The position numbers and the translations under genes are program-made. A DNA stretch of 64,000 nucleotides from Candidatus Omnitrophota bacterium (GTDB taxonomy: Bacteria > Omnitrophota > Gorgyraeia > Gygaellales > Profunditerraquicolaceae). The DNA lies in assembly GCA_030650425.1 (NCBI GenBank), contig JAUSED010000002.1, forward strand, positions 2,388 to 66,387, written 5' to 3'. The notes below the pieces were generated by a model that made no database searches, was not told the origin of the DNA, and worked only from the letters and a program-made list of their open reading frames with translations. Below are positions 1 to 64,000 of the stretch, piece by piece. Every line of letters starts with the position of its first letter. Position 1 is the stretch's first letter.

Positions 1-1
1 T

Positions 2-3000
2 TACAGCATAGGTACCGGTTGTGCCTAAGAAGACAGGATTTTTGATCCCGGAAATAACAATGCTTGGTGTAGCTGCGGCGCTAATCGCTGTGCCGGTTGT
101 AATGGTTAAGGTCTGATTAGAAGCTGCGACAGTTGAACCAGTGTTACCTGAGACATAAGCTAAGGAGCCGCTTAGATCGTAGTTGGCATTAAAGTCTACT
201 TCGATCTTGCCGCCGGAAGCAATAGGATTAGCCGTGGTAAAAGCAATCGTATGATTGGTAGTTGCTCCGGCTTTCAACGAGGCTGGGGTAATGCTGGGAG
301 TAATCAGCGCGCCGGCATTAACCACCACACTCCCTGATACGCCGGTCTTAGCGGCAGTATCTGTAGCGGTTAAAGTAATTGTTTCAGCGATGGTGTCTTT
401 GGCATAAACCGTCGCCACGCCTGTAGCTAAAGTATAGGTGGTAGTGGTGGTAGTATAGGTATTATCCGTATAGAATAAGGCCGAGCCGGAATTAGTCATC
501 GTCACTACGGTCGATGAATCTGTAGTAACGGTGTTATTAACGCTGTCTTTAGCTGTGGCTGTAGCTGACCAACCTGTGCCGGCAGTCTGCGGAGTCGCGC
601 TGGTTATCACATAAGAAGCAATGGCGCTGGGATTAACCACCACATTGCTGCTGGTACCGGTCTTGGTATTAGCATCGGTCGCGGTGATGGTAATCGTCTG
701 GCTAGTCGCGTCTCTGACATAGACCGTCGCCGTACCGCTGGCAAGAGTATAGGTAGTAGTGGTGGTATTGTAGTTGTTATCAGTGTAGAATAGCGCGGCG
801 CCGGAGTTAGTCATCGTTACCACTGTAGATGAGTCTGTGCTCACCGTGTTATTATAGGTATCCTTAGCTGTAACTGTCGCTGACCAGCCTGTGCCGGCGG
901 TTTGCGGAGTTGCGCTAGTTACCACATAAGAAGCGATGGTTGGGCTGGGGTTGACCACTACATTACTGCTTACCCCGGTCTTGATATTAGCATCGGTCGC
1001 GGTGATGGTAATCGTCTGGGCAGTAGTATTTTTAAGATAGATCGTTGCTGTGCCGCTGGCAAGAGTATAAGTAGTGGTGGTGGTAGTATAAGTGTTATCA
1101 GTGTAGAATAACGCCGCTCCGGAGTTAGTCATGGTTACCACTGTTGATGAATCTGAGCTAACTGTGTTATTCAGGCTGTCTTTGGCTGTAACCGTAGCTG
1201 ACCAGCCAGTGCCGGCGGTTTGGGGAGTCGCGCTGGAGACAGTATAGTGGTCAATCGCAGCCGCGCTCACTACTACATCCGTGCTGGTGGCTGAAGTATA
1301 ACCACTGTTAGGATAGGTTACGTTGATCAGGTCTAAGCTGGGGGTAGCGTTAGCATCTGTAGTTGCTAAACTGGCGGCAAAATCTAAGGTAGTGGTGGTA
1401 GTGGGAACAAAGCCTCCGCTGGATTGCCATTGGCTGCGGGTGATCCCTTCTAAGGTAGTTTTGGAGATGCCGTTGGTGGCGATATTACCCAGTGTGGAAG
1501 CTGTCCAGCTAGAACCATCCCAATATTTCCAAGTTGTCCGGCCGTCAAAGGAAACCAGATATTTGATGGAGGTATTCGCGGGCGTAGTCTGGGTCAGCGA
1601 AGCGCTGGATAAACCGGTCCAGCTGGAAGTATTGATCTGCGAGCCGGCGGCAGTAGTAACATAATAAGCTTGGGAAGTGGGGTAAGTAAGCGCGGGGAAT
1701 TCATAAATTTTTACCTCGGAAAGCGCGCGGCTAATCGAATCCCAGTTCGGGCCTCTTAAAACCATTTTCAAATAACGGGTGCTCACATTTAAACTTATAT
1801 TTATGTACTGGGCGCCCTGGGTTGCCAAAACATCATGGGTGATCACCAAAGTCCAGTTACTGCTGTCCGGAGAACTATAGACATCCACATATTTGGGAAG
1901 ATACCAATTTTGGACAGTATCATATCCCATCCAAGGAGTGATTTTACTCACCAGCTTGGTGGTCGTTAAATCAAAAACGTAAGACCAATCAAGCGTGGAG
2001 TTAGTGCTTGTGTTCGTCAAACAACACTGGCCAAAAGTAGCAATCCCGTCAGATAGGCAAGCAGGAGGCGTGGTGGTAAGCGTGCCGTTTTGATAATAAG
2101 TGGCTTCGGTAATCGTATAGCTTACCTGCTGTTCTCCTGAACCGGTTGACTTCAGAGCTACTGCTCCGCTGGCAAAGGCTGTGCCATTTGTCCCATCCTG
2201 TTGAGTATAATTACCCGCAGTAGTAAAATCCACACTGCTATCCGCGCTAGCTCTCTCAGCCTTAATGTTCATCGTTTCTGCCTTATTATAGGAAAGGCCG
2301 GAGAAGGTAGCTACGCCATCAACTACGGTAGCAGTTAAGTTGGCTCCTTGGAGTGTATCTGTGCCGGTTGCGCCGCGGGATAAGGTAATACTGGTTGAGT
2401 CGTCCGTGATGATCGTATTGCCTAAGCTATCCTGCACCGCTACCTTAGGCTGTTGAATAAAGGCTACGCCTGCTGTAGCTGTGCTGGAAGGCTGCTGGGT
2501 AAAACCGAGTTTACTGGCTGCGCCGGCATTAACTACCACATTGCTGCTAGTGCCGGTCTTGGTATTAGCATCAGTTGCGGTGATGGTGATGGTTTGAACG
2601 GTGTTATCCTTGACATAAATCGTCGCTGTGCCGCTGGCAAGGGTGTAGGTGGTGGTCGTAGTGGTATAAGTGTTATCAGTGTAGAATAGCGCGGCCCCGG
2701 AGTTAGTCATGGTTACCACTGTAGATGAGTCTGTGCTCACCGTGTTATTCCCGGCATCCTTAGCTGTAACTGTCGCTGACCAGCCAGTGCCGCTAGTCTG
2801 CGGAGTTGCGCTGGTGACAGTATAAGAGGCGATTGCCCCGGGATTAACCACCACATTACTGCTTACCCCGGTCTTGGAATTCGCATCGGTTGCGGTTAAG
2901 GTAATCGTCTGGGCAGTTGCGTCTTTGACATAGATAGTTACTGTGCCGCTGGCAAGGGTGTAGGTGGTGGTCGTTGTGGTATAAGTGTTATCAGTGTAGA

Positions 3001-6000
3001 ATAGCGCGGCCCCGGAGTTAGTCATGGTTACCACTGTAGATGAGTCTGTGCTCACTGTGTTATTCCCGGCATCCTTAGCTGTAACTGTCGCTGACCAGCC
3101 TGTGCCGGCGGTCTGCGGAGTTGCGCTGGTGACAGTATAAGAGGCGATGGCGCCGGCGCTAACCACCACATTATTACTGGTGGCTGAAGTATAGCTGGCA
3201 TGGTTTACGCTAATCAGGTCTAAGGTAGGAGTGGCGCCGGCATCTGTACTTGCTAAACTGGCGGCAAAATCTAAGGTCGTGGTGGTAGAAGGAACAAACC
3301 CTCCGGTAGATTGCCACTGGCCGCTCGTGATCCCTTCTAAGGTCGTTTTGGAGATGCCATCGGTAGCGATACTAGCGAGGGCAGAAGCTGCCCAGCTAGA
3401 GCCATTCCAATATTTCCAAGTTGTCCGGCCGTCAAAAGAAACCAGATACTTGATCGAGGTATTCGTCGGTGTGGTTTGGGTTACCGCGGCGCTGGATAAA
3501 CCGGTCCAGCTGGAAGTATTGATCTGTGAGCCGGCGGCAGTAGTTACATAATAGGCTTGAGAAGTAGGGTAACTAGAAATAGCATAGGCTGAAGTTGGAG
3601 GCGTAAAATTAGCTGTCCATCTGGCGATGCCTTTAGAGACGCGCAGTTCGTCCATATATCCTTTAAGATAACCGCTAAAATCCGCTTCAAGGCCGATACT
3701 TAAACCGCTGGCAAAATCAGGTATGGCATTGGTAATCGTATCGTTAGTTCCTCCTAATTTTTGGCCGTCAACGTAAAGGCTGAAAAGATTGCCATTCCTC
3801 ACCACCGCTACATGATACCAGGTATTGATTGACGGCGACCAGGTGCGGGTAATCCCGACCGCGGTCGGATACCAATCAAATCTCAAAAGTGAGTTGGAAC
3901 TGGTATAACAAAATCTCCAAAAAGTAGAACCATTGGCATACTGTTCAATGAAGCCGCAATTGCGTATTTCCGTAAAATAAACCCAAAAATCAATGGTGAA
4001 ATCTCCTGCGTCAAAGAACCAGTCCGCGCTATCCGCAGCACTTAGATAATTTCCTCCTCCTCCGTCTTGATAAGCGCTGTACCCGCCGAATTTACTTTGG
4101 GTGTTACTCCGGCTGTCTGTGCCGTTGATGGTTATGCTGTGCGGCGCGCTGCTGCTATCGGTCAGGCCCGTATCATCCATATGCATCAGTAATTGCGTGT
4201 TGGCATCGCTGGTTCCGTGCAAGATTACTGTGCCGCTAGAAAAATCCGTGCCAGAGGTCGCGTCCTGCTGGGTATAGTTGGCCTCTGTAGTAAAATTCAG
4301 GCTGCTGTCCGCGGAAGCTGCATCAGCCTTGATAGTCATCGTCTCAGCCTTGTTGTAGTACAGGCCGTTGAAAGTTGCCAAACCGCTTGAGGCAGTTGCA
4401 GTCAATGTGCCTTGCAGGGTATCTGTGCCGGTTGTGCCGCGGGATAAGGTAATACTGGTTGCGTTGTCTGAAGTAACGGTGTTGCCATAGGCATCCTGAA
4501 CAGCCACAATCGGCTGCGTACCAAAAGCCGTGCCTGCTGTAGCTGTGGCTGAAGGCTGTTGGGTAAAACCGAGTTGTGTGGCGGTTGAAGCGCCTATGCT
4601 TATGGTTCCTGTAGCATCACCCGTTAACGTTGCGTGGGTCGCGGTAACCGTCCCTGAACCTGTATTGTTTACGCCCGGCTGGAGAATAGTGGACGCGCCT
4701 GAAGCAGCGCTTAACCAAGCGCTGTTCAGGGTCCCGGTTACACCCCAAGTTACCGACTGATCTGCTACATAAGTATTGGTATTATCATATTCCGCGGCAT
4801 AGAGGGTTAAAGTATCCTGATTGGCAACCAATGACGCGGTAGTTACCTCGCTTCCCCCTCCTGACGCGGCATTTCTTATAGTGATATGATCCTTCGTCTT
4901 CCACGCCGCGTAACGGTATATGGTGTTGCTAGGGCTATTCACGCTCGTGCCGCTTCCGACGCTAAACCCGTCGCTAATACTATCTTTAATTCCAGTACCA
5001 CCGGTGATATTCGCGGTATTGGCAAAATATTGACAATTATCCGCTGCCAAGGAATCACTCCGCTGCACCGCGTTTACGGTATTATTTCCCTTAACCCAAA
5101 CCAAATCAGGCTGGAATCCTACTCCGGTAATATCTTTACTCGCCTGCGCGTCCGCAGTGTAAGAACCGACGCTAAAATTATCGTCGGCTTTAAAGGCAAA
5201 CCACCAATAGATAGCTTGGTCGGTATTAACATAACCACCGTAGCCTATCTGGAACCCGTCCGGCTCTAACGCCTGAATAATATTTGATGTTTCCGCTACG
5301 CTGCCAAATAAAGAGGATGAATCGCCCGTATGATTGGAAGTCCTCCAGACACCCCCATTCGCGGTAGAAGCCTTAATCACCACTAAATCCGGCTGAAAAC
5401 CTAGCCCGGTAATCGAACGGTTATCTAAAGCGTTACCCGCATAACTGCCTACTTGAAAATCAACCGCGCCTGTGCTTGGTATATCAAATGCCTCCCAGTA
5501 ATAAGTCCCGGCGCTGGTATTCACTGTAGCGTGCGTCCCCACAGTAAACCCGTCGCTGTCTAAAGAGGTGACCGCTCCGCTAAGATCAGCAGTCCCTGTA
5601 GATAGATAAGCTGACCTATCGCCATACATCGCCGAGCTTCTAAACACAGCGTAATCTGTGGTAATGCTTTTAATGATCACTAATTCCGGCTGAAAACCTA
5701 GCCCGCTGATCGACTGAGCAGAGCCGGTCCCGCTATATGAACCTTTGGCCAGATTAAAACTACCTGTGGCAGCAGCAGCTGCCTGTTCCGCGAAAGCGGC
5801 GTAATAATAAGTATAATTTACTGTATTAACATTTCCGCCAGTCCCAACCTGAAAGCCGTCGCCAGCCGGCTGCTCTAATGATTGGATTGCGTTTACCCCA
5901 TTACCCACAGCTGTAAAGTAACCGCTGGAATCGCCTTTTAAGGAAGAACAGCTAAACATCGCTGAGTCAGTAACGGTATCTTTCACAAAAACAAAACCCG

Positions 6001-9000
6001 GCTTAAAGCCTACGCCTGAAATATTCCGGTCATCTGTGCTGTCACCGGTATAGCTGCCGACTTTAATCGAACCCGCTGCCTGCTTAAAAGCCGCATACCA
6101 GTAATTTGTTGAGCCGGCATTCACCTGAGCATCTGTGCCCACAGTAAAACCATCGCTGACAAAAGCGGTAATCTGGTCCGCTCCCTGAGATTGGCCGTTA
6201 AAATAAAGTGAGTTGCTGCCGCTTACATCCGCGGTCCTCCAAACTCCTAAGTTAAGGCCTGAACTTTTAACCCAAACCAAATCCGGCTGGAAGCCTACGC
6301 CGGTAATATCATGGCCGGCGCCTGTGCCGCTATAGGTGCCGACTTTAAAATAACCGTTTCCTGAACCGCTAAAGGCAATCCACTGATAAGCTGTTCCCGC
6401 GTTATTTACCGCGGTATTCGTGCCTAAGGTAAATCCACCGCTATCTAAGGAAGTAATCCCGCCGCTAAAATCCGCGCTGGCAACTCCCAGATAAGCCGTC
6501 GTATCTCCGGTCATCGCTGAACTCCTAAAGACTAAGCCGGCTGTGCTGCTCGCTGATTTAACCATCACCAAATCCGGCTGGAACCCTACGCCGGTAATCG
6601 CGAGGCTCGCGCCGGTACCGATATAGGTTCCGGTTTTCAGGGTGGGAACGCCGGCAGTGGTATTTAAGGTAGTAAAATTCCAAGTGGTCGTATCGCTAAT
6701 CCCGGCATAGGCAAGGCCTGCCGTATCCTTGAAACAAGTACCGGCTATCTGAACATAATAACCTGTATTATAGTTAAAGTCGGACGTAGGATTAATGTTA
6801 ATTGTTTTTGTGCCGCTGCCGGTTACCTGACTGGAGGTAACCGCGATGGTTTCTACGGTAGAGTTATCCGAAGATTTTTTAATCACAATATTGCCGGTAT
6901 TGATATCTACCGGCTCAGCGAAGTTAATAATCAGGTTTACGCCTACTCCGGCAGATGTAGCGCCGTCAGCCGGAGAAAAACTGCTTACAGCGGGGTTAGT
7001 AACATCCGCGCTATATACCCGCCACGCCGCGTAACGGTATACGGTTGAGCTGGGGTTATTTACGGCTGTACTATTACCCACAGTAAAGCCGTCGCTAATA
7101 ATATTTTTAAGGTTAGTCGTAGCATTCGCTACATTAGAAAAATATTGGGAATTAGTATCCGTAAAAGAACTGCTCCGGTGCACTCCTTGATTGCCTGCCT
7201 TTGACTTAATCCAGACCAAATCCGGCTGGAACCCTACGCCGGTAATGTTTGTGTTATCTGTGTTATTGGCGCTGTAAGAGCCTACGCTAAAATTATTCCC
7301 GGCTTTAAAAGCAAACCACCAATAGGCCACTCCGACGCTGTTCACATAACTTGAGGCGCCTACTTTGAACCCGTCTGTTTCTAATGCCTTGATATTTCCC
7401 GCTTCTTCTGAAGTGGCGTCAAAAAAAGAACAGCGTTCACCCGAATGGCTGGAAGTCTTCCAAACCCCTATGTTTCCATTAGAGGCTTTAATCACCACCA
7501 AGTTAGGCTTAAAACCAACCCCTGTAATTGACCTGTTATCTGTAGAACTACCCAGATAACTGCCTACTTGAAAATCAACCGCGCCTGTGCTTGGTATATC
7601 AAATGCCTCCCAGTAATATGTGCCGCCATTGGTATTTACTGTGGAGTCGGATCCTACAGTAAACCCGTCGCTGTCTAAAGAGGTAACTCCTCCGCTAAGA
7701 TCGCCGGTAGAGGAGTTAGCTAAATAAGCTGACCTGTCGCCATACATCGCTGAGCTCCTAAATACAGCGTAATCTGTGGAAATGCTCTTAATGATCACTA
7801 ATTCCGGCCTAAAGCCTAAGCTTGAGATGGATTGGGTAGTGCCATTACCGCTATATGAGCCTTTGGCCATCGTAAAATTGCCCGCGGCAGCAGCAGCCGG
7901 CGGCCCGCTAAACGCGGCATAATAATAAGTAGAACTTACCGCGTTAACATAAGCATTAGTCCCCACTTGGAACCCGTCGCCGGCTGGCGTATCCAGTGAT
8001 TGAATAACATCTGAAACATTGGCAGCGGCTGTAAATAAAGGGGAATAATCGCCGATTATCGAGCGGCAGCTAAACGCGCCCAAGTTAGTAGTGGTATTTT
8101 TTATCAAGACAAAACCCGGGTTAAAGCCTACACCTGAAATATTTTTATTATCAGTTCCATCACCGGTATAAGTACCCACCTTCATTGAACCTGAAGCTTC
8201 TTTAAAGGCCACATAATAGTAAGCTACTGTGTCGGTATTTACCTCGGCATCTGTGCCTAAGCTAAATCCATCGCTGACAAAGCCGGTGATCCGGTTAGCT
8301 GCCTGGGCCGTGCCGGAAAAATAAAGAGAGTTGGTAGAACTCACATCCTTAGTTTTCCAAATCCCTAGATTAGCGCCTGAGCTTTTAACCCAGGCTAAGT
8401 CCGGCTGGAAACCAATGCCGGTAATATCTCTGCTAATGCCGTTGCCGGTGTAAGTGCCGACCTTGAAACAACCGTTTCCTGAACCGCCAAAGGCAATCCA
8501 CTGATAAGCTGTGGCTGTTACCGCGTAATTTACACTGGCGTCCGTGCCCACAGTAAACCCGTCGCTGTCTAAAGAAGCAATCCCGCCGCTGAAATTCGCG
8601 CTGGCAACTCCCAGATAAGCCGTGCTATCCGCGGCCATCGCCGAAGTTGTAAAAACCGCGGCGCCCGCGGTAGTAGCTGCTTTAATGATTACCAGATCCG
8701 GCTGGAAGCCCAAGCCGGTAATCGAGAGGCTCGCGCCGGTGCCGACATAAGTGCCGGTTTTCATTGCCGGCAGCCTTGTGGAATTAGTAAGTGTTCCGTC
8801 AGCCCCGCCTGTGCCGTTGGTGCCTTTGGTTACAGAGGGGCTTCCGCTAAAGGTACTTGTACTGCTATAAATCGCGATTCTTCCGCCGCCGCCTCCGCCG
8901 CCAGCCGAGGCTGTCGCGCCGCCATTGCCTCCGTTAGCCGTAATCGCGCCTGAACCGGCTAAGGCCGCGCAGTTAATCTGGATACTTCCGCCTGAACCGC

Positions 9001-9598
9001 CGCCGCCTGAACCTGCGGCTGCTGAGCCGGCAGTTCCATTAGCTGAAATCCCGCCGTTCACTGTAACCGTTCCGCTGACAGCTAATTTGATCGCTCCGCC
9101 GCCTGCGCCGCCTGCGGCTGCTGCTCCTCCGCCGCCGCCAGAACCTATGTTGCTAGGAGCAGTAGATGAGCCATAGGTTGTGCCGCCTGCGCCGCCGCTT
9201 GTTCCGCTAGCGCCTGCGCCGCCATAACCTCCGCCTCCGCCTCCGCCAGTAGCGCTTCCTACGCCTGCGCCTGTGCCTGTGCCGCTCGCGCCTGCCGCGC
9301 CGCCAGCATAACCTTGGCCATCCGCGGAAATGCTCGCGCCCAGATCAACCGTAACACTGGTGGCATTAATGATTACTCCGTTAGCGCCGCTAGACTGCAA
9401 GGTAAGAATAGCGTTATTTGAGATCGTCAGGTTACCGTAATTATAGGTTCCGCTAGCCCAACTGGTATTAGTAGTTATATTAAGGTCAACGCCGGCAGAA
9501 TCAACACTCTTCTGGTTAAGCAGTAGGAATAATACGCTTAGCGCGCTAAAGATAACCAGTAAACCTGTCTTCACTCTGCCTCTATTGATTTTACTCAT
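2..9598 (-). CDS. Giant secreted repeat protein, partial: the N-terminal ~3199 aa lie in the window and the C-terminus lies beyond position 1
   Basis: ATG at 9596-9598 sits 7 nt after a GAGGCGAG ribosome-binding site. The N-terminus MSKINRGRVKTGLLVIFSALSVLFLLLNQ reads as a signal peptide. I hand-translated the frame from 9598 down to about 4800 and met no stop. The ORF track lists no minus-strand ORF anywhere in 1-9600, which fits one frame left open at the window edge. The architecture runs from a Gly-rich GGxGGxG region (about 8750-9400), through at least 13 tandem ~98-aa modules with a GFQPDL(V/A)(I/W)IK…DGF(T/S)VG motif (about 4900-8750), to tandem ~104-aa Ig-like domains with a diverged internal duplication (about 170-4600). 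Confidence 0.7.
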   Translation of the reverse strand, partial: MSKINRGRVKTGLLVIFSALSVLFLLLNQKSVDSAGVDLNITTNTSWASGTYNYGNLTISNNAILTLQSSGANGVIINATSVTVDLGASISADGQGYAGGAAGASGTGTGAGVGSATGGGGGGGYGGAGASGTSGGAGGTTYGSSTAPSNIGSGGGGGAAAAGGAGGGAIKLAVSGTVTVNGGISANGTAGSAAAGSGGGGSGGSIQINCAALAGSGAITANGGNGGATASAGGGGGGGRIAIYSSTSTFSGSPSVTKGTNGTGGADGTLTNSTRLPAMKTGTYVGTGASLSITGLGFQPDLVIIKAATTAGAAVFTTSAMAADSTAYLGVASANFSGGIASLDSDGFTVGTDASVNYAVTATAYQWIAFGGSGNGCFKVGTYTGNGISRDITGIGFQPDLAWVKSSGANLGIWKTKDVSSTNSLYFSGTAQAANRITGFVSDGFSLGTDAEVNTDTVAYYYVAFKEASGSMKVGTYTGDGTDNKNISGVGFNPGFVLIKNTTTNLGAFSCRSIIGDYSPLFTAAANVSDVIQSLDTPAGDGFQVGTNAYVNAVSSTYYYAAFSGPPAAAAAGNFTMAKGSYSGNGTTQSISSLGFRPELVIIKSISTDYAVFRSSAMYGDRSAYLANSSTGDLSGGVTSLDSDGFTVGSDSTVNTNGGTYYWEAFDIPSTGAVDFQVGSYLGSSTDNRSITGVGFKPNLVVIKASNGNIGVWKTSSHSGERCSFFDATSEEAGNIKALETDGFKVGASSYVNSVGVAYWWFAFKAGNNFSVGSYSANNTDNTNITGVGFQPDLVWIKSKAGNQGVHRSSSFTDTNSQYFSNVANATTNLKNIISDGFTVGNSTAVNNPSSTVYRYAAWRVYSADVTNPAVSSFSPADGATSAGVGVNLIINFAEPVDINTGNIVIKKSSDNSTVETIAVTSSQVTGSGTKTININPTSDFNYNTGYYVQIAGTCFKDTAGLAYAGISDTTTWNFTTLNTTAGVPTLKTGTYIGTGASLAITGVGFQPDLVMVKSASSTAGLVFRSSAMTGDTTAYLGVASADFSGGITSLDSGGFTLGTNTAVNNAGTAYQWIAFSGSGNGYFKVGTYSGTGAGHDITGVGFQPDLVWVKSSGLNLGVWRTADVSGSNSLYFNGQSQGADQITAFVSDGFTVGTDAQVNAGSTNYWYAAFKQAAGSIKVGSYTGDSTDDRNISGVGFKPGFVFVKDTVTDSAMFSCSSLKGDSSGYFTAVGNGVNAIQSLEQPAGDGFQVGTGGNVNTVNYTYYYAAFAEQAAAAATGSFNLAKGSYSGTGSAQSISGLGFQPELVIIKSITTDYAVFRSSAMYGDRSAYLSTGTADLSGAVTSLDSDGFTVGTHATVNTSAGTYYWEAFDIPSTGAVDFQVGSYAGNALDNRSITGLGFQPDLVVIKASTANGGVWRTSNHTGDSSSLFGSVAETSNIIQALEPDGFQIGYGGYVNTDQAIYWWFAFKADDNFSVGSYTADAQASKDITGVGFQPDLVWVKGNNTVNAVQRSDSLAADNCQYFANTANITGGTGIKDSISDGFSVGSGTSVNSPSNTIYRYAAWKTKDHITIRNAASGGGSEVTTASLVANQDTLTLYAAEYDNTNTYVADQSVTWGVTGTLNSAWLSAASGASTILQPGVNNTGSGTVTATHATLTGDATGTISIGASTATQLGFTQQPSATATAGTAFGTQPIVAVQDAYGNTVTSDNATSITLSRGTTGTDTLQGTLTATASSGLATFNGLYYNKAETMTIKADAASADSSLNFTTEANYTQQDATSGTDFSSGTVILHGTSDANTQLLMHMDDTGLTDSSSAPHSITINGTDSRSNTQSKFGGYSAYQDGGGGNYLSAADSADWFFDAGDFTIDFWVYFTEIRNCGFIEQYANGSTFWRFCYTSSNSLLRFDWYPTAVGITRTWSPSINTWYHVAVVRNGNLFSLYVDGQKLGGTNDTITNAIPDFASGLSIGLEADFSGYLKGYMDELRVSKGIARWTANFTPPTSAYAISSYPTSQAYYVTTAAGSQINTSSWTGLSSAAVTQTTPTNTSIKYLVSFDGRTTWKYWNGSSWAASALASIATDGISKTTLEGITSGQWQSTGGFVPSTTTTLDFAASLASTDAGATPTLDLISVNHASYTSATSNNVVVSAGAIASYTVTSATPQTAGTGWSATVTAKDAGNNTVSTDSSTVVTMTNSGAALFYTDNTYTTTTTTYTLASGTVTIYVKDATAQTITLTATDANSKTGVSSNVVVNPGAIASYTVTSATPQTSGTGWSATVTAKDAGNNTVSTDSSTVVTMTNSGAALFYTDNTYTTTTTTYTLASGTATIYVKDNTVQTITITATDANTKTGTSSNVVVNAGAASKLGFTQQPSSTATAGVAFIQQPKVAVQDSLGNTIITDDSTSITLSRGATGTDTLQGANLTATVVDGVATFSGLSYNKAETMNIKAERASADSSVDFTTAGNYTQQDGTNGTAFASGAVALKSTGSGEQQVSYTITEATYYQNGTLTTTPPACLSDGIATFGQCCLTNTSTNSTLDWSYVFDLTTTKLVSKITPWMGYDTVQNWYLPKYVDVYSSPDSSNWTLVITHDVLATQGAQYINISLNVSTRYLKMVLRGPNWDSISRALSEVKIYEFPALTYPTSQAYYVTTAAGSQINTSSWTGLSSASLTQTTPANTSIKYLVSFDGRTTWKYWDGSSWTASTLGNIATNGISKTTLEGITRSQWQSSGGFVPTTTTTLDFAASLATTDANATPSLDLINVTYPNSGYTSATSTDVVVSAAAIDHYTVSSATPQTAGTGWSATVTAKDSLNNTVSSDSSTVVTMTNSGAALFYTDNTYTTTTTTYTLASGTATIYLKNTTAQTITITATDANIKTGVSSNVVVNPSPTIASYVVTSATPQTAGTGWSATVTAKDTYNNTVSTDSSTVVTMTNSGAALFYTDNNYNTTTTTYTLASGTATVYVRDATSQTITITATDANTKTGTSSNVVVNPSAIASYVITSATPQTAGTGWSATATAKDSVNNTVTTDSSTVVTMTNSGSALFYTDNTYTTTTTTYTLATGVATVYAKDTIAETITLTATDTAAKTGVSGSVVVNAGALITPSITPASLKAGATTNHTIAFTTANPIASGGKIEVDFNANYDLSGSLAYVSGNTGSTVAASNQTLTITTGTAISAAATPSIVISGIKNPVFLGTTGTYAV
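170..1310 (-). repeat. About 3.5 near-identical tandem copies of a ~312-bp coding repeat (Ig-like domain units) inside the giant gene
   Basis: Directly visible repetition, e.g. blocks 488-818 and 819-1131 share long identical runs (…ggtcttggtattagcatcggtcgcggtgatggtaatcgtctgg…gtgtagaatagcgcggcgccggagttagtcat). Confidence 0.8.
2460..3200 (-). repeat. Second cluster of the same ~312-bp Ig-like coding repeat (about 2.5 copies). It is part of a diverged internal duplication of roughly 2 kb, so that about 170-2450 matches about 2460-4580.
   Basis: 2711-3010 is nearly identical to 3011-3190 and to the 488-1131 copies. The flanking segments 1323-1690 and 3231-3590, and 2200-2520 and 4300-4580, are also clearly homologous. 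Confidence 0.75.
4900..8750 (-). repeat. At least 13 tandem, diverged repeats of about 295 bp (~98 aa) encoding the GFQPDLVIIK-type modules
   Basis: The motif ccggctggaa(a/g)cctacgccggtaat recurs at about 5100, 5395, 5695, 6000, 6290, 6580, 7215, 7500, 7805, 8110, 8400 and 8700. Confidence 0.7.
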
Positions 9599-9611
9599 CT
9601 TTCTCGCCTCA

Positions 9612-12587
9612 TTACCTAAACACTATCGACCCTGCCTTACCTTCAACATTTCCCTGTCCACCGTTCACATTGATTGTGCCGGATATCGCTCCGCCCCTGC
9701 CCACGACATCAATCCTTCCGCCCTCTCCGCCTTGGGATGAGCTGGAGCCGCCTTGCGCGTGGATCACCGCTCCTGCTCCGCCGAATTTATCCGCGGATAA
9801 ACTTATCTGCCCGGCGCCGGCGCCTGTTCCTTCTTTTCCGTCGGCAGTAATTGCGCTGTAAATATAAAAATTCCCTCTCGCGTTAAGCTTGATCAGGCCG
9901 CCCTTATTGTTATTTACTCCGTTTGCCTCAATCGAGGCCTTCGGTTCGATATTTATATTGCCCGCTGAAATATCTAATTTTGAGTTTGGCGTATGAGTCA
10001 ACACGCTGTTTGAGCCAACCGTAAGGTTACCGCTGATCGTAATTTGGCCTTCGCCATCCTGTATCAACCTGCCGCCTTTACGCACCACTATTTCCTGACA
10101 ACCCTTATTCACCCCTGCCTTCAGCACCAAGGTAGAGGTATTTTTCCCTGTCCCGTCGCCGATAGTCAGTTTGCGGAAAGAAATTGGTTCATCCGCGTAA
10201 ACCGTAGCCTTACCGGCGATCTTTACTTCCGTGTTTAATCCCGGGGCCTTTCCGCCTAACCAAGAAGCGGCATTACTCCATTTCCCCTCGCCGCTGGCAA
10301 TATAGTCGCTGGATTCTTCTGCCGCCCGCGAACCAAAAGTTTTATCCGAGGTATCAAAAATAGACGGGTCATTGGCGTCGGATATTTTAATCAACAGCTT
10401 TTCTCCGGCTGCCACAGGCTGCCAAAGGTATTCTCCGCTATTGGCTATCTGCCCGGCGATCAGCGTATAATTTTTACCGCCATCGGAAGAATAGGCGATA
10501 TCAAATGGATAAGACGATTCGTATTCTCCGGCCAGCCAAACAATATCTCCTTGGCTATCCGCGCTAAAAGTTTCTCCGCCGTTAGGAGAAACAAGATTAA
10601 TCTTTCCCGGACGGTAATCTAAGGAAAACATCGATAAGCCGTCATTGCGGGAGAAAAAGGGGACTGTCCCCGCAGGGGACTGTCCCCTTTTTCCCGAGAA
10701 ATCCAACCGCGCCTTCAGGCTTGTCCCCGGCTTAAAATCCTTCTTGGAGGCGTAATAAAATTTTTCATTTACGCAGTCTTTCTTAAAACTTACGCCGCTA
10801 TCCGCGGAAACGCTTACGGATAGATCCGCGTTATCCGAAGAAGACATCTTCCATGAAGGTACGAGGATACGTGTCGGCTGATTGCTCGCGGCCAGTTCGC
10901 TTGATAAATAATAACCGCTGGTGGCATCGTCTTTAAGCACAAGTTCTCCGCTGGCTGAAACTTTGGTCCCGCTAAAAACCGCAAGGCTCACGCCCTCCTC
11001 TTTCCCCGTGGCCTCGATCACCGGAAGGGCCTCCGCGAATTTACGCGCGCGGATGGTCCCAAAATACATAATGTTTTTTCCGTTTCCTTCGCCGCCGGAG
11101 CGTAAAGACAAATACCCAGCGCTCGGCGCCGGATCAAACTGATAGCTTGCGCTCGCCTGCGGTGCATCCGTCATCGGAAAAACAGGGACTGTCCCCGAAG
11201 GGGACTGTCCCGTTTTTCCCTCAAATCTTTCAAAAGTCATCTTACCGTTATAAAGGACTATCCTGTAATTATATTTTTCTCCGGTAACCGTTGGCTTGGC
11301 CGCGCTGTCATTCGCCTTCACGATTCCATTGGGAGCGATGCAATGCTCTGCCCCTTTATATATAGAGGAATAAGCAAGGTAAATAGGGCTGTCATAAGAG
11401 GCTTCATTTTTATTCAGGATATCTAAACTGTTTTCAAAACCGCTTGTAAGCTGACAGGAATATTCAATCACCCCTTCTTTGAATTGGAAATTTTTACTGA
11501 TGATTTTAGCCGCGTCCAATTTAATCCCTTCATCACTTATTTCCGCGCTTCCATTTTGCTCGGTGTGGGTTACCCATTTATCTTTGTCTAAGGTGGGGGA
11601 TTGCCCCGCATTCTGCGGGGTCCCGCTTGGGCGGGAAAAATCTTCATAAAAATCAAAGGTCGCGTTCGGATTGGAAAGGTCTTCAGCTTCGCTATTACCA
11701 TAATATAGGTAAAGGGTTACTCCTTCCTTAGGGATCTGCGGAATTTTTACCCAGAACGTGGCTGTGCGGCTGCCTTTTTCGCCTTCTATGCTCTCTCTGT
11801 AAAAGGAGAGTGCTGTTTGGCGGTCAGCCGCGGTAAAACGGATATCTTTAAAATCCGCCAGCGTGTGGCCGTTTACATCTAGATCAACGTCTTTAACCGC
11901 GTCGCTTTCTCCAATTTTTAATTTTAATTGGTAATTATATAAATCCTGAGTGGGGGATCTTTTTATAGTTATTTCTTTACGGTAGAGAAACCCGCTTAAA
12001 GTTGGTTCGCCAAAATCTCCGGCTACCCCTTGAGTGTCGGTATAATTAATATTTACGCGGGAGAGCTTTGCGTCAGCCTCTAAAGTTTGGGCGCGCCAGC
12101 GCAAGCGGTTGCCGTTTACAAAACCGCTTTTCATTGGAACGCCGTTAGTCACCGGATAATAATGCAGGCCGTTGTCCGCGCTTACTTCAAAATTAATTTT
12201 TCCGGTAGCGGTATAATTCGCGGTGATCGATTTTATTTGTCCATCCGTGGCGATGAAACTATCCATAGCATAAACCCCTTGTGAAATTTTCGGGAGGCCT
12301 AAGGTCTGCGCATTATCCGCGCTCCAGATCAACGCTTTCTTTAAAGTCACCACTTCCGCGCTGGCGCAATTCACGAATATCACAAATAAAAAGAGACCCA
12401 AAAAAAACAGAAACAGTTTCCGAGCCAATCGGGAAACTGTTTCCGAGCCAATCGGGAAACTGTTTCCGAGCCAATCGGGACAGTGGGCTTTCACTCCAGT
12501 TATCCTCATCTCTTCTCTTTTCATCTTTTGCCTCTTTTTTTCTGTATCTCTATGATAAATATACATTATTATAGAGTACAAAAACAA
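9612..12587 (-). CDS. Secreted protein with a DUF2341/LamG-like domain (about 960-990 aa). Its C-terminal Gly-rich region resembles the N-terminal region of the giant protein.
   Basis: It has a signal-peptide-like KLFLFFLGLFLFVIFVNCASA. The DUF2341 hallmark is present: …DIRFTAADRQTALSFYRESIEG…TFWVKIPQIPKEGVTLYLYYGNSEA. The C-terminal GGAGAVIHAQGGSSSSQGGEGGRIDVVGRGGAISG parallels the giant protein's N-region. The track's N-terminus (MFLYSIIMYIYH…PDWLGNSFPIGSETVSRLARK) is read straight through the palindromic-repeat array at 12410-12488. The real start is probably inside 12428-12509, for example the TTG at 12428-12426. Confidence 0.6.
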   Translation of the reverse strand: MFLYSIIMYIYHRDTEKKRQKMKREEMRITGVKAHCPDWLGNSFPIGSETVSRLARKLFLFFLGLFLFVIFVNCASAEVVTLKKALIWSADNAQTLGLPKISQGVYAMDSFIATDGQIKSITANYTATGKINFEVSADNGLHYYPVTNGVPMKSGFVNGNRLRWRAQTLEADAKLSRVNINYTDTQGVAGDFGEPTLSGFLYRKEITIKRSPTQDLYNYQLKLKIGESDAVKDVDLDVNGHTLADFKDIRFTAADRQTALSFYRESIEGEKGSRTATFWVKIPQIPKEGVTLYLYYGNSEAEDLSNPNATFDFYEDFSRPSGTPQNAGQSPTLDKDKWVTHTEQNGSAEISDEGIKLDAAKIISKNFQFKEGVIEYSCQLTSGFENSLDILNKNEASYDSPIYLAYSSIYKGAEHCIAPNGIVKANDSAAKPTVTGEKYNYRIVLYNGKMTFERFEGKTGQSPSGTVPVFPMTDAPQASASYQFDPAPSAGYLSLRSGGEGNGKNIMYFGTIRARKFAEALPVIEATGKEEGVSLAVFSGTKVSASGELVLKDDATSGYYLSSELAASNQPTRILVPSWKMSSSDNADLSVSVSADSGVSFKKDCVNEKFYYASKKDFKPGTSLKARLDFSGKRGQSPAGTVPFFSRNDGLSMFSLDYRPGKINLVSPNGGETFSADSQGDIVWLAGEYESSYPFDIAYSSDGGKNYTLIAGQIANSGEYLWQPVAAGEKLLIKISDANDPSIFDTSDKTFGSRAAEESSDYIASGEGKWSNAASWLGGKAPGLNTEVKIAGKATVYADEPISFRKLTIGDGTGKNTSTLVLKAGVNKGCQEIVVRKGGRLIQDGEGQITISGNLTVGSNSVLTHTPNSKLDISAGNINIEPKASIEANGVNNNKGGLIKLNARGNFYIYSAITADGKEGTGAGAGQISLSADKFGGAGAVIHAQGGSSSSQGGEGGRIDVVGRGGAISGTINVNGGQGNVEGKAGSIVFR
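12410..12488. repeat. BIME/REP-like array A: three copies of GGAAAC(T/A)GTTTCC with the 10-bp spacer gagccaatcg, plus a terminal gggacagtgggc
   Basis: cagaaacagtttccgagccaatcgggaaactgtttccgagccaatcgggaaactgtttccgagccaatcgggacagtgggc. Confidence 0.85.
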
Positions 12588-12636
12588 TCGTAAAACTACT
12601 CAATAAGCTTGCGCATATTACTCTACCCCTAAGACT

Positions 12637-12752
12637 GGAAACAGTTTCCAATCTGTGAAGGAAACTGTTTCCATCCCAAAGCGGAAACTGTTTCCGAACC
12701 AATCGGGACAGTGGGCTATCTTTCAGATTGGACATTTCAGATTGGACATTTC
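12637..12752. repeat. BIME/REP-like array B: three GGAAAC(A/T)GTTTCC copies with spacers aatctgtgaa, atcccaaagc and gaaccaatcg, plus gggacagtgggc, followed by a 15-bp direct repeat cagattggacatttc ×2
   Basis: ggaaacagtttccaatctgtgaaggaaactgtttccatcccaaagcggaaactgtttccgaaccaatcgggacagtgggc…cagattggacatttcagattggacatttc. Confidence 0.85.
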
Positions 12753-12764
12753 CCCTCATAAAAA

Positions 12765-14153
12765 TCATCTCACAACCTCCCAATGTCCACCTTTTGCAGG
12801 ACCAATTCGCTTTATTAAACCTTTCTTCTTTAACCGTCGTATATTCTTATCAATGGCCGTAGTGCTAATTCCTATGCTCTTTGAAAGTTCTTCCTTGGAA
12901 ATTACGGGATCCCTTTTTACAAGAACTAGGATTTTCTTCTGGCTTTCTACCAACCCTTCTACCAACCCTTCTACCCACCCTTCTTTACTTTCTTCCCGCA
13001 GGCTATATGATGGCCTACGGAATATAATTCTAAAGAAGGTGCCGCTTTTGATCACCGGATATGGAAGGCCGGATTTCTTCATTAAATCCCTCATCCGCCG
13101 GATACCCATCCCTATGCGCTCTACTTTACCCATCCGGGCAAAAAGATCGGCAATAAGTTCGTTGCGTCGGACCGAAAGATTAATAAGAGAGCGCGGAGTT
13201 AACCCTTCGGGTATTCCTCCCGGATTTCTTATTTCCACGCGGTCTTCATGCACCTCAACCATACTACTCGTTCCCCTCATACTGTAATCGCGATGAATAA
13301 TGGCATTAGCCACGGCTTCACGCAACGCCTCTATAGGCATCTCGTAAATATCTCTGCGATTTACTCCCTGTATTTCACTGCGAACATTAAGGTGCTTCTC
13401 GAGAAAAGTGATTGCCCTATTAAACTGGGTTAGAAGGTCATCCTGAACATCTTCCCGATCATAAATGTGGATTCTGTTTTTTCCTTTAAAAGCCGCTAGG
13501 ATCATTTCGCACTGCAAGATATGCCGCCGCGGCTTTTTTGCGAAGAAAAGCACGCCGGCATTTTTTATGTGCTCACCATCGCACAGATTAAGGCTTGAGA
13601 GAATTCTCTGCGTGTCTATCGAAGAAACATGAATATTTGCTTCTTTGAAAAATTCATTTATTTTTGATTCATCAATATCGCTAAAATTTGCTTCTGTATT
13701 TATTTGTTCTTCAAATGATGATTTAAAAGCTTGCTTGAATAAAAGTTCTATCTCCCTGCGGTTCATCTTTTGCGTCACTGCGTCCAACCGCCTAAAATAG
13801 CCATCACCGCAACTGTAGGGTTTATCCATTCCCTCTTCTATATCAATAACAATAATCGTCTCCACCTGTGCAATCCTTTTAATTGAAATTTGTGGTTCGC
13901 AATGACGGGCGATGTCGATAATTTCCGCTTTGAGTTTATTAGTTAATTTCTCGCCGGTAACCCTCCCGTCATCTGTAATGCCAAGAAGAATATAGCCGCC
14001 TTTTGTATTTGAAAAGGCGGTAATATCCCGGTTAATTCTGGAAGTATAATGTTCCTTAAATTCAACCGTCAATCCTTCGCCTTCAGATATTAGTAACCTT
14101 AGGTTTTCTGATTTCATATAATGCCCGTTACGCATCAATAATTTTGTTCTCAA
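12765..14153 (-). CDS. Putative ATP-binding transcriptional regulator: an AlbA_2 (Schlafen-like) DNA-binding domain, an HATPase_c_4 domain and a C-terminal winged HTH
   Basis: The N-terminus LLISEGEGLTVEFKEHYTS…ITAFSNTKGGYILLGITDDGRV is typical of AlbA_2 domains. The C-terminus …KEELSKSIGISTTAIDKNIRRLKKKGLIKRIG reads as a winged helix. The gene carries an in-frame 15-nt tandem repeat (ccaacccttctac ×3 at about 12935-12990) that encodes LVEGLVEGLVE. Confidence 0.55.
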   Translation of the reverse strand: MRTKLLMRNGHYMKSENLRLLISEGEGLTVEFKEHYTSRINRDITAFSNTKGGYILLGITDDGRVTGEKLTNKLKAEIIDIARHCEPQISIKRIAQVETIIVIDIEEGMDKPYSCGDGYFRRLDAVTQKMNRREIELLFKQAFKSSFEEQINTEANFSDIDESKINEFFKEANIHVSSIDTQRILSSLNLCDGEHIKNAGVLFFAKKPRRHILQCEMILAAFKGKNRIHIYDREDVQDDLLTQFNRAITFLEKHLNVRSEIQGVNRRDIYEMPIEALREAVANAIIHRDYSMRGTSSMVEVHEDRVEIRNPGGIPEGLTPRSLINLSVRRNELIADLFARMGKVERIGMGIRRMRDLMKKSGLPYPVIKSGTFFRIIFRRPSYSLREESKEGWVEGLVEGLVESQKKILVLVKRDPVISKEELSKSIGISTTAIDKNIRRLKKKGLIKRIGPAKGGHWEVVR

Positions 14154-14766
14154 AAGAGTATTTTATCAGGTCGCTTGTCCGGTGCAGATCCAGCTTCTTA
14201 AGTATGGCATTCTTATAGTTTTCTACTGTCCGGCGGCTTAAAAAGAGCACCTCGGCTATTTCTTTAGCCGTCTTACCTTCTGTAACCAAGCGTAAAATGT
14301 CCAATTCCCGTTCATTTAACAACTGTTCAATCGGCTGTTTTTTGGGCTCCTTGGCCGCTTGCGCTAAATATTCAGCCGTAGCTTGGCCTAAATAGGTTTT
14401 GCCGCTTGAGACGCGCGAGAGCGCCAAAATTAACTCTTCGGCAACATTATCCTTGTTTAGGTAGCCGCTCACCCCCTGCCGCAAGGCCTTTAAGACATAC
14501 GCTCCCAATTTATGCATCGTAACAATAATTATTTTGGTTGCCGGCGAAATCCTTTTTACCCGCGCGATAATATCCAGCCCTCCAAGCTTCGGCATTGAAA
14601 TATCCAGAAGCAAAATATCGGGCTTATAGTCTTGCGTTATTTTCAAAGCCTCTTCTCCATTGGAGGCCTCGGCGCAGATTTCATATTCAGTATGCTTGGC
14701 TAATACGCTCTTAATCCCCGCGCGGATTATACTATGGTCATCAACGATTGCGATCTTTATAGCCAT
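14128..14766 (-). CDS. Response regulator of the NarL/LuxR family (REC domain plus LuxR-type HTH)
   Basis: MAIKIAIVDDH…DILLLDISMPKLGG is a receiver domain. The C-terminal LSRRTVENYKNAILKKL is a LuxR-type HTH. Confidence 0.9.
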   Translation of the reverse strand: MAIKIAIVDDHSIIRAGIKSVLAKHTEYEICAEASNGEEALKITQDYKPDILLLDISMPKLGGLDIIARVKRISPATKIIIVTMHKLGAYVLKALRQGVSGYLNKDNVAEELILALSRVSSGKTYLGQATAEYLAQAAKEPKKQPIEQLLNERELDILRLVTEGKTAKEIAEVLFLSRRTVENYKNAILKKLDLHRTSDLIKYSFENKIIDA

Positions 14767-14769
14767 ATT

Positions 14770-16158
14770 TTAAATCGGGAGCACCACGTTAATCGTAGTT
14801 CCCTTTCCGAGTCCGGACTCGATATGCATTGAACCGTCTAAAACTTCCACCCTCTCTTTTAAACCTACAAGCCCTAAACGCAGCTTATCTTCCCTGCGCC
14901 TTAACAATCTCTGCGTGACTAACTGGTAATCGAAACCCCGGCCATTGTCATGATAAAATAATTCCAGGGAATTTTTATTCCTATTCAAACGCACCTCGAC
15001 ATTTTTAGCCTTAGCGTGCTTAGCCATATTCGTAAGCAGCTCCTGAATTATACGATAAATTAATAAACTGTACTCCGGGGGTAATTCAAAATTGTTATCT
15101 GCCTTCTGAAAAATATATTCCACTCCGGTAAGTTGTTTCGTCTCTATAAGCAGCGACTCAAGGCTCTCTAATAACCCTACCTCGTCTAAATCCGGCGGCC
15201 TAAGCAAAAAAGCTATATTGTGGCTTTTATCAATAAGCGTTGAAGCTATCTTTTTACATTCTTCAACCTTTGTAATTAAATCTTCCGGGGACACATTGCT
15301 TTTAAAGCAATGTGTCCCCGGAAACCCTGCTAACTCTTGTGAGATCAGCCCCAAGTAAATCTTCAGCGCGCTTAAATCCTGGCCCATTTCATCATGCACC
15401 GCTGTGGAAAGTTTTTTGCGTTCACTCTCCTCCATATTGATCAAGCGGTTAAAAAGCTGCTGGCGATAAGAGTGTTCTTTTATCCTGCGCCGGTATACTG
15501 AAACCGCGATCAGCGTCCCGATAAGCAGCGCGGCCATTAAACTAAGCCTCAAGAAAAGAACCGCCTGCTCCTTATCCGCATTAGCCAAAAACATCTGCCG
15601 CTCAACCTCTTGCAGATTAGCCTTACCCATAGAGCTATCCAGGAATTCGTCTATTTTATAAACGCGGTTTTCAAACGTCATCAGCAGATTATTCACAGTA
15701 TCGCTCGTTTTGTCGGATTGCCCCAGATCAACCAATTCCACTATTTTTGCGCCCAACGCCAGAAGCTCATTGAAAGACGCGGTTATCTGATTTGCCCAAT
15801 CTTTCTGCTGCGCCAGATAAGCGCTATCTTGGTAAATCTTAAGCTGTTTTTTAAATTTATCCCCGGCGCCTAAGATGCTATTTATGTTGACGGCCATAGG
15901 CAGGGCGCCCAGATAACGCGACGATTTCCAATATACATAGTTACGCACACCCATCGCGTAGATTGTATTGCTTATCCGCATTTCAAGTACCGCTCCTTCA
16001 AGCCTAAGGCTATGCTTTCCTAAATCTTCGATTTTTCGGCTAAGCCCGTTGATCTGAGAAATGGAGACCAAGCCGATTACCAACGTAAGCAGAATTAAAA
16101 ACGCGAAAGCAAAGAGAAGTTTTTTTTCCTTAAAATTTATCGGCTTTATATTTTCCAT
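14770..16158 (-). CDS. Sensor histidine kinase (HisKA_3/HATPase; NarX/UhpB-like) with N-terminal TM segments
   Basis: The H-box is AVHDEMGQDLSALK. The ATPase region reads NVEVRLNRN…FYHDNGRGFD…GLVGLKERVEVLDGSM. An in-frame palindromic insertion at 15285-15321 encodes GTHCFKSNVSP. Confidence 0.85.
   Translation of the reverse strand: MENIKPINFKEKKLLFAFAFLILLTLVIGLVSISQINGLSRKIEDLGKHSLRLEGAVLEMRISNTIYAMGVRNYVYWKSSRYLGALPMAVNINSILGAGDKFKKQLKIYQDSAYLAQQKDWANQITASFNELLALGAKIVELVDLGQSDKTSDTVNNLLMTFENRVYKIDEFLDSSMGKANLQEVERQMFLANADKEQAVLFLRLSLMAALLIGTLIAVSVYRRRIKEHSYRQQLFNRLINMEESERKKLSTAVHDEMGQDLSALKIYLGLISQELAGFPGTHCFKSNVSPEDLITKVEECKKIASTLIDKSHNIAFLLRPPDLDEVGLLESLESLLIETKQLTGVEYIFQKADNNFELPPEYSLLIYRIIQELLTNMAKHAKAKNVEVRLNRNKNSLELFYHDNGRGFDYQLVTQRLLRRREDKLRLGLVGLKERVEVLDGSMHIESGLGKGTTINVVLPI
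15285..15321. repeat. Inverted-repeat element GGGGACACATTGC-TTTTAAA-GCAATGTGTCCCC, in frame inside the histidine-kinase CDS
   Basis: Perfect 13-bp arms. It is related to the GGGGACACTTTCC…GGAAAGTGTCCCC family at 27154, 41334 and 42980. Confidence 0.8.
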
Positions 16159-16165
16159 TTATACT

Positions 16166-16270
16166 GGAAACTGTTTCCAATCTGTGAGGGAAACTGTTTC
16201 CGAGCCAATCGGGAAACTGTTTCCCGAACAACTCGGAAACTGTTTCCGCTTTGGGATGGAAACTGTTTCG
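16166..16270. repeat. BIME/REP-like array C: five GGAAACTGTTTC(C/G) copies with 10-bp spacers
   Basis: tggaaactgtttccaatctgtgagggaaactgtttccgagccaatcgggaaactgtttcccgaacaactcggaaactgtttccgctttgggatggaaactgtttcg. It fills the whole gap between the secretin stop (16272) and the kinase start (16158). Confidence 0.85.
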
Positions 16271-16271
16271 C

Positions 16272-18335
16272 CTACTTTTGACTTTTCTCTTCTTGCCATT
16301 TCTCGAACTCTTTGACACGCTGCAGCGCCTCTTTGGTCCAGTCATCGTCGGGATCACCGTAGGAAACACGCTTGCGCCAGTAATCCAGGGCCTTAGCGCT
16401 ATCCCCTTTCCCTTCGTTAAATAAAGCTAAGTTAGCATAGGCTGCCGCGTAATCCGGATTAACGGAAATTGCCTTAAGATACATCGCTTCGGCCTCTCTG
16501 GGCTTACCCTCCTGTTCATAAATAATCCCTAAATTATTGTAGGCCGGAGCTAATTTATTATCCAATTGAATGGCTTTAAGGAAAAATTCTTTAGCATCCT
16601 TAGGGTTAGCATCGGCTTGCGCGCGCAGCCCTTTTTGATAATAATCATTGGCATTATCCTGAAGCAAAAAGTGACTGTCACTTTTGTGACTGTCACTTTT
16701 TTTCTCTCCCGATGGTAAATCCATAGTTGCCTCTTCCAATGCCTCATCCCGAGCCACCTTTTTTTGCAGGTTTTCGGGAAGATACTCATTGGGAATAAAC
16801 TGCGTTATTTTCTTGCCTTTTAAATCCATATCCCCGCGGATGATATGCGGAGTAATAAAGATGATAACCTCGGTTTTGGTAATCGATTTATCGCGGTTGC
16901 TGAAAAGCGCGCCGAGAAACGGAATCTTGGAAATTATTGGCACCCCTACAATATCATCAGTCTCCTCAGTCTTAGTCATCCCGGCAAGCACAATCATCGT
17001 TCCGTCCTTAACCTTGACTGTCGTCTCTGACTGTGAAGTTTGAACAATCGGCACAAGGCTCCCCAACGCTGTGGTGAGCGTTTGTTTAACCGAGCTGACT
17101 TCGGGTTTAAGCTTCATCGTGATAAAACCGTCGGCACCGATCCGGGGGACGATTTTTAATTTCACGCCCACATCGACAAACTCTACCGACTCCGAAGTAA
17201 CTGTGGTCGAGGTTGCCTGGCTCTGCGTCTGAGTGATATAAGCGTCACGCTCGCCAACCATCAGGTTGGCTTCTTCATTGTTCACAATCGCGATCCTCGG
17301 CTGTGAAATGACATTGGTCTTGCCGTAAGTTTCCAGGAATTTTATTAAAATATGATTTCCGCTGGTCGTGGTATTCACGAGGATCTGCTGGTAGTTGGTC
17401 AAAGTAATAGGAAAGTAACCGGTAAAGGTAATTCCATTATTTACCGCGGCTTTCATGATCTCCTGCCAATCTATCCCTCTTTGAAACTCTTTGCTTAAGG
17501 TCAGCTCAATTACATCCGCTTCCACATAAACCTGCCGGGATTCCTCATCTAACTCTCTTACCAGCCTTTCTATTTTCTCCATCTTCTTCGGCAGGTCGCT
17601 GACGATCGCCTTTTGGCTTCTTTCGTCAATAATCACCTCGCCTGTCCCCGGGGTGATCGCCGCGTTCAATTGGGTTTTGGCGTCGGCGGCCTTAGCGTAA
17701 TTAAGGTTAAATACCGACGTACCCAGCGGCTGGTCCAGTTCAGTAATCGTTTCCTTCAATAATTTCAGCTTTTCCGGTGTATCGATAAGTATGACTGTGC
17801 CGCTTGTTTCATCGACGACGATTTTACCTACGTCGGATTTTAATTGCCCCAGCGCGTTAAAAATCGTCGCGGGCTTGGCATAAGTAAGCTTAACCATTTC
17901 TAAGTTTCTCTGGTCAATGTAATCTTTACCGTAAATTTTCTTGTATTCTGCCGCGGTCATCACATAATAAACGTTTCCCTTTTTGTACGAAGCAAGGTCC
18001 TGCGTAAGCAGAATGATATCCAAGACATCGTCAAATACAACATTACTCAAATAGATGGTAATGCGCCCGGATATGCCTTTACTGGGGACGATGGTCTTTC
18101 CGGTTTTAAGGGAGATGATCCGCAAAAGTTCGACAATTTCAACATTCTTCAGGTCGAGAGAGATTTTATCTTGCTCAAGCGCTCCCTTTTGACCCGCCTG
18201 TTTTACCTCGGCGGCGTAAGTCGAAAGCGGGGCAATCAAGAAAAAGGTGACAAAGGTGACAAATAGGGACAGCGCCAATTTTTTCAATAGCCTTTGGATT
18301 AGTAAAAAATGGTCGCTGTCCCTATTTATCCTCAT
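16272..18335 (-). CDS. Secretin (GspD/PilQ/MshL family) with a C-terminal TPR-repeat extension
   Basis: The secretin core reads …VISQPRIAIVNNEEANLMVGERDAYITQTQ…IPFLGALFSNRDKSITKTEVIIFITPHIIR. The C-terminal TPR units read YYQKGL…AYNNLGIIYEQEGKPREAEAMYLKAISVNPDYAAAYANLALF. An in-frame doublet palindrome at 16670-16697 encodes KSDSHKSDSH. Confidence 0.85.
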   Translation of the reverse strand: MRINRDSDHFLLIQRLLKKLALSLFVTFVTFFLIAPLSTYAAEVKQAGQKGALEQDKISLDLKNVEIVELLRIISLKTGKTIVPSKGISGRITIYLSNVVFDDVLDIILLTQDLASYKKGNVYYVMTAAEYKKIYGKDYIDQRNLEMVKLTYAKPATIFNALGQLKSDVGKIVVDETSGTVILIDTPEKLKLLKETITELDQPLGTSVFNLNYAKAADAKTQLNAAITPGTGEVIIDERSQKAIVSDLPKKMEKIERLVRELDEESRQVYVEADVIELTLSKEFQRGIDWQEIMKAAVNNGITFTGYFPITLTNYQQILVNTTTSGNHILIKFLETYGKTNVISQPRIAIVNNEEANLMVGERDAYITQTQSQATSTTVTSESVEFVDVGVKLKIVPRIGADGFITMKLKPEVSSVKQTLTTALGSLVPIVQTSQSETTVKVKDGTMIVLAGMTKTEETDDIVGVPIISKIPFLGALFSNRDKSITKTEVIIFITPHIIRGDMDLKGKKITQFIPNEYLPENLQKKVARDEALEEATMDLPSGEKKSDSHKSDSHFLLQDNANDYYQKGLRAQADANPKDAKEFFLKAIQLDNKLAPAYNNLGIIYEQEGKPREAEAMYLKAISVNPDYAAAYANLALFNEGKGDSAKALDYWRKRVSYGDPDDDWTKEALQRVKEFEKWQEEKSQK
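16670..16697. repeat. Doublet palindrome GTGACTGTCAC-tttt-GTGACTGTCAC inside the secretin CDS, in frame
   Basis: agtgactgtcacttttgtgactgtcactttttt. Confidence 0.85.
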
Positions 18336-19840
18336 ATTTTTCTTTCGCGGCCGGAATTGTCGGCTCCGGTAATTATCGTCGGGGTAATAAAGATAATCAA
18401 TTCTGTTTTTGTATTTTCCTTACTTCTGCTGCTAAACAACGGGCCAATTATAGGGGTCCGGGATAATCCGGGCAGGCCGTTTATGCTCCCGGTATCTTCA
18501 TTTTTCATCAGCCCGGTTATAATTAAGGTGGAGCCGTCTTTAACCTTGACCACTGTTTCTGATTGAGAAGTCTGAACTATGGGGACCTGCGAACCGGCAG
18601 CCGTAGTCAAGGTACTCGTTACGCTGCTAACCTCAGGCTTGATTTTCATCGTGATATACCCGTCGGCGCCGATAGTGGGAACAACGCTCAGTTTAACCCC
18701 TACGTCGATAAACTGAATACTCTCGGAAGTAATAGTGGTGGTTTCAGCCTGACTCTGGGATGCGGTTACGTAAGCTTGGCGGCTACCCACAAGAAGCTTT
18801 GCCTCTTCCTTGTTTACCACCACAATCCTCGGCCGGGTAAGCACCTTAGTCGTGCCGTATTGGTTAAGTAAATTCATCACCGCGTTAAAATTATCTCTGG
18901 TCAAGACGCCTAAATCTATCCTTCCGTAAGAAGATAGGGCTGGGCTCACCGCGAAATTACCCACCAAATCCAACTTTTGCCTTCCCGCGTCTTTAAAGAT
19001 TCCCTCCCACGATATGCCGCTTTGTAATTGATCATCGAGGGTAATCTCGATTATCTCTCCGCTAATCAACACCTGCCTGCTTTGTTCATCAAATTCTGCC
19101 ATTAGCTTTTTAATCCTGTTCACCCTTTGAGGCAGGTCAGTAACCATCACTTTAGCGCTCCTCTCGTCAACGATCACCTGTCCTACTCCCGGAGTAATCA
19201 AATCATTAATGTAGGTTTTGAGGTCGGCGAAACGCGCGTAGTTGATATCAAAGACCGCGGTCTCCAGCGGCTGATCCAGTTGTTTGATCGTATCCTCGAT
19301 TACGCGTACTGACTGCGGGGCATCGATGATGATAATCGTTCCGGTAGAATCATCGGAGATTATTTTGCCTACATCGGATTTTAAGTTTGAGATAACATTC
19401 ATCACATTCGCCGGCTTGGCATAGTTCAATTTGATCGTCTTGGTCTCCTTGCGCTCCCAGAATTTTTTGCCGTTGGCCTTTTCGTATTCGGCCCCGGTCA
19501 TTACTTTGACGATTTTACCTTTTATTTCATACGCTAAATCCTGCATCGTCGTAATCACATCCAAGGCGTCGGTAAAGGAAAGGTTATCCATAAAGACAGT
19601 AACCCTTCCTTTAACCTCGGGAGTGGTAATCACCGTCATCCCGCTTTTCTCCGAGAGCATTTTAAATAACTCATTAATTTCTACTCCTTTTAGATCCAGG
19701 GTAATCTTGCTCTCGCTTTTCTCTTCGCCTGTTTGCGGCTGAGCGGGCGCGCTATCCTGTTGAACATCTTCCGCGGATAAAGAACTAAGGCCCATCCAGA
19801 AAATAACCGTAAACGTAACCAATACAAATCCGGCTCTCAT
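18332..19840 (-). CDS. Secretin paralog (GspD/PilQ family), directly upstream of the TPR-secretin with a 4-bp overlap
   Basis: …VLTRPRIVVVNKEEAKLLVGSRQAYVTASQ…GLPGLSRTPIIGPLFSSRSKENTKTELIIFITPTII. The N-terminal domains are homologous to those of 16272-18335. Confidence 0.85.
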   Translation of the reverse strand: MRAGFVLVTFTVIFWMGLSSLSAEDVQQDSAPAQPQTGEEKSESKITLDLKGVEINELFKMLSEKSGMTVITTPEVKGRVTVFMDNLSFTDALDVITTMQDLAYEIKGKIVKVMTGAEYEKANGKKFWERKETKTIKLNYAKPANVMNVISNLKSDVGKIISDDSTGTIIIIDAPQSVRVIEDTIKQLDQPLETAVFDINYARFADLKTYINDLITPGVGQVIVDERSAKVMVTDLPQRVNRIKKLMAEFDEQSRQVLISGEIIEITLDDQLQSGISWEGIFKDAGRQKLDLVGNFAVSPALSSYGRIDLGVLTRDNFNAVMNLLNQYGTTKVLTRPRIVVVNKEEAKLLVGSRQAYVTASQSQAETTTITSESIQFIDVGVKLSVVPTIGADGYITMKIKPEVSSVTSTLTTAAGSQVPIVQTSQSETVVKVKDGSTLIITGLMKNEDTGSINGLPGLSRTPIIGPLFSSRSKENTKTELIIFITPTIITGADNSGRERKI

Positions 19841-20496
19841 CTTAATTCGTAGTCGCTTGTTTTTCCGCCGGAAGAAATCTCCAAGGTGGCTGAATTACGC
19901 GAAACCTCTTTAATCTTAAATTGTTCGTTTTCAAAAGAATCGCCTTTTTTTAAAACATAGGTCCGGGAGTTAGGATCCTTGCCGTACTCAATCATTACTT
20001 CAGGGTTAGCTGACCAAATGATCCCCACTAACTTTAAATCCTTAGTCAGTTCGGCCACTTTTGGGCCATCTGTTTCAACAGATTCAATGGGTTTAACCCC
20101 GGGCGGAAGGAAAATATCTCTTTTGATATCCTGAGGTAAAACATTTTTACGCAGGATACCCTGGTTTTCTCTCGAAGAAATCACTTTGGATATCGCCGCC
20201 GCGTCGGTAGAAGTAAAATAAGCGGCATTGGAGGCCGAAACAACCGGCCCGCTTAAAAGGCTGTAAATTAAAAAAAGGGTAACTACGGAGGCGGTTAAGA
20301 CCAAAACCTTATTGAGAAGGGGAAGGTTGAACTTAAATTCTTTAATATCTTTCAGGTTTAAGCCGAATTTATGTGTAGGTATAAGCTCGGATAATGATTT
20401 TTTCGGGCTTACGCCGATACTTGGCTTACGCTTGATTTCACCTGTGCCGCCTTCGATAATCTTTAGTAGTCTTTCGTCTGAAGTCCCCTTATCCAT
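19837..20496 (-). CDS. PilP/GspC-like secretin-associated protein. A short cytoplasmic N-terminus and one TM precede a periplasmic β-domain.
   Basis: The TM segment is VLVLTASVVTLFLIYSLL. The C-terminal region reads GIIWSANPEVMIEYGKDPNSRTYVLKKGDSFENEQFKIKEVSRNSATLEI. It sits directly upstream of the secretins. The track start METVSKGK is a translation of a GAAACAGTTTC repeat, so the start is moved to the ATG at 20496-20494 (MDKGTSDE…). Confidence 0.5.
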   Translation of the reverse strand: MDKGTSDERLLKIIEGGTGEIKRKPSIGVSPKKSLSELIPTHKFGLNLKDIKEFKFNLPLLNKVLVLTASVVTLFLIYSLLSGPVVSASNAAYFTSTDAAAISKVISSRENQGILRKNVLPQDIKRDIFLPPGVKPIESVETDGPKVAELTKDLKLVGIIWSANPEVMIEYGKDPNSRTYVLKKGDSFENEQFKIKEVSRNSATLEISSGGKTSDYELR

Positions 20497-20505
20497 TTTT
20501 CCTTT

Positions 20506-20564
20506 CGAAACTGTTTCCATCCCAATCGGGAAACTGTTTCCGAGCCAATCGGGACAGTGTCCCC
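20506..20564. repeat. BIME/REP-like array D: GAAACTGTTTCC, GGAAACTGTTTCC, and the hybrid GGGACAGTGTCCCC
   Basis: cgaaactgtttccatcccaatcgggaaactgtttccgagccaatcgggacagtgtcccc. Confidence 0.85.
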
Positions 20565-20570
20565 TCTCCG

Positions 20571-21395
20571 CTATACCGCATTCCTGGCAATTAAATCCCG
20601 CACTAAGGTCGCGTCGATCACCGTCTTATTACTGGTAATCAAGCTCCTGAGCGCGTTATGACAAACTAAATTTATCCTGCGCGGATATCCCTGGCTATAA
20701 CGATGAATCTCGCTAATTGCCTCATCTGTAAAGAGTTTCAGCTCAGAATTAAACCCCGAGGCCCGCAACCGGTAATTGATCATATCCCTTGTCTCTTTTT
20801 CATCCAGGGGATTGATTACATATTTAAGGACGATGCGGTCAAAAAAGTTCTTGATCTCTTTGATCCGCGGGAGGAGCTCCATCTGGGAAAAAAGGACCAG
20901 CTGTAATAATTTATATTCGTTGGTTTCATAATTTAACAAGACGCGCAATACTTCTAAGGAAGCCGGATTAAGTTTTTGCGCTTCATCCACCACAAAAACA
21001 ATCGTTTTATTTTCTTCCACGCCTTTTTGAAAAAGAAACTTCTTGATCGCCTCTTTATAATCCAACACATTGGGAGAAGATTTAATTTCATCCTGAATGC
21101 CGAAGGTGCGTACTAGCGACTCCATAAAAAGTTCTTCACTCTGGGGGGTAGGATCCATAATCATATAAAAAAGAATATCTGGCCGCTCCTTTAACATCTG
21201 AAAAAGCTTACGCGATAGAGTAGTCTTACCCACCCCCACATCTCCTAAGATGACGCTTAATCCACGGCGCAAACGTATCTCGACCAAGACTCGAAGCAGG
21301 CAGGCCTTATGTTCGATAGATTCATAGAAGAAAGCCGGATCCGGGCTGCTGGAGAAAGGTTCTTTTTCTAAACCTAATACGGTATAATAGCTCAT
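20571..21395 (-). CDS. AAA ATPase of the ExeA/GspA/MshM family
   Basis: The Walker A motif is GDVGVGKTTL and the Walker B motif is TIVFVVDEAQKL. The family is usually encoded next to secretins. Confidence 0.7.
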   Translation of the reverse strand: MSYYTVLGLEKEPFSSSPDPAFFYESIEHKACLLRVLVEIRLRRGLSVILGDVGVGKTTLSRKLFQMLKERPDILFYMIMDPTPQSEELFMESLVRTFGIQDEIKSSPNVLDYKEAIKKFLFQKGVEENKTIVFVVDEAQKLNPASLEVLRVLLNYETNEYKLLQLVLFSQMELLPRIKEIKNFFDRIVLKYVINPLDEKETRDMINYRLRASGFNSELKLFTDEAISEIHRYSQGYPRRINLVCHNALRSLITSNKTVIDATLVRDLIARNAV

Positions 21396-21622
21396 TGTCC
21401 TTTTAACAAAATCCCCCGGATAAGATGCAGCGAATATCCCTGGCTCTTAAGCTTGCTTATTCTGGCTAACCCGGAGCGAACCTCCCGGATACTATATAAA
21501 CGGTTATTCCCCTCCCTCCTGCGTACTTTTAATAAACCCAAGTTCGTATAATAATTGATTGTCTGATAAGAAAGATTGTATTTCTTGCTGATTTCAATAG
21601 GTGAGATTAAAGTTTTTGCCAT
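21392..21622 (-). CDS. Small MerR-family helix-turn-helix DNA-binding protein
   Basis: ISPIEISKKYNLSYQTINYYTNLGLL is a MerR-type HTH. A strong AAGGAGG ribosome-binding site lies 6 nt before the ATG. Confidence 0.55.
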   Translation of the reverse strand: MAKTLISPIEISKKYNLSYQTINYYTNLGLLKVRRREGNNRLYSIREVRSGLARISKLKSQGYSLHLIRGILLKGQ

Positions 21623-21649
21623 CGCGCTCCTCCTTAAGGTGCTTAGAAC

Positions 21650-21705
21650 AATAAATATAGTAAGTTATAGTAGATGCTATAACACCATGACAAATGCTAT
21701 AACAT
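21650..21705 (-). promoter_or_regulatory. Putative sigma70-like promoter with an 11-bp direct repeat (TGTTATAGCAT ×2, 20 bp apart) overlapping the -35 box and the spacer
   Basis: On the minus strand: TATAATatgTTATAGCATtTGTCAtggtgTTATAGCATctacTATAACtta… This reads as TTGTCA-N18-TATAAC and lies upstream of the MerR-like/MshM/PilP/secretin gene string. Confidence 0.35.
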
Positions 21706-21894
21706 ATTATACATTTTGTCAAGTAAAATCTTCAATTTTACCGTCGGAGAGGTAAATTTTGGCGATTTTTTAAATTTTTTTATAAAAAGATTGCTTTTAC
21801 AACTTTTAAACCATCCGCTTTCATTAGATAGTGATTTTTTACGTATCTTGAGTATTTACACAGTCTTTTACTCCAGCAAAAAAATAGATACAGC

Positions 21895-21924
21895 CCCTAA
21901 TAGAGATTTCAATCTCTATTAGGG
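21895..21924. repeat. Perfect 13-bp-stem hairpin CCCTAATAGAGAT-ttca-ATCTCTATTAGGG
   Basis: Read directly from the sequence. It is intergenic, in the 450-bp AT-rich region upstream of the secretin operon. Confidence 0.8.
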
Positions 21925-22034
21925 CTATCTAAAATTGCATTAAATCATCCTGAAGAAAAAATCTGGGGAAAGCAATTATTTTTGTAAAAAAAGGGGGACG
22001 GTTATATTTTTCGGGTTTTCTGATGCCAAAAAAA

Positions 22035-22073
22035 GGTGACGGTCACGAAATGCGTGACTGTCACCTTTTTTTT
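22035..22073 (-). terminator. Rho-independent terminator built from paired GTGAC(N)GTCAC palindromes and a T8/A8 run; bidirectional
   Basis: aaaaaaaGGTGACGGTCACGaaatGCGTGACTGTCACCtttttttt, immediately 3' of the lipoprotein gene stop at 22081. Confidence 0.75.
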
Positions 22074-22080
22074 ATAAATC

Positions 22081-23073
22081 TTATTTGGTAATAACTTCGA
22101 TCTCGGTAGAGGTAACTGCGGATACTCCTTTATTGTCTTTTACTGTAAGCGTAGCGGTATATTTACGTGAACCGTAGGTTGAACTCCAGTAAGTATTGGT
22201 GGGATTCCTCTTCGTAGAGGTGTCTCCGTCGCCAAATTCCCAAGAATAAGAGACGATCTTACCATTGGGAGACGAAGATTGTGACCCGTTGAATTGCACA
22301 AATAACGGAGATGGGCCTTTTTGTGGCTTAGTAATGATTACTGCAATCGGCGCCTTAGTCGAAGCTTGGGACTTAATAACGATCTTTTCTTTTACCGAGA
22401 CAGGAGCTGATGCCTGAACGGCCGGATGAGAATTATCCTTACTAGCCGCGGGCGAAACAAGCTGCTCCTTAGGAGGAACTGTTTCAACCGCCTCTTTCTT
22501 AACCGGCTCTTTAGTTTCCGGCGGTAGCGTAACTTTTTCCGTAACTGTAGCCGGCGCTTGGGGTTTTTCTTCTGTTGAAGCTTGAACACCCTCTTTCTTT
22601 AAGTCTTCTTGAATGTAGGCATTTAACCGGTCTTTTAAAGCTTTGATTCGCTCTTTTTCAACTTTATACTCGGCATCCTCCAGCTTATCAATACGCTCTT
22701 TATACTTGGGATCATGATTATATTGATAATCACTAATCATGATCGCGGGCAAACGGAATACGCCTATAACTGACCTAACAATAAATACCGGTGGATCAAT
22801 GAAGTTCTGCTTAAAGCGGTTCTCGATATAACCCATCTTCTTATAGTAATTTTCAACTTCTTTTCTGCGGCGCTGGAAGCGCTGGCGAGCGACCTGTTCG
22901 TCTATGGGGATAGAATTATCCTTCCCCAGAGTATATTCCGGAATGACTCTGTCATATCTGGTAACGATGAAACCTTTATTATAAGGAGAGTACTCACCTT
23001 TTTTAAGACTATAGGTGGCACAGCCGGAAAGGAATAATAACGCGGAAATAACCAAAAGTAATTTTATTTTCAT
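22081..23073 (-). CDS. Lipoprotein with a C-terminal PKD domain
   Basis: MKIKLLLVISALLFLSGC has a lipobox. The C-terminal IVSYSWEFGDGDTSTKRNPTNTY…TATLTVKDNKGV is a PKD signature. The track's upstream extension (MTVTKKMGTVPKRRGTVP…) is a translation of the GGGGACTGTCCCC doublet, so the start is set at the ATG at 23073-23071. Confidence 0.7.
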   Translation of the reverse strand: MKIKLLLVISALLFLSGCATYSLKKGEYSPYNKGFIVTRYDRVIPEYTLGKDNSIPIDEQVARQRFQRRRKEVENYYKKMGYIENRFKQNFIDPPVFIVRSVIGVFRLPAIMISDYQYNHDPKYKERIDKLEDAEYKVEKERIKALKDRLNAYIQEDLKKEGVQASTEEKPQAPATVTEKVTLPPETKEPVKKEAVETVPPKEQLVSPAASKDNSHPAVQASAPVSVKEKIVIKSQASTKAPIAVIITKPQKGPSPLFVQFNGSQSSSPNGKIVSYSWEFGDGDTSTKRNPTNTYWSSTYGSRKYTATLTVKDNKGVSAVTSTEIEVITK

Positions 23074-23118
23074 TTGAGATATAATACTACTTTGGCCAGG
23101 TTGTGTCAACCGGAAAAT

Positions 23119-23180
23119 GGGGACTGTCCCCCGCCTTTTGGGGACTGTCCCCATTTTCTTCGTGACTGTCACCTTTTTTT
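23119..23180. repeat. Doublet GGGGACTGTCCCC-cgcctttt-GGGGACTGTCCCC, then GTGACTGTCAC and a T7 run. It looks like a terminator for the PilZ gene.
   Basis: ggggactgtcccccgccttttggggactgtccccattttcttcgtgactgtcaccttttttt. Confidence 0.8.
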
Positions 23181-23520
23181 ACAACTTGGAATAGATTGTC
23201 CTTAAAACTAATGGAATGGGTTTAATCGGGCGGCTCTTTAATTTGAGGCCATACCTGTATTTGAAATCATCTACCTGCTTTGACCAGACTACTTCCGCTT
23301 CAAGAGTAATCTCTTCGCCGTTATCCGGGACCTTAAGACATATAATCAGGGGAGTGTTTATTGGCAATTCCTCGTCACTGATTAAACCAAGGCCCTGACC
23401 GCTGATATTCTGCGTACAGGTTGCATTGATACTCTTTAGATTAGAGCTAACGTACTTTAAAGGAATAGCGACGAGAAAACGGACTAGCTTCCTTCTTTCC
23501 TGCCGACAGCCATCAGACAT
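23179..23520 (-). CDS. PilZ-domain protein (putative c-di-GMP receptor)
   Basis: RQERRKLVR matches the RxxxR motif and NISGQGLGL matches the (D/N)xSxxG motif. Confidence 0.6.
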   Translation of the reverse strand: MSDGCRQERRKLVRFLVAIPLKYVSSNLKSINATCTQNISGQGLGLISDEELPINTPLIICLKVPDNGEEITLEAEVVWSKQVDDFKYRYGLKLKSRPIKPIPLVLRTIYSKL

Positions 23521-23640
23521 AGGTTGACCCCTTCCCTATTGTCATGCGCATAAAGGTTTGCTGTATTAGACATAACTAGTATGCCTTATGTTTGCCATCC
23601 ATTTCAAGGCTATCTTAAGTATTTTAGAAAGCGCTTTCTT

Positions 23641-24000
23641 TTAGGCTTTCCGCTCGGCAAAATCACCGGCAAACGGCAGTTTGAAATATTCCCCCTTATA
23701 GGCCTTGATCATCAGGATGATCCAGAGGATTATCTCTACTATGCCCAATAGCATAATCAAGCTAAAGCCTATAAACGGCAGGATCCTTAAGATAATGCCT
23801 AAAACAAAAAAGAAAGCAAAGACTATAATTGACTGCAGCGCGTGAAAACGCACAAATTTATTTTCTTTCTCGAGGGCGTAAAAGATGACTCCGGAAATAA
23901 AACCTAAAAAATAGCTTAAAAGTGCTACAATATTGGCTTCTATCCCAAGGCTTGATTTCCCCTGACTAATGTGTTCCATAATCAACCTCCTTGCCGTCAT
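23641..24000 (-). CDS. Small integral membrane protein (DUF4870-like, 2-3 TM)
   Basis: The hydrophobic segments are LLSYFLGFISGVIFYAL and IIVFAFFFVLGIILRILPFIGFSLIMLLGIVEIILWIILMI. The start may be the internal Met of MEHISQ. Confidence 0.4.
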   Translation of the reverse strand: MTARRLIMEHISQGKSSLGIEANIVALLSYFLGFISGVIFYALEKENKFVRFHALQSIIVFAFFFVLGIILRILPFIGFSLIMLLGIVEIILWIILMIKAYKGEYFKLPFAGDFAERKA

Positions 24001-24010
24001 TGCGGGAAAA

Positions 24011-24047
24011 GGTGACAGTCACGCACTTCGTGGACTGTCACCTTTTC
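24011..24047 (-). terminator. Paired-palindrome terminator after folE
   Basis: GGTGACAGTCACGCacttCGTGGACTGTCACCttttc. Confidence 0.6.
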
Positions 24048-24059
24048 TTTCACCTTTTC

Positions 24060-24617
24060 TTAAGATTTAATCAACGCCAGCGCCTCTGAACGGGTTTTTT
24101 CATTCTCTTTGAATATCCCGCGCACGGCAGAAGTAACCGTAAGCGTCCCGGGTTTTTTTACGCCCCTGAAAGACATACACATATGTTCTGCTTCAATAAT
24201 CACCATACAACCCAATGGGTTAAGCTTCTTCATAATGATATCCGCCACCTGCGTAGTCAAACGTTCCTGCACCTGCGGCCTGCGTGATAAGATATCCACT
24301 ACCCGAGCTAATTTGCTTAAGCCGGTTACCCTTCCGGATTTAGGGATATAGGCGATATGCGCTTTGCCAAAGAATGGCAAAAGATGATGTTCACAGATCG
24401 AGTACATAGGTATTCCTTTCAGCAGGATAATCTCATGATGCTTCTGATCCAGGATAACTTCCAACTCTTTTTCAGGATCAAGCTTAATCCCTGCGAATAT
24501 CTCTTCATACATTTCGGCCACGCGCTTAGGGGTCTCAAGCAGGTCTTTCCTCTTAGCGTCCTCGCCAATCGCCTCCAAGATATCAGTTATCGCCTTCTCA
24601 ATCTTTTTCTTATTCAT
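24060..24617 (-). CDS. folE: GTP cyclohydrolase I
   Basis: …[23 protein letters not shown]…[11 protein letters not shown]… is the canonical FolE core. Confidence 0.9.
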
Positions 24618-24626
24618 GTTTCTCCT

Positions 24627-26009
24627 TCATTTACCTATACAAAACTCCGCGAAAATCTTATCTAAAAGGTCTTCGGAAAATTTCTTCCCCAAGATCTCAT
24701 CTAAACACCCTAAGGCCTCTTTTATCCCTTGGGCAATGAACTCCGGAGGTAACTTATTATCTAACGATTCGCGCGCTTCCGCAATAATAATCTTTGCCTT
24801 CTGGATCATCTTTATATACCTTAAATTGGCGACCATCAGTGATTCAGCTCCCGCGATATGGCCGCCATAGACTAAATCAGCGATAGCCTGCTCCAAAATT
24901 CCGATATTAGTCATTTTTTTTGCCGAGATATCGATAATTACCTTAAATAATCCCTGCAACTTACTCCGCTCGATCTTTTGCTTAAGATCAATTTTATTGA
25001 TCAAGGCGATTGCTTTCTTTTTCTTGAGTTTATGAATAAGAAAGAGGTCCTCTTTAGCTAACTTCCTGCTCCCATCAAATAAAATAAGCGCTACATCTGC
25101 CAAATCAATCTGACTGCTTGCGCGCTGGATTGCTTTTTTCTCCACCAAGTCGCGTGGCTCTAAAATTCCGGCAGTATCCACAATCCTTACCGGTATCCCC
25201 TTGATATCGATTACTTCTTCTATGGTATCACGGGTTGTCCCGGCAACCGGAGTGACGATGGAGCGCTCTTCTTTGAGCAGCGCGTTTAATAACGATGATT
25301 TACCGACATTAGGCTTACCACAGATCACTACATGTATTCCTTCGCGCAATATCCGGGCTAATTTCGAATCCTTAACCAGCTTTTCCAACTCTTGCTCAAC
25401 TTCTCCCACTTTTCCAGAGAGCATTTTTAAATCTAGCCGCGAAATTTCCTCTTCAGGGAAATCAATACTCGCCTCTAATTCCGTAAGAATATTTAATAAT
25501 GATCCCCTCTCTTTGTTTATTTGCCTGGATAGAGCGCCCTTTAATTGTTCCATCCCTATTTTTAAGGCAGCGTCGGTCTTAGCCCGGATGATATCCAAGA
25601 CTGCCTCTGCCTGCGTCAAATCAATCCTGCCGGATATAAAAGCGCGCTTGGTAAATTCACCCGGCTCGGCAAGGCGGGCGCCATTCTCTAAAACCAGATT
25701 AAGCGTATCGCGCAAAGCAATTATCCCGCCATGACAATTTATTTCCACGACATCCTCTCTAGTGTAAGATTTAGGGCCGCGCATAATGGTGAGAATAACC
25801 TCATCAATCATTTTACCGTTCTTGACAATTGTTCCGTAATGCGTAGTATAGGTTTTAAAAGATGAGGCCTTCTTACCTGAAGGAGAAACAAATACCCTAT
25901 CGGAGATCTTCAACGCTTCTTTACCGCTTAAGCGGACAATCCCGATTCCACCCTCTCCTATAGAAGTTGATATGGCTGCAATGGTATCAGTCAAGCTTAA
26001 ATCTCTCAT
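24627..26009 (-). CDS. mnmE: tRNA uridine-5-carboxymethylaminomethyl modification GTPase
   Basis: The N-terminal THF-binding domain reads DTIAAISTSIGEGGIGIVRLSG. The G domain has CGKPNVGKSSLLNAL and DTAG. The C-terminus ends …FCIGK. Confidence 0.9.
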   Translation of the reverse strand: MRDLSLTDTIAAISTSIGEGGIGIVRLSGKEALKISDRVFVSPSGKKASSFKTYTTHYGTIVKNGKMIDEVILTIMRGPKSYTREDVVEINCHGGIIALRDTLNLVLENGARLAEPGEFTKRAFISGRIDLTQAEAVLDIIRAKTDAALKIGMEQLKGALSRQINKERGSLLNILTELEASIDFPEEEISRLDLKMLSGKVGEVEQELEKLVKDSKLARILREGIHVVICGKPNVGKSSLLNALLKEERSIVTPVAGTTRDTIEEVIDIKGIPVRIVDTAGILEPRDLVEKKAIQRASSQIDLADVALILFDGSRKLAKEDLFLIHKLKKKKAIALINKIDLKQKIERSKLQGLFKVIIDISAKKMTNIGILEQAIADLVYGGHIAGAESLMVANLRYIKMIQKAKIIIAEARESLDNKLPPEFIAQGIKEALGCLDEILGKKFSEDLLDKIFAEFCIGK

Positions 26010-26050
26010 TTTATAGACAGTTAAACGCGTCCCACTTTCCCGATTACCTC

Positions 26051-26133
26051 GGAAACAGTTTCCCTCACAAGTTGGAAACAGTTTCCATTCTAAAGGGGAA
26101 ACTGTTTCCGAGGTAAGGCGGAAACTGTCCCCC
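26051..26133. repeat. BIME/REP-like array E: four copies (GGAAACAGTTTCC ×2, GGAAACTGTTTCC, and the hybrid GGAAACTGTCCCC). It overlaps the last 14 codons and the stop codon of folC.
   Basis: ggaaacagtttccctcacaagttggaaacagtttccattctaaaggggaaactgtttccgaggtaaggcggaaactgtccccc. Confidence 0.85.
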
Positions 26134-27529
26134 GGGCTTCTCCTACTACATATAATGAACCGGTAACTAAAATTAAGTCTTGTTTTTCGGTAAGCATTAA
26201 AGCTAGATCTTTTGCCTCTTTGACGCTATTTGTAATATGCGTTTCTTTACCTTTGAAGTATTTTTTAAGAACCTCTGGCTCGGTTGCGCGCGGGTTATTG
26301 GATTTAGTCAATATAATCTTATCGGCTAAAGCATAAAGTTCTTGCGCTACCCCTTTTATGTCCTTATCACCTGAGATACCTAACACCAGAATCAAATTCC
26401 GGTAATAAAATCTTGTTTGAATCGCCTTTTTTAAAATCGCGGCGGAAGCGGCATTTTGCGCGCCGTCTAAAACAATAACCGGCTGCTTAGCTACCAATTC
26501 GCAGCGGCCCGGCCATAAAGTATTATAAAGCCCTCTCCTCAGAGAATCAACCTCGACTTTAATTGCGTGGCCTCGCAAAGAGCCGATTGCGGCTAAGGCA
26601 GTTACGGCATTCATCACTTGATGCGCTCCAATTAATTTTATCTTTAGATTTTTATAATTTCCATAAGGACCGCTGATTCTAAAATTATCTTCATTCCCGC
26701 TATATTCTATATCTTTTCCTACTACCAATAATCTTGCTCTTTCTTTTTTACATTTACGCCTGATAACCTCCAATGCCTCTTTTTTTTGCGGAGCGGAAAT
26801 TACAGTAGAATTATATTTAATTATTCCGGATTTTTCCGAAGCTATCTTCTTTAGCGTATGGCCTAATTTATCCATATGTTCATAACTTATCGGAGTAATC
26901 ACGCTTACTAAAGGATTAACCACATTCGTCGCGTCTAATCTTCCGCCTAAGCCGGTCTCTAAGACCGCTAAATCAACTTTTTTTTCTTGAAAATATAAAA
27001 AGGCTAAAGCTGTGCAGGCTTCAAAAAAGGTAAGTCGGCCGTAAATCGAACTACGGTTATATTTTTCTATCGCGGGTTTTAATCTTTTCACTAAACTGGT
27101 GAGCTTAGGCTTAGAAATCATCCCTTCAAAGTCGGCCAGGGACAACGCATTGACAGGGGACACTTTCCTTTGGGCAGCAGGAGACACTTTCCTGCAGGAG
27201 TTTACGACTTGCTGGAAAGTGTCCCCTGCCAGTGGAACCAAAATCCTTATTCGTTCGCGAAAATCGATTAGATGCGGAGAGGTGTAAAGCCCGACCCGGA
27301 AACCAGCTTCCCTTAATATATAGGTAATAAAAGCAGCTGTGGAACCTTTACCTTTTGATCCGGCTACGTGGATACATTTAAGGAAGCGCTCAGGGTTATT
27401 AATTGAACTCAGGAATCCTCGGAAGCGCTTTAAATCCAGCGCTTCTTTATAGGGATAGCTGGAAAGCTTTTCGTAGTTAACCAAAGATTCCAGGTAGCGG
27501 ATTGCTTCTTGGTAGGACATACTAAACAA
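26090..27529 (-). CDS. folC: Bifunctional folylpolyglutamate synthase/dihydrofolate synthase, carrying an in-frame inverted-repeat insertion
   Basis: The Mur-ligase/FolC motifs are VAGSKGKGSTAAF and …LETGLGGRLDATNV… The insertion at 27154-27228 encodes …LAGDTFQQVVNSCRKVSPAAQRKVSPV… The C-terminal tail …ALPRKQFPL comes from the repeat array. Confidence 0.85.
   Translation of the reverse strand: MFSMSYQEAIRYLESLVNYEKLSSYPYKEALDLKRFRGFLSSINNPERFLKCIHVAGSKGKGSTAAFITYILREAGFRVGLYTSPHLIDFRERIRILVPLAGDTFQQVVNSCRKVSPAAQRKVSPVNALSLADFEGMISKPKLTSLVKRLKPAIEKYNRSSIYGRLTFFEACTALAFLYFQEKKVDLAVLETGLGGRLDATNVVNPLVSVITPISYEHMDKLGHTLKKIASEKSGIIKYNSTVISAPQKKEALEVIRRKCKKERARLLVVGKDIEYSGNEDNFRISGPYGNYKNLKIKLIGAHQVMNAVTALAAIGSLRGHAIKVEVDSLRRGLYNTLWPGRCELVAKQPVIVLDGAQNAASAAILKKAIQTRFYYRNLILVLGISGDKDIKGVAQELYALADKIILTKSNNPRATEPEVLKKYFKGKETHITNSVKEAKDLALMLTEKQDLILVTGSLYVVGEARGTVSALPRKQFPL
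27154..27228. repeat. Inverted-repeat element (GGGGACACTTTCC … a degenerate GGAGACACTTTCC copy … GGAAAGTGTCCCC), in frame in folC
   Basis: tgacaggggacactttcctttgggcagcaggagacactttcctgcaggagtttacgacttgctggaaagtgtcccctgcc. Confidence 0.85.
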
Positions 27530-29095
27530 TCAGTGCCGGAAGTGGCGGATACCGGTGGTGACCATAGCTATTTTGTATTTATCGCAGGTTTTGATTATCT
27601 CTTCGTCGGCAATCGAACCACCGGGCTGGATAATCGCCCTGGCGCCGGCTTTATGCGCCCAGAGGATAGCATCCGGCTTAGGAAAGAAGGCATCGGAGGC
27701 CAAACAAGAATTAACGCTTAACTTTCCTGATTTTTTCTTGGCAATCATCACTGAATCAACCCGGGACATTTGCCCAGCGCCGATACCGACAGTCTTTGTT
27801 CCTTTAGTTAAAACAATGGCATTGGATTTAACATGCTTAGCCACTTTCCAACCGAAAATTAAACTCTCCATCTCTTGTTTGATAGGTTTTCTTTTAGTGA
27901 CTACTTTCAGGTTATTTAAATCCAGGGTAGCCAGATCTTTATCTTGCAGCAACAGTCCGCCGCTTACTCTTTTTAAATCCGGCTCATTGATCGGGCTTAG
28001 GTCGCTAAATTCAAGAATACGTAAGTTCTTCTTTTCTTTAAATAAGGCTAAAGCCTGAGGATCAAAACCCGGAGCAATAATACACTCTAAGAACCCGCTT
28101 TTTACGACGACCTTCGCGGTATTTAGGTCCATCCTCCGATTTAAAGCCACGATGCCCCCAAACGCCGAGAGGGTATCGCAAATCCAAGCGGATAAAAACG
28201 CCTTCTCTAAAGTTTTGTCTTCCGCTGCCCCACAGGGATTATTGTGTTTAACAATTACTGCCGCGGGATTCGTAAATTCGCGGACTAATTCAAAAGCGGA
28301 ATTTAAATCCAGAATATTATTAAATGAGAGTTCCTTGCCTTGTAATTGCCTTAGATTAATTAGGCCGGCGCTCTTACCTTTTTCTTTGTAAAAAGCCGCT
28401 TGTTGATGCGGGTTCTCTCCATAACGTAAATCCTGAATCTTCTCGAAAGAGAGAGTGAGTGTGCTCGGAAAACCCCCTGCTTGCGCGCAAGCGCCGCTAT
28501 TCCATCTGTTCAGGTATTCGAAGATCGCCGCGTCATATTTGGATGTACGGTTAAAAACTTCAATTCCTAAATCGCGCATCAGGCTATCCGGCAAAGCGCC
28601 TTTATTTTTCTTAAGCTCCTCAATCACTTGGGAATAACGGCTAGGATTGCAGATTACCGCTACTGAGCGGTGGTTTTTGGCGGCAGAGCGCAGCATAGAC
28701 GGGCCACCGATATCAATATTCTCAATCACTTCTTCAATGGAAACTCCGGGTTTTTGCGTCGTTTTTTCGAATGGATAAAGATTGACCACCACCATATCAA
28801 TCAGGCCGATATCATGCGCTTGGAGTGTTTGCATATGCTCCTCATTATCTCTTAAAGCCAGCAGCCCGCCGTGTATCTTAGGATGCAGGGTCTTCACCCG
28901 TCCATCGAGCATTTCAGGAAACCCGGTATATTCGGAGACTTCTTTAACCGGAATATTATTTTCGCGGAATAATTTTGCCGTACCTCCTGTCGAGAGGATC
29001 TCTACTCCGAATTTTTCTAATTCTTTTGCCAAATCCAATATCCCTGTCTTATCCGATACACTGATTAACGCACGCTTAATCTTAACCATGATCAT
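27530..29095 (-). CDS. purH: Bifunctional AICAR formyltransferase/IMP cyclohydrolase
   Basis: The MGS-like N-terminus reads ALISVSDKTGI…LSTGGTAK…GRVKTLHPKIHGGLL. The AICARFT C-domain is full length. Confidence 0.9.
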   Translation of the reverse strand: MIMVKIKRALISVSDKTGILDLAKELEKFGVEILSTGGTAKLFRENNIPVKEVSEYTGFPEMLDGRVKTLHPKIHGGLLALRDNEEHMQTLQAHDIGLIDMVVVNLYPFEKTTQKPGVSIEEVIENIDIGGPSMLRSAAKNHRSVAVICNPSRYSQVIEELKKNKGALPDSLMRDLGIEVFNRTSKYDAAIFEYLNRWNSGACAQAGGFPSTLTLSFEKIQDLRYGENPHQQAAFYKEKGKSAGLINLRQLQGKELSFNNILDLNSAFELVREFTNPAAVIVKHNNPCGAAEDKTLEKAFLSAWICDTLSAFGGIVALNRRMDLNTAKVVVKSGFLECIIAPGFDPQALALFKEKKNLRILEFSDLSPINEPDLKRVSGGLLLQDKDLATLDLNNLKVVTKRKPIKQEMESLIFGWKVAKHVKSNAIVLTKGTKTVGIGAGQMSRVDSVMIAKKKSGKLSVNSCLASDAFFPKPDAILWAHKAGARAIIQPGGSIADEEIIKTCDKYKIAMVTTGIRHFRH

Positions 29096-29107
29096 TTCTC
29101 CTAAAAG

Positions 29108-29809
29108 TTATTTATTAAACCTGAAGTTCGCCAGATCGCAGTCCTGCATGATATAATCTTTCTGCTCCAGGCGCATCTTACCTGCCTGCTTGGCTTGATT
29201 CTCTCCGCCGCATTCCATAAAATCCTTAAAGCTGATGATTTCAGCTCGAATAAATCCCTGCTGGATATCCGAATGTATCGCCCCGGAGGCCTCCCAGGCA
29301 TTTTCTCCGTTTTTGATTAACCAGGCCCGGGTATCTTTTTCACCGGTGGTAAAGAAACTAATGAATCCGCTTTCTTTTAATACCTTGGCTAATAAAGTAT
29401 TCTTATCTTCTAAATCCGCTTGAGCCGCAACAATTACCGGCTTAGCCGTAAACAGCCCGTATTTAACTAATACCTGCTTCTCTTCGCTAGTTAACTCGGC
29501 AGAATAAATAAACTGTTCTTTTTCCAAAAAGTTTTTCAATTTATTTAATAAAGCTTTCTCCGCTTCCTCGCTTGAACGCGAAAGCCGCGTCTCGACGAAC
29601 TCCAAGTCTTTGAGGATAAGGTCGCTCGCCGAATCCTTAGCTACCAGAATCGCGCCCGCGTCAATAGCCGCATCCTCTCCGACAACTTCAACTTGAATAT
29701 AGGTTTTTTTCTTGGCCTTGGTGATGCTATCCACCTGATCCAGGCGGGGATCCTTAATATTATGTTTCCCGGGGGTAATCTCCGGTAATCCGATTACGCT
29801 GATTTTCAT
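29108..29809 (-). CDS. YchF-like protein that keeps the coiled-coil and C-terminal TGS domain but lacks the P-loop and G motifs
   Basis: The C-terminus …TGEKDTRAWLIKNGENAWEASGAIHSDIQQGFIRAEIISFKDF…AKQAGKMRLEQKDYIMQDCDLANFRFN aligns with the YchF TGS domain. The N-terminus MKISVIGLPEITPGKHNIKDPRLDQ goes from the GLP of the G1 region straight to the PDPRLDQ segment with no GxxxxGKS/T motif. The G3 DxxG equivalent reads EVVGED. Confidence 0.55.
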   Translation of the reverse strand: MKISVIGLPEITPGKHNIKDPRLDQVDSITKAKKKTYIQVEVVGEDAAIDAGAILVAKDSASDLILKDLEFVETRLSRSSEEAEKALLNKLKNFLEKEQFIYSAELTSEEKQVLVKYGLFTAKPVIVAAQADLEDKNTLLAKVLKESGFISFFTTGEKDTRAWLIKNGENAWEASGAIHSDIQQGFIRAEIISFKDFMECGGENQAKQAGKMRLEQKDYIMQDCDLANFRFNK

Positions 29810-29817
29810 AGAAATGA

Positions 29818-31773
29818 TTACTGCTCTTCCTGTTTTTTGGTAGCTTGATATTGAGTAATGATAGGAGCGCTCACCTTACGCGGCACTTCTTCGTAGTGTG
29901 AAAAACGCATGGTATATTGCCCCCGGCCTCCGGTGATCGAACGCAGGTCATTGGCGTATTTAAACATCTCGGAGAGCGGCGCCTGCACTTTGACCATCTG
30001 TTGTTTTCCTTTTACCTCCATCCCGATAACCCTCCCCCGCCGGGAATTTATATCTCCGGAGATAGCGCCGAGGCATTCTTCCGGTATGTTTATATCCACA
30101 TCCATGATCGGCTCTAATAATACCGGGCCAGCCTCCATTACTGCCTTGCGTAAAGCCATTGCCCCGGCAATCTGAAAAGCCATATCCGAAGAATCAACTT
30201 CGTGGTATGAACCGTCAACCAGAGTAACCCGGATATCTTCGATTGGGTACCCGGCGACAGCTCCTTCCAAGACTGCCTGGCGCACCCCTTTCTCGACGGA
30301 AGGAATAAAATTACGCGGGATAGCGCCTCCGAATATCTTATCGACAAACTCCAGGCCTTTGCCTCTTGCCAATGGACTAACCTCAAGCCAACAATCGCCG
30401 TATTGTCCGCGGCCTCCTGACTGGCGCTTAAATTTACCCTGGACCTTAATAGTTTTGGTAATCGTTTCTTTATAAGAAACTTTCGGCGTCCCTAATTCCA
30501 CTGCGACATTAAATCTCTTTTTCATCCGGCCGACCATCACTGCCAGATGCAGGTCGCCTAAGCCGGAAACAATCAGTTCTTTAGTCTGCGGGTCGTGCCT
30601 AACCCCGAAGGTGTGGTCTTCTGCCGCCAGTTTATGCAAGGCATCGGAAATTTTTTCTTCATCCTCGCGGGATTTTGGTTTAACCGAAGCAGAGATCGCG
30701 GCTTCGGGGAAGGCTATCGGCTCAAACAAGAATTGCTCTTTATCCGCCGAGAGCGAATCCGAGACGCCCGTCTCTTTCAACTTGGCAATGGCAACAATAT
30801 CCCCGCAAGTAGCAGCCTCAATCTGTCTCTCCTCTTTACCCTGCAAAAGATAAATCGGGCCGATTCTTTCTTTTAAGTTTTTGTTCACGTTATAAAAACC
30901 CGCGTTCGCTAAAAGCTTCCCGGAAAAAACGCGTAATAATGTAAGTTGGCCTACAAACGGATCCGAAATATTTTTAAAAACAAAAGCTGAGAACGGAGCA
31001 TCTTCTTTAAGAGAAAGCTCTTTTTGCTCATCGGGCTTAGTAGAATTAAATACCTTTACAGGATTCCTTTCGGCTGGATCAGGCAGGTATTGCAAAATGT
31101 CCTCTAAAAGATCTTTAATCCCTTGATCGCTCAGCGCTGAACCAGCCAGAACCGGAAAAATCTTGCGCTTACTCACCGCCCGGGCTAACCCAACCTTAAT
31201 CTCCTCCATCGAGAGCCGAAGGGTGGAAAGGTATTTTTCCAATAAGCTATCATCACTTTCAGCGATTGCTTCTACTAAAAGCGGGTCTTCCAAAGATTGA
31301 ATGATCACGCAATTTTTAGAAAGATTGGATTTTAAATCTGCCAGGACTTTATTGATATCCGCGCCTTCTTTGTCCATCTTATTGATAAAGATCATAGATG
31401 GTAAATTAGCTTCCTGGGCCATCTCCCAGGCGCGCGTAGTCCCTACCTGTACGCCGCTTAGCGCATCCACCACAATCAGCGCGCTGTCTACCGCGCGCAG
31501 GCCAGAGATAACCTCTCCGAAAAAATCCGCGTACCCGGGCGTATCGACGATCTGTATACGATTTCCCTGATAATCACAAAAGAGCAGGCTTAAATTTATC
31601 GAGTTTTTCTTTTCTATTTCATCAAAACTGTAGTCGCTGACCGTTGTCCCGTCTTCAACCTTACCTTTGCGGGTCGTAGCTTTAGTGAAATAAAGTATGC
31701 TTTCAGCGAGGGTCGTTTTACCGGACTGGGCATGGCCTAAAAGGATGAGATTGCGTTTATTTTTCACATCCAT
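29818..31773 (-). CDS. Elongation factor G-family translational GTPase paralog with divergent G motifs
   Basis: G1 reads GHAQSGKTT, G3 reads DTPGYADF (Tyr where the catalytic His of DTPGH is expected) and G4 reads NKMD. The EF-G domains II-V follow, e.g. GRGQYGDCWLEVSP and RGQYTMRFSHYEEVP. Confidence 0.7.
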   Translation of the reverse strand: MDVKNKRNLILLGHAQSGKTTLAESILYFTKATTRKGKVEDGTTVSDYSFDEIEKKNSINLSLLFCDYQGNRIQIVDTPGYADFFGEVISGLRAVDSALIVVDALSGVQVGTTRAWEMAQEANLPSMIFINKMDKEGADINKVLADLKSNLSKNCVIIQSLEDPLLVEAIAESDDSLLEKYLSTLRLSMEEIKVGLARAVSKRKIFPVLAGSALSDQGIKDLLEDILQYLPDPAERNPVKVFNSTKPDEQKELSLKEDAPFSAFVFKNISDPFVGQLTLLRVFSGKLLANAGFYNVNKNLKERIGPIYLLQGKEERQIEAATCGDIVAIAKLKETGVSDSLSADKEQFLFEPIAFPEAAISASVKPKSREDEEKISDALHKLAAEDHTFGVRHDPQTKELIVSGLGDLHLAVMVGRMKKRFNVAVELGTPKVSYKETITKTIKVQGKFKRQSGGRGQYGDCWLEVSPLARGKGLEFVDKIFGGAIPRNFIPSVEKGVRQAVLEGAVAGYPIEDIRVTLVDGSYHEVDSSDMAFQIAGAMALRKAVMEAGPVLLEPIMDVDINIPEECLGAISGDINSRRGRVIGMEVKGKQQMVKVQAPLSEMFKYANDLRSITGGRGQYTMRFSHYEEVPRKVSAPIITQYQATKKQEEQ

Positions 31774-31795
31774 GGCAGTATTTCCTTAAAGCAGG

Positions 31796-31824
31796 CCCAT
31801 GTACACCTACGCGGTATACATGGG
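31796..31824. repeat. Hairpin CCCATGTACACC-tacgcg-GTATACATGGG, related to the 45121 palindrome (shared core ATGTACACCT…GGTGTACAT)
   Basis: Read directly from the sequence. It lies between the KamA stop and the EF-G-like start. Confidence 0.6.
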
Positions 31825-31832
31825 TTAATCAA

Positions 31833-33020
31833 CTATTCCAGGTAGGTATAAATCTTGCCTTTATAATTGCGCAGGACGTATTTCCCCTTTGCCTGCGAAA
31901 GGATGTAATTCGGGCCCACGGGGATCTTGCCTCCTCCCCCCGGTCCGTCAATAACATAGGTAGGGACAGCGTATCCGGAAGTATGGCCGCGTAATTTTTC
32001 CATAATGTTGATCCCGGCGGCAACCGGGGTCCTGAAATGCTGCGTGCCCCGAACCGGGTCGCACTGATAGATATAGTAAGGCCTAACCCTGACCTGCAAT
32101 AATTCATGCACCAGCTTTTTCATGATATAGGGACGGTCATTAACACCTTTTAAAAGCACAGTCTGGCTGCCCAAAGGAATTCCGGCATCCGCTAACATAT
32201 CGCAGGCAATTTTGCAACGCTTGGTTATTTCTTTCGGGTGATTAAAATGTATGCTCATCCAAATTGGCGAATATTTTTTAAGCATATTCGCCAATTTTTC
32301 CGTAATCCGCTGAGGGAGGGTCACCGGAACGCGCGTGCCCAGCCTTAAAAATTCCACATGCGATATAGAACGGATCCTTTCAAGCAGATTCTCTAATTCC
32401 TCATCTTCTAAAATTAACGGGTCTCCTCCGGATATAAGCACATCCCTTATTTTACGGTTAGCCTTGATATATTCTATAGCCCCGTCAAACCTGTTGGCGG
32501 ACGCGGGATTTTTCTCTTCGTGGTCGCCGACTAAACGCCTGCGCGTGCAATGGCGGCAGTACATCGCGCAATGATCGGTAGCTAATAATAAAACCCTGTC
32601 CGGATAACGGTGCACCAAGTGAGGCGCGGGAGAATCCCTGTCCTCCGCGCAAGGATCAGTCATTTCATGGGGAGTGATCATTGATTCCTGGATCACAGGG
32701 ACAGCCTGACGCCTAATCGGGCAATTGGGATCATCAGGATCTAATAACGTCCCCCAGTAAGGAGTGATCGCCATGGATAACCGTCCTTTGGCCTTATCTA
32801 TCCCCTTCTCTTCGTCGGGAGTTAAGGTAATAATCTGCGACAGGATATCCTTGACGCAGATTCTGTTTTTTATCTGCCAATGCCAATCTTCCCAATCTAA
32901 CGGGTTAACGTCTTTATAAATGCCGATCTGCTGGTAATCGCGCGGCTTCTTGGAAGTGCGGGGTAGCGGAGCGCTCTCCTGCTGCAATTTTTGATTTTCA
33001 ATTGCCTGAAGGCTCGTCAA
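31833..33020 (-). CDS. KamA-family radical SAM aminomutase (lysine 2,3-aminomutase-like)
   Basis: CAMYCRHCTRRR fits the CxxxCxxC motif, inside the conserved KamA core …GGDPLIL…. Confidence 0.8.
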   Translation of the reverse strand: MTSLQAIENQKLQQESAPLPRTSKKPRDYQQIGIYKDVNPLDWEDWHWQIKNRICVKDILSQIITLTPDEEKGIDKAKGRLSMAITPYWGTLLDPDDPNCPIRRQAVPVIQESMITPHEMTDPCAEDRDSPAPHLVHRYPDRVLLLATDHCAMYCRHCTRRRLVGDHEEKNPASANRFDGAIEYIKANRKIRDVLISGGDPLILEDEELENLLERIRSISHVEFLRLGTRVPVTLPQRITEKLANMLKKYSPIWMSIHFNHPKEITKRCKIACDMLADAGIPLGSQTVLLKGVNDRPYIMKKLVHELLQVRVRPYYIYQCDPVRGTQHFRTPVAAGINIMEKLRGHTSGYAVPTYVIDGPGGGGKIPVGPNYILSQAKGKYVLRNYKGKIYTYLE

Positions 33021-34018
33021 TTTAACCCTTTCCTTTCTGAGGCGCTCAAGATGATTGCCTCAATCAGATCTTCGTATTTCATCCCGGCGGCGTAAGCCAT
33101 AATCGGAAAATTCGATTCTTGAGGATCCAATCCCGGTAATGGATTTATCTCCAATACATATGGCACATTAAATTTATCCAAACGTATATCGGTACGCGAA
33201 ATATCCAGGCATCCTACCGCGCGGTGCGTCTTAAGCGCGACTTCTTTTACCCTTGCCTCAACATCCTTATCCAGGCGCGCCGGGCAATGAAAAACAGGCA
33301 CTAGCCCAAGCTCCCTGTTCCCCTGATACTCTTTCATCTTCCAGGAATAAAAATATTCTCCGCTATTTTTGCACTCCGAAAAATCTATCTCCAGAATCGG
33401 CAGGACCCGGGTCTTCCCGTTCTCTAATATCCCGACGGTAAGTTCTTTACCTTCGATAAATTCTTCGGCTAAGGCTTCCTGATGATAGGAACTCAGTGTC
33501 TCTTTCACTCTCTTAAAGAGATCATCGGCGTTATCCACGACATTCGCCTTGCTGATCCCTTTGGCCGAACCTTCGCAATTGGGTTTTACGATTAACGGAA
33601 ATTTTAACGCCGGATCTAATTCTTCGCTGCCTTTGGTAAAGAGCTGGAAATTCGGAGTGGGGATATTTTCCGCTTTTAAGATTTTTTTGGTAATGGTTTT
33701 ATTTAAGGCCAAGGCCAATGAAAAAGTATCCGAGCCTGTGTAGGGAATATTCAGGTAATCCAATATTGCCGGCACCTCTGACTCGCGGAATTTACCGGAT
33801 TGCCCTTCGGCAATATTAAAAACCATATCCACGGAATTTTTTCTGAAATAAGAGAAGAGTTTGGGATATTCCACGTCGATAGCTTCGACATGATGGCCTT
33901 TGGCCTTAATAGCGCTTACAATGGCGTTAATCGTCTCTTCGGAATCGTATTCCGAGAAATAATCCGCGGGCTTAGTTTCGTCTTTTTTCTTTAAATTGTA
34001 GGTTAATGCGATTTTCAT
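33017..34018 (-). CDS. ATP-grasp ligase of the D-alanine--D-alanine ligase family, paralog 1
   Basis: LIVKPNCEGSAKGISK, EFIEGKELTVGIL and YVLEINPLPGL align with the Ddl ATP-grasp core. The N-terminal domain is divergent. Confidence 0.7.
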   Translation of the reverse strand: MKIALTYNLKKKDETKPADYFSEYDSEETINAIVSAIKAKGHHVEAIDVEYPKLFSYFRKNSVDMVFNIAEGQSGKFRESEVPAILDYLNIPYTGSDTFSLALALNKTITKKILKAENIPTPNFQLFTKGSEELDPALKFPLIVKPNCEGSAKGISKANVVDNADDLFKRVKETLSSYHQEALAEEFIEGKELTVGILENGKTRVLPILEIDFSECKNSGEYFYSWKMKEYQGNRELGLVPVFHCPARLDKDVEARVKEVALKTHRAVGCLDISRTDIRLDKFNVPYVLEINPLPGLDPQESNFPIMAYAAGMKYEDLIEAIILSASERKGLN

Positions 34019-34024
34019 TCTATG

Positions 34025-35014
34025 TTAATTTAAATTATGCCTTTTAATCGCGCTATTCAATATTTTTCCGATCATCTGTTCGTAGGTAATCCCGGTATGC
34101 TCCGCTACCAGCTTGAAGACGTCTTCCGTAGAGAGCGAAGGCAAAGGATTAATCTCTAAAACATAAGGTTTCCCTTCACTATCTACGCGAAAATCAACCC
34201 GGCCAAAATCGCAGCAATCCACCGACTTATAAGTCCTTAAAGCGAGCTCGTCGATCTTTTTCTTTAAGTCTTGGGAAATTTTCGCGGGGCAGATGTATTC
34301 CAGCCTATCCGAAGTAATCCGGGCAAAGGTGTAAAATTTATCATTCAGTTTTAATTTTCCGTCGATCTTGATCTGGACAGCCGGCAACACTTCTACCGGG
34401 TCATTTCCGGCGAGCGCCACGGTGAATTCCTGTCCGGAGATAAATTCTTCGACCAATGCCGGTTGTTTATAGGCTGTGACGATATACTCAACCTGTTTAG
34501 CCAATTCTTCTCTGGTCTCTACCCGGGAACTTTCACTCAGGCCTTTGGATGAACCCTCGAAGCGCGGTTTGACGATAAGCGGAAATTTGTGATGATTAAT
34601 ATTGGCTAATTCGGATACGGAACTGACTTCAAAAAATTTCGGGGTGGGGATTTTTTCGGCGATAAAAATCTTTTTGGCCATTACCTTATCGAGGGTAAGG
34701 CCCAGGGTAAGCGCGTCTGATCCGACGAAAGGGATTCCGGCCATCTCAAGCAATATAGGAACCTGGGATTCACGATTCCTTCCAGTGAGGCCTTCGGAGA
34801 TATTGAAAACGATGTCCACTTTTAAAGAGGATAATTTTTCCAGAAGGTTACCGGCATTGCCAATTCTTTCCACCTTAAAACCATTTGATTCAATCGCGGA
34901 AGCTATAACATCAATAGTCGAAGGATGGTCAAATTCCGCGTTGGCATCCGCGGGATCTCCCTCCTTAAACTGATAATCTGACTTTAAATCGTAAGTTAAT
35001 CCTACTATTTTCAT
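34025..35014 (-). CDS. ATP-grasp ligase of the D-alanine--D-alanine ligase family, paralog 2
   Basis: LIVKPRFEGSSKGLSE, EFISGQEFTVALAGN and YVLEINPLPSL. It is paralogous to 33017-34018. Confidence 0.7.
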   Translation of the reverse strand: MKIVGLTYDLKSDYQFKEGDPADANAEFDHPSTIDVIASAIESNGFKVERIGNAGNLLEKLSSLKVDIVFNISEGLTGRNRESQVPILLEMAGIPFVGSDALTLGLTLDKVMAKKIFIAEKIPTPKFFEVSSVSELANINHHKFPLIVKPRFEGSSKGLSESSRVETREELAKQVEYIVTAYKQPALVEEFISGQEFTVALAGNDPVEVLPAVQIKIDGKLKLNDKFYTFARITSDRLEYICPAKISQDLKKKIDELALRTYKSVDCCDFGRVDFRVDSEGKPYVLEINPLPSLSTEDVFKLVAEHTGITYEQMIGKILNSAIKRHNLN

Positions 35015-35033
35015 AAAGTTTTAGCTCCGCTTA

Positions 35034-35066
35034 CAAAAAAAGGCTCTTATTGTCCTAAAGAGCCCT
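35034..35066 (-). terminator. Rho-independent terminator (7-bp GC-rich stem plus U7) lying 20 nt upstream of the ATG of the Ddl-like gene
   Basis: The minus-strand RNA reads GGCUCUUUAGGACAAUAAGAGCC-UUUUUUU-GUAAGCGGAGCUAAAACUUU-AUG. A TTGACA-containing AT-rich promoter-like region lies further upstream at about 35120-35176. Confidence 0.6.
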
Positions 35067-35176
35067 TATCCACCTGCCTGATTTTTCCAATTTATCTTTC
35101 CTGCCTCCGAAAAATTTATCTAAGTGTTGTATTTATGATATTTTTTACCACAATATGTTATAGTTGTCAAGAAATT

Positions 35177-35914
35177 TCAACGAACAAACTCAACTTTTCC
35201 CCAGGTAATCAAATTATTTTTTAAAATAATCACTACCCCTAAAATGCCCTTAATTGAACGGGCGAAGTCCAGCGCCCGCTGCAGGTCCTCCTTGGAATTG
35301 ATCCGGTTGGCTGTCGCGGTAGCTACGCTATCGGCAAGGCTGGTGCTTTTAGAGAGGATAACCACGCTGTCCGCGCAGCCGAAACTTAAAGAATGGCCTA
35401 TTGTCCCTGAAGAAGTGCAGATGCCTAACGGCATATCTTTAGGCCTGATCTCTAATTGAAGTTTATTCCACAATTTAGAGCGTCCTACATATACGCCAAT
35501 CCTGCGGATCTTACGCGACTTTAAGAATATATCCCCGCCGTTTTCGACAATTACGTCTTTGTACCCGGCCTTAAGTAAATCCCTCCCCAGAAATTCGGCG
35601 ATTGCTCCGGCAACCGTGCTCATTGGCCCGACGTTAGCCCGCCCAGATTGTTCAGCCATCTCTTTCACGATAGGATCGGCATTCAATTCAATGGGAATAG
35701 GTTTTAACGCGGTAAGAAAACGATGATCCTTATTGATATAATTTTCAATTTCCCAGCGATAAGCGCGTATCCTCTCTTCGACAAATCCCGCTTTTAAAGG
35801 TTTATTAGTAAAAATCCGCAGGTCTGTTTCTTTAGCGGCTACGTGGGTAGAATAAAGGTCTTTGGCTCTAGCCCAATCACGGTAAAAACATTTCATGTAT
35901 CTGGATGATTTCAT
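35177..35914 (-). CDS. UPF0280-family protein (ApbE-like fold)
   Basis: The similarity covers the full length (…GPMSTVAGAIAEFLGRDLLKAGYKDVIVENGGDIFL…). The start is probably at MKCFYRDW. Confidence 0.45.
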   Translation of the reverse strand: MKSSRYMKCFYRDWARAKDLYSTHVAAKETDLRIFTNKPLKAGFVEERIRAYRWEIENYINKDHRFLTALKPIPIELNADPIVKEMAEQSGRANVGPMSTVAGAIAEFLGRDLLKAGYKDVIVENGGDIFLKSRKIRRIGVYVGRSKLWNKLQLEIRPKDMPLGICTSSGTIGHSLSFGCADSVVILSKSTSLADSVATATANRINSKEDLQRALDFARSIKGILGVVIILKNNLITWGKVEFVR

Positions 35915-35915
35915 C

Positions 35916-36995
35916 TTAACAAATCCTCGGCAGTGGTTCAGAAGTCAACATATCCAAAATGCGTTCAGTATTAAAAACAGTGCGTAAGATTACCCGGCCC
36001 GCGGGCTTTTTAACCACCGTCCCGATAATTTCTGCGTTTTTTCCCAAAGGATGCCTTCTGAGCAAACGAATAACTTTATCCGCTTCTTCAGGAACAACCA
36101 CTAACAAAGCCTTTCCCTCATTGGCAACATATAACGAGTCTATGCCTAGCAATTCAGAGACAGCCTTAATTTTTTTTGATACCGGTATATTCTTCTCGTC
36201 AATGAATATACCTAAATTAGAGGCTTCCGCTATTTCATTTAAGGTTGTCGCTATTCCTCCCCGCGTCGGGTCGCGCATAAATTTTATTCCTGTAGTTTTT
36301 TCCAGGAGCGGAAGGATTAAGCCGTTTAGGCTGGCGCAATCGCTTTTAATATTCAGCTTTAAATCCAATTCTTTTCTTTTCGCTAAAACGCTAAAGCCGT
36401 GTTCAGCAATATTACCGGTGATAATAATCTTGTCTTGGCAAGATATATTCTTTACCGAAAGTTTTCTGGATGTAAGCAACCTGCCTATGCCTGAGGTATT
36501 AATAAATAATTTATCCGCGGCCAGCTTCTCCACGACCTTGGTGTCTCCGGTGACCACCTTGACCGCTGCTGCTTTAGCGTAACTAGATATGGAATCGATT
36601 ATTTTTTCCAAAATACTAATCTCCAAGCCTTCCTCGATAATCAAAGCCAGAGAAATATATTCGGGAAGAGCGCCCAGCATAACCAAATCATTAATCGTTC
36701 CGGTTACGGCTAGTTTACCAATATCTCCTCCGGGGAAAAATAGCGGGCTGACCACGAAAGAATCGGTAGTAAAAGCTATTTTTTCTTGATAGTCGATAAC
36801 CGCGCTATCCGCGAGCTCACTTAGAATAGGGTTATCAAATTTCTTAAGCAGCGTGCTTTGAATAAAGTTATGGGTCAGCCTTCCGCCGCTGCCATGGCCA
36901 AGTAATATTTTAGTTGTTTTTTCCACCGGTCTTTTTGAAGAGGTCCAAGAACCTGTCTTCGTATTCCTTATAGACGTTCCACTTATCCAATTCAA
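35916..36995 (-). CDS. hypE: Hydrogenase maturation factor HypE (PurM-like carbamoyl dehydratase)
   Basis: The N-terminus …ILLGHGSGGRLTHNFIQSTLL… matches the HypE N-terminus. The C-terminus ends …SEPLPRIC, matching the HypE PRIC motif. The true start is probably downstream of the track start, because that start overlaps the PAC2 gene by 85 nt. Confidence 0.8.
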   Translation of the reverse strand: MNWISGTSIRNTKTGSWTSSKRPVEKTTKILLGHGSGGRLTHNFIQSTLLKKFDNPILSELADSAVIDYQEKIAFTTDSFVVSPLFFPGGDIGKLAVTGTINDLVMLGALPEYISLALIIEEGLEISILEKIIDSISSYAKAAAVKVVTGDTKVVEKLAADKLFINTSGIGRLLTSRKLSVKNISCQDKIIITGNIAEHGFSVLAKRKELDLKLNIKSDCASLNGLILPLLEKTTGIKFMRDPTRGGIATTLNEIAEASNLGIFIDEKNIPVSKKIKAVSELLGIDSLYVANEGKALLVVVPEEADKVIRLLRRHPLGKNAEIIGTVVKKPAGRVILRTVFNTERILDMLTSEPLPRIC

Positions 36996-37899
36996 CCTTT
37001 AACTCGCGGGCTTTCGATATATCCGTTTTTGCCTGAGTGAAAAACTGCTCGATCCTATCCTTAACCGAAACAGGGAGTTTAGTAAGTTGGTTCAAAGATT
37101 TTTTTATTTTCTCTATATCGTCTTCTCCAATCGGCCCGGCGCTAGCCCCCCCAAGCTTCAGATAATCCAGAAGCTTATTAATCTCTTCTTCCATCGTGTG
37201 CGCTTGAGTGTCGAGGCCGGATAAATCGATTTTAATCCCGGTAATCATAGCTAAGGCATTTAAAACAGCGGCGGAGGCTTTAGGATTTTCAATCTGGATG
37301 GTATAAAGCGGTATCTCACCTAAAAGGCAAAGTCCGCTCAATCCTTCTCTTTTGGCTATCCCCAAGAAAAGGCCGTTCATCCCGCTGATCTGGCCGTCAT
37401 TTAAACTATTGAGCTTTAATTTCTTAAGGTTATTACTGAGCTCTTCGGAAGTAGCAGCGAACCAAATTCCGGAATTCTGCGTGTGGTCAATGGTCTGAGG
37501 CATAGAAGCAAAACTGATCACCTTATCCGCCTTGAAACTCTTGGCAACTTGAATAATGATTTTGGAGTAACTTTCAGCCCGCGCTAAATCCGGTTGGGCG
37601 TTGCTGAGAAAGATAATCAGGTCATTCTTACCTTCTTTGTTCTTCCAGAAATAAAATTTACTCTCTGGAAGTTCTGAAGTACTCAATAATCCTTTTTTGA
37701 CCACACTCCCGGATAAGTAGAAGAACCCTTCGGGCTGTATGGAAGCAAATTCTTGGGCATTTAACTTCTCGACCAGATAAGAGGCGGCTTTAAAAGCTAC
37801 CTCCCCCATTCCCGGCCAGGCAACAACTAGATACGGTTTTTTTAAACGCGGACTTTTAGTAATTTTAATCCCTTCCATGATCATTGCTCCTTTATGCAA
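36910..37899 (-). CDS. PAC2-family protein (COG1938; ATP-grasp-related, 'proteasome assembly chaperone 2'-like)
   Basis: …KKPYLVVAWPGMGEVAFKAASYLVEKL… is a PAC2-like N-terminus. The similarity covers the full length. Confidence 0.5.
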   Translation of the reverse strand: MHKGAMIMEGIKITKSPRLKKPYLVVAWPGMGEVAFKAASYLVEKLNAQEFASIQPEGFFYLSGSVVKKGLLSTSELPESKFYFWKNKEGKNDLIIFLSNAQPDLARAESYSKIIIQVAKSFKADKVISFASMPQTIDHTQNSGIWFAATSEELSNNLKKLKLNSLNDGQISGMNGLFLGIAKREGLSGLCLLGEIPLYTIQIENPKASAAVLNALAMITGIKIDLSGLDTQAHTMEEEINKLLDYLKLGGASAGPIGEDDIEKIKKSLNQLTKLPVSVKDRIEQFFTQAKTDISKARELKVELDKWNVYKEYEDRFLDLFKKTGGKNN

Positions 37900-37906
37900 A
37901 AGATTG

Positions 37907-39031
37907 TTAAAATTGATAATTTACCAGAAAATTCTCCAAAACTTGAGCGCCTTTATACAAATTATCGATCTCTGCATACTCGTCGGAAATATGCGCGCAG
38001 CCGCTTGAGCCAAATCCTGAGGCAATCGCCGGAATATGCTTATCTTGAAAAAACGTAATCACGGTCGCGCCTTCCGAACCACACACGCGCGGCCTTACTC
38101 CGAAAACCCGCATTGCTTTTTTTAAAGAGCTGACTAAAGGGTGTTTTTCAGAGATGGTGTAAGCCTGCTGAATCCCCTGGATCTCTATTTTATACTTTTT
38201 GGCGCGTTTATTTAGGGCCGTTTTAAGCGCCTTCAACACATCTCCGGGTTTTGTCCCGGGTAAAAAACGAAAATCCAGTTCAAATTCGCACCAATCAGCC
38301 ACCACATTTACCTTATCCCCTCCTTTGATCGTTCCAACATTGACCGTAGGAGGTTTAAGATATTTATTTTGAGAGTAGGGAAATTTATATTCCTTGATCT
38401 CTTTGATCACTGACGAAGCCAGCTCAATGGCATTCACACCCAGATAAGGATAAGCGCCATGCGCTCGCTTACCCGCGATCTTAACCTTAAGATGTATAAG
38501 CCCCTTCTGTGTTACAACAATCTGGAAATCGTCGGCGTCTAAAACCAAGGCTGCGTCCGGTTTGATTATCTTTTTATCCAAGAGCGGAATTAAACCTAAA
38601 TCCGAACCGCACTCTTCATCCGCGGTGGCAGCAAGAATAAGGTTATAGCCCAAGTACTTTTTATCTTCGATGAGGCTGTTGACTGCCTCTATGGCGCAGG
38701 CGAGATTACCTTTGCAATCCGTCGCGCCTAAACCATAAATTTTATTCCCGCTAATTTTTGCCGCGAAAGGGCTAACCTTCCAGTTCTTCCCGGCGCAGAC
38801 AGTATCCAAATGCGGAGTAATCAATAATGAGCGTTGATTACCCGGCCTTTCTAAATAAGCGATCAGATTAGAACGCTTCTTTCTGAATTCATAGATACTT
38901 ACCCGCAGCCCTAATTTCTGAAGATATCCTCGCGCAAAATTAGCCAAGGCTGATTCATCGCCAGGCGGATTTTCGGAATTTATCTGGATTAGCTTACGGG
39001 TAAGCTTGATAAGGCGGACTTTATTAATCAT
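37907..39031 (-). CDS. M20-family metallopeptidase/deacylase (ArgE/DapE-like)
   Basis: …GLGATDCKGNLA…DEECGS…HGAYPYLGVNAI… carries the M20 metal-binding signatures. Confidence 0.75.
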   Translation of the reverse strand: MINKVRLIKLTRKLIQINSENPPGDESALANFARGYLQKLGLRVSIYEFRKKRSNLIAYLERPGNQRSLLITPHLDTVCAGKNWKVSPFAAKISGNKIYGLGATDCKGNLACAIEAVNSLIEDKKYLGYNLILAATADEECGSDLGLIPLLDKKIIKPDAALVLDADDFQIVVTQKGLIHLKVKIAGKRAHGAYPYLGVNAIELASSVIKEIKEYKFPYSQNKYLKPPTVNVGTIKGGDKVNVVADWCEFELDFRFLPGTKPGDVLKALKTALNKRAKKYKIEIQGIQQAYTISEKHPLVSSLKKAMRVFGVRPRVCGSEGATVITFFQDKHIPAIASGFGSSGCAHISDEYAEIDNLYKGAQVLENFLVNYQF

Positions 39032-39063
39032 CTCAATTTACTTGCCTATATTATAGCAGAATC

Positions 39064-39702
39064 TCAGGAAAAATCCAGCGGACAGCTGGAACATTTGGGT
39101 TTTGACTTAAGGCAAAAATTTTTTCCTAATGCCACTAAGAGCGCGTGGTATTCGTTAAATAGTTTCGCGTCATTTTCTAAATTAAGCATGAATAATGCTT
39201 GGGCTTGGCCATAAGCAGCGTCATTGCTTAACAGCTTGTGCCGCGAGAATATTCTTTTAGTATAGGCGTCGATCACAAAAACAGGCTTGTTTAAGGCGTA
39301 AAGCAATATCGAATCGGCTGTTTCCGGCCCGATCCCTTTTACCAAAAGGAGCTCTTGGCGTAAAGTATTCAATTTAGGTTTGGAAAATTTTTTTACATTT
39401 CCTTCATAATTATGAATAAAGAACCTGAGAAATGCTTTTAAGCGCTTAGTTTTGATATTGTAGTAACCGGACGGACGAATAAGCCGGGCAAGCAAAGCAT
39501 CCGGCAAATTATAAAGTTTACGCGGCTCTAATACTTTATGCTTTTTTAAATTAGCTATCGCCTTTTCGACATTTTGCCAATTGGTGCTTTGAGTAAGTAT
39601 CGCTCCGACCATCACCTCAAAAGCTGAATCAGCCGGCCACCAAGCTTGCGCGCCGAAATGAGCATATAGCTTACGGTAGATTGCGTTTAATCTTTTTCTC
39701 AC
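39064..39702 (-). CDS. HhH-GPD DNA glycosylase related to endonuclease III (MagIII/COG2231-like)
   Basis: The helix-hairpin-helix reads LLLVKGIGPETADSILLYAL, followed by an Asp in VIDAYTKRIF. The C-terminal cysteine cluster reads CLKSKPKCSSCPL. Confidence 0.65.
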   Translation of the reverse strand: MRKRLNAIYRKLYAHFGAQAWWPADSAFEVMVGAILTQSTNWQNVEKAIANLKKHKVLEPRKLYNLPDALLARLIRPSGYYNIKTKRLKAFLRFFIHNYEGNVKKFSKPKLNTLRQELLLVKGIGPETADSILLYALNKPVFVIDAYTKRIFSRHKLLSNDAAYGQAQALFMLNLENDAKLFNEYHALLVALGKNFCLKSKPKCSSCPLDFS

Positions 39703-40794
39703 TTAGCGCCGGAATTTATAATACACATTACAGGATCCTTCAGTAGTAACCATACATGGCCCGACAGGATTATCCGGCTGGCAGGCTTTAGCAAATAAGG
39801 GGCAATCCGATGGAAGAATCAGCCCTTTTAAAACATCGCCGCAGCGGCATTGTTTTATTGGTTTTATTACGACCTTATTACTACGAAGAGCAAAAACCCG
39901 GTTAGTATCGAATCTTGAATATGTATCTTTTAACTTCAGCCCGCTATCCGGTATAATCCCAAACCCGCGCCAATCTGAGTCCGTTCTCTCAAATACCCGG
40001 CTTATGGCTCTCTTTGCCCGCGGATTTCCCCCCGGAGTAACGATGCGCGTATACTGGTTAGCAACATAAGGTTTATTTAAGCTGATCTGTTCGAGGATAA
40101 TGCATATCCCTTCCAGAATATCTACAGGTTCAAATCCCGCGACGCAACAAGCTGTTTTATATTTTTTAGGGATAAACGCGTAATCTTTGGTTCCGATAAT
40201 CGCCGAGACATGCCCCGGGCAAAGAAACCCGTCGATTTTAAGCCTTTTATCCGCTAAGAGATATTTCATTGCCGGCGGGATTAATTTAAGCGCGGAAAAA
40301 AAAGAGAGGTTCTTTAACCTTTCTTTTTGACCGGCAAGTATACTTAAGGCAATCGTAGGAGCAGTGGTTTCAAAACCCACCGCTAAAAAAATTACTTTTT
40401 TATCCGGATTGGCGAGGGCGATAGTTACGGAATCTAAAGGAGAATAGATTACCCGTATATTGCCGAACTTAGTTTTCTCTTTTTCCAAAGATGAGAAGGT
40501 TCCGGGTATGCGCAGCATATCGCCGAAAGTAACGATAAGCGCGTCTTTATCCTTAGCCAATTCAATGGCGCTATCAATGTACCCTTGAGAGCTCACGCAT
40601 ACCGGGCAGCCCGGCCCGGAGATCAACCTTATATTTTTGGGAAGCAGCTCCTTAAGCCCAAAGCGGCAAAAGTTTTGCGTGTGCGTGCCGCAGACCTCCA
40701 TTATATTGATATTATTTCCGGGGTTTAAATCCATAATCTTAGCGCTGATTTTTTCAACCAGCTTAGGATTACGGAATTCGTCAATGTATTTCAT
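39703..40794 (-). CDS. hypD: Hydrogenase maturation factor HypD
   Basis: The conserved motifs are CGTHTQ, GPGCPVC, GFETTAP and CPGHVSAI. Confidence 0.85.
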   Translation of the reverse strand: MKYIDEFRNPKLVEKISAKIMDLNPGNNINIMEVCGTHTQNFCRFGLKELLPKNIRLISGPGCPVCVSSQGYIDSAIELAKDKDALIVTFGDMLRIPGTFSSLEKEKTKFGNIRVIYSPLDSVTIALANPDKKVIFLAVGFETTAPTIALSILAGQKERLKNLSFFSALKLIPPAMKYLLADKRLKIDGFLCPGHVSAIIGTKDYAFIPKKYKTACCVAGFEPVDILEGICIILEQISLNKPYVANQYTRIVTPGGNPRAKRAISRVFERTDSDWRGFGIIPDSGLKLKDTYSRFDTNRVFALRSNKVVIKPIKQCRCGDVLKGLILPSDCPLFAKACQPDNPVGPCMVTTEGSCNVYYKFRR

Positions 40795-40993
40795 TGGCTA
40801 TCTTTAAGGTTTCTTTGGCTCTCTGCGGATCAACTTTTTCAATAGCAAAACCCGCATGAACCAATACATAATCCCCGATTTTTAGGTCGGGAAGCATCTG
40901 AATGTTGATCTTGCGTAAAAGCCTTCCGCACTCAACTTCGGCAAAATCATCGTTAATCTTTTTGACTTTCATCGGTATACCTAAACACATCAT
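40781..40993 (-). CDS. hypC: Hydrogenase maturation factor HypC (HupF/HypC family)
   Basis: The N-terminus MMCLGIPMKV matches the MC(L/I)(G/A)(I/V)P signature. The length is about 70 aa. It overlaps hypD by 14 nt. Confidence 0.85.
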   Translation of the reverse strand: MMCLGIPMKVKKINDDFAEVECGRLLRKINIQMLPDLKIGDYVLVHAGFAIEKVDPQRAKETLKIANEIH

Positions 40994-42099
40994 TAACCTC
41001 CATACCCCGCGATTACAGCCTGGCCTAAAGAAATACCCGCGTCATTGCAAGGCAAATATTGATGCGTAAAAACCTGAAAACCTTCTTTGTTTAATAAACC
41101 CGAGCTCATCTTGAGTAAAACTTTATTCTGAAAAACTCCTCCGGATAAAGCGATTTTATTTGTCCTATGTTCTTTTCTTAAAATCAGCGCTATTTTCACC
41201 ATCATTTCAGCTACGCCTTGATGGAAACGCCAAGCAATCTTTTCCCGAGATATCTTTAACTTTAAATCTTTGATAATTTGTTTAAGAATATTAGTCGGAT
41301 CTAAAATATACCCGCCTTTATCCTTCCTTATCACAGCAGGGGACACTTTCCTACGCGCGTTTACTATTTGTTGGAAAGTGTCCCCTGCTGTTGACGCCTC
41401 GGCTAATTTTTCCAGCTCAATTGCCAGCTCTGCTTCAAACGCCGCTTTCCTTTTACCCAAAACAAGGCTTCCTGCCGCGTCAAAAAGCCTGCCCATACTA
41501 CTGGCTAAAGGAGAATTGATCCCTGATTTATATATTTTATTTAAAATCTGTTTTTTATCTACGCTCTGATCAAAATTAAGCCAAGCTGCCAGCGTTCTCC
41601 ACGGTTCGAATATCGCCCGCTCTCCTCCAACCAGAGGAATTTCTTTTAAATGCGCTAAGCGCGAGAATTTTTGATAATCACAGAGCAAAACCTCTGCTCC
41701 CCAAATAGTATTATCCGTTCCTAAACCAGTCCCGTCAAAAGCCAAGCCGATTATTTTTTGGTTTTCCAGCCCATTTTCCGCCATGCAAGAAGCGATATGC
41801 GCATGGTGATGTTGAACATGTAGTATATAGTACTTAACAGGCAGGGATTCGCTAAATTTAGTTGACTGATACTCAGGGTGTAAATCGCAGGCGATAATCT
41901 TAGGATGTTTTTTAAGGAAATGTTTTGCGTCTTTCTCAAAAGCCGCTAAATCCTTAGGCCTGCTTAGGTCCGCATGCAGCGGGCTAAGATAAGCGCCATC
42001 CCCTCGCGCGAAACAAATAGTATTCTTGGCCTGGCCGCCTAAGGCCAAAACCGTATTCTTTAATTTAAAAGGCAGCCTAACTTCTAGTGTTTTCATCAA
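40993..42099 (-). CDS. HypF-like carbamoyltransferase consisting only of the C-terminal Kae1/YgjD-like domain. The acylphosphatase, Zn-finger and YrdC domains are absent.
   Basis: The C-terminus KIALSGGVFQNKVLLK…PCNDAGISLGQAVIAG and the HHHAHI motif match the HypF C-terminal domain. The ORF is only 368 aa. An in-frame inverted-repeat insertion at 41334-41390 encodes STAGDTFQQIVNARRKVSPAV. Confidence 0.7.
   Translation of the reverse strand: MMKTLEVRLPFKLKNTVLALGGQAKNTICFARGDGAYLSPLHADLSRPKDLAAFEKDAKHFLKKHPKIIACDLHPEYQSTKFSESLPVKYYILHVQHHHAHIASCMAENGLENQKIIGLAFDGTGLGTDNTIWGAEVLLCDYQKFSRLAHLKEIPLVGGERAIFEPWRTLAAWLNFDQSVDKKQILNKIYKSGINSPLASSMGRLFDAAGSLVLGKRKAAFEAELAIELEKLAEASTAGDTFQQIVNARRKVSPAVIRKDKGGYILDPTNILKQIIKDLKLKISREKIAWRFHQGVAEMMVKIALILRKEHRTNKIALSGGVFQNKVLLKMSSGLLNKEGFQVFTHQYLPCNDAGISLGQAVIAGYGG
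41334..41390. repeat. Inverted-repeat element CAGCAGGGGACACTTTCC…GGAAAGTGTCCCCTGCTG, in frame in the hypF-like gene
   Basis: cagcaggggacactttcctacgcgcgtttactatttgttggaaagtgtcccctgctg. Confidence 0.85.
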
Positions 42100-42916
42100 T
42101 CAGCTCGATATGCAGGATATTGTCGACTCTAAACGAACGTTCTTGGCGCTTCAGGCAGCAGTAGCCGATTAAATAATCACGGCTATTCTCCCGCTTAATT
42201 TCCTTTGGAACAACCTGACGCTTAGTGACCTGCGCGCTGGAAGCGGAAATATATTCTATTTTGAGCTGGCCCTTTAAATTCATCGCCTCCTGAATCTGGG
42301 CAATCTTTTGGTTATTGATGTTTTCCAAAAGAACCGGATCAATACTGAATAAACCGACAAATTTATGGAAGTCGGATATGCCTTTAGCTTTAAGCATATC
42401 CTTTAACTTATAAAATACGGCTAAAGTAAGCTCAACATCCGAAAATGCGCGGTGTTGCTGTTGAATGGTTATCCCCAGCGCATCCGCCACAAACCAAAGC
42501 GCGTAGCGTCCTAATCCCGGCATCAGGCGCTTAGCCATCTTCAGCGCGTCGATAATTAAAATGTCTTTTAACGCGGGAAGCCCCAAAATTTTAAATTCAT
42601 TATTCAAGAATTCCAAATCAAAACCCGCGTTGTAGGAACAAAGGCAGCTTCCTTGAATAAAATCGATAAATTTAGGGATTACCTCTTCAGGCAGAGCCGC
42701 ATCTTTAAGCATTTCCGCGCTGATTTTATTCACCGCAAAGGCTGCTTCGGATACAGGCCTGCCCGGATTTACCAGCGCCTGAAACTCGGATATCTTTTCC
42801 AAACCTTTAAATTTTAAAGCCGCAAGCTCAACGATCCTGTCTCCCGAAGAAGGGTCAAGGCCGGTAGTTTCGGTGTCAAAAATTACAAATTCTATATCAT
42901 CGATATTTCTGTTCAT
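42077..42916 (-). CDS. DnaQ-like 3'-5' exonuclease (DEDDh; DNA polymerase III epsilon family) with a C-terminal extension
   Basis: Exo I reads FVIFDTETTGLD, Exo II reads YNAGFDLEFL and Exo III reads HRAFSDVELT. Confidence 0.75.
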   Translation of the reverse strand: MNRNIDDIEFVIFDTETTGLDPSSGDRIVELAALKFKGLEKISEFQALVNPGRPVSEAAFAVNKISAEMLKDAALPEEVIPKFIDFIQGSCLCSYNAGFDLEFLNNEFKILGLPALKDILIIDALKMAKRLMPGLGRYALWFVADALGITIQQQHRAFSDVELTLAVFYKLKDMLKAKGISDFHKFVGLFSIDPVLLENINNQKIAQIQEAMNLKGQLKIEYISASSAQVTKRQVVPKEIKRENSRDYLIGYCCLKRQERSFRVDNILHIELIDENTRS

Positions 42917-42979
42917 ATTCTACATTCTCTGTAGGGACAGAACATTGTTCTGTCCCTACACCATTTGGTGTATCCATGG

Positions 42980-43044
42980 GCAGTAGGGGACACTTTCCGT
43001 CAGGGCTATCAGGAACCTCTTGAAAGGAAAGTGTCCCCTACTGC
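42980..43044. repeat. Inverted-repeat element GCAGTAGGGGACACTTTCC…GGAAAGTGTCCCCTACTGC (19-bp arms). Its right half supplies the last 13 codons and the stop of the DUF2156-like gene.
   Basis: gcagtaggggacactttccgtcagggctatcaggaacctcttgaaaggaaagtgtcccctactgc. Confidence 0.85.
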
Positions 43045-43950
43045 GGATACCTCAGCCACTCTTCTTCGCGCAATATACGCCGGTACTAATCTCACCGGAT
43101 GATATGATAATTTTACTTTTTTTAAGTTTTCTAATCCGGAATCATCCATAATATTTATAAATTTGTAATTTTTGAGTTCTTGGGTAAAAGAGCGAAAGAT
43201 AAATTGCGCCAAGCCCTTGATCGATAAATCCGTGATTTCGTACAAAATACAAAATGTCTCCGGGTTCAGAGCGAAACCAAAGGTAAAACCTTTTATTTCT
43301 TTATTGATCCTGACTACTCCGCCCTGAAAGCCTAAAGTCGAATAATTTTCCAACGCTTCATTCAAAGAGATCCTGCTATCATCCAACATCCCCTGATAGA
43401 GATGATCAGGGCTTGCGGATTGGCGCTGGCCCTGCCAGAGATCATAGAGCTTAAGACAATCACCCTGATCACTTAAAGTAAACTTCGCATATCTAAAATC
43501 ATAATGCTTGATAAAATAATTGTAACTTGAGCGCTTGGATTTAAATTTGCTTCCTTTAAGCCGCGCTAAATCCGCGCGGCTACAAAGATAATCATAGGAT
43601 TTTAACTCGCAGCTAAGCCCTAAACCTTTATAAAAACTTAAGTCCTGCTCCTCAATATTTTCGATGTGGGCGAATTCCGGGTTTTTATTCAATCGATCCA
43701 GGATACTCAAGGCTTCACAAGCAACTTGCGGATTATTCGCCTTACTTAATGGAGAAAGATACAAGAAAGAACCAATTTTATCTTGAAAAAATACACAGAG
43801 GCTCTTTTCTATCTCCAGCCAACGGATATCGAAAAACTTTCTCCAGATGTAAATATTCGCGAAAGCATAAACCGATAATTCGTGCTTTTCTAGAGATAAA
43901 TATTTATCAAATAACTTTTTATCGCTGAGCTTTAATTTATTCAGGCGCAT
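43009..43950 (-). CDS. DUF2156-like protein (related to the C-terminal domain of lysyl-phosphatidylglycerol synthase; FemABX/GNAT-like fold)
   Basis: …ELSVYAFANIYIWRKFF… plus the similarity covering the full length. The C-terminal …VSAVGDTFLSRGS* is contributed by the inverted-repeat element. Confidence 0.4.
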   Translation of the reverse strand: MRLNKLKLSDKKLFDKYLSLEKHELSVYAFANIYIWRKFFDIRWLEIEKSLCVFFQDKIGSFLYLSPLSKANNPQVACEALSILDRLNKNPEFAHIENIEEQDLSFYKGLGLSCELKSYDYLCSRADLARLKGSKFKSKRSSYNYFIKHYDFRYAKFTLSDQGDCLKLYDLWQGQRQSASPDHLYQGMLDDSRISLNEALENYSTLGFQGGVVRINKEIKGFTFGFALNPETFCILYEITDLSIKGLAQFIFRSFTQELKNYKFINIMDDSGLENLKKVKLSYHPVRLVPAYIARRRVAEVSAVGDTFLSRGS

Positions 43951-44443
43951 CAGGAAGCTTAAGCTCGATCAGATCCAAAACATCTTCATAAGCTTGGATG
44001 ATTTGGGGATTATCCTTTAACATCTCCAGCTGTTTAGGAGAATTAAGATAGGCGGACAAATAATCAGCGTATTCCTTAAATTCTTTTTTGCGCATATTCT
44101 CTTTCACATAAGGACAATTTAAGTCAACAGTAAGCACCACTTTCTTATCGCGCAGATTGATCAGGAACGGATATAGCTGGCATTCAAATGGCCGCGTCTG
44201 GTAAATTTTACATTTATTGCTTCCGCACTCAAAAAAAGCGCAAACAAAGCCTTCACCTTTAGGGCTAGGAACAGGACGAATCTTTCTCTGCATATTGATA
44301 TACGCCGGAGGGATATCCTTGTCGATTAAATCCTGAACCTCTTCCTCCAATAAGCATGGCGTCCAAACCGAATCCATATCTTTGAACCTGCAGCAACCTT
44401 GGCATTGAAGACAGGCTTCCTGTGGAACAAATTGCTTGATCAT
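43937..44443 (-). CDS. YkgJ-family cysteine-cluster protein (UPF0153; CxxCxxCC Zn/Fe-chelating domain)
   Basis: CLQCQGCCRF…C…CAFF…C…C. Confidence 0.7.
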   Translation of the reverse strand: MIKQFVPQEACLQCQGCCRFKDMDSVWTPCLLEEEVQDLIDKDIPPAYINMQRKIRPVPSPKGEGFVCAFFECGSNKCKIYQTRPFECQLYPFLINLRDKKVVLTVDLNCPYVKENMRKKEFKEYADYLSAYLNSPKQLEMLKDNPQIIQAYEDVLDLIELKLPDAPE

Positions 44444-44760
44444 TTAACAATACTCCCTAATTTTAAGGGCCTTTCCGGGCTAATGATCACTATCCCGGAT
44501 TCATCAGAACCGGCTAAAACCATTCCCTGACTTTCCACGCCTCTTAAAAGCGCCGGATCCAGATTATCCACTACCACTACATATTTCCCCAAAAGCGCTT
44601 CGCGGGTATAAAAACTCTTGATCCCGGCAACTACCTGCTTGGTTTTATCCCCCAAATCCAAGGTCAAAACCAGAAGCTTATCCGCGTTCGGATGTTCGCT
44701 AACTTCTTTAATTTGAGCAACTTTTAGTTCTAATTTCCTGAAATCTTCAATCGTAGCCAT
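44440..44760 (-). CDS. tRNA-binding protein (CsaA/Trbp111/EMAP-type OB fold)
   Basis: LKVAQIKEVSEHPNADKLLVLTLDLGDKTKQVVAGI…VVVVDNL…GVESQGMVLA. Confidence 0.8.
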   Translation of the reverse strand: MATIEDFRKLELKVAQIKEVSEHPNADKLLVLTLDLGDKTKQVVAGIKSFYTREALLGKYVVVVDNLDPALLRGVESQGMVLAGSDESGIVIISPERPLKLGSIVK

Positions 44761-44823
44761 CTATCCTCCTAAAGTTTTATAATTATATTAATTATACCAC
44801 AAAATTGGGTAAAAGAACTAAAT

Positions 44824-44854
44824 AAAAACGCCGTAGTTGGATTTACGGCGTTTT
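44824..44854 (-). terminator. Rho-independent terminator after the tRNA-Val/tRNA-Asp pair; bidirectional
   Basis: aaaaaCGCCGTAgttggattTACGGCGtttt. Confidence 0.75.
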
Positions 44855-44863
44855 ATTCATTAA

Positions 44864-44939
44864 CGGGGTCGACGAGATTCGGACTCGCGATCTCCTCCGT
44901 GACAGGGAGGCGCTTTAAGCCAGGCTAAGCTACGACCCC
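44864..44939 (-). tRNA. tRNA-Asp (anticodon GTC)
   Basis: On the minus strand: GGGGTCG-TA-GCTT-AGCCTGGCTTA-AAGC-G-CCTCC-CTGTCAC-GGAGG-AGATC-GCGAG-TCCGAAT-CTCGT-CGACCCC-G. The anticodon loop CUGUCAC and the G73 discriminator are as in bacterial tRNA-Asp. The T-loop reads TCCGAAT, which is unusual at position 55. Confidence 0.75.
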
Positions 44940-45008
44940 ACAAGCATAAGGATGTAAATTTTAGCTTAAAAACAGCTAACTTGCAACAGGTTTTTCTGTA
45001 AATTTATA

Positions 45009-45082
45009 TGGGCGGTAGAGGAGTTGAACCCCTGACTTCGTGAATGTAAATCACGCGTTCTAACCAACTGAACTAACCGCCC
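45009..45082 (-). tRNA. tRNA-Val (anticodon TAC)
   Basis: On the minus strand: GGGCGGT-TA-GTTC-AGTTGGTTA-GAAC-G-CGTGA-TTTACAT-TCACG-AAGTC-AGGGG-TTCAACT-CCTCT-ACCGCCC-A. This folds as a clean cloverleaf. Confidence 0.85.
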
Positions 45083-45120
45083 AATTCATTATTCTATTTT
45101 AACTTAAATATTCAACTTTT

Positions 45121-45159
45121 GCAACCTTATGTACACCTCGTAGGTGTACATAAGGTTGC
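45121..45159. repeat. Perfect 17-bp-stem palindrome GCAACCTTATGTACACC-tcgta-GGTGTACATAAGGTTGC
   Basis: Read directly from the sequence. There is no clean U-run in either orientation. Confidence 0.8.
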
Positions 45160-45166
45160 AAGAAGA

Positions 45167-45568
45167 CTATAGGCGCTCGGTAATGCCTTTTAGGATTCGA
45201 TCCCCTGCTTCCTTATTACTTATAAGCGTACCTACGTGTACTTCAATACGCGACCGGTTTTCAGTAATCTTGTGGATATCGATACGAATTCTTTCCCCGG
45301 AAGCCTCCCTGCCCCTGATTTGAACCACGCTATGCCCGGAAGCAATCGTTTCTTTGCTCACTATTGTTAAATTACGGAACTGCAGATAGTCTTTAGCCGC
45401 TTTTGTCGTTTGCTCAAGCGGATGATTTACATATTGAACCAGCTTGCCTGAAAGCCAAACCGCTGTCCCGGCTCCTCCGGCAACACCACCTACGATTAAC
45501 GCGGCGCAGCCGCAAATATTTACCAGTAAGAAAACGGAAAAAATAGAGACGGCTATTTTTTTAAACAC
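45167..45568 (-). CDS. Small exported or membrane-anchored protein of unknown function
   Basis: The N-terminal hydrophobic segment is IAVSIFSVFLLVNICGCAALIVGGVAG. Confidence 0.35.
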   Translation of the reverse strand: MFKKIAVSIFSVFLLVNICGCAALIVGGVAGGAGTAVWLSGKLVQYVNHPLEQTTKAAKDYLQFRNLTIVSKETIASGHSVVQIRGREASGERIRIDIHKITENRSRIEVHVGTLISNKEAGDRILKGITERL

Positions 45569-45571
45569 GCG

Positions 45572-46246
45572 TTAACTCCTTGCCTCTTGTTTCAGAGATT
45601 GAATAACCTTAAGCGGCTCTTTTGCTTCCAATATTGGCCGGCCAATCACTAAAAAATTACTTCCCGCCTTAAGCGCTTCACCTACTGTAGCAGTCCTCTT
45701 CTGATCATTCTTCTTTACTCCTTCAGGCCTGATCCCGGGAGTAATAATCACAAATTTTTTCTTTATCCTGCTCCTTAATAATTCTGCTTCTTGCGCCGAG
45801 CAAACCACTCCGCCTAACCCCGCATCAATTCCGATTTTAGCCAATTTCAGCACAGCTTGCGGACGTGATTTTTGACTGGTTAGAACCGTAACTCCGATTA
45901 ATAAAGGTTTCTTTAGTTTAAGTTTTCTGGCTTCATCCTTGGCAGCTTCTACCGCGGCCTCAAGCATTCCTTTTCCTCCGGAGATATGCAAGGTAAGCAT
46001 TTTTACTTTGTGCCGCGTGGCCGCGCGCACTGCCTGCGCCACAGTATTAGGGATATCCAAAAATTTTAAGTCGAGAAAAACCTCTCCCCCTTTTTGCTGA
46101 ATCATTTGGATGATCTTTGGCCCGCAAACAGTAAAAAGTTGCATACCTACCTTGAAGGTTTTTATTTTAGGATAGAGCCTATCTACAAAATGCTTCGCTT
46201 TCTTAAAACTATGCACATCCAAAGCTAAAATCATCTCTGATTTCAT
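45572..46246 (-). CDS. pyrF: Orotidine 5'-phosphate decarboxylase
   Basis: ILALDVHS…KVGMQLF…FLDLKFLDIPNTV. Confidence 0.9.
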   Translation of the reverse strand: MKSEMILALDVHSFKKAKHFVDRLYPKIKTFKVGMQLFTVCGPKIIQMIQQKGGEVFLDLKFLDIPNTVAQAVRAATRHKVKMLTLHISGGKGMLEAAVEAAKDEARKLKLKKPLLIGVTVLTSQKSRPQAVLKLAKIGIDAGLGGVVCSAQEAELLRSRIKKKFVIITPGIRPEGVKKNDQKRTATVGEALKAGSNFLVIGRPILEAKEPLKVIQSLKQEARS

Positions 46247-47160
46247 ATTTTTACGCTTCCGACAAGCTCATTGACATCGCCGATTTTATTTTCAATTAAA
46301 TACTTTTTTAACCCAGAGATTATTTCCAGGCTAATTTTTGGATTAATAAAATTCGCCGTGCCGATGCTTACGGCGGTGGCTCCGGCAAGAATAAATTCCA
46401 AGGCGCTTGCTGTATCAATTATCCCGCCCATCCCGATTATCGGAATCTTCACTTTATTAAAAACCTCCCAAACCATTTTTACGGCTATTGGCCGGATGGC
46501 CGGTCCGCTTAAACCCGCAATTCCAACGGAAATTTTAGGTTTTCTCTGCTTGATATCTATACTCATTCCGGCTAAGGTATTAATCAAGGAGACCGCGTCA
46601 CTTCCCGCGTCTTCGGCGGATTGGGCAATATCAGCAATAGAAGTAACATTAGGAGAAAGTTTGGTGATCAGCGTTTTATTGGTAATCTTGCGCACTTCTT
46701 GGACGATTTTATAAGTAGCTTCGGGATCCTGCGCGATCAGGCTTGCTTTTTCCCGCACATTCGGACAGGAAATATTCAGTTCGATTGCCGCTACTGCTTC
46801 GATGATATCCAACCGCGCCACTAATTCCAGAAATTCTTCAGGCTCTTCTTCGGAAGCAACGCTCATAATGATCGGAACGCCGAGTTTTTTGAGAAAAGGG
46901 AGCTTTTCTTGGATAAAAACTTCTATCCCCGGATTCTCTAAACCGATAGAATTAAGCATCCCCGCGCTAGTCTCACAAGTACGCGGCGCGGGATTGCCTC
47001 TACGCGGCTTCAAAGTGATAGTTTTAGTAACAATCGCCCCGAGCTTACTTAAATCTATAAAGTCCTTAAACTCCTCGGCATAGCCAAAGGTTCCAGATGA
47101 CACCATCACCGGGTTCTTTAATTTGAGCTTGCCAATTTCTACAGAGAGATTCGTTTTCAT
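46243..47160 (-). CDS. pyrD: Dihydroorotate dehydrogenase catalytic subunit (class 1B)
   Basis: NPVMVSSGTFGY…TKTITLKPRRGNP…NSIGLENPG…. Confidence 0.9.
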   Translation of the reverse strand: MKTNLSVEIGKLKLKNPVMVSSGTFGYAEEFKDFIDLSKLGAIVTKTITLKPRRGNPAPRTCETSAGMLNSIGLENPGIEVFIQEKLPFLKKLGVPIIMSVASEEEPEEFLELVARLDIIEAVAAIELNISCPNVREKASLIAQDPEATYKIVQEVRKITNKTLITKLSPNVTSIADIAQSAEDAGSDAVSLINTLAGMSIDIKQRKPKISVGIAGLSGPAIRPIAVKMVWEVFNKVKIPIIGMGGIIDTASALEFILAGATAVSIGTANFINPKISLEIISGLKKYLIENKIGDVNELVGSVKI

Positions 47161-47162
47161 TT

Positions 47163-47972
47163 TTACCAGACTAAATCCCGGCTATTAAAAACCGGTCCTT
47201 CTTTACAAACCCGCTTAAATCCTGCTTGGGTTTTAACGACGCAGCCTAAACACGCTCCGATACCGCAGCTCATGTGCTCTTCTAAAGATAACTGCGCTGG
47301 GAAGCCGCGTTGATTAGAGATATCTGCGACTGCCTGAAGCATGGGTTTTGGGCCGCAGGCGTAAATAGCAGAAGGCAGAGAACGGAAGTCAGAAGACAGA
47401 TTATGTAGTAAATCGGTAACTTTACCATGAAACCCTTGGCTGCCGTCATCAGTAGCGATTTTTACAATACAACCTAATTTTTTAAAATCATCGGCACAAA
47501 GCAATTGTTTTTTGGTTTTTGCCCCAATCAAAACCGTAATTCTGTTTTCTGCCCTCTGTTTTCTGCCCTCTGTTAATTTCTCCGCGAGAAACATTAAAGG
47601 AGCAACTCCCATTCCACCTGCCACTAACATCTGTTTACTGTTTACTGTTTTCTGTTTTCCGAGAGCGAATCCGCTCCCTAACGGCCCAATGATATCCAGA
47701 TATTCTCCGGTTCTTTTCCGCGCTAAAATTTCCGTGGCCTTACCTACTACCGCGTAAAAAATTTTTATCTTTGCCCTGCTTACTCCATGGATACTAATCG
47801 GCCTTCTTAGAAGCGGTTCGCACAGATCGTTTACCCGAATATCAATAAATTGTCCCGGCAAAGCTATTTTAGCGATTTGAGGGGCGCTGAATTCGCAATG
47901 CCAGTAATTATCCTTGATTCTGACTTGCGCTGATATTTTTAATTTAAGTTGACAGGCTTTCATCTTTTCCAA
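47163..47972 (-). CDS. pyrK: Dihydroorotate dehydrogenase electron-transfer subunit (FAD/NAD-binding, 2Fe-2S)
   Basis: The C-terminal SCGIGACLGCVV is the 2Fe-2S cluster motif. The gene carries two short in-frame low-complexity inserts, one from (A)AACAG-type repeats (GKQKTVNSKQ) and one from the direct repeat ttctgccctctg ×2 (TEGRKQRAENR), at about 47530-47660. Confidence 0.85.
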   Translation of the reverse strand: MEKMKACQLKLKISAQVRIKDNYWHCEFSAPQIAKIALPGQFIDIRVNDLCEPLLRRPISIHGVSRAKIKIFYAVVGKATEILARKRTGEYLDIIGPLGSGFALGKQKTVNSKQMLVAGGMGVAPLMFLAEKLTEGRKQRAENRITVLIGAKTKKQLLCADDFKKLGCIVKIATDDGSQGFHGKVTDLLHNLSSDFRSLPSAIYACGPKPMLQAVADISNQRGFPAQLSLEEHMSCGIGACLGCVVKTQAGFKRVCKEGPVFNSRDLVW

Positions 47973-48556
47973 AGAAAAAACAATAAAATCAGCACCAAAA
48001 GGGCGACTATCGAATTTATCTCTTTCTTAAACCAAGCCGGTTTGATTGGCAGGTATTCCTTAACCCGAATTTTTACAAGACTGGACAACCACGGGATTAT
48101 CCGGGGAACCCGGCGGCAGTAAACTTCATAAGTTCCGGGAAACATACTCCGTAATTTCTTTTCTTCTGTAAATATAAGAGGAAGGTAACGGCTGAGAAAA
48201 ACAAAAAGAAAGAGAAATGCCACCCACCAATTAAAAAGCATGAGCACTACACCTAAGCCGATTAGCAGTATCCCCAGATACATAGGATTACGCACAATTT
48301 GATAAGGCCCGCCCTCGATTAAGGCGTGGCTATTTTTAGAATATTCTGATTTATAGCCTCTGGCGGATACGCGGATAACTTGGCCTAAGAGTAGAGAAAC
48401 TAATCCGATGATCCTTAAAACATTTTCCTGCCAGCCTAGGGCAGCTGCGCGGAAAAATAACCTATGGAAAACTACAACTAGAATAAAAGCCAACGCTATA
48501 ATCATGCCATTAATCTTAACGCGTTTTTTCATTGCTATCTTTGGCACTTGGGACAA
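47960..48556 (-). CDS. Membrane methyltransferase of the ICMT/PEMT-like family
   Basis: The signature …GPYQIVRNPMYLGILLIGLGVVLML… sits inside a multi-TM protein. Confidence 0.65.
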   Translation of the reverse strand: MSQVPKIAMKKRVKINGMIIALAFILVVVFHRLFFRAAALGWQENVLRIIGLVSLLLGQVIRVSARGYKSEYSKNSHALIEGGPYQIVRNPMYLGILLIGLGVVLMLFNWWVAFLFLFVFLSRYLPLIFTEEKKLRSMFPGTYEVYCRRVPRIIPWLSSLVKIRVKEYLPIKPAWFKKEINSIVALLVLILLFFLWKR

Positions 48557-49335
48557 AAATACGTGCCTCTTCCTCCCTGACTAATCCTCTTAATCATCGT
48601 TTTACATACCAGACAAGGCTTACCTTGGCGATCATAGACCTTGTGATACTTGACATACCCGCCTTTACCCCCGGAGACCCGCACATAATCATCAACGGAA
48701 GAACCCGCGTGCAGGATTGCCGCTTTCAAAATATCATTAATCGCCAGAAAGAGCAATTCCTTTTCTTTATTCGTCAGTTCGTTTGCCCGGCGTAAAGGAT
48801 TAATTTTTGCCTGAAATAAAATCTCCGCGGCATAGAGATTTCCAATACCGGAGATAAATGTTTGATCCAATAACAGCGGTTTAATCGCGGTTTTCTTTTT
48901 GCTGAGCATTACTTTAAATTGCGCTAAATCAAGTTCCGCCGGCTCCGGCCCCAGTCTTTGGATAAACTTTAGGGAATGCCAATCATCTAAAAGCCTGAGC
49001 TCCGCAAAGAGCCGTTGATCGTTAAAATCTAAAATCTTACCGCCGGATAAATGAAAGGCTACGCGGCTATTCTTAGCGCCCCCGGGATAAACTAACTGTC
49101 CGGTCATTTTAAGATGTATAGTTAAAGATTTTCCATTAGATAGCTCTAAAATTAAGAGCTTGGCCCGGCGTAAAATATTTTTGATCCTCGCGCCCTGAAG
49201 GCCTCTTTTAAAGCCCGCCACCGCTGGTTCACGGATGACTTTAGGATTATGCACGCAAACTTCGGTAATCTTTTTACCTAAGACTGCTTTCTCTAGATCG
49301 CGTTTGATGGTTTCGACTTCCGGAAGTTCCGGCAT
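48535..49335 (-). CDS. mutM: Formamidopyrimidine-DNA glycosylase
   Basis: The N-terminus is MPELPEVETIKR. The C-terminal zinc finger reads CLVCKTMIKRISQGGRGTYFCPKCQ. Confidence 0.9.
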   Translation of the reverse strand: MPELPEVETIKRDLEKAVLGKKITEVCVHNPKVIREPAVAGFKRGLQGARIKNILRRAKLLILELSNGKSLTIHLKMTGQLVYPGGAKNSRVAFHLSGGKILDFNDQRLFAELRLLDDWHSLKFIQRLGPEPAELDLAQFKVMLSKKKTAIKPLLLDQTFISGIGNLYAAEILFQAKINPLRRANELTNKEKELLFLAINDILKAAILHAGSSVDDYVRVSGGKGGYVKYHKVYDRQGKPCLVCKTMIKRISQGGRGTYFCPKCQR

Positions 49336-49337
49336 AA

Positions 49338-50915
49338 TTACCTTTTATGATATTCCTGCAAAGACTTAACTGATAACTTATGTTTTGTCAAGGATTCAAG
49401 CCCATTCACTGTCGCCTCGGCGCCTGAAATAGTTGTGGTGTAAGGGATATTGTATAAAATTACATGCGAGCGTATCTTCACCTCATCCTGACGGGGTATT
49501 CTTCCGGAAGGGGTATTAATGACCATCTGGATTTTCCCGCTCTTCATTAAGTCCAGAATATTGGGCGTGCCTTCGGCAATCTTAGGTAAAACTTTAACTT
49601 TAATTTTACCTTGCGCCAAGACCGCCGCTGTACCGGAAGTCGCGTAAATATGAAAACCTAACTTTTCCAATTTCTTAGCTATGGAGAGGATATTTTTCTT
49701 GTCGTTATCGCGTACCGAAATAAAAACGTTCCCTTTGGCCGGAAGTTTTTGCCCGGCAGCCAATTGGCTTTTGATGTAAGCCAAACCAAAATCCTTGTCA
49801 ATACCCATCACCTCGCCGGTAGATTTCATCTCCGGCCCCAGAATTACATCTACACCGGAAAAACGGTTAAAGGGAAGAACCGATTCTTTGACCGATATAT
49901 GTTTAGGGATTATTTCCCGAGTCAGGCCGAGGTTCTTTAATTTCTTACCCAACATGACCTTAGTCGCAAACTTGGCTAGCGGCACTCCTATAGCCTTAGA
50001 AACAAAAGGTACGGTCCGCGACGCCCGAGGGTTAACTTCCAAAACATAAACCTTATCCTCTTGTATAGCATACTGCACATTCATCAGGCCGACGATATGC
50101 AACTCTTTGGCCATCTTATAGCTAGCTTCCCTTACCTTATCTAATAAATCTTTAGAGAGGCTATAGGCAGGGATGGACATAGCTGAGTCGCCGGAATGGA
50201 TCCCTGCCTCTTCGATATGCTCCATAATCCCGCCGATAACAAAATCTTTTCCGTCGCCGATAAGGTCGACATCTACTTCGGTCGCGTCCTCCAAAAACTT
50301 ATCGATTAAGACCGGATGCTCACCGGATACTTCCGCTGCTTCTTTAATAAATTTCTCTAAAACTTTCTCTTCATAGACAATTTCCATCGCCCTGCCGCCT
50401 AAAACATAAGAAGGCCTGACTAAAACCGGATAACCTATCCTTCGGGCTACCTCTTCGGCTTCTTTGAAATTAAAGGCTGTGCCATTCTCCGGTTGTAAAA
50501 GATTTAATTTATGGAGCATCTGCTTAAAACGTTTTCTGTCCTCGGCAATATCAATACTATCCGCCGAAGTCCCTAAAAGATTTACTCCGGCTTTCAATAA
50601 AGGAACGGCCAAGTTAAGAGGCGTCTGGCCGCCGAATTGCACGATTACACCGAATGGCTTTTCCAGTTCAATAATGTTCATAATATCTTCGAAGGTAAGC
50701 GGCTCAAAATAAAGCCTGTCAGAGGTATCGTAATCCGTAGAAACTGTTTCAGGATTGCAATTGACCATGATGCTCTCAATTCTTTCTTCCTTTAAGGCGT
50801 AGGAGGCATGACAACAGCAATAATCAAATTCAATCCCCTGCCCAATGCGATTCGGGCCTCCGCCTAAAATAATCACTTTCTTATTTTTACTAGGTTTTAC
50901 TTCATTAATTTCCAT
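49338..50915 (-). CDS. carB: Carbamoyl-phosphate synthase large subunit, C-terminal half only (second ATP-grasp plus MGS-like domain), as a split carB
   Basis: …[26 protein letters not shown]… aligns with the second half of CarB. The MGS-like C-terminus reads …[13 protein letters not shown]…[11 protein letters not shown]… The ORF is 525 aa against about 1070 aa for a full CarB. Confidence 0.8.
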
Positions 50916-50925
50916 TCTTTACTCC

Positions 50926-51393
50926 CTATCGATCATTAGCACAAGCTTTTAATAATTCTTTCACCTTCGCCACCACTTCTTCAACCGTATTTAACTTGAT
51001 CACCCCGGGAATATCCCAAGAACCAAGAGTGATCACCGGAATCCCAAACTGAATGCAATAGGCGATTTCCGAAAGTGTACCCGCTCTCCCGGGCAAGGCA
51101 ACCACCACATCCGCAGACTTAACTACCAAGACGTTTCTGGCTAAACCCATTCCAGTAGGTATAGCGATATCCACAAATTTATTAGCATCGGTTTTGTTGT
51201 AACTCGGGATAATACCTATAGTTAGGCCACCTTCAGCCTGAAAACCAGAACAAACCGCCTCCATTACTCCACAAAGCCCACCTGAAACGAGTATATCAGC
51301 CACTTTAGCGAGTTTTCTGCCCAAATTTTTAGCAACCTGCTCCACTTCTGGCGTACAGGTTCGGCCACCGATTACACTAACGATTTTTTTCAT
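50926..51393 (-). CDS. TIGR00725-family protein (LOG/SLOG-like Rossmann fold)
   Basis: IVSVIGGRTCTPE…GGLCGVMEAVCSGFQAEGGLTIGIIP…VALPGRAGTLSEIAY…. Confidence 0.55.
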   Translation of the reverse strand: MKKIVSVIGGRTCTPEVEQVAKNLGRKLAKVADILVSGGLCGVMEAVCSGFQAEGGLTIGIIPSYNKTDANKFVDIAIPTGMGLARNVLVVKSADVVVALPGRAGTLSEIAYCIQFGIPVITLGSWDIPGVIKLNTVEEVVAKVKELLKACANDR

Positions 51394-51422
51394 TTACGCT
51401 ATCCCACTTTCCCGATTAGCTC

Positions 51423-51458
51423 GGAAACAGTTTCCGCTTTGAGATGGAAACAGTTTCC
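51423..51458. repeat. BIME/REP-like array F: GGAAACAGTTTCC ×2 with the spacer gctttgagat
   Basis: tcggaaacagtttccgctttgagatggaaacagtttcc. Confidence 0.85.
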
Positions 51459-51466
51459 AAGGTTTT

Positions 51467-51541
51467 TGGTGCGCCTGGCGGGAATTGAACCTGCACATCC
51501 AGCTCCGGAGGCTGGCGCCCTATCCATTGGGCCACAGGCGC
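51467..51541 (-). tRNA. tRNA-Arg (anticodon CCG) with the 3' CCA encoded
   Basis: On the minus strand: GCGCCTG-TG-GCCC-AATGGATA-GGGC-G-CCAGC-CTCCGGA-GCTGG-ATGT-GCAGG-TTCAATT-CCCGC-CAGGCGC-A-CCA. Confidence 0.85.
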
Positions 51542-51542
51542 A

Positions 51543-52781
51543 TTAAAACAAACTTAATTGTTGCTCGTTCTTTTCTCCGGATCCTTCATTGCCAAAGATG
51601 GAGATAATTCCATACTCACCATCATATCCGGCCTTAATCGCTACTTTTCCTTCGCGTACCCTTAAAACCCCTTCGGCGACTTTAGGAGGCAGGCCTTTAA
51701 TCAGATCCTGCTTTGGCGCGCGCAGTAAAATTTCAAACTCTGTACCGAATTTACTCAAACAGCTGCGGTAATCTCTTTCTACCGCTACGCTGGTTTTACC
51801 TACGCCTTTGGCATCAGCGATGATTTCATCTAAGGGTATTAAATTTTTGAAAGGTATGGAGTTCTCCGGCTTAAAGCCTTCGGCTCGATCGGCCAATTTT
51901 TCTACACGGTTTACCACGCCCACTGTAACTGGTTTGCCGCATTTCGAACATTTACCGTTATGCTCCCGGGTCTCTTTGGGCGACCAGCGGATGCCGCAAA
52001 GACGATGGCCATCAAAGTGGTACTTACCCTCTTCAGGGAAAAACTCTACTGTATATAAAAACCGTTTTTTATCTTTGGTTTTAAGGACCTCTCTTATGGT
52101 TTTATAGTCCAGCTCGCAATCAAATACATTTGCTTCGCGGCCAAGTTTCTGCGGGCTGTGGCTGTCAGAATTACTGATCAGCGTAAATTTATCCAACGCG
52201 CTCAGCCGCCAATTCATTGCCGGATCGCTAGACAAACCGGTTTCCAGCGCAAATATCTTCGGCGTCTGCTCTTCAAAACAATCCTCGATTCTATCAAACC
52301 CGGACATTGAACCAAATAAGCTAAACCATGGAGTCCAAATATGACCGGGGACAATCATACAATTTTCATCAATATCAAAGATAATGCGCGCTAATTCCGC
52401 CACATCCAATCCTAAAATCGGCCTGCCGTCGCTGGCCAAGTTTCCTAACCTGCCTAATTTTTCATTAATTTTATCCACACTCTTAAAAGAGGGGGCAATA
52501 ATCACAGTGTGCACGCGGTAAGTTTTGCCTTTTTTAGAATAAATACTGCTTACCTCGGCAGTGAGGACAAAATATATGCCATTATAATTATATAACCCAT
52601 TTCCGCAATCTTCTAAAGTAGATTTAAGCTCTTCCAGCCATAAATGATGGGTAAAATCCCCGGTGCCGATAAGGGTTATGCCTTTTAATTTTGCCCACTC
52701 GCTTAGATTCTTGACGTCCATATTCCGGCTGGTCGCCCGAGAATACTTTGAATGAATATGAAAATCCGCTATAAATTCCAT
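51543..52781 (-). CDS. PHP-domain protein of the endonuclease Q (TIGR00375) family
   Basis: The N-terminus MEFIADFHIHSKYSRATS is a PHP motif. The C-terminal Zn-finger-like segment reads HRLCGIRW…HNGKCSKCGKPV. The length is 412 aa. Confidence 0.5.
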   Translation of the reverse strand: MEFIADFHIHSKYSRATSRNMDVKNLSEWAKLKGITLIGTGDFTHHLWLEELKSTLEDCGNGLYNYNGIYFVLTAEVSSIYSKKGKTYRVHTVIIAPSFKSVDKINEKLGRLGNLASDGRPILGLDVAELARIIFDIDENCMIVPGHIWTPWFSLFGSMSGFDRIEDCFEEQTPKIFALETGLSSDPAMNWRLSALDKFTLISNSDSHSPQKLGREANVFDCELDYKTIREVLKTKDKKRFLYTVEFFPEEGKYHFDGHRLCGIRWSPKETREHNGKCSKCGKPVTVGVVNRVEKLADRAEGFKPENSIPFKNLIPLDEIIADAKGVGKTSVAVERDYRSCLSKFGTEFEILLRAPKQDLIKGLPPKVAEGVLRVREGKVAIKAGYDGEYGIISIFGNEGSGEKNEQQLSLF

Positions 52782-54046
52782 TTATGAGCCTTTCCTTGGC
52801 AAAGAGTGTACTCCACAAAGCCCTTTAACCTGCGGCCGATAAACGGTGAATTTTTGGATTTGGATAATAAATTTTCTTTTTTTACTACCCATTCCTTAAC
52901 CGGATCCACCACGATAATATCCGCATCCGCTCCTACGCTTAAGGTTCCTTTGTTAATACTTAAAATCCGACTGGGATTAAGCGACATCTTGGTAACTAAT
53001 TTTCCCCAATCTAATAAATGATTTTCAATCAGCTCGTTGATCGCTGCGGCCAGCTCTGTTTCTAAACCAATTACTCCAAACTCCGCCCTTTCAAACTCAA
53101 TATCCTTTTCATTCTCGGTATGCGGGGCATGATCCGAGGCAATTACGTCTATTGTTCCGTCGGATAAACCTTGACGGATAGCCAACATATCTTCCCTCGC
53201 GCGTAGCGGCGGGTTCATCTTAAAATTAGCATCATAACCTAACACCGCCTCTTCAGCGAAACTAAAATAATGTGGAGCAGTTTCGCAGGTAACCTTGATC
53301 CCTTTTTTCTTAGCCTTGGCAATCATCTCTACCGATTCCTTACAGCTCAGATGAGCAATATGAATACTGGCGCCGGCTTTCTCTGCCAGTTCAATATCGC
53401 GCTCGATTCTTTTATATTCGGATGCGACGGATACTCCACGCAGCCCCAAGCGCGTCGAGGTAAAACCTAAATTTACCTGCCCGCAGCAGGAAAGTTTCTT
53501 ATCTTCGGAGTGAACAATCACCAAAAGGCCTTCTCTTTTGGCTAGCCTTAGCGCCTCTAACATCAGCGTATCGTTCTCTACCGACGCGCCATCGTCAGAA
53601 ATAGCGATTGCCCCGGATTTCTTCAGGCCGGGGATATCGCTTAAGACTTCTCCGGCTCGCTCCTTGGTAATCGCGGCACAAATGAAGACATTGGCCTGCG
53701 CGCTTTTTTGAATCGCTTCTTTCAGCATCTTAATATGCGCGGCAGAATCTATTGCCGGCTCGGTATTCGGCATAGCTAAAACGCTAGTTACTCCGCCAGC
53801 TAGGGCGGCTTTGGTGCCGCTCTCGATTGTTTCTTTGTCTTCCCTACCCGGTTCCCTTAAATGTACATGCATATCGACGATACCCGGCATAACCAGCTTA
53901 TCCCCTGCCTCAATTATTTTATCCGCATCCGCCTTAATATTCTTAGCTACTTTAGCTATCTTACTATCTTCTATCAGCATATCCATTACCGCGTCAATAT
54001 TATTCGCCGGGTCAATTACCCTGCCGGACCTAATCAGTATTTTCAT
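52769..54046 (-). CDS. pyrC: Dihydroorotase
   Basis: PGIVDMHVHLREPG…, …DHAPH…. Confidence 0.9.
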   Translation of the reverse strand: MKILIRSGRVIDPANNIDAVMDMLIEDSKIAKVAKNIKADADKIIEAGDKLVMPGIVDMHVHLREPGREDKETIESGTKAALAGGVTSVLAMPNTEPAIDSAAHIKMLKEAIQKSAQANVFICAAITKERAGEVLSDIPGLKKSGAIAISDDGASVENDTLMLEALRLAKREGLLVIVHSEDKKLSCCGQVNLGFTSTRLGLRGVSVASEYKRIERDIELAEKAGASIHIAHLSCKESVEMIAKAKKKGIKVTCETAPHYFSFAEEAVLGYDANFKMNPPLRAREDMLAIRQGLSDGTIDVIASDHAPHTENEKDIEFERAEFGVIGLETELAAAINELIENHLLDWGKLVTKMSLNPSRILSINKGTLSVGADADIIVVDPVKEWVVKKENLLSKSKNSPFIGRRLKGFVEYTLCQGKAHKWNL

Positions 54047-54977
54047 TTTTTATCTTTTCATTGGCTTGGGCTACCAAAAACAAGACTGCCATTCTTACGG
54101 CGATCCCGTTAGTAACCTGCTCCAATATAACCGAATTCTCTCCATCTGCCACTCCGCTAGACATTTCAATTCCGCGGTTAACCGGGCCGGGATGCATAAC
54201 AATAATATCTTTTTTGGCTTGCTTAAGCCTCTCTTTGGTAATCCCGAATTCCTTAAAATATTCCAGCTGCTTCGGAAAAGCAGTTTCGCCATCGCGTTCA
54301 AACTGCATCCTTAACACATTCACTGCATCCGCGTTCTTCAGGGCTTCATCTATATCATTGGTTAGATTAACACCCATCTTCTCTATCCCCGGCGGGATAA
54401 GCATTTTCGGCGCGCAAACAGTTAGCTTCGCGCCTAATTTAGTTAAACCCCAAATATTGGAGCGGGCCACGCGCGAATGCGCGATATCTCCAACTATGCT
54501 CACCTGCAAACCTTCAATCTTACCCAGCTTTTCTTTGAGGGTAAAAATATCCAAGAGCGCCTGAGTAGGATGTTCATGCCAGCCGTCTCCGGCATTGACC
54601 ACACTCACATTAACGTGACGGGCAAGCATAATTGCCGCGCCGCTAAAATTATGACGGATGACAATAATATCGGCTTTTAAGGCTTCGATATTCCTGCCGG
54701 TGTCAATCAGGGTTTCGCCTTTTTTTACGCTGGATGTCTCTGTGGCAATATTAATCACATCGGCGGATAATCTCTTAGCGGCCACCTCAAAAGACACGCG
54801 GGTGCGTGTGGAAGGTTCATAAAATAGATTCACCACGGTCTTTCCGCGCAGCGCCGGAACTTTTTTAATTTCGCGGGTAGAAACTTCTTTAAAAGATTCG
54901 GCGGTGGACAGAATTAGCTCTAATTCCTCTTTACTTAGTTCTTCCAATCCCAGAAGGTCCTTACGCACCCAGTTCAT
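54030..54977 (-). CDS. pyrB: Aspartate carbamoyltransferase catalytic subunit
   Basis: FYEPSTRTRVSFE, HPTQALLD, HPGPVNRG. Confidence 0.9.
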   Translation of the reverse strand: MNWVRKDLLGLEELSKEELELILSTAESFKEVSTREIKKVPALRGKTVVNLFYEPSTRTRVSFEVAAKRLSADVINIATETSSVKKGETLIDTGRNIEALKADIIVIRHNFSGAAIMLARHVNVSVVNAGDGWHEHPTQALLDIFTLKEKLGKIEGLQVSIVGDIAHSRVARSNIWGLTKLGAKLTVCAPKMLIPPGIEKMGVNLTNDIDEALKNADAVNVLRMQFERDGETAFPKQLEYFKEFGITKERLKQAKKDIIVMHPGPVNRGIEMSSGVADGENSVILEQVTNGIAVRMAVLFLVAQANEKIKNENTD

Positions 54978-54978
54978 T

Positions 54979-55518
54979 TTAATTTTTCTCGATAATCACC
55001 ACTTCATCCACGCCTTCAGTCTCCTGTAAGCGCACTTCTACCGCCTCATCTTGAGAAGTGGGGATATTTTTACCGGCGTAATCCGCCCGGATCGGTAACT
55101 CGCGGTGGCCGCGGTCAATCAAAACCGCCAGCTGTATTGATTTTGGCCGGCCAAAATCGATTAGCGCATCTAATGCGGCCCTAATCGTCCTGCCGGTATA
55201 AAGCACGTCATCAACTAAGACTAAATTTTTGTCATTAATATCAAAATCTATCTCGGTTTTACGCACCACGGGTACGCCTGAAGCCAGGGCTAAATCATCC
55301 CTGTATAAAGTTATATCCAAAGCACCGGTAACAACTTCTGTGCCTTCGATATTCTTAATGCAGCTGGCTAACCGCTGAGCCAGATAAACCCCCCGGTTCC
55401 TTATGCCGACTAGACATAATCCTTGCGTGCCTTTATTTTTTTCCACTATCTCGTGGGCAATGCGGGTTATTGCTCTGGCAATTCCATCTTTGTCTAATAT
55501 TTTGGCTTTTTCTTTCAT
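54979..55518 (-). CDS. pyrR: Bifunctional pyrimidine operon regulator/uracil phosphoribosyltransferase
   Basis: …[21 protein letters not shown]… is the PRTase motif. The length is 179 aa. Confidence 0.85.
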
Positions 55519-55675
55519 TGGTTAGCGGCTAAAAAAATACCCCTGGCTTTTTTGCCAAGGGTTCATATTTTCTGATACGCTCTTTTTCATTTTTATTACC
55601 TTGCCAGCTTCTCAAGAGCCGGCTTAAAGGTCCTTATTGTCTTTAAGTATACCATAACCTTAGCCTTTGTCAAGG

Positions 55676-56329
55676 TTAAATAATCACCACAAATTCACCG
55701 CGGGGTTTTTGACTGGAAAAATGCTCTAAAAGTTCTTTGGCGCTGCCGCGCTTGACCTCTTCGAACTTTTTGGTAAGTTCCCTGCAGAGAACGACTTTAC
55801 GCTCTGCAAAAACTTCCGCGATATCTTGAAGAGTTTTAAGGATGCGGTGGCTGGATTCATAAAAAATTACAGTCAGCTCGAGTTTTTTTAATTCCTTAAG
55901 CCTGTTTTTTCTGGCAACGGCTTTAGCCGATAAAAAACCTTCAAAAATAAACGCATGCGCCGGCTTTCCGGAAAGCACTAGCGCGTTAACCAAAGCCACC
56001 GCGCCCGGAATAACCGTTAAAGGAATATTATGTTCTATCGCCAGATTAATCAGGTTATATCCGGGATCAAGGATGCCGGGAGTACCGGCATCGGAAACCA
56101 GCGCGATATTTTTACCTGCTTTTAAAAGCCCAAGCAGGTATTCTCCTTTGGTAAACCTATTGTGCTGGTAAAAACTAGTGGTGGGTTTATTAATACCATA
56201 GTGATCAAGCAGGATTTTGCTATGCCGCGTGTCTTCACAAGCAATCAAATCCACGCTCTTTAAAACCTCGATTGCCCGCAGAGTTATATCTTTTAAATTA
56301 CCGATAGGTGTAGCGACAATATAAAGCAT
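55676..56329 (-). CDS. rsmI: 16S rRNA (cytidine1402-2'-O)-methyltransferase
   Basis: MLYIVATPIGNLKDITLRAIEVL…ACEDTRHS… It is shorter than typical RsmI. Confidence 0.75.
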   Translation of the reverse strand: MLYIVATPIGNLKDITLRAIEVLKSVDLIACEDTRHSKILLDHYGINKPTTSFYQHNRFTKGEYLLGLLKAGKNIALVSDAGTPGILDPGYNLINLAIEHNIPLTVIPGAVALVNALVLSGKPAHAFIFEGFLSAKAVARKNRLKELKKLELTVIFYESSHRILKTLQDIAEVFAERKVVLCRELTKKFEEVKRGSAKELLEHFSSQKPRGEFVVII

Positions 56330-58167
56330 TATTCAACGGTTACGGATTTGGCGAGATTTCTCGGCTGATCCACGTCGCAGCCGCGCTTGACGGCAATGTG
56401 ATAGGCGATTAATTGCAGAGGAAAAGCCACTAAAAGAGGAGAAAACAGCTCATCTACTTTAGGGATATAAATAACTTCACGGGTCAGCTCTGAAACTTCT
56501 TTGTCTCCTAAGGTGGCGATAGCGATAATTTTTCCGTGCCGGGAGCGGATCTCCTGAATATTCGAAACCATTTTTTCATAGATCTTAGAGGCTGGGGCAA
56601 TGCAAACTACCGCGCGGTATTCATCAATCAAGGCAATCGGACCATGTTTCATCTCTCCGGCAGCATAACCCTCCGCGGGAATATAAGAAATTTCTTTTAG
56701 TTTCAGCGCGCCTTCCAGGGCTGAAGGGTAATTAATGTTTCTCCCCAGATATAAAAATGAACCGAGGTGCGCATGCTTACGGGCGAGCTTAGCGATACTC
56801 TTTTGATCTTTAAGTATCAGCTCCTGCTGTTTAGGTATTTTGCGCAACTCATTCAGGTATTTGCTGATTTTGGTTTCCGGCAGAATATTTCTTATTTCAG
56901 CCAGATAAAAAGCAAATAAATACAGGGCGGTTAACTGCGCGGTATAAGCCTTAGTTGAAGCAACCCCGATTTCCGGCCCGGCGTGCGTATAAATCACGCC
57001 GTCGGATTCACGGGTTAAGGTTGAACCTAAAACATTACAAATAGAGACTACGGTTGAACCGCGTTTCTTGGCCTCCCTGACACCAGCTAAGGTATCCGCG
57101 GTTTCGCCTGACTGGCTGATCGCTATCACCAGAGTTTCCGGGCCGATCAAAAGGTCACGGTATCTAAATTCGCTGGAGACATCTACCTGTGTAGGAATGG
57201 CGCAGATTGAGTCTAAAATATATTTTCCAATTAACCCTGCGTGATAGGCCGTGCCGCAGGCAACGATAAAAATACTCTCTATCCCCTTAAGCTTATCCAC
57301 CGGGATATTCTGCTCTTCAAAGGTTATTTTATTGGTTTGCTTATCTATCCTTGAGTTGATTAAGCTCTCCAAAATTTTTGGCTGTTCGTTAATTTCTTTC
57401 AGCATAAAATGCTCGAAGCCGTTTTTCTGCGCTTGAGTAATATCCCAATTAATATGCGTAGGTTTTTTAAAGATAACCTTGCCGTCTAGGTCAGTAACCT
57501 TAAAACTATCTTTGGCTAAAACAACTATTTCATTCTCATCCAAAAAAATAATGTCTTTAGTCGATTCTAATACGGCCGGGGCGTCCGAGGCGAGAAAATT
57601 CTCTCCGTTACCCACGCCTAAGATCAAAGGGCTGCCGGAACGCGCACCCACCAGTTTCCCCGGCTCTTTTGCGGAAATCACTCCAATAGCAAAAGAACCG
57701 GTTAATAGCTGAATGGCTTGACGCACGGCTTCTTCCAATGGAATATTTTGATAAAATTTTTCGATGAGATGCACGATGACCTCGGTATCGGTCTGGCTGC
57801 GAAAGGTATGGCCTTCTTTAATCAGCTGATTTTTGAGTACCTCGAAATTTTCGATAATGCCGTTATGTGCCAAAGCAAGCTCTCCCTGACAATCTTCGTG
57901 GGGATGGGCGTTGGCTTGATTGGGCTCTCCATGAGTTGCCCAACGGGTGTGGGCGATGCCGATATTGCCCGAAAGAGGCTTGGCTTTAATTATTTTTTCT
58001 AACGCGCTGATTTTCCCCGGAGACTTTCTGATGGATATACCGTTTTTCTTAGGCAGGATGATAGCTATGCCGCTGGAATCGTAACCGCGGTATTCTAGCC
58101 GCTTGAGCCCGGAGAGTAAAATAGGCTGGGCCTCTCTTTCTCCGACATATCCAACTATGCCACACAT
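56329..58167 (-). CDS. glmS: Glutamine--fructose-6-phosphate aminotransferase
   Basis: The N-terminus MCGIVGYVG, two SIS domains, and the C-terminus …KSVTVE. Confidence 0.95.
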   Translation of the reverse strand: MCGIVGYVGEREAQPILLSGLKRLEYRGYDSSGIAIILPKKNGISIRKSPGKISALEKIIKAKPLSGNIGIAHTRWATHGEPNQANAHPHEDCQGELALAHNGIIENFEVLKNQLIKEGHTFRSQTDTEVIVHLIEKFYQNIPLEEAVRQAIQLLTGSFAIGVISAKEPGKLVGARSGSPLILGVGNGENFLASDAPAVLESTKDIIFLDENEIVVLAKDSFKVTDLDGKVIFKKPTHINWDITQAQKNGFEHFMLKEINEQPKILESLINSRIDKQTNKITFEEQNIPVDKLKGIESIFIVACGTAYHAGLIGKYILDSICAIPTQVDVSSEFRYRDLLIGPETLVIAISQSGETADTLAGVREAKKRGSTVVSICNVLGSTLTRESDGVIYTHAGPEIGVASTKAYTAQLTALYLFAFYLAEIRNILPETKISKYLNELRKIPKQQELILKDQKSIAKLARKHAHLGSFLYLGRNINYPSALEGALKLKEISYIPAEGYAAGEMKHGPIALIDEYRAVVCIAPASKIYEKMVSNIQEIRSRHGKIIAIATLGDKEVSELTREVIYIPKVDELFSPLLVAFPLQLIAYHIAVKRGCDVDQPRNLAKSVTVE

Positions 58168-58182
58168 TGAGCACCTATTTAG

Positions 58183-58257
58183 TGACCCCGACGGGATTTG
58201 AACCCGTGTCGAGAGCTTGAAAAGCTCTTGTCCTAGACCAGGCTAGACGACGGGGTC
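58183..58257 (-). tRNA. tRNA-Glu (anticodon TTC)
   Basis: On the minus strand: GACCCCG-TCGTCTAGCCTGGTCTAGGACA-AGAGC-TTTTCAA-GCTCT-CGAC-ACGGG-TTCAAAT-CCCGT-CGGGGTC-A. The D-arm TCGTCTAG…CCAGGACA is typical of tRNA-Glu. Confidence 0.8.
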
Positions 58258-58262
58258 GAGCC

Positions 58263-60695
58263 TTATTCTTCCTCTTCAGCAATTACCGGAGCCACGCAGG
58301 AAACCCGGTCTTTATCCTGTAATTTGATCAGGCGGACACCCTGAGAAGAGCGCCCGGTTTCACGGATATCCTTGATCGCGCAACGTAAAAATATACCATT
58401 CTGGGTAATCACCATTAATTCGTCATTATCGCTGACCGTCTTAAGCGTTACCGCCTCGCCGTTTTTATCCGTAACCTTTATATTAATCACTCCCTTACCG
58501 CCGCGCGAGGTAAGCCTATATTCATCGACCGTAGTGCGCTTGGCAAACCCCAATGAAGTAACGGTTAAGATGGCGGAGCCTTTCTGGGGAATAACTAAAT
58601 CAATAACCTCGTCTTTTTTGGCCAAAGATATGGCCTTTACTCCCCGCGCGCCTCTGCCCATATCGCGTACTTTTGCCTCGGGGAACCTGATAGCCTTACC
58701 TTGGCGCGTGCCAATTAATAACTCCTGCTTACCATCAGTAAGCTCAACACCGATTAACGCGTCATCCTTATCTAAGGTAATTCCGAGAATCCCGCCTTTT
58801 CTGGGATTGCCATACGCCTCGAGCTTGGTCTTTTTGATTGAGCCAAGTTTAGTCACCATCACCAGATATTTATCGGCGGAAAATTCTTTAACCGGTATGG
58901 TTGAGCTGATTTTATAGCCCGCGGGCACATCTACTAAATTTATGATAGCCTTGCCTTTAGATGTACGGCTGGCTTGCGGAATCTCATAAACCTTCAGCCA
59001 ATGCACCTGTCCTTTATCGGTAAAAATCAAAAGATAGTCTTTGGTGGAAGCGACAAAGAGGTGTTCAATAAAATCTTCCTCCTTAACTTCGGCTCCCATC
59101 GCGCCTTTACCCCCGCGCTTTTGCTTACGGTAAGCGCTGACCGGCAGGCGCTTAATATAACCGCCGTGGCTGATAGTTACTACCACGTCTTCTTCGGCGA
59201 TTAAGTCTTCTACCTCCAGCTCTTCCACGTCACCGACGATATCTGTGCGGCGCTCATCACCGTATTTCTTCTTCAGCTCCCCTAATTCAGCCTTAATAAT
59301 TTCTTCAATCTTTTTCTCCGAACCCAAAATAGCCCTGCATATCTCAATTTTCTTTAAGAGTTCGGCGTATTCGGCATCCAATTTATCGCGTTCGAGCGCG
59401 GTCAAGCGCTGTAATTGCATCTCCAAGATTGCCTGAGATTGAATTTCCGAAAGTTCGAATTCTTTCATTAAATTTATCTTGGCCGCCTCAACAGACTTCG
59501 AGGTTTTAATAACCTTAATGATCCGGTCGATAAATTTGAGCGCGATCTTTAAGCCTTCCAAAATATGCGCCCGCTTTAATGCCTTATCTAATTCGAATTG
59601 CGTCCTGCGCCGGATAATCACTTTCCGGTGCTCGATGTAACAATCAAGTATCTGCTTTAAATTTAAAACCCGCGGCCTGTTTTCAACCAAGGCGAGCATA
59701 ATGATGCCAAAGGTAGTCTTTAACTGCGTATGTTTGAAAAGCTGATTCAGGATAATCTGCGGCTCGGTATCACGCTTTAATTCCACCACTATTCGCATAC
59801 CGTCTTTATCCGATTCATCGCGGATATCGGAAATACCCTCGATCTTTTTATCATCTACCAAGCCGGCAATTACCTCAATCAGTGTTGATTTCTGCACCTG
59901 ATAGGGAATTTCAGTAAAGACAATTAAGTCTTTACCATTCTTCTGGTGCTCAATCGTTGACCGGGCGCGCACAATAAGTTTGCCGCGTCCTGTATTGTAG
60001 GCCTCTTTAATCCCGCCTTTCCCACAGATGATGCCGCCCGTCGGAAAATCCGGGCCCTTAATATAACGTGTCAGATCCTTAATCTCGGCTGAGGGATTAT
60101 CCAAAAGATAAATAAGCGCATCCGCCACCTCATTTAGATTATGCGGCGGAATATTGGTGGCCATGCCCACGGCAATACCGCTTGAGCCATTGACCAAAAG
60201 ATTAGGTAAGGCTGCGGGTAACAAAAGCGGCTCTTTGAGCGAGGCGTCGAAGTTCGGCCCGAAATTGACTGTATCTTTTTCAATGTCGCCTAGCATATCG
60301 TCGCTAATCGCAGCCATCCTTGCCTCGGTGTAGCGCATAGCTGCAGCAGCATCTCCGTCGACCGATCCGAAGTTTCCTTGACCGTCAACCAACGGATAAC
60401 GCAAGGAAAAATCCTGCGCCATTCTCACTAAAGTATCATACACCGCCACGTCACCGTGCGGATGATATTTCCCGAGGACTTCGCCGACGATACGAGCGCA
60501 TTTCTTGTAGGGCTTGGAGTGATCCAGATTCAGATCCTGCATAGCGTAAAGAATCCTTCTATGCACGGGCTTGAGACCGTCGCGCACATCCGGAAGCGCG
60601 CGGCCGACGATTACGCTCATCGCGTAATTCAAATATGAATCCTTAACCTCTTCTTCGATATAGACTGAAATAATTTTTTCGTTGCGCGTATACAT
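58263..60695 (-). CDS. gyrA: DNA gyrase subunit A
   Basis: [28 protein letters not shown], the active-site region, and the C-terminal β-pinwheel. Confidence 0.95.
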
Positions 60696-60698
60696 AGA

Positions 60699-63961
<3,263 letters not shown>

Positions 63962-64000
63962 TAAATCCCTGATGACAACTTCGATTGTATCCTTAATTTT

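Follow-up and report, generated by a model that had tools for sequence, protein, structure and literature searches.

The window, a stretch of 64 kb taken as a whole, contains hypC, hypD and hypE together with a single HypF-like gene that encodes only the Kae1-like carbamoyl-transfer domain (here referred to as hypF'), and several other genes are interleaved with them. This raises the question of whether such a set serves [NiFe]-hydrogenase maturation, and from where HypF' would receive its carbamoyl group. We consider it likely that hypF', hypC, hypD and hypE are a genuine [NiFe]-hydrogenase maturation set of a Candidatus Omnitrophota bacterium with a Kae1-only HypF, in which the interleaved genes take no part.

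Composition of the hyp cluster

The features of the locus are compiled in Table 1. The original prediction had recognised hypC, hypD and hypE, and Pfam and NCBIfam matches agree with it, as do the motifs it quoted, which are readable in the translations (CPVC, GFETT and CPGHVS in HypD). Translation of hypC probably begins at its second ATG (40990), which would give an N-terminal Met-Cys. The mechanical ORF of hypE (35916-36995) is over-extended, and the TIGR02124 match begins at its residue 29; the likely start is the GTG at 36926, giving a protein of 336 aa, and HypE in relatives has 331-342 aa. For hypF', the NCBI call is 367 aa with an ATG at 42096. Pfam finds HypF_C (residues 14-108) and HypF_C_2 (118-360) and no other domain in this ORF, and HHHAHI, ALSGGVFQN and NDAGISLGQA can be read in it, just as expected from the earlier description of a C-terminal Kae1-like domain only. 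Moreover, the match to the TIGR00143 HypF model covers positions 382-740 of 741, with a score of 260 against a cut-off of 466.

Table 1. Features of the hyp locus, with positions in the window
Feature	Coordinates	Strand	Basis and remarks
DnaQ-type 3'-5' exonuclease fused to WYL	42077..42916	minus	RNase_T + WYL domains; upstream neighbour
hypF' (Kae1-like carbamoyl-transfer domain only)	40993..42099	minus	368 aa counted from TTG start
hypC	40781..40993	minus	MMCLGIP start; TIGR00074 score 75.9, cut-off 48
hypD	39703..40794	minus	PF01924 E 1.6e-142; TIGR00075 score 449, cut-off 193
HhH-GPD glycosylase	39064-39702	minus	domain searches
M20 deacylase, ArgE/DapE-type	37907-39031	minus	domain searches
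PAC2-family protein	36910-37899	minus	domain searches
hypE	35916..36926	minus	AIRS + AIRS_C domains; TIGR02124 score 432, cut-off 252; C-terminal PRIC
UPF0280/COG2122 (ApbE-like)	35177..35914	minus	NF003323 E 4.6e-76, score 255.5, cut-off 271
Terminator-like hairpin	35035..35071	minus	10-bp stem, then run of 7 T; folded -12.3 kcal/mol

The non-hyp genes listed by the original prediction (DnaQ-like, HhH-GPD, M20, PAC2 and UPF0280) were each confirmed by domain searches, including Pfam. The genes are tightly packed as it had stated, but the junctions, which extend from an overlap of 20 nt to a gap of 32 nt, span a slightly wider range than the 1 to 14 nt it gave. HhH-GPD, M20 and PAC2 form an insert between hypD and hypE (36910..39702), and UPF0280, which begins 1 nt past the hypE stop, is the final gene of the unit. 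The terminator-like hairpin falls in the 162-nt gap beyond UPF0280; a consensus terminator scan did not report it, and the probable reason is the loop of 9 nt, as the scan allows 8 nt at most.

Gene order in relatives is conserved in part. A block of tRNA_bind, CxxCxxCC, LPG_synthase_C and DnaQ-WYL genes is found upstream of hypF' in relatives with as little as 43% identity in HypF', and is absent from L009, L010, L044, L061 and L070. The order of the hypD/hypE insert is retained, with extra insertions, in L001, L002, L004, L084 and L095, but the insert is absent from L009, L010, L044, L061 and L103, where hypF'CDE are contiguous; in L070 the gap between hypD and hypE holds other genes (radical SAM, PEBP and NadE). 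A role of the interleaved genes in the hyp system, as hinted at in the original prediction, is thus not supported, since they are lineage-specific and missing from the contiguous clusters. UPF0280, to which that prediction gave no special attention, is the exception. DnaQ-WYL, HhH-GPD, M20 and PAC2 look like unrelated housekeeping genes within a long lineage-specific single-strand block, and judging from gene content and order we place them outside the pathway.

The original prediction stated that the 64 kb contain no hydrogenase structural genes. Pfam searches and tblastn of the window gave no match to hydrogenase subunits, HypA or HypB, nor to an acylphosphatase, a HypF zinc finger or a YrdC domain, the Pfam part covering minus-strand ORFs that lie wholly within it and have 150 aa or more (with the giant ORF 1-9622 left out) and the tblastn part using E. 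coli and Omnitrophota reference proteins as queries. Stand-alone YrdC, acylphosphatase or zinc-finger candidates were found neither in the window nor beside any short-HypF locus.

A conserved clade of short HypF proteins

The closest solved structure to HypF' by sequence is the HypF 3VTH (residues 394-746, 38% identity). HypF' was modelled by AlphaFold with a pLDDT of 88; the model aligns with the Kae1 half of HypF 3VTI at a TM-score of 0.87 by query and 0.44 by target, and TsaD and Kae1 structures are the next fold matches, behind HypF. H97, H98, H101, D122 and D353 are invariant among 20 homologues.

The best 120 database relatives of HypF' are all 353-417 aa long and all carry HypF_C and HypF_C_2, and every organism-named entry among them is Omnitrophota or Omnitrophica. 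Among the best 150 representatives at 50% identity, 35 have 340-430 aa, and 17 of these 35 share a clade with the window protein. A neighbour-joining tree unites the short forms in a single clade whose sublineages are 40-45% identical to one another. Short HypF is therefore a deep conserved clade, mainly of Candidatus Omnitrophota, with at least 17 clusters at 50% identity.

Such conservation bears on the suspicion, raised earlier, that the 368-aa gene is a truncated fragment: a gene in decay, a spare copy beside a full-length hypF, or the product of an assembly or frameshift error. Cases of this kind do exist: Cupriavidus necator has a truncated HypF1 alongside full-length HypF2 and a third copy, hypF3, and the hypF of L081 is split into three ORFs. 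Against this, short HypF keeps its size, start and catalytic residues throughout upwards of 100 clusters at the 90% identity level and 17 or more at 50%. The DnaQ-WYL gene overlaps the hypF' start by 20 nt and leaves no room for the N-terminal domains of HypF. Furthermore, short HypF alone occupies the hypF position, the canonical one in the operon, within otherwise complete hyp clusters of relatives, and all Omnitrophota-labelled HypF loci in the genome scan are short. We regard a remnant, spare paralogue or artefact as extremely improbable.

Hydrogenase genes in relatives and the proposed pathway

The original prediction also allowed for a target other than [NiFe]-hydrogenase, for which the HypCDE(F') set would build a cyanide or carbamoyl-derived ligand. 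In its favour, the window has no hydrogenase, hypA or hypB genes, and its hyp genes are dispersed among unrelated ones. The relatives give a different picture. In the distant relatives L010 and L044, hypF'-C-D-E-A are followed by UPF0280, a NIL-ferredoxin gene and then an Mbh-type group 4 [NiFe]-hydrogenase operon, with Fer4_22, an NAD-binding protein, Fer4_11, NuoH-, NuoB- and NuoC-like subunits and a large subunit that carries RICGICSTSH and DPCYCCTER, that is, both CxxC motifs. In L070 an Mbh-type operon begins directly after UPF0280 and NIL-ferredoxin, and L097 has the order hycI-hypA-hypF'. Since the same short-HypF clade adjoins hydrogenase operons or hycI and hypA, a different target is unlikely. 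Other points argue in the same direction. HypC, HypD and HypE pass equivalog-level models with all signature motifs kept, and Omnitrophota, whose genomes are reported to encode group 4g hydrogenases (PMC10066038), often have their hydrogenase operons at a distance from the hyp genes; L086, L088 and L182 hold Mbh-type operons of Omnitrophota with hycI and no hyp genes within 10 kb. In addition, a close relative with the same gene order (L084/L085) has a UPF0280 protein, P0188, that is 70% identical to that of the window, and it probably bears the hyp set and a hydrogenase on one contig, as judged from a single figure, the longest contig of exactly 295,182 bp recorded for both P0188 and the large subunit P0357. 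A comparable equal-figure match, at 9,379 bp, turned out to be coincidental. Taken together, these data make another target very unlikely.

For the maturation set, we propose a pathway whose chemical steps are drawn from the canonical one; these steps, the source of carbamoyl-AMP and the hydrogenase of the source genome are what we infer, whereas the domain content, the conservation and monophyly of short HypF, its canonical place in the operon and its neighbourhood to hydrogenase and maturation genes in relatives are observed. Long ago, the ancestral HypF of the clade would have shed the acylphosphatase, zinc-finger and YrdC-like domains, retaining the Kae1-like domain alone. Most likely the donor for HypF' would be carbamoyl-AMP produced elsewhere, and direct use of carbamoyl phosphate plus ATP seems less likely; a split HypF fed from elsewhere, the first option of the original prediction, is our leading idea. 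On HypE the carbamoyl group would be dehydrated to thiocyanate at the expense of ATP, and the cyanide would be transferred to iron held by HypC-HypD. The Fe(CN)2CO unit would then enter the large subunit of an Mbh-type group 4 membrane hydrogenase, whose genes, like hypA and hycI, would be located in another part of the genome. The DnaQ-WYL, HhH-GPD, M20 and PAC2 genes would be insertions in the cluster, which lies in a streamlined array of genes on a single strand.

UPF0280 and comparison with known systems

The window UPF0280 falls in the precomputed Pfam family PF27030 (AbpE_bact) and has a homologue of known structure in 2O34 (E 1.6e-24). The hydrogenase-maturation reading does not account for the strict adjacency of this gene and hypE. 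UPF0280, with the following NIL-ferredoxin in other sublineages, may instead be a working partner of short-HypF maturation; it might replace the lost N-terminal half of HypF by supplying the activated carbamoyl group, or it might be a source of sulfur or electrons for HypD or HypE. UPF0280 directly follows hypE or hypA in 8 of the 8 short-HypF contexts in which that position is visible (the window, L084/L085, L009, L010, L044, L061, L070 and L103), in sublineages that are 40-45% identical in HypF' and whose other neighbours are reshuffled, while it lies within 10 kb of none of about 145 loci with full-length HypF, L102 with the same type of hydrogenase operon included. The spacing is mostly tight, with a 1-nt gap in the window and overlaps of 7-17 nt elsewhere, and no DUF39 gene, the usual partner of COG2122, was seen near short-HypF loci. 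According to a recent review, it is unresolved what gives electrons to HypD and where the CO ligand comes from under anaerobic conditions (PMC12134894). On the other hand, the organism-labelled short-HypF loci are mostly Omnitrophota and the short forms a single clade, so the association cannot be told apart from a gene order kept by descent. Genetic evidence already places COG2122, along with DUF39 and NIL-ferredoxin proteins, in sulfide assimilation and the synthesis of homocysteine, and a distant MetE-like gene upstream of hypF' in the same loci suggests that hyp is located inside methionine-related genes. Conserved motifs that UPF0280 has in common with D. vulgaris DVU1097 point to chemistry like that in D. 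vulgaris, 293 nt lie between hypE and UPF0280 in L084 and L085, and the operon of C. necator HypF1 has no UPF0280. The tie of UPF0280 to hyp is one of position only, and we hold the partnership to be doubtful.

Compared with the known members of the DUF39 pathway (D. vulgaris DvMF_0044, DVU1097 = PDB 2O34 and M. acetivorans MA1715), the window UPF0280 belongs to the same family and keeps its conserved motifs, and NIL-ferredoxin, the other known component, comes after UPF0280 in relatives. Unlike them, UPF0280 of the short-HypF clade is tied in position to hypE or hypA with no DUF39 seen nearby, and the window contains no NIL-ferredoxin.

Canonical four-domain HypF is represented by E. coli HypF and Caldanaerobacter subterraneus HypF (PDB 3VTH and 3VTI). 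HypF' shares with it the Kae1-like fold, the metal-binding HHxAH and Asp motifs and the hypCDE partners, but lacks the acylphosphatase, zinc-finger and YrdC-like domains, which in canonical HypF hydrolyse carbamoyl phosphate and form carbamoyl-AMP. In the t6A pathway, the acyl-adenylate is produced by one enzyme of the YrdC type (TsaC/Sua5) and then used by another of the Kae1 type (TsaD/Kae1). This pair may be a natural model for in-trans supply of a Kae1-only HypF, although its substrates differ, being threonylcarbamoyl-AMP and tRNA.

The nearest parallel in domain content is C. necator (Ralstonia eutropha) H16 HypF1, encoded in the hypA1B1F1CDEX operon of the pHG1 megaplasmid. Like HypF' (368 aa), HypF1 (394 aa) consists of HypF_C and HypF_C_2 only and its gene directly precedes hypC-hypD-hypE, and the two align end to end with 33% identity. 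HypF1 has been described as made up of one of the three domains of canonical HypF, a truncated form likely to need carbamoyl adenylate (PMC9100943). It was inactive in E. coli without hypF (PMC5350229), and therefore a Kae1-only HypF is unproven to work unaided. In the tree, HypF1 stands apart from the Omnitrophota clade and groups with proteobacterial full-length HypF, and the two short forms, from their placement, arose independently. Moreover, C. necator is an aerobe that also has full-length HypF copies, and no UPF0280 gene adjoins its HypF1, whereas the short HypF of Omnitrophota is seemingly the sole HypF of its hyp clusters and is associated with group 4 hydrogenase. A Kae1-only HypF was thus already known in one model bacterium, and here this form is conserved across a deep clade.

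Gene content of the hyp stretch and domain make-up of its HypF

Nearly all genes between 9.6 and 63.8 kb of the window are carried on the minus strand, and neighbouring genes of the hyp stretch (Table) overlap by up to 20 nt or lie up to 32 nt apart. HypC, HypD and HypE score far over the NCBI curated cut-offs (equivalog or subfamily level) and possess the signature motifs, namely the N-terminal Cys of HypC, CPVC, GFETT and CPGHVS, and the C-terminal PRIC of HypE. The true start of hypE is probably the GTG at 36926. A good terminator-like hairpin was recognized after the last gene by reading and folding the sequence, and a promoter and terminator consensus scan gave counts no different from those of shuffled sequence. 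We searched the window with Pfam scans (minus-strand ORFs of 150 aa or more whose full length falls within it, the giant ORF 1-9622 being left out) and with tblastn, using E. coli and Omnitrophota reference proteins as queries. Neither search found a hydrogenase subunit, HypA, HypB, an endopeptidase, an acylphosphatase, a HypF zinc finger or a YrdC domain in the window.

Table. Positions of the hyp stretch and other features in the window
Feature	Position	Strand	Remarks
Single ORF, at least 3,207 codons	1-9622	-	runs past window start; G+C about 50% vs about 43% in rest of window
DUF2341 protein, 991 aa	9612-12587		follows the single ORF
Schlafen/AlbA_2-type gene	12765-14153
Two neighbouring secretin genes, 687 and 502 aa	16272-19840	-	687-aa protein with C-terminal TPR repeats; then AAA_22 ATPase and PKD-domain protein
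Two tandem D-Ala-D-Ala-ligase-like ATP-grasp genes and lysine-2,3-aminomutase-like radical SAM gene	31833-35014	-	just downstream of UPF0280
Terminator-like hairpin	35035-35071		after UPF0280
UPF0280 protein	35177-35914	-	last in transcription order
hypE	35916-36995	-	score 432, cut-off 252
PAC2-family protein	36910-37899	-
ArgE/DapE-type M20 deacylase	37907-39031	-
HhH-GPD glycosylase	39064-39702	-
hypD	39703-40794	-	score 449, cut-off 193
hypC	40781-40993	-	score 75.9, cut-off 48
HypF-like gene, 368 aa (HypF')	40993-42099	-	HypF_C + HypF_C_2
DnaQ-type exonuclease fused to WYL	42077-42916	-	first in transcription order
tRNA_bind/CxxCxxCC/LPG_synthase_C/DnaQ-WYL block	42077-44760
CarB, C-terminal half, 525 aa	49338-50915	-	positions 544-1058 of 1058-position model
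GyrB, 1,023 aa	60699-63770	-	intein splicing domain at residues 471-653, between GyrB and Toprim domains

The Pfam matches of the HypF-like protein, here referred to as HypF', are HypF_C (E 9.7e-28) and HypF_C_2 (E 8e-72) only. It aligns to positions 382-740 of the 741 in TIGR00143, the canonical HypF model, and its whole-protein score of 260.5 lies below the curated cut-off of 466.1. The solved structure closest by sequence is Caldanaerobacter HypF (3VTH, residues 394-746), and the AlphaFold model of HypF' (pLDDT 88) matches both 3VTH and the HypE-HypF complex 3VTI, where it fits onto the Kae1 half of HypF with a TM-score of 0.87 by query and 0.44 by target. The HHxAH and Asp metal site of the Kae1-like (ASKHA) domain is present, and H97, H98, H101, D122 and D353 are invariant among aligned homologues. 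No N-terminal acylphosphatase domain was detected by Pfam or in the TIGR00143 alignment, and residues 1-95 of E. coli HypF had no tblastn match in the window. Likewise, the two zinc-finger motifs and the YrdC-like carbamoyl-AMP-forming domain were absent from HypF' according to Pfam, TIGR00143 and tblastn. Since 20 nt at the HypF' start are shared with the upstream DnaQ-WYL gene, there is no coding space in which the N-terminal domains could be hidden in another frame. The original prediction, which recognized hypC, hypD and hypE, saw no hydrogenase structural genes in the 64 kb and read the only HypF-like gene as a Kae1-like domain alone, is therefore confirmed as a correct and careful observation, and the Pfam run that it proposed recovered HypF_C in HypF' and assigned the M20 gene to the ArgE/DapE type.

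Conservation of the short HypF and of its gene order

HypF' has an identical NCBI protein in a Candidatus Omnitrophota genome bin, encoded on an 89,156-bp contig. The best 120 relatives of HypF' in a large protein collection are all 353-417 aa in length with the identical two-domain make-up, and the organism names, where given, are Omnitrophota or Omnitrophica throughout. In an HMMER scan, 35 of the best 150 HypF representatives at 50% identity measured 340-430 aa; 17 of these share one clade with HypF', and several of the remainder are evident fragments of long HypF. A neighbour-joining tree of Kae1 domains unites the short proteins in a single clade, with identity between their sublineages of only 40-45%, and the nearest full-length HypF come from loci labelled Atribacterota and Caldiserica. 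The short and full-length locus sets are samples of genome and metagenome scans, the latter adding a single usable short-HypF locus (L103) among the matches listed. The uniform length, the clade-wide and monophyletic occurrence and the invariant metal-binding His and Asp residues argue against recent decay, a pseudogene and an error of assembly. We conclude that the short HypF is genuine, ancient and widely distributed, and that the Omnitrophota proteins of about 360 aa are true HypF orthologues and not fragments. In contrast, a Chloroflexia locus (L081:4754-7091) has a full-length hypF broken into three consecutive ORFs with acylphosphatase, zinc-finger/YrdC and YrdC/Kae1 pieces; its hypD and hypE are also split, a sign of either decay or poor sequencing.

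The gene order is kept in close relatives, in which tRNA_bind, CxxCxxCC, LPG_synthase_C and DnaQ-WYL genes precede hypF', HhH-GPD, M20 and PAC2 genes lie between hypD and hypE, and UPF0280 is followed by two D-Ala-D-Ala-ligase-like genes, a lysine-2,3-aminomutase-like gene, EF-G, YchF, PurH and others. Extra insertions are scattered among them (PabB with an aminotransferase, a TPR-transglutaminase protein, a PilZ protein, a HAD hydrolase). The conservation does not extend to the hypD-hypE inserts of other short-HypF sublineages, where this gap is empty or, in L070, filled by a radical SAM protein, a PEBP protein and NadE. The pattern is thus one of gene-order conservation and not a functional module, and the suggestion that the interleaved genes belong to the system is not borne out. 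They are bystanders in a streamlined co-directional genome that keeps its order and accepts insertions at the hypD-hypE junction. For annotation, tight packing in Omnitrophota gene arrays is no proof of a functional link.

Two flanking blocks are conserved. The tRNA_bind to DnaQ-WYL block (window, L091, L093, L095 and L100) is kept down to about 43% HypF' identity, with PabB and the aminotransferase sometimes inserted between it and hypF'. The ATP-grasp pair with the radical SAM gene is also kept in relatives (for example L084:10995-14215), pointing to a small separate pathway that is possibly based on beta-lysine.

Hydrogenase maturation, carbamoyl supply and UPF0280

The hyp genes of more distant short-clade members form an uninterrupted run, with the order hypF'-C-D-E-A in four loci (L009, L010, L044, L103) and hypF'-C-D-E in L061, where hypE leads to UPF0280 without an intervening hypA. 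About 1.5 kb downstream of the hyp genes in L010 and L044 lies an operon for Fer4_22, an NAD-binding iron-sulfur protein, Fer4_11, NuoH-, NuoB- and NuoC-like subunits and a large subunit with the motifs RICGICSTSH and DPCYCCTER; as judged from these sequence features, it encodes a bona fide group 4 [NiFe]-hydrogenase. The same operon starts right after UPF0280 and a NIL-ferredoxin gene in L070, and in L097 hycI and hypA precede the short hypF. On other Omnitrophota contigs the full operon goes on with Mrp-type antiporter subunits, hycI being last. Group 4g membrane-bound hydrogenases have been reported for Omnitrophota (PMC10066038), and this make-up agrees with them. Another L097 gene, of 478 aa and right after hypF', was considered as a partner and rejected, being of the Schlafen/AlbA_2 type like a gene of the window.

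The original prediction had allowed that HypCDE and HypF' serve a target other than hydrogenase. No hydrogenase was found in the window itself, but Omnitrophota hydrogenase operons frequently lack hyp genes within 10 kb, so that this absence is unremarkable, and the relatives' short HypF adjoins group 4 hydrogenase, hypA and hycI. Moreover, a UPF0280 protein from loci with the window's gene order (P0188, L084/L085) is 70% identical to that of the window, and its longest contig and that of a large subunit (P0357) are both exactly 295,182 bp; one contig probably carries both. Two further pairings were discarded: that of a HypF' (P0116) with large subunit P0268 (a 9,379 bp match) was a coincidence, the contig being without hydrogenase, and large subunit P0352 is not from the same bin as L002 (different assembly, PCRL vs PCRK). 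By a wide margin, the best reading is that HypF'CDE has its classical role, the maturation of hydrogenase, and a different target finds no support.

A scheme for this classical role can be drawn from the canonical pathway (summarized in PMC12134894). Carbamoyl-AMP would most obviously come from a YrdC-type enzyme acting in trans, in analogy to the TsaC-TsaD pair of t6A synthesis. HypE would then dehydrate the carbamoyl group to thiocyanate, and Fe(CN)2CO would be assembled on HypC-HypD and delivered to the group 4 large subunit, into which HypA would insert nickel and whose C-terminus HycI would trim. The HypE PRIC tail is present, its C-terminal Cys being the S-carbamoylation site in the canonical pathway. 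No candidate trans YrdC-type enzyme was found in the window or the short-HypF loci. As carbamoyl phosphate is the HypF substrate, the pyrimidine operon of the window (pyrR, pyrB, pyrC ... pyrK, pyrD, pyrF), which contains the half-size CarB, makes a source of it plausible. Neither the N-terminal half of CarB nor CarA was seen in the window.

Unlike the interleaved genes, UPF0280 holds its place: wherever the position after hypE (or after hypA, if there is one) is visible in a short-HypF context, UPF0280 occupies it (window, L084/L085, L009, L010, L044, L061, L070, L103). About 145 full-length-HypF loci, spread over many phyla, were among the matches listed, and none has UPF0280 within 10 kb; they include L102, whose hydrogenase operon is of the same type. 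The window protein matches NF003323 (E 4.6e-76; score 255.5, just below the equivalog cut-off of 271) and the solved homologue 2O34 (E 1.6e-24), and the identical database protein P0121 carries a precomputed PF27030; by these matches it is an ApbE-like member of the UPF0280/COG2122 family. COG2122, DUF39 and NIL-ferredoxin proteins are genetically tied to homocysteine synthesis and sulfide assimilation. A NIL-ferredoxin gene (135-142 aa, NIL domain and two [4Fe-4S] motifs) follows UPF0280 in five to six loci (L010, L044, L061, L070, L103 and, in one listing, L009); tblastn found none in the window, and none of the loci scanned showed a DUF39 gene. In the distant sublineages the hyp cluster is flanked by two of the three components known for the DUF39 homocysteine pathway, and DUF39 is not among them. 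A gene for a weakly methionine-synthase-like protein of about 344 aa lies directly before hypF' in L009, L010, L044 and L103 (for this and the NIL-ferredoxin, see L010:8883-9917 and L010:13880-15032), a similar 339-aa gene lies about 2 kb upstream in L061, and biotin genes are found further upstream of it in L009, L010 and L044. In these last three loci it was considered as a YrdC or DUF39 protein and is neither, with the weak methionine-synthase-like match only.

UPF0280, with NIL-ferredoxin in some sublineages, may have been recruited as a maturation accessory where HypF lost its three N-terminal domains, though we consider this improbable. It could supply the activated carbamoyl normally made by the YrdC-like domain or, alternatively, be the source of the sulfur or electrons that reach HypE or HypD. 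The constant adjacency speaks for recruitment. However, the short forms are a single clade whose labelled loci are mostly Omnitrophota, so the correlation is inseparable from ancestry, and the methionine-synthase-like gene before hypF' means that the adjacency may just reflect hyp genes lying among methionine and sulfur genes.

Comparison with Cupriavidus necator HypF1

HypF1 of C. necator H16 (394 aa) is encoded ahead of hypC, hypD, hypE and hypX on megaplasmid pHG1, and hypF' likewise lies directly upstream of hypC-hypD. The two proteins have identical Pfam architecture (HypF_C and HypF_C_2 only) and align end to end with 33% identity. In the native host, hypF1 and hypF2 are reportedly mutually replaceable, a finding ascribed to Wolf et al. 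1998. HypF1 has been called "an unusually truncated version" with "only one of three domains" (PMC5350229, PMC9100943); it is likely dependent on carbamoyl adenylate (PMC9100943) and was inactive in E. coli without hypF (PMC5350229). In our tree, which is a distance tree only, HypF1 groups with E. coli and proteobacterial HypF outside the Omnitrophota short clade, indicating that the truncations share no common descent and that the Omnitrophota one is independent.

To our knowledge, the carbamoyl-AMP supply to a Kae1-only HypF has never been explained since HypF1, which is awkward to study because full-length HypF copies exist alongside it in C. necator. The short-HypF lineage of Omnitrophota is deep and anaerobic and has small genomes; its sole HypF is apparently the short form, with otherwise complete hyp clusters and an adjoining group 4 hydrogenase. 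It would be a cleaner natural system for this question than C. necator, one in which to ask if HypF can dispense with its acylphosphatase, zinc-finger and YrdC domains and what takes their place, and the hypE-UPF0280 adjacency offers one concrete testable candidate. A Kae1-only HypF was thus known already from HypF1, and the Omnitrophota proteins represent an independently evolved, clade-wide case.
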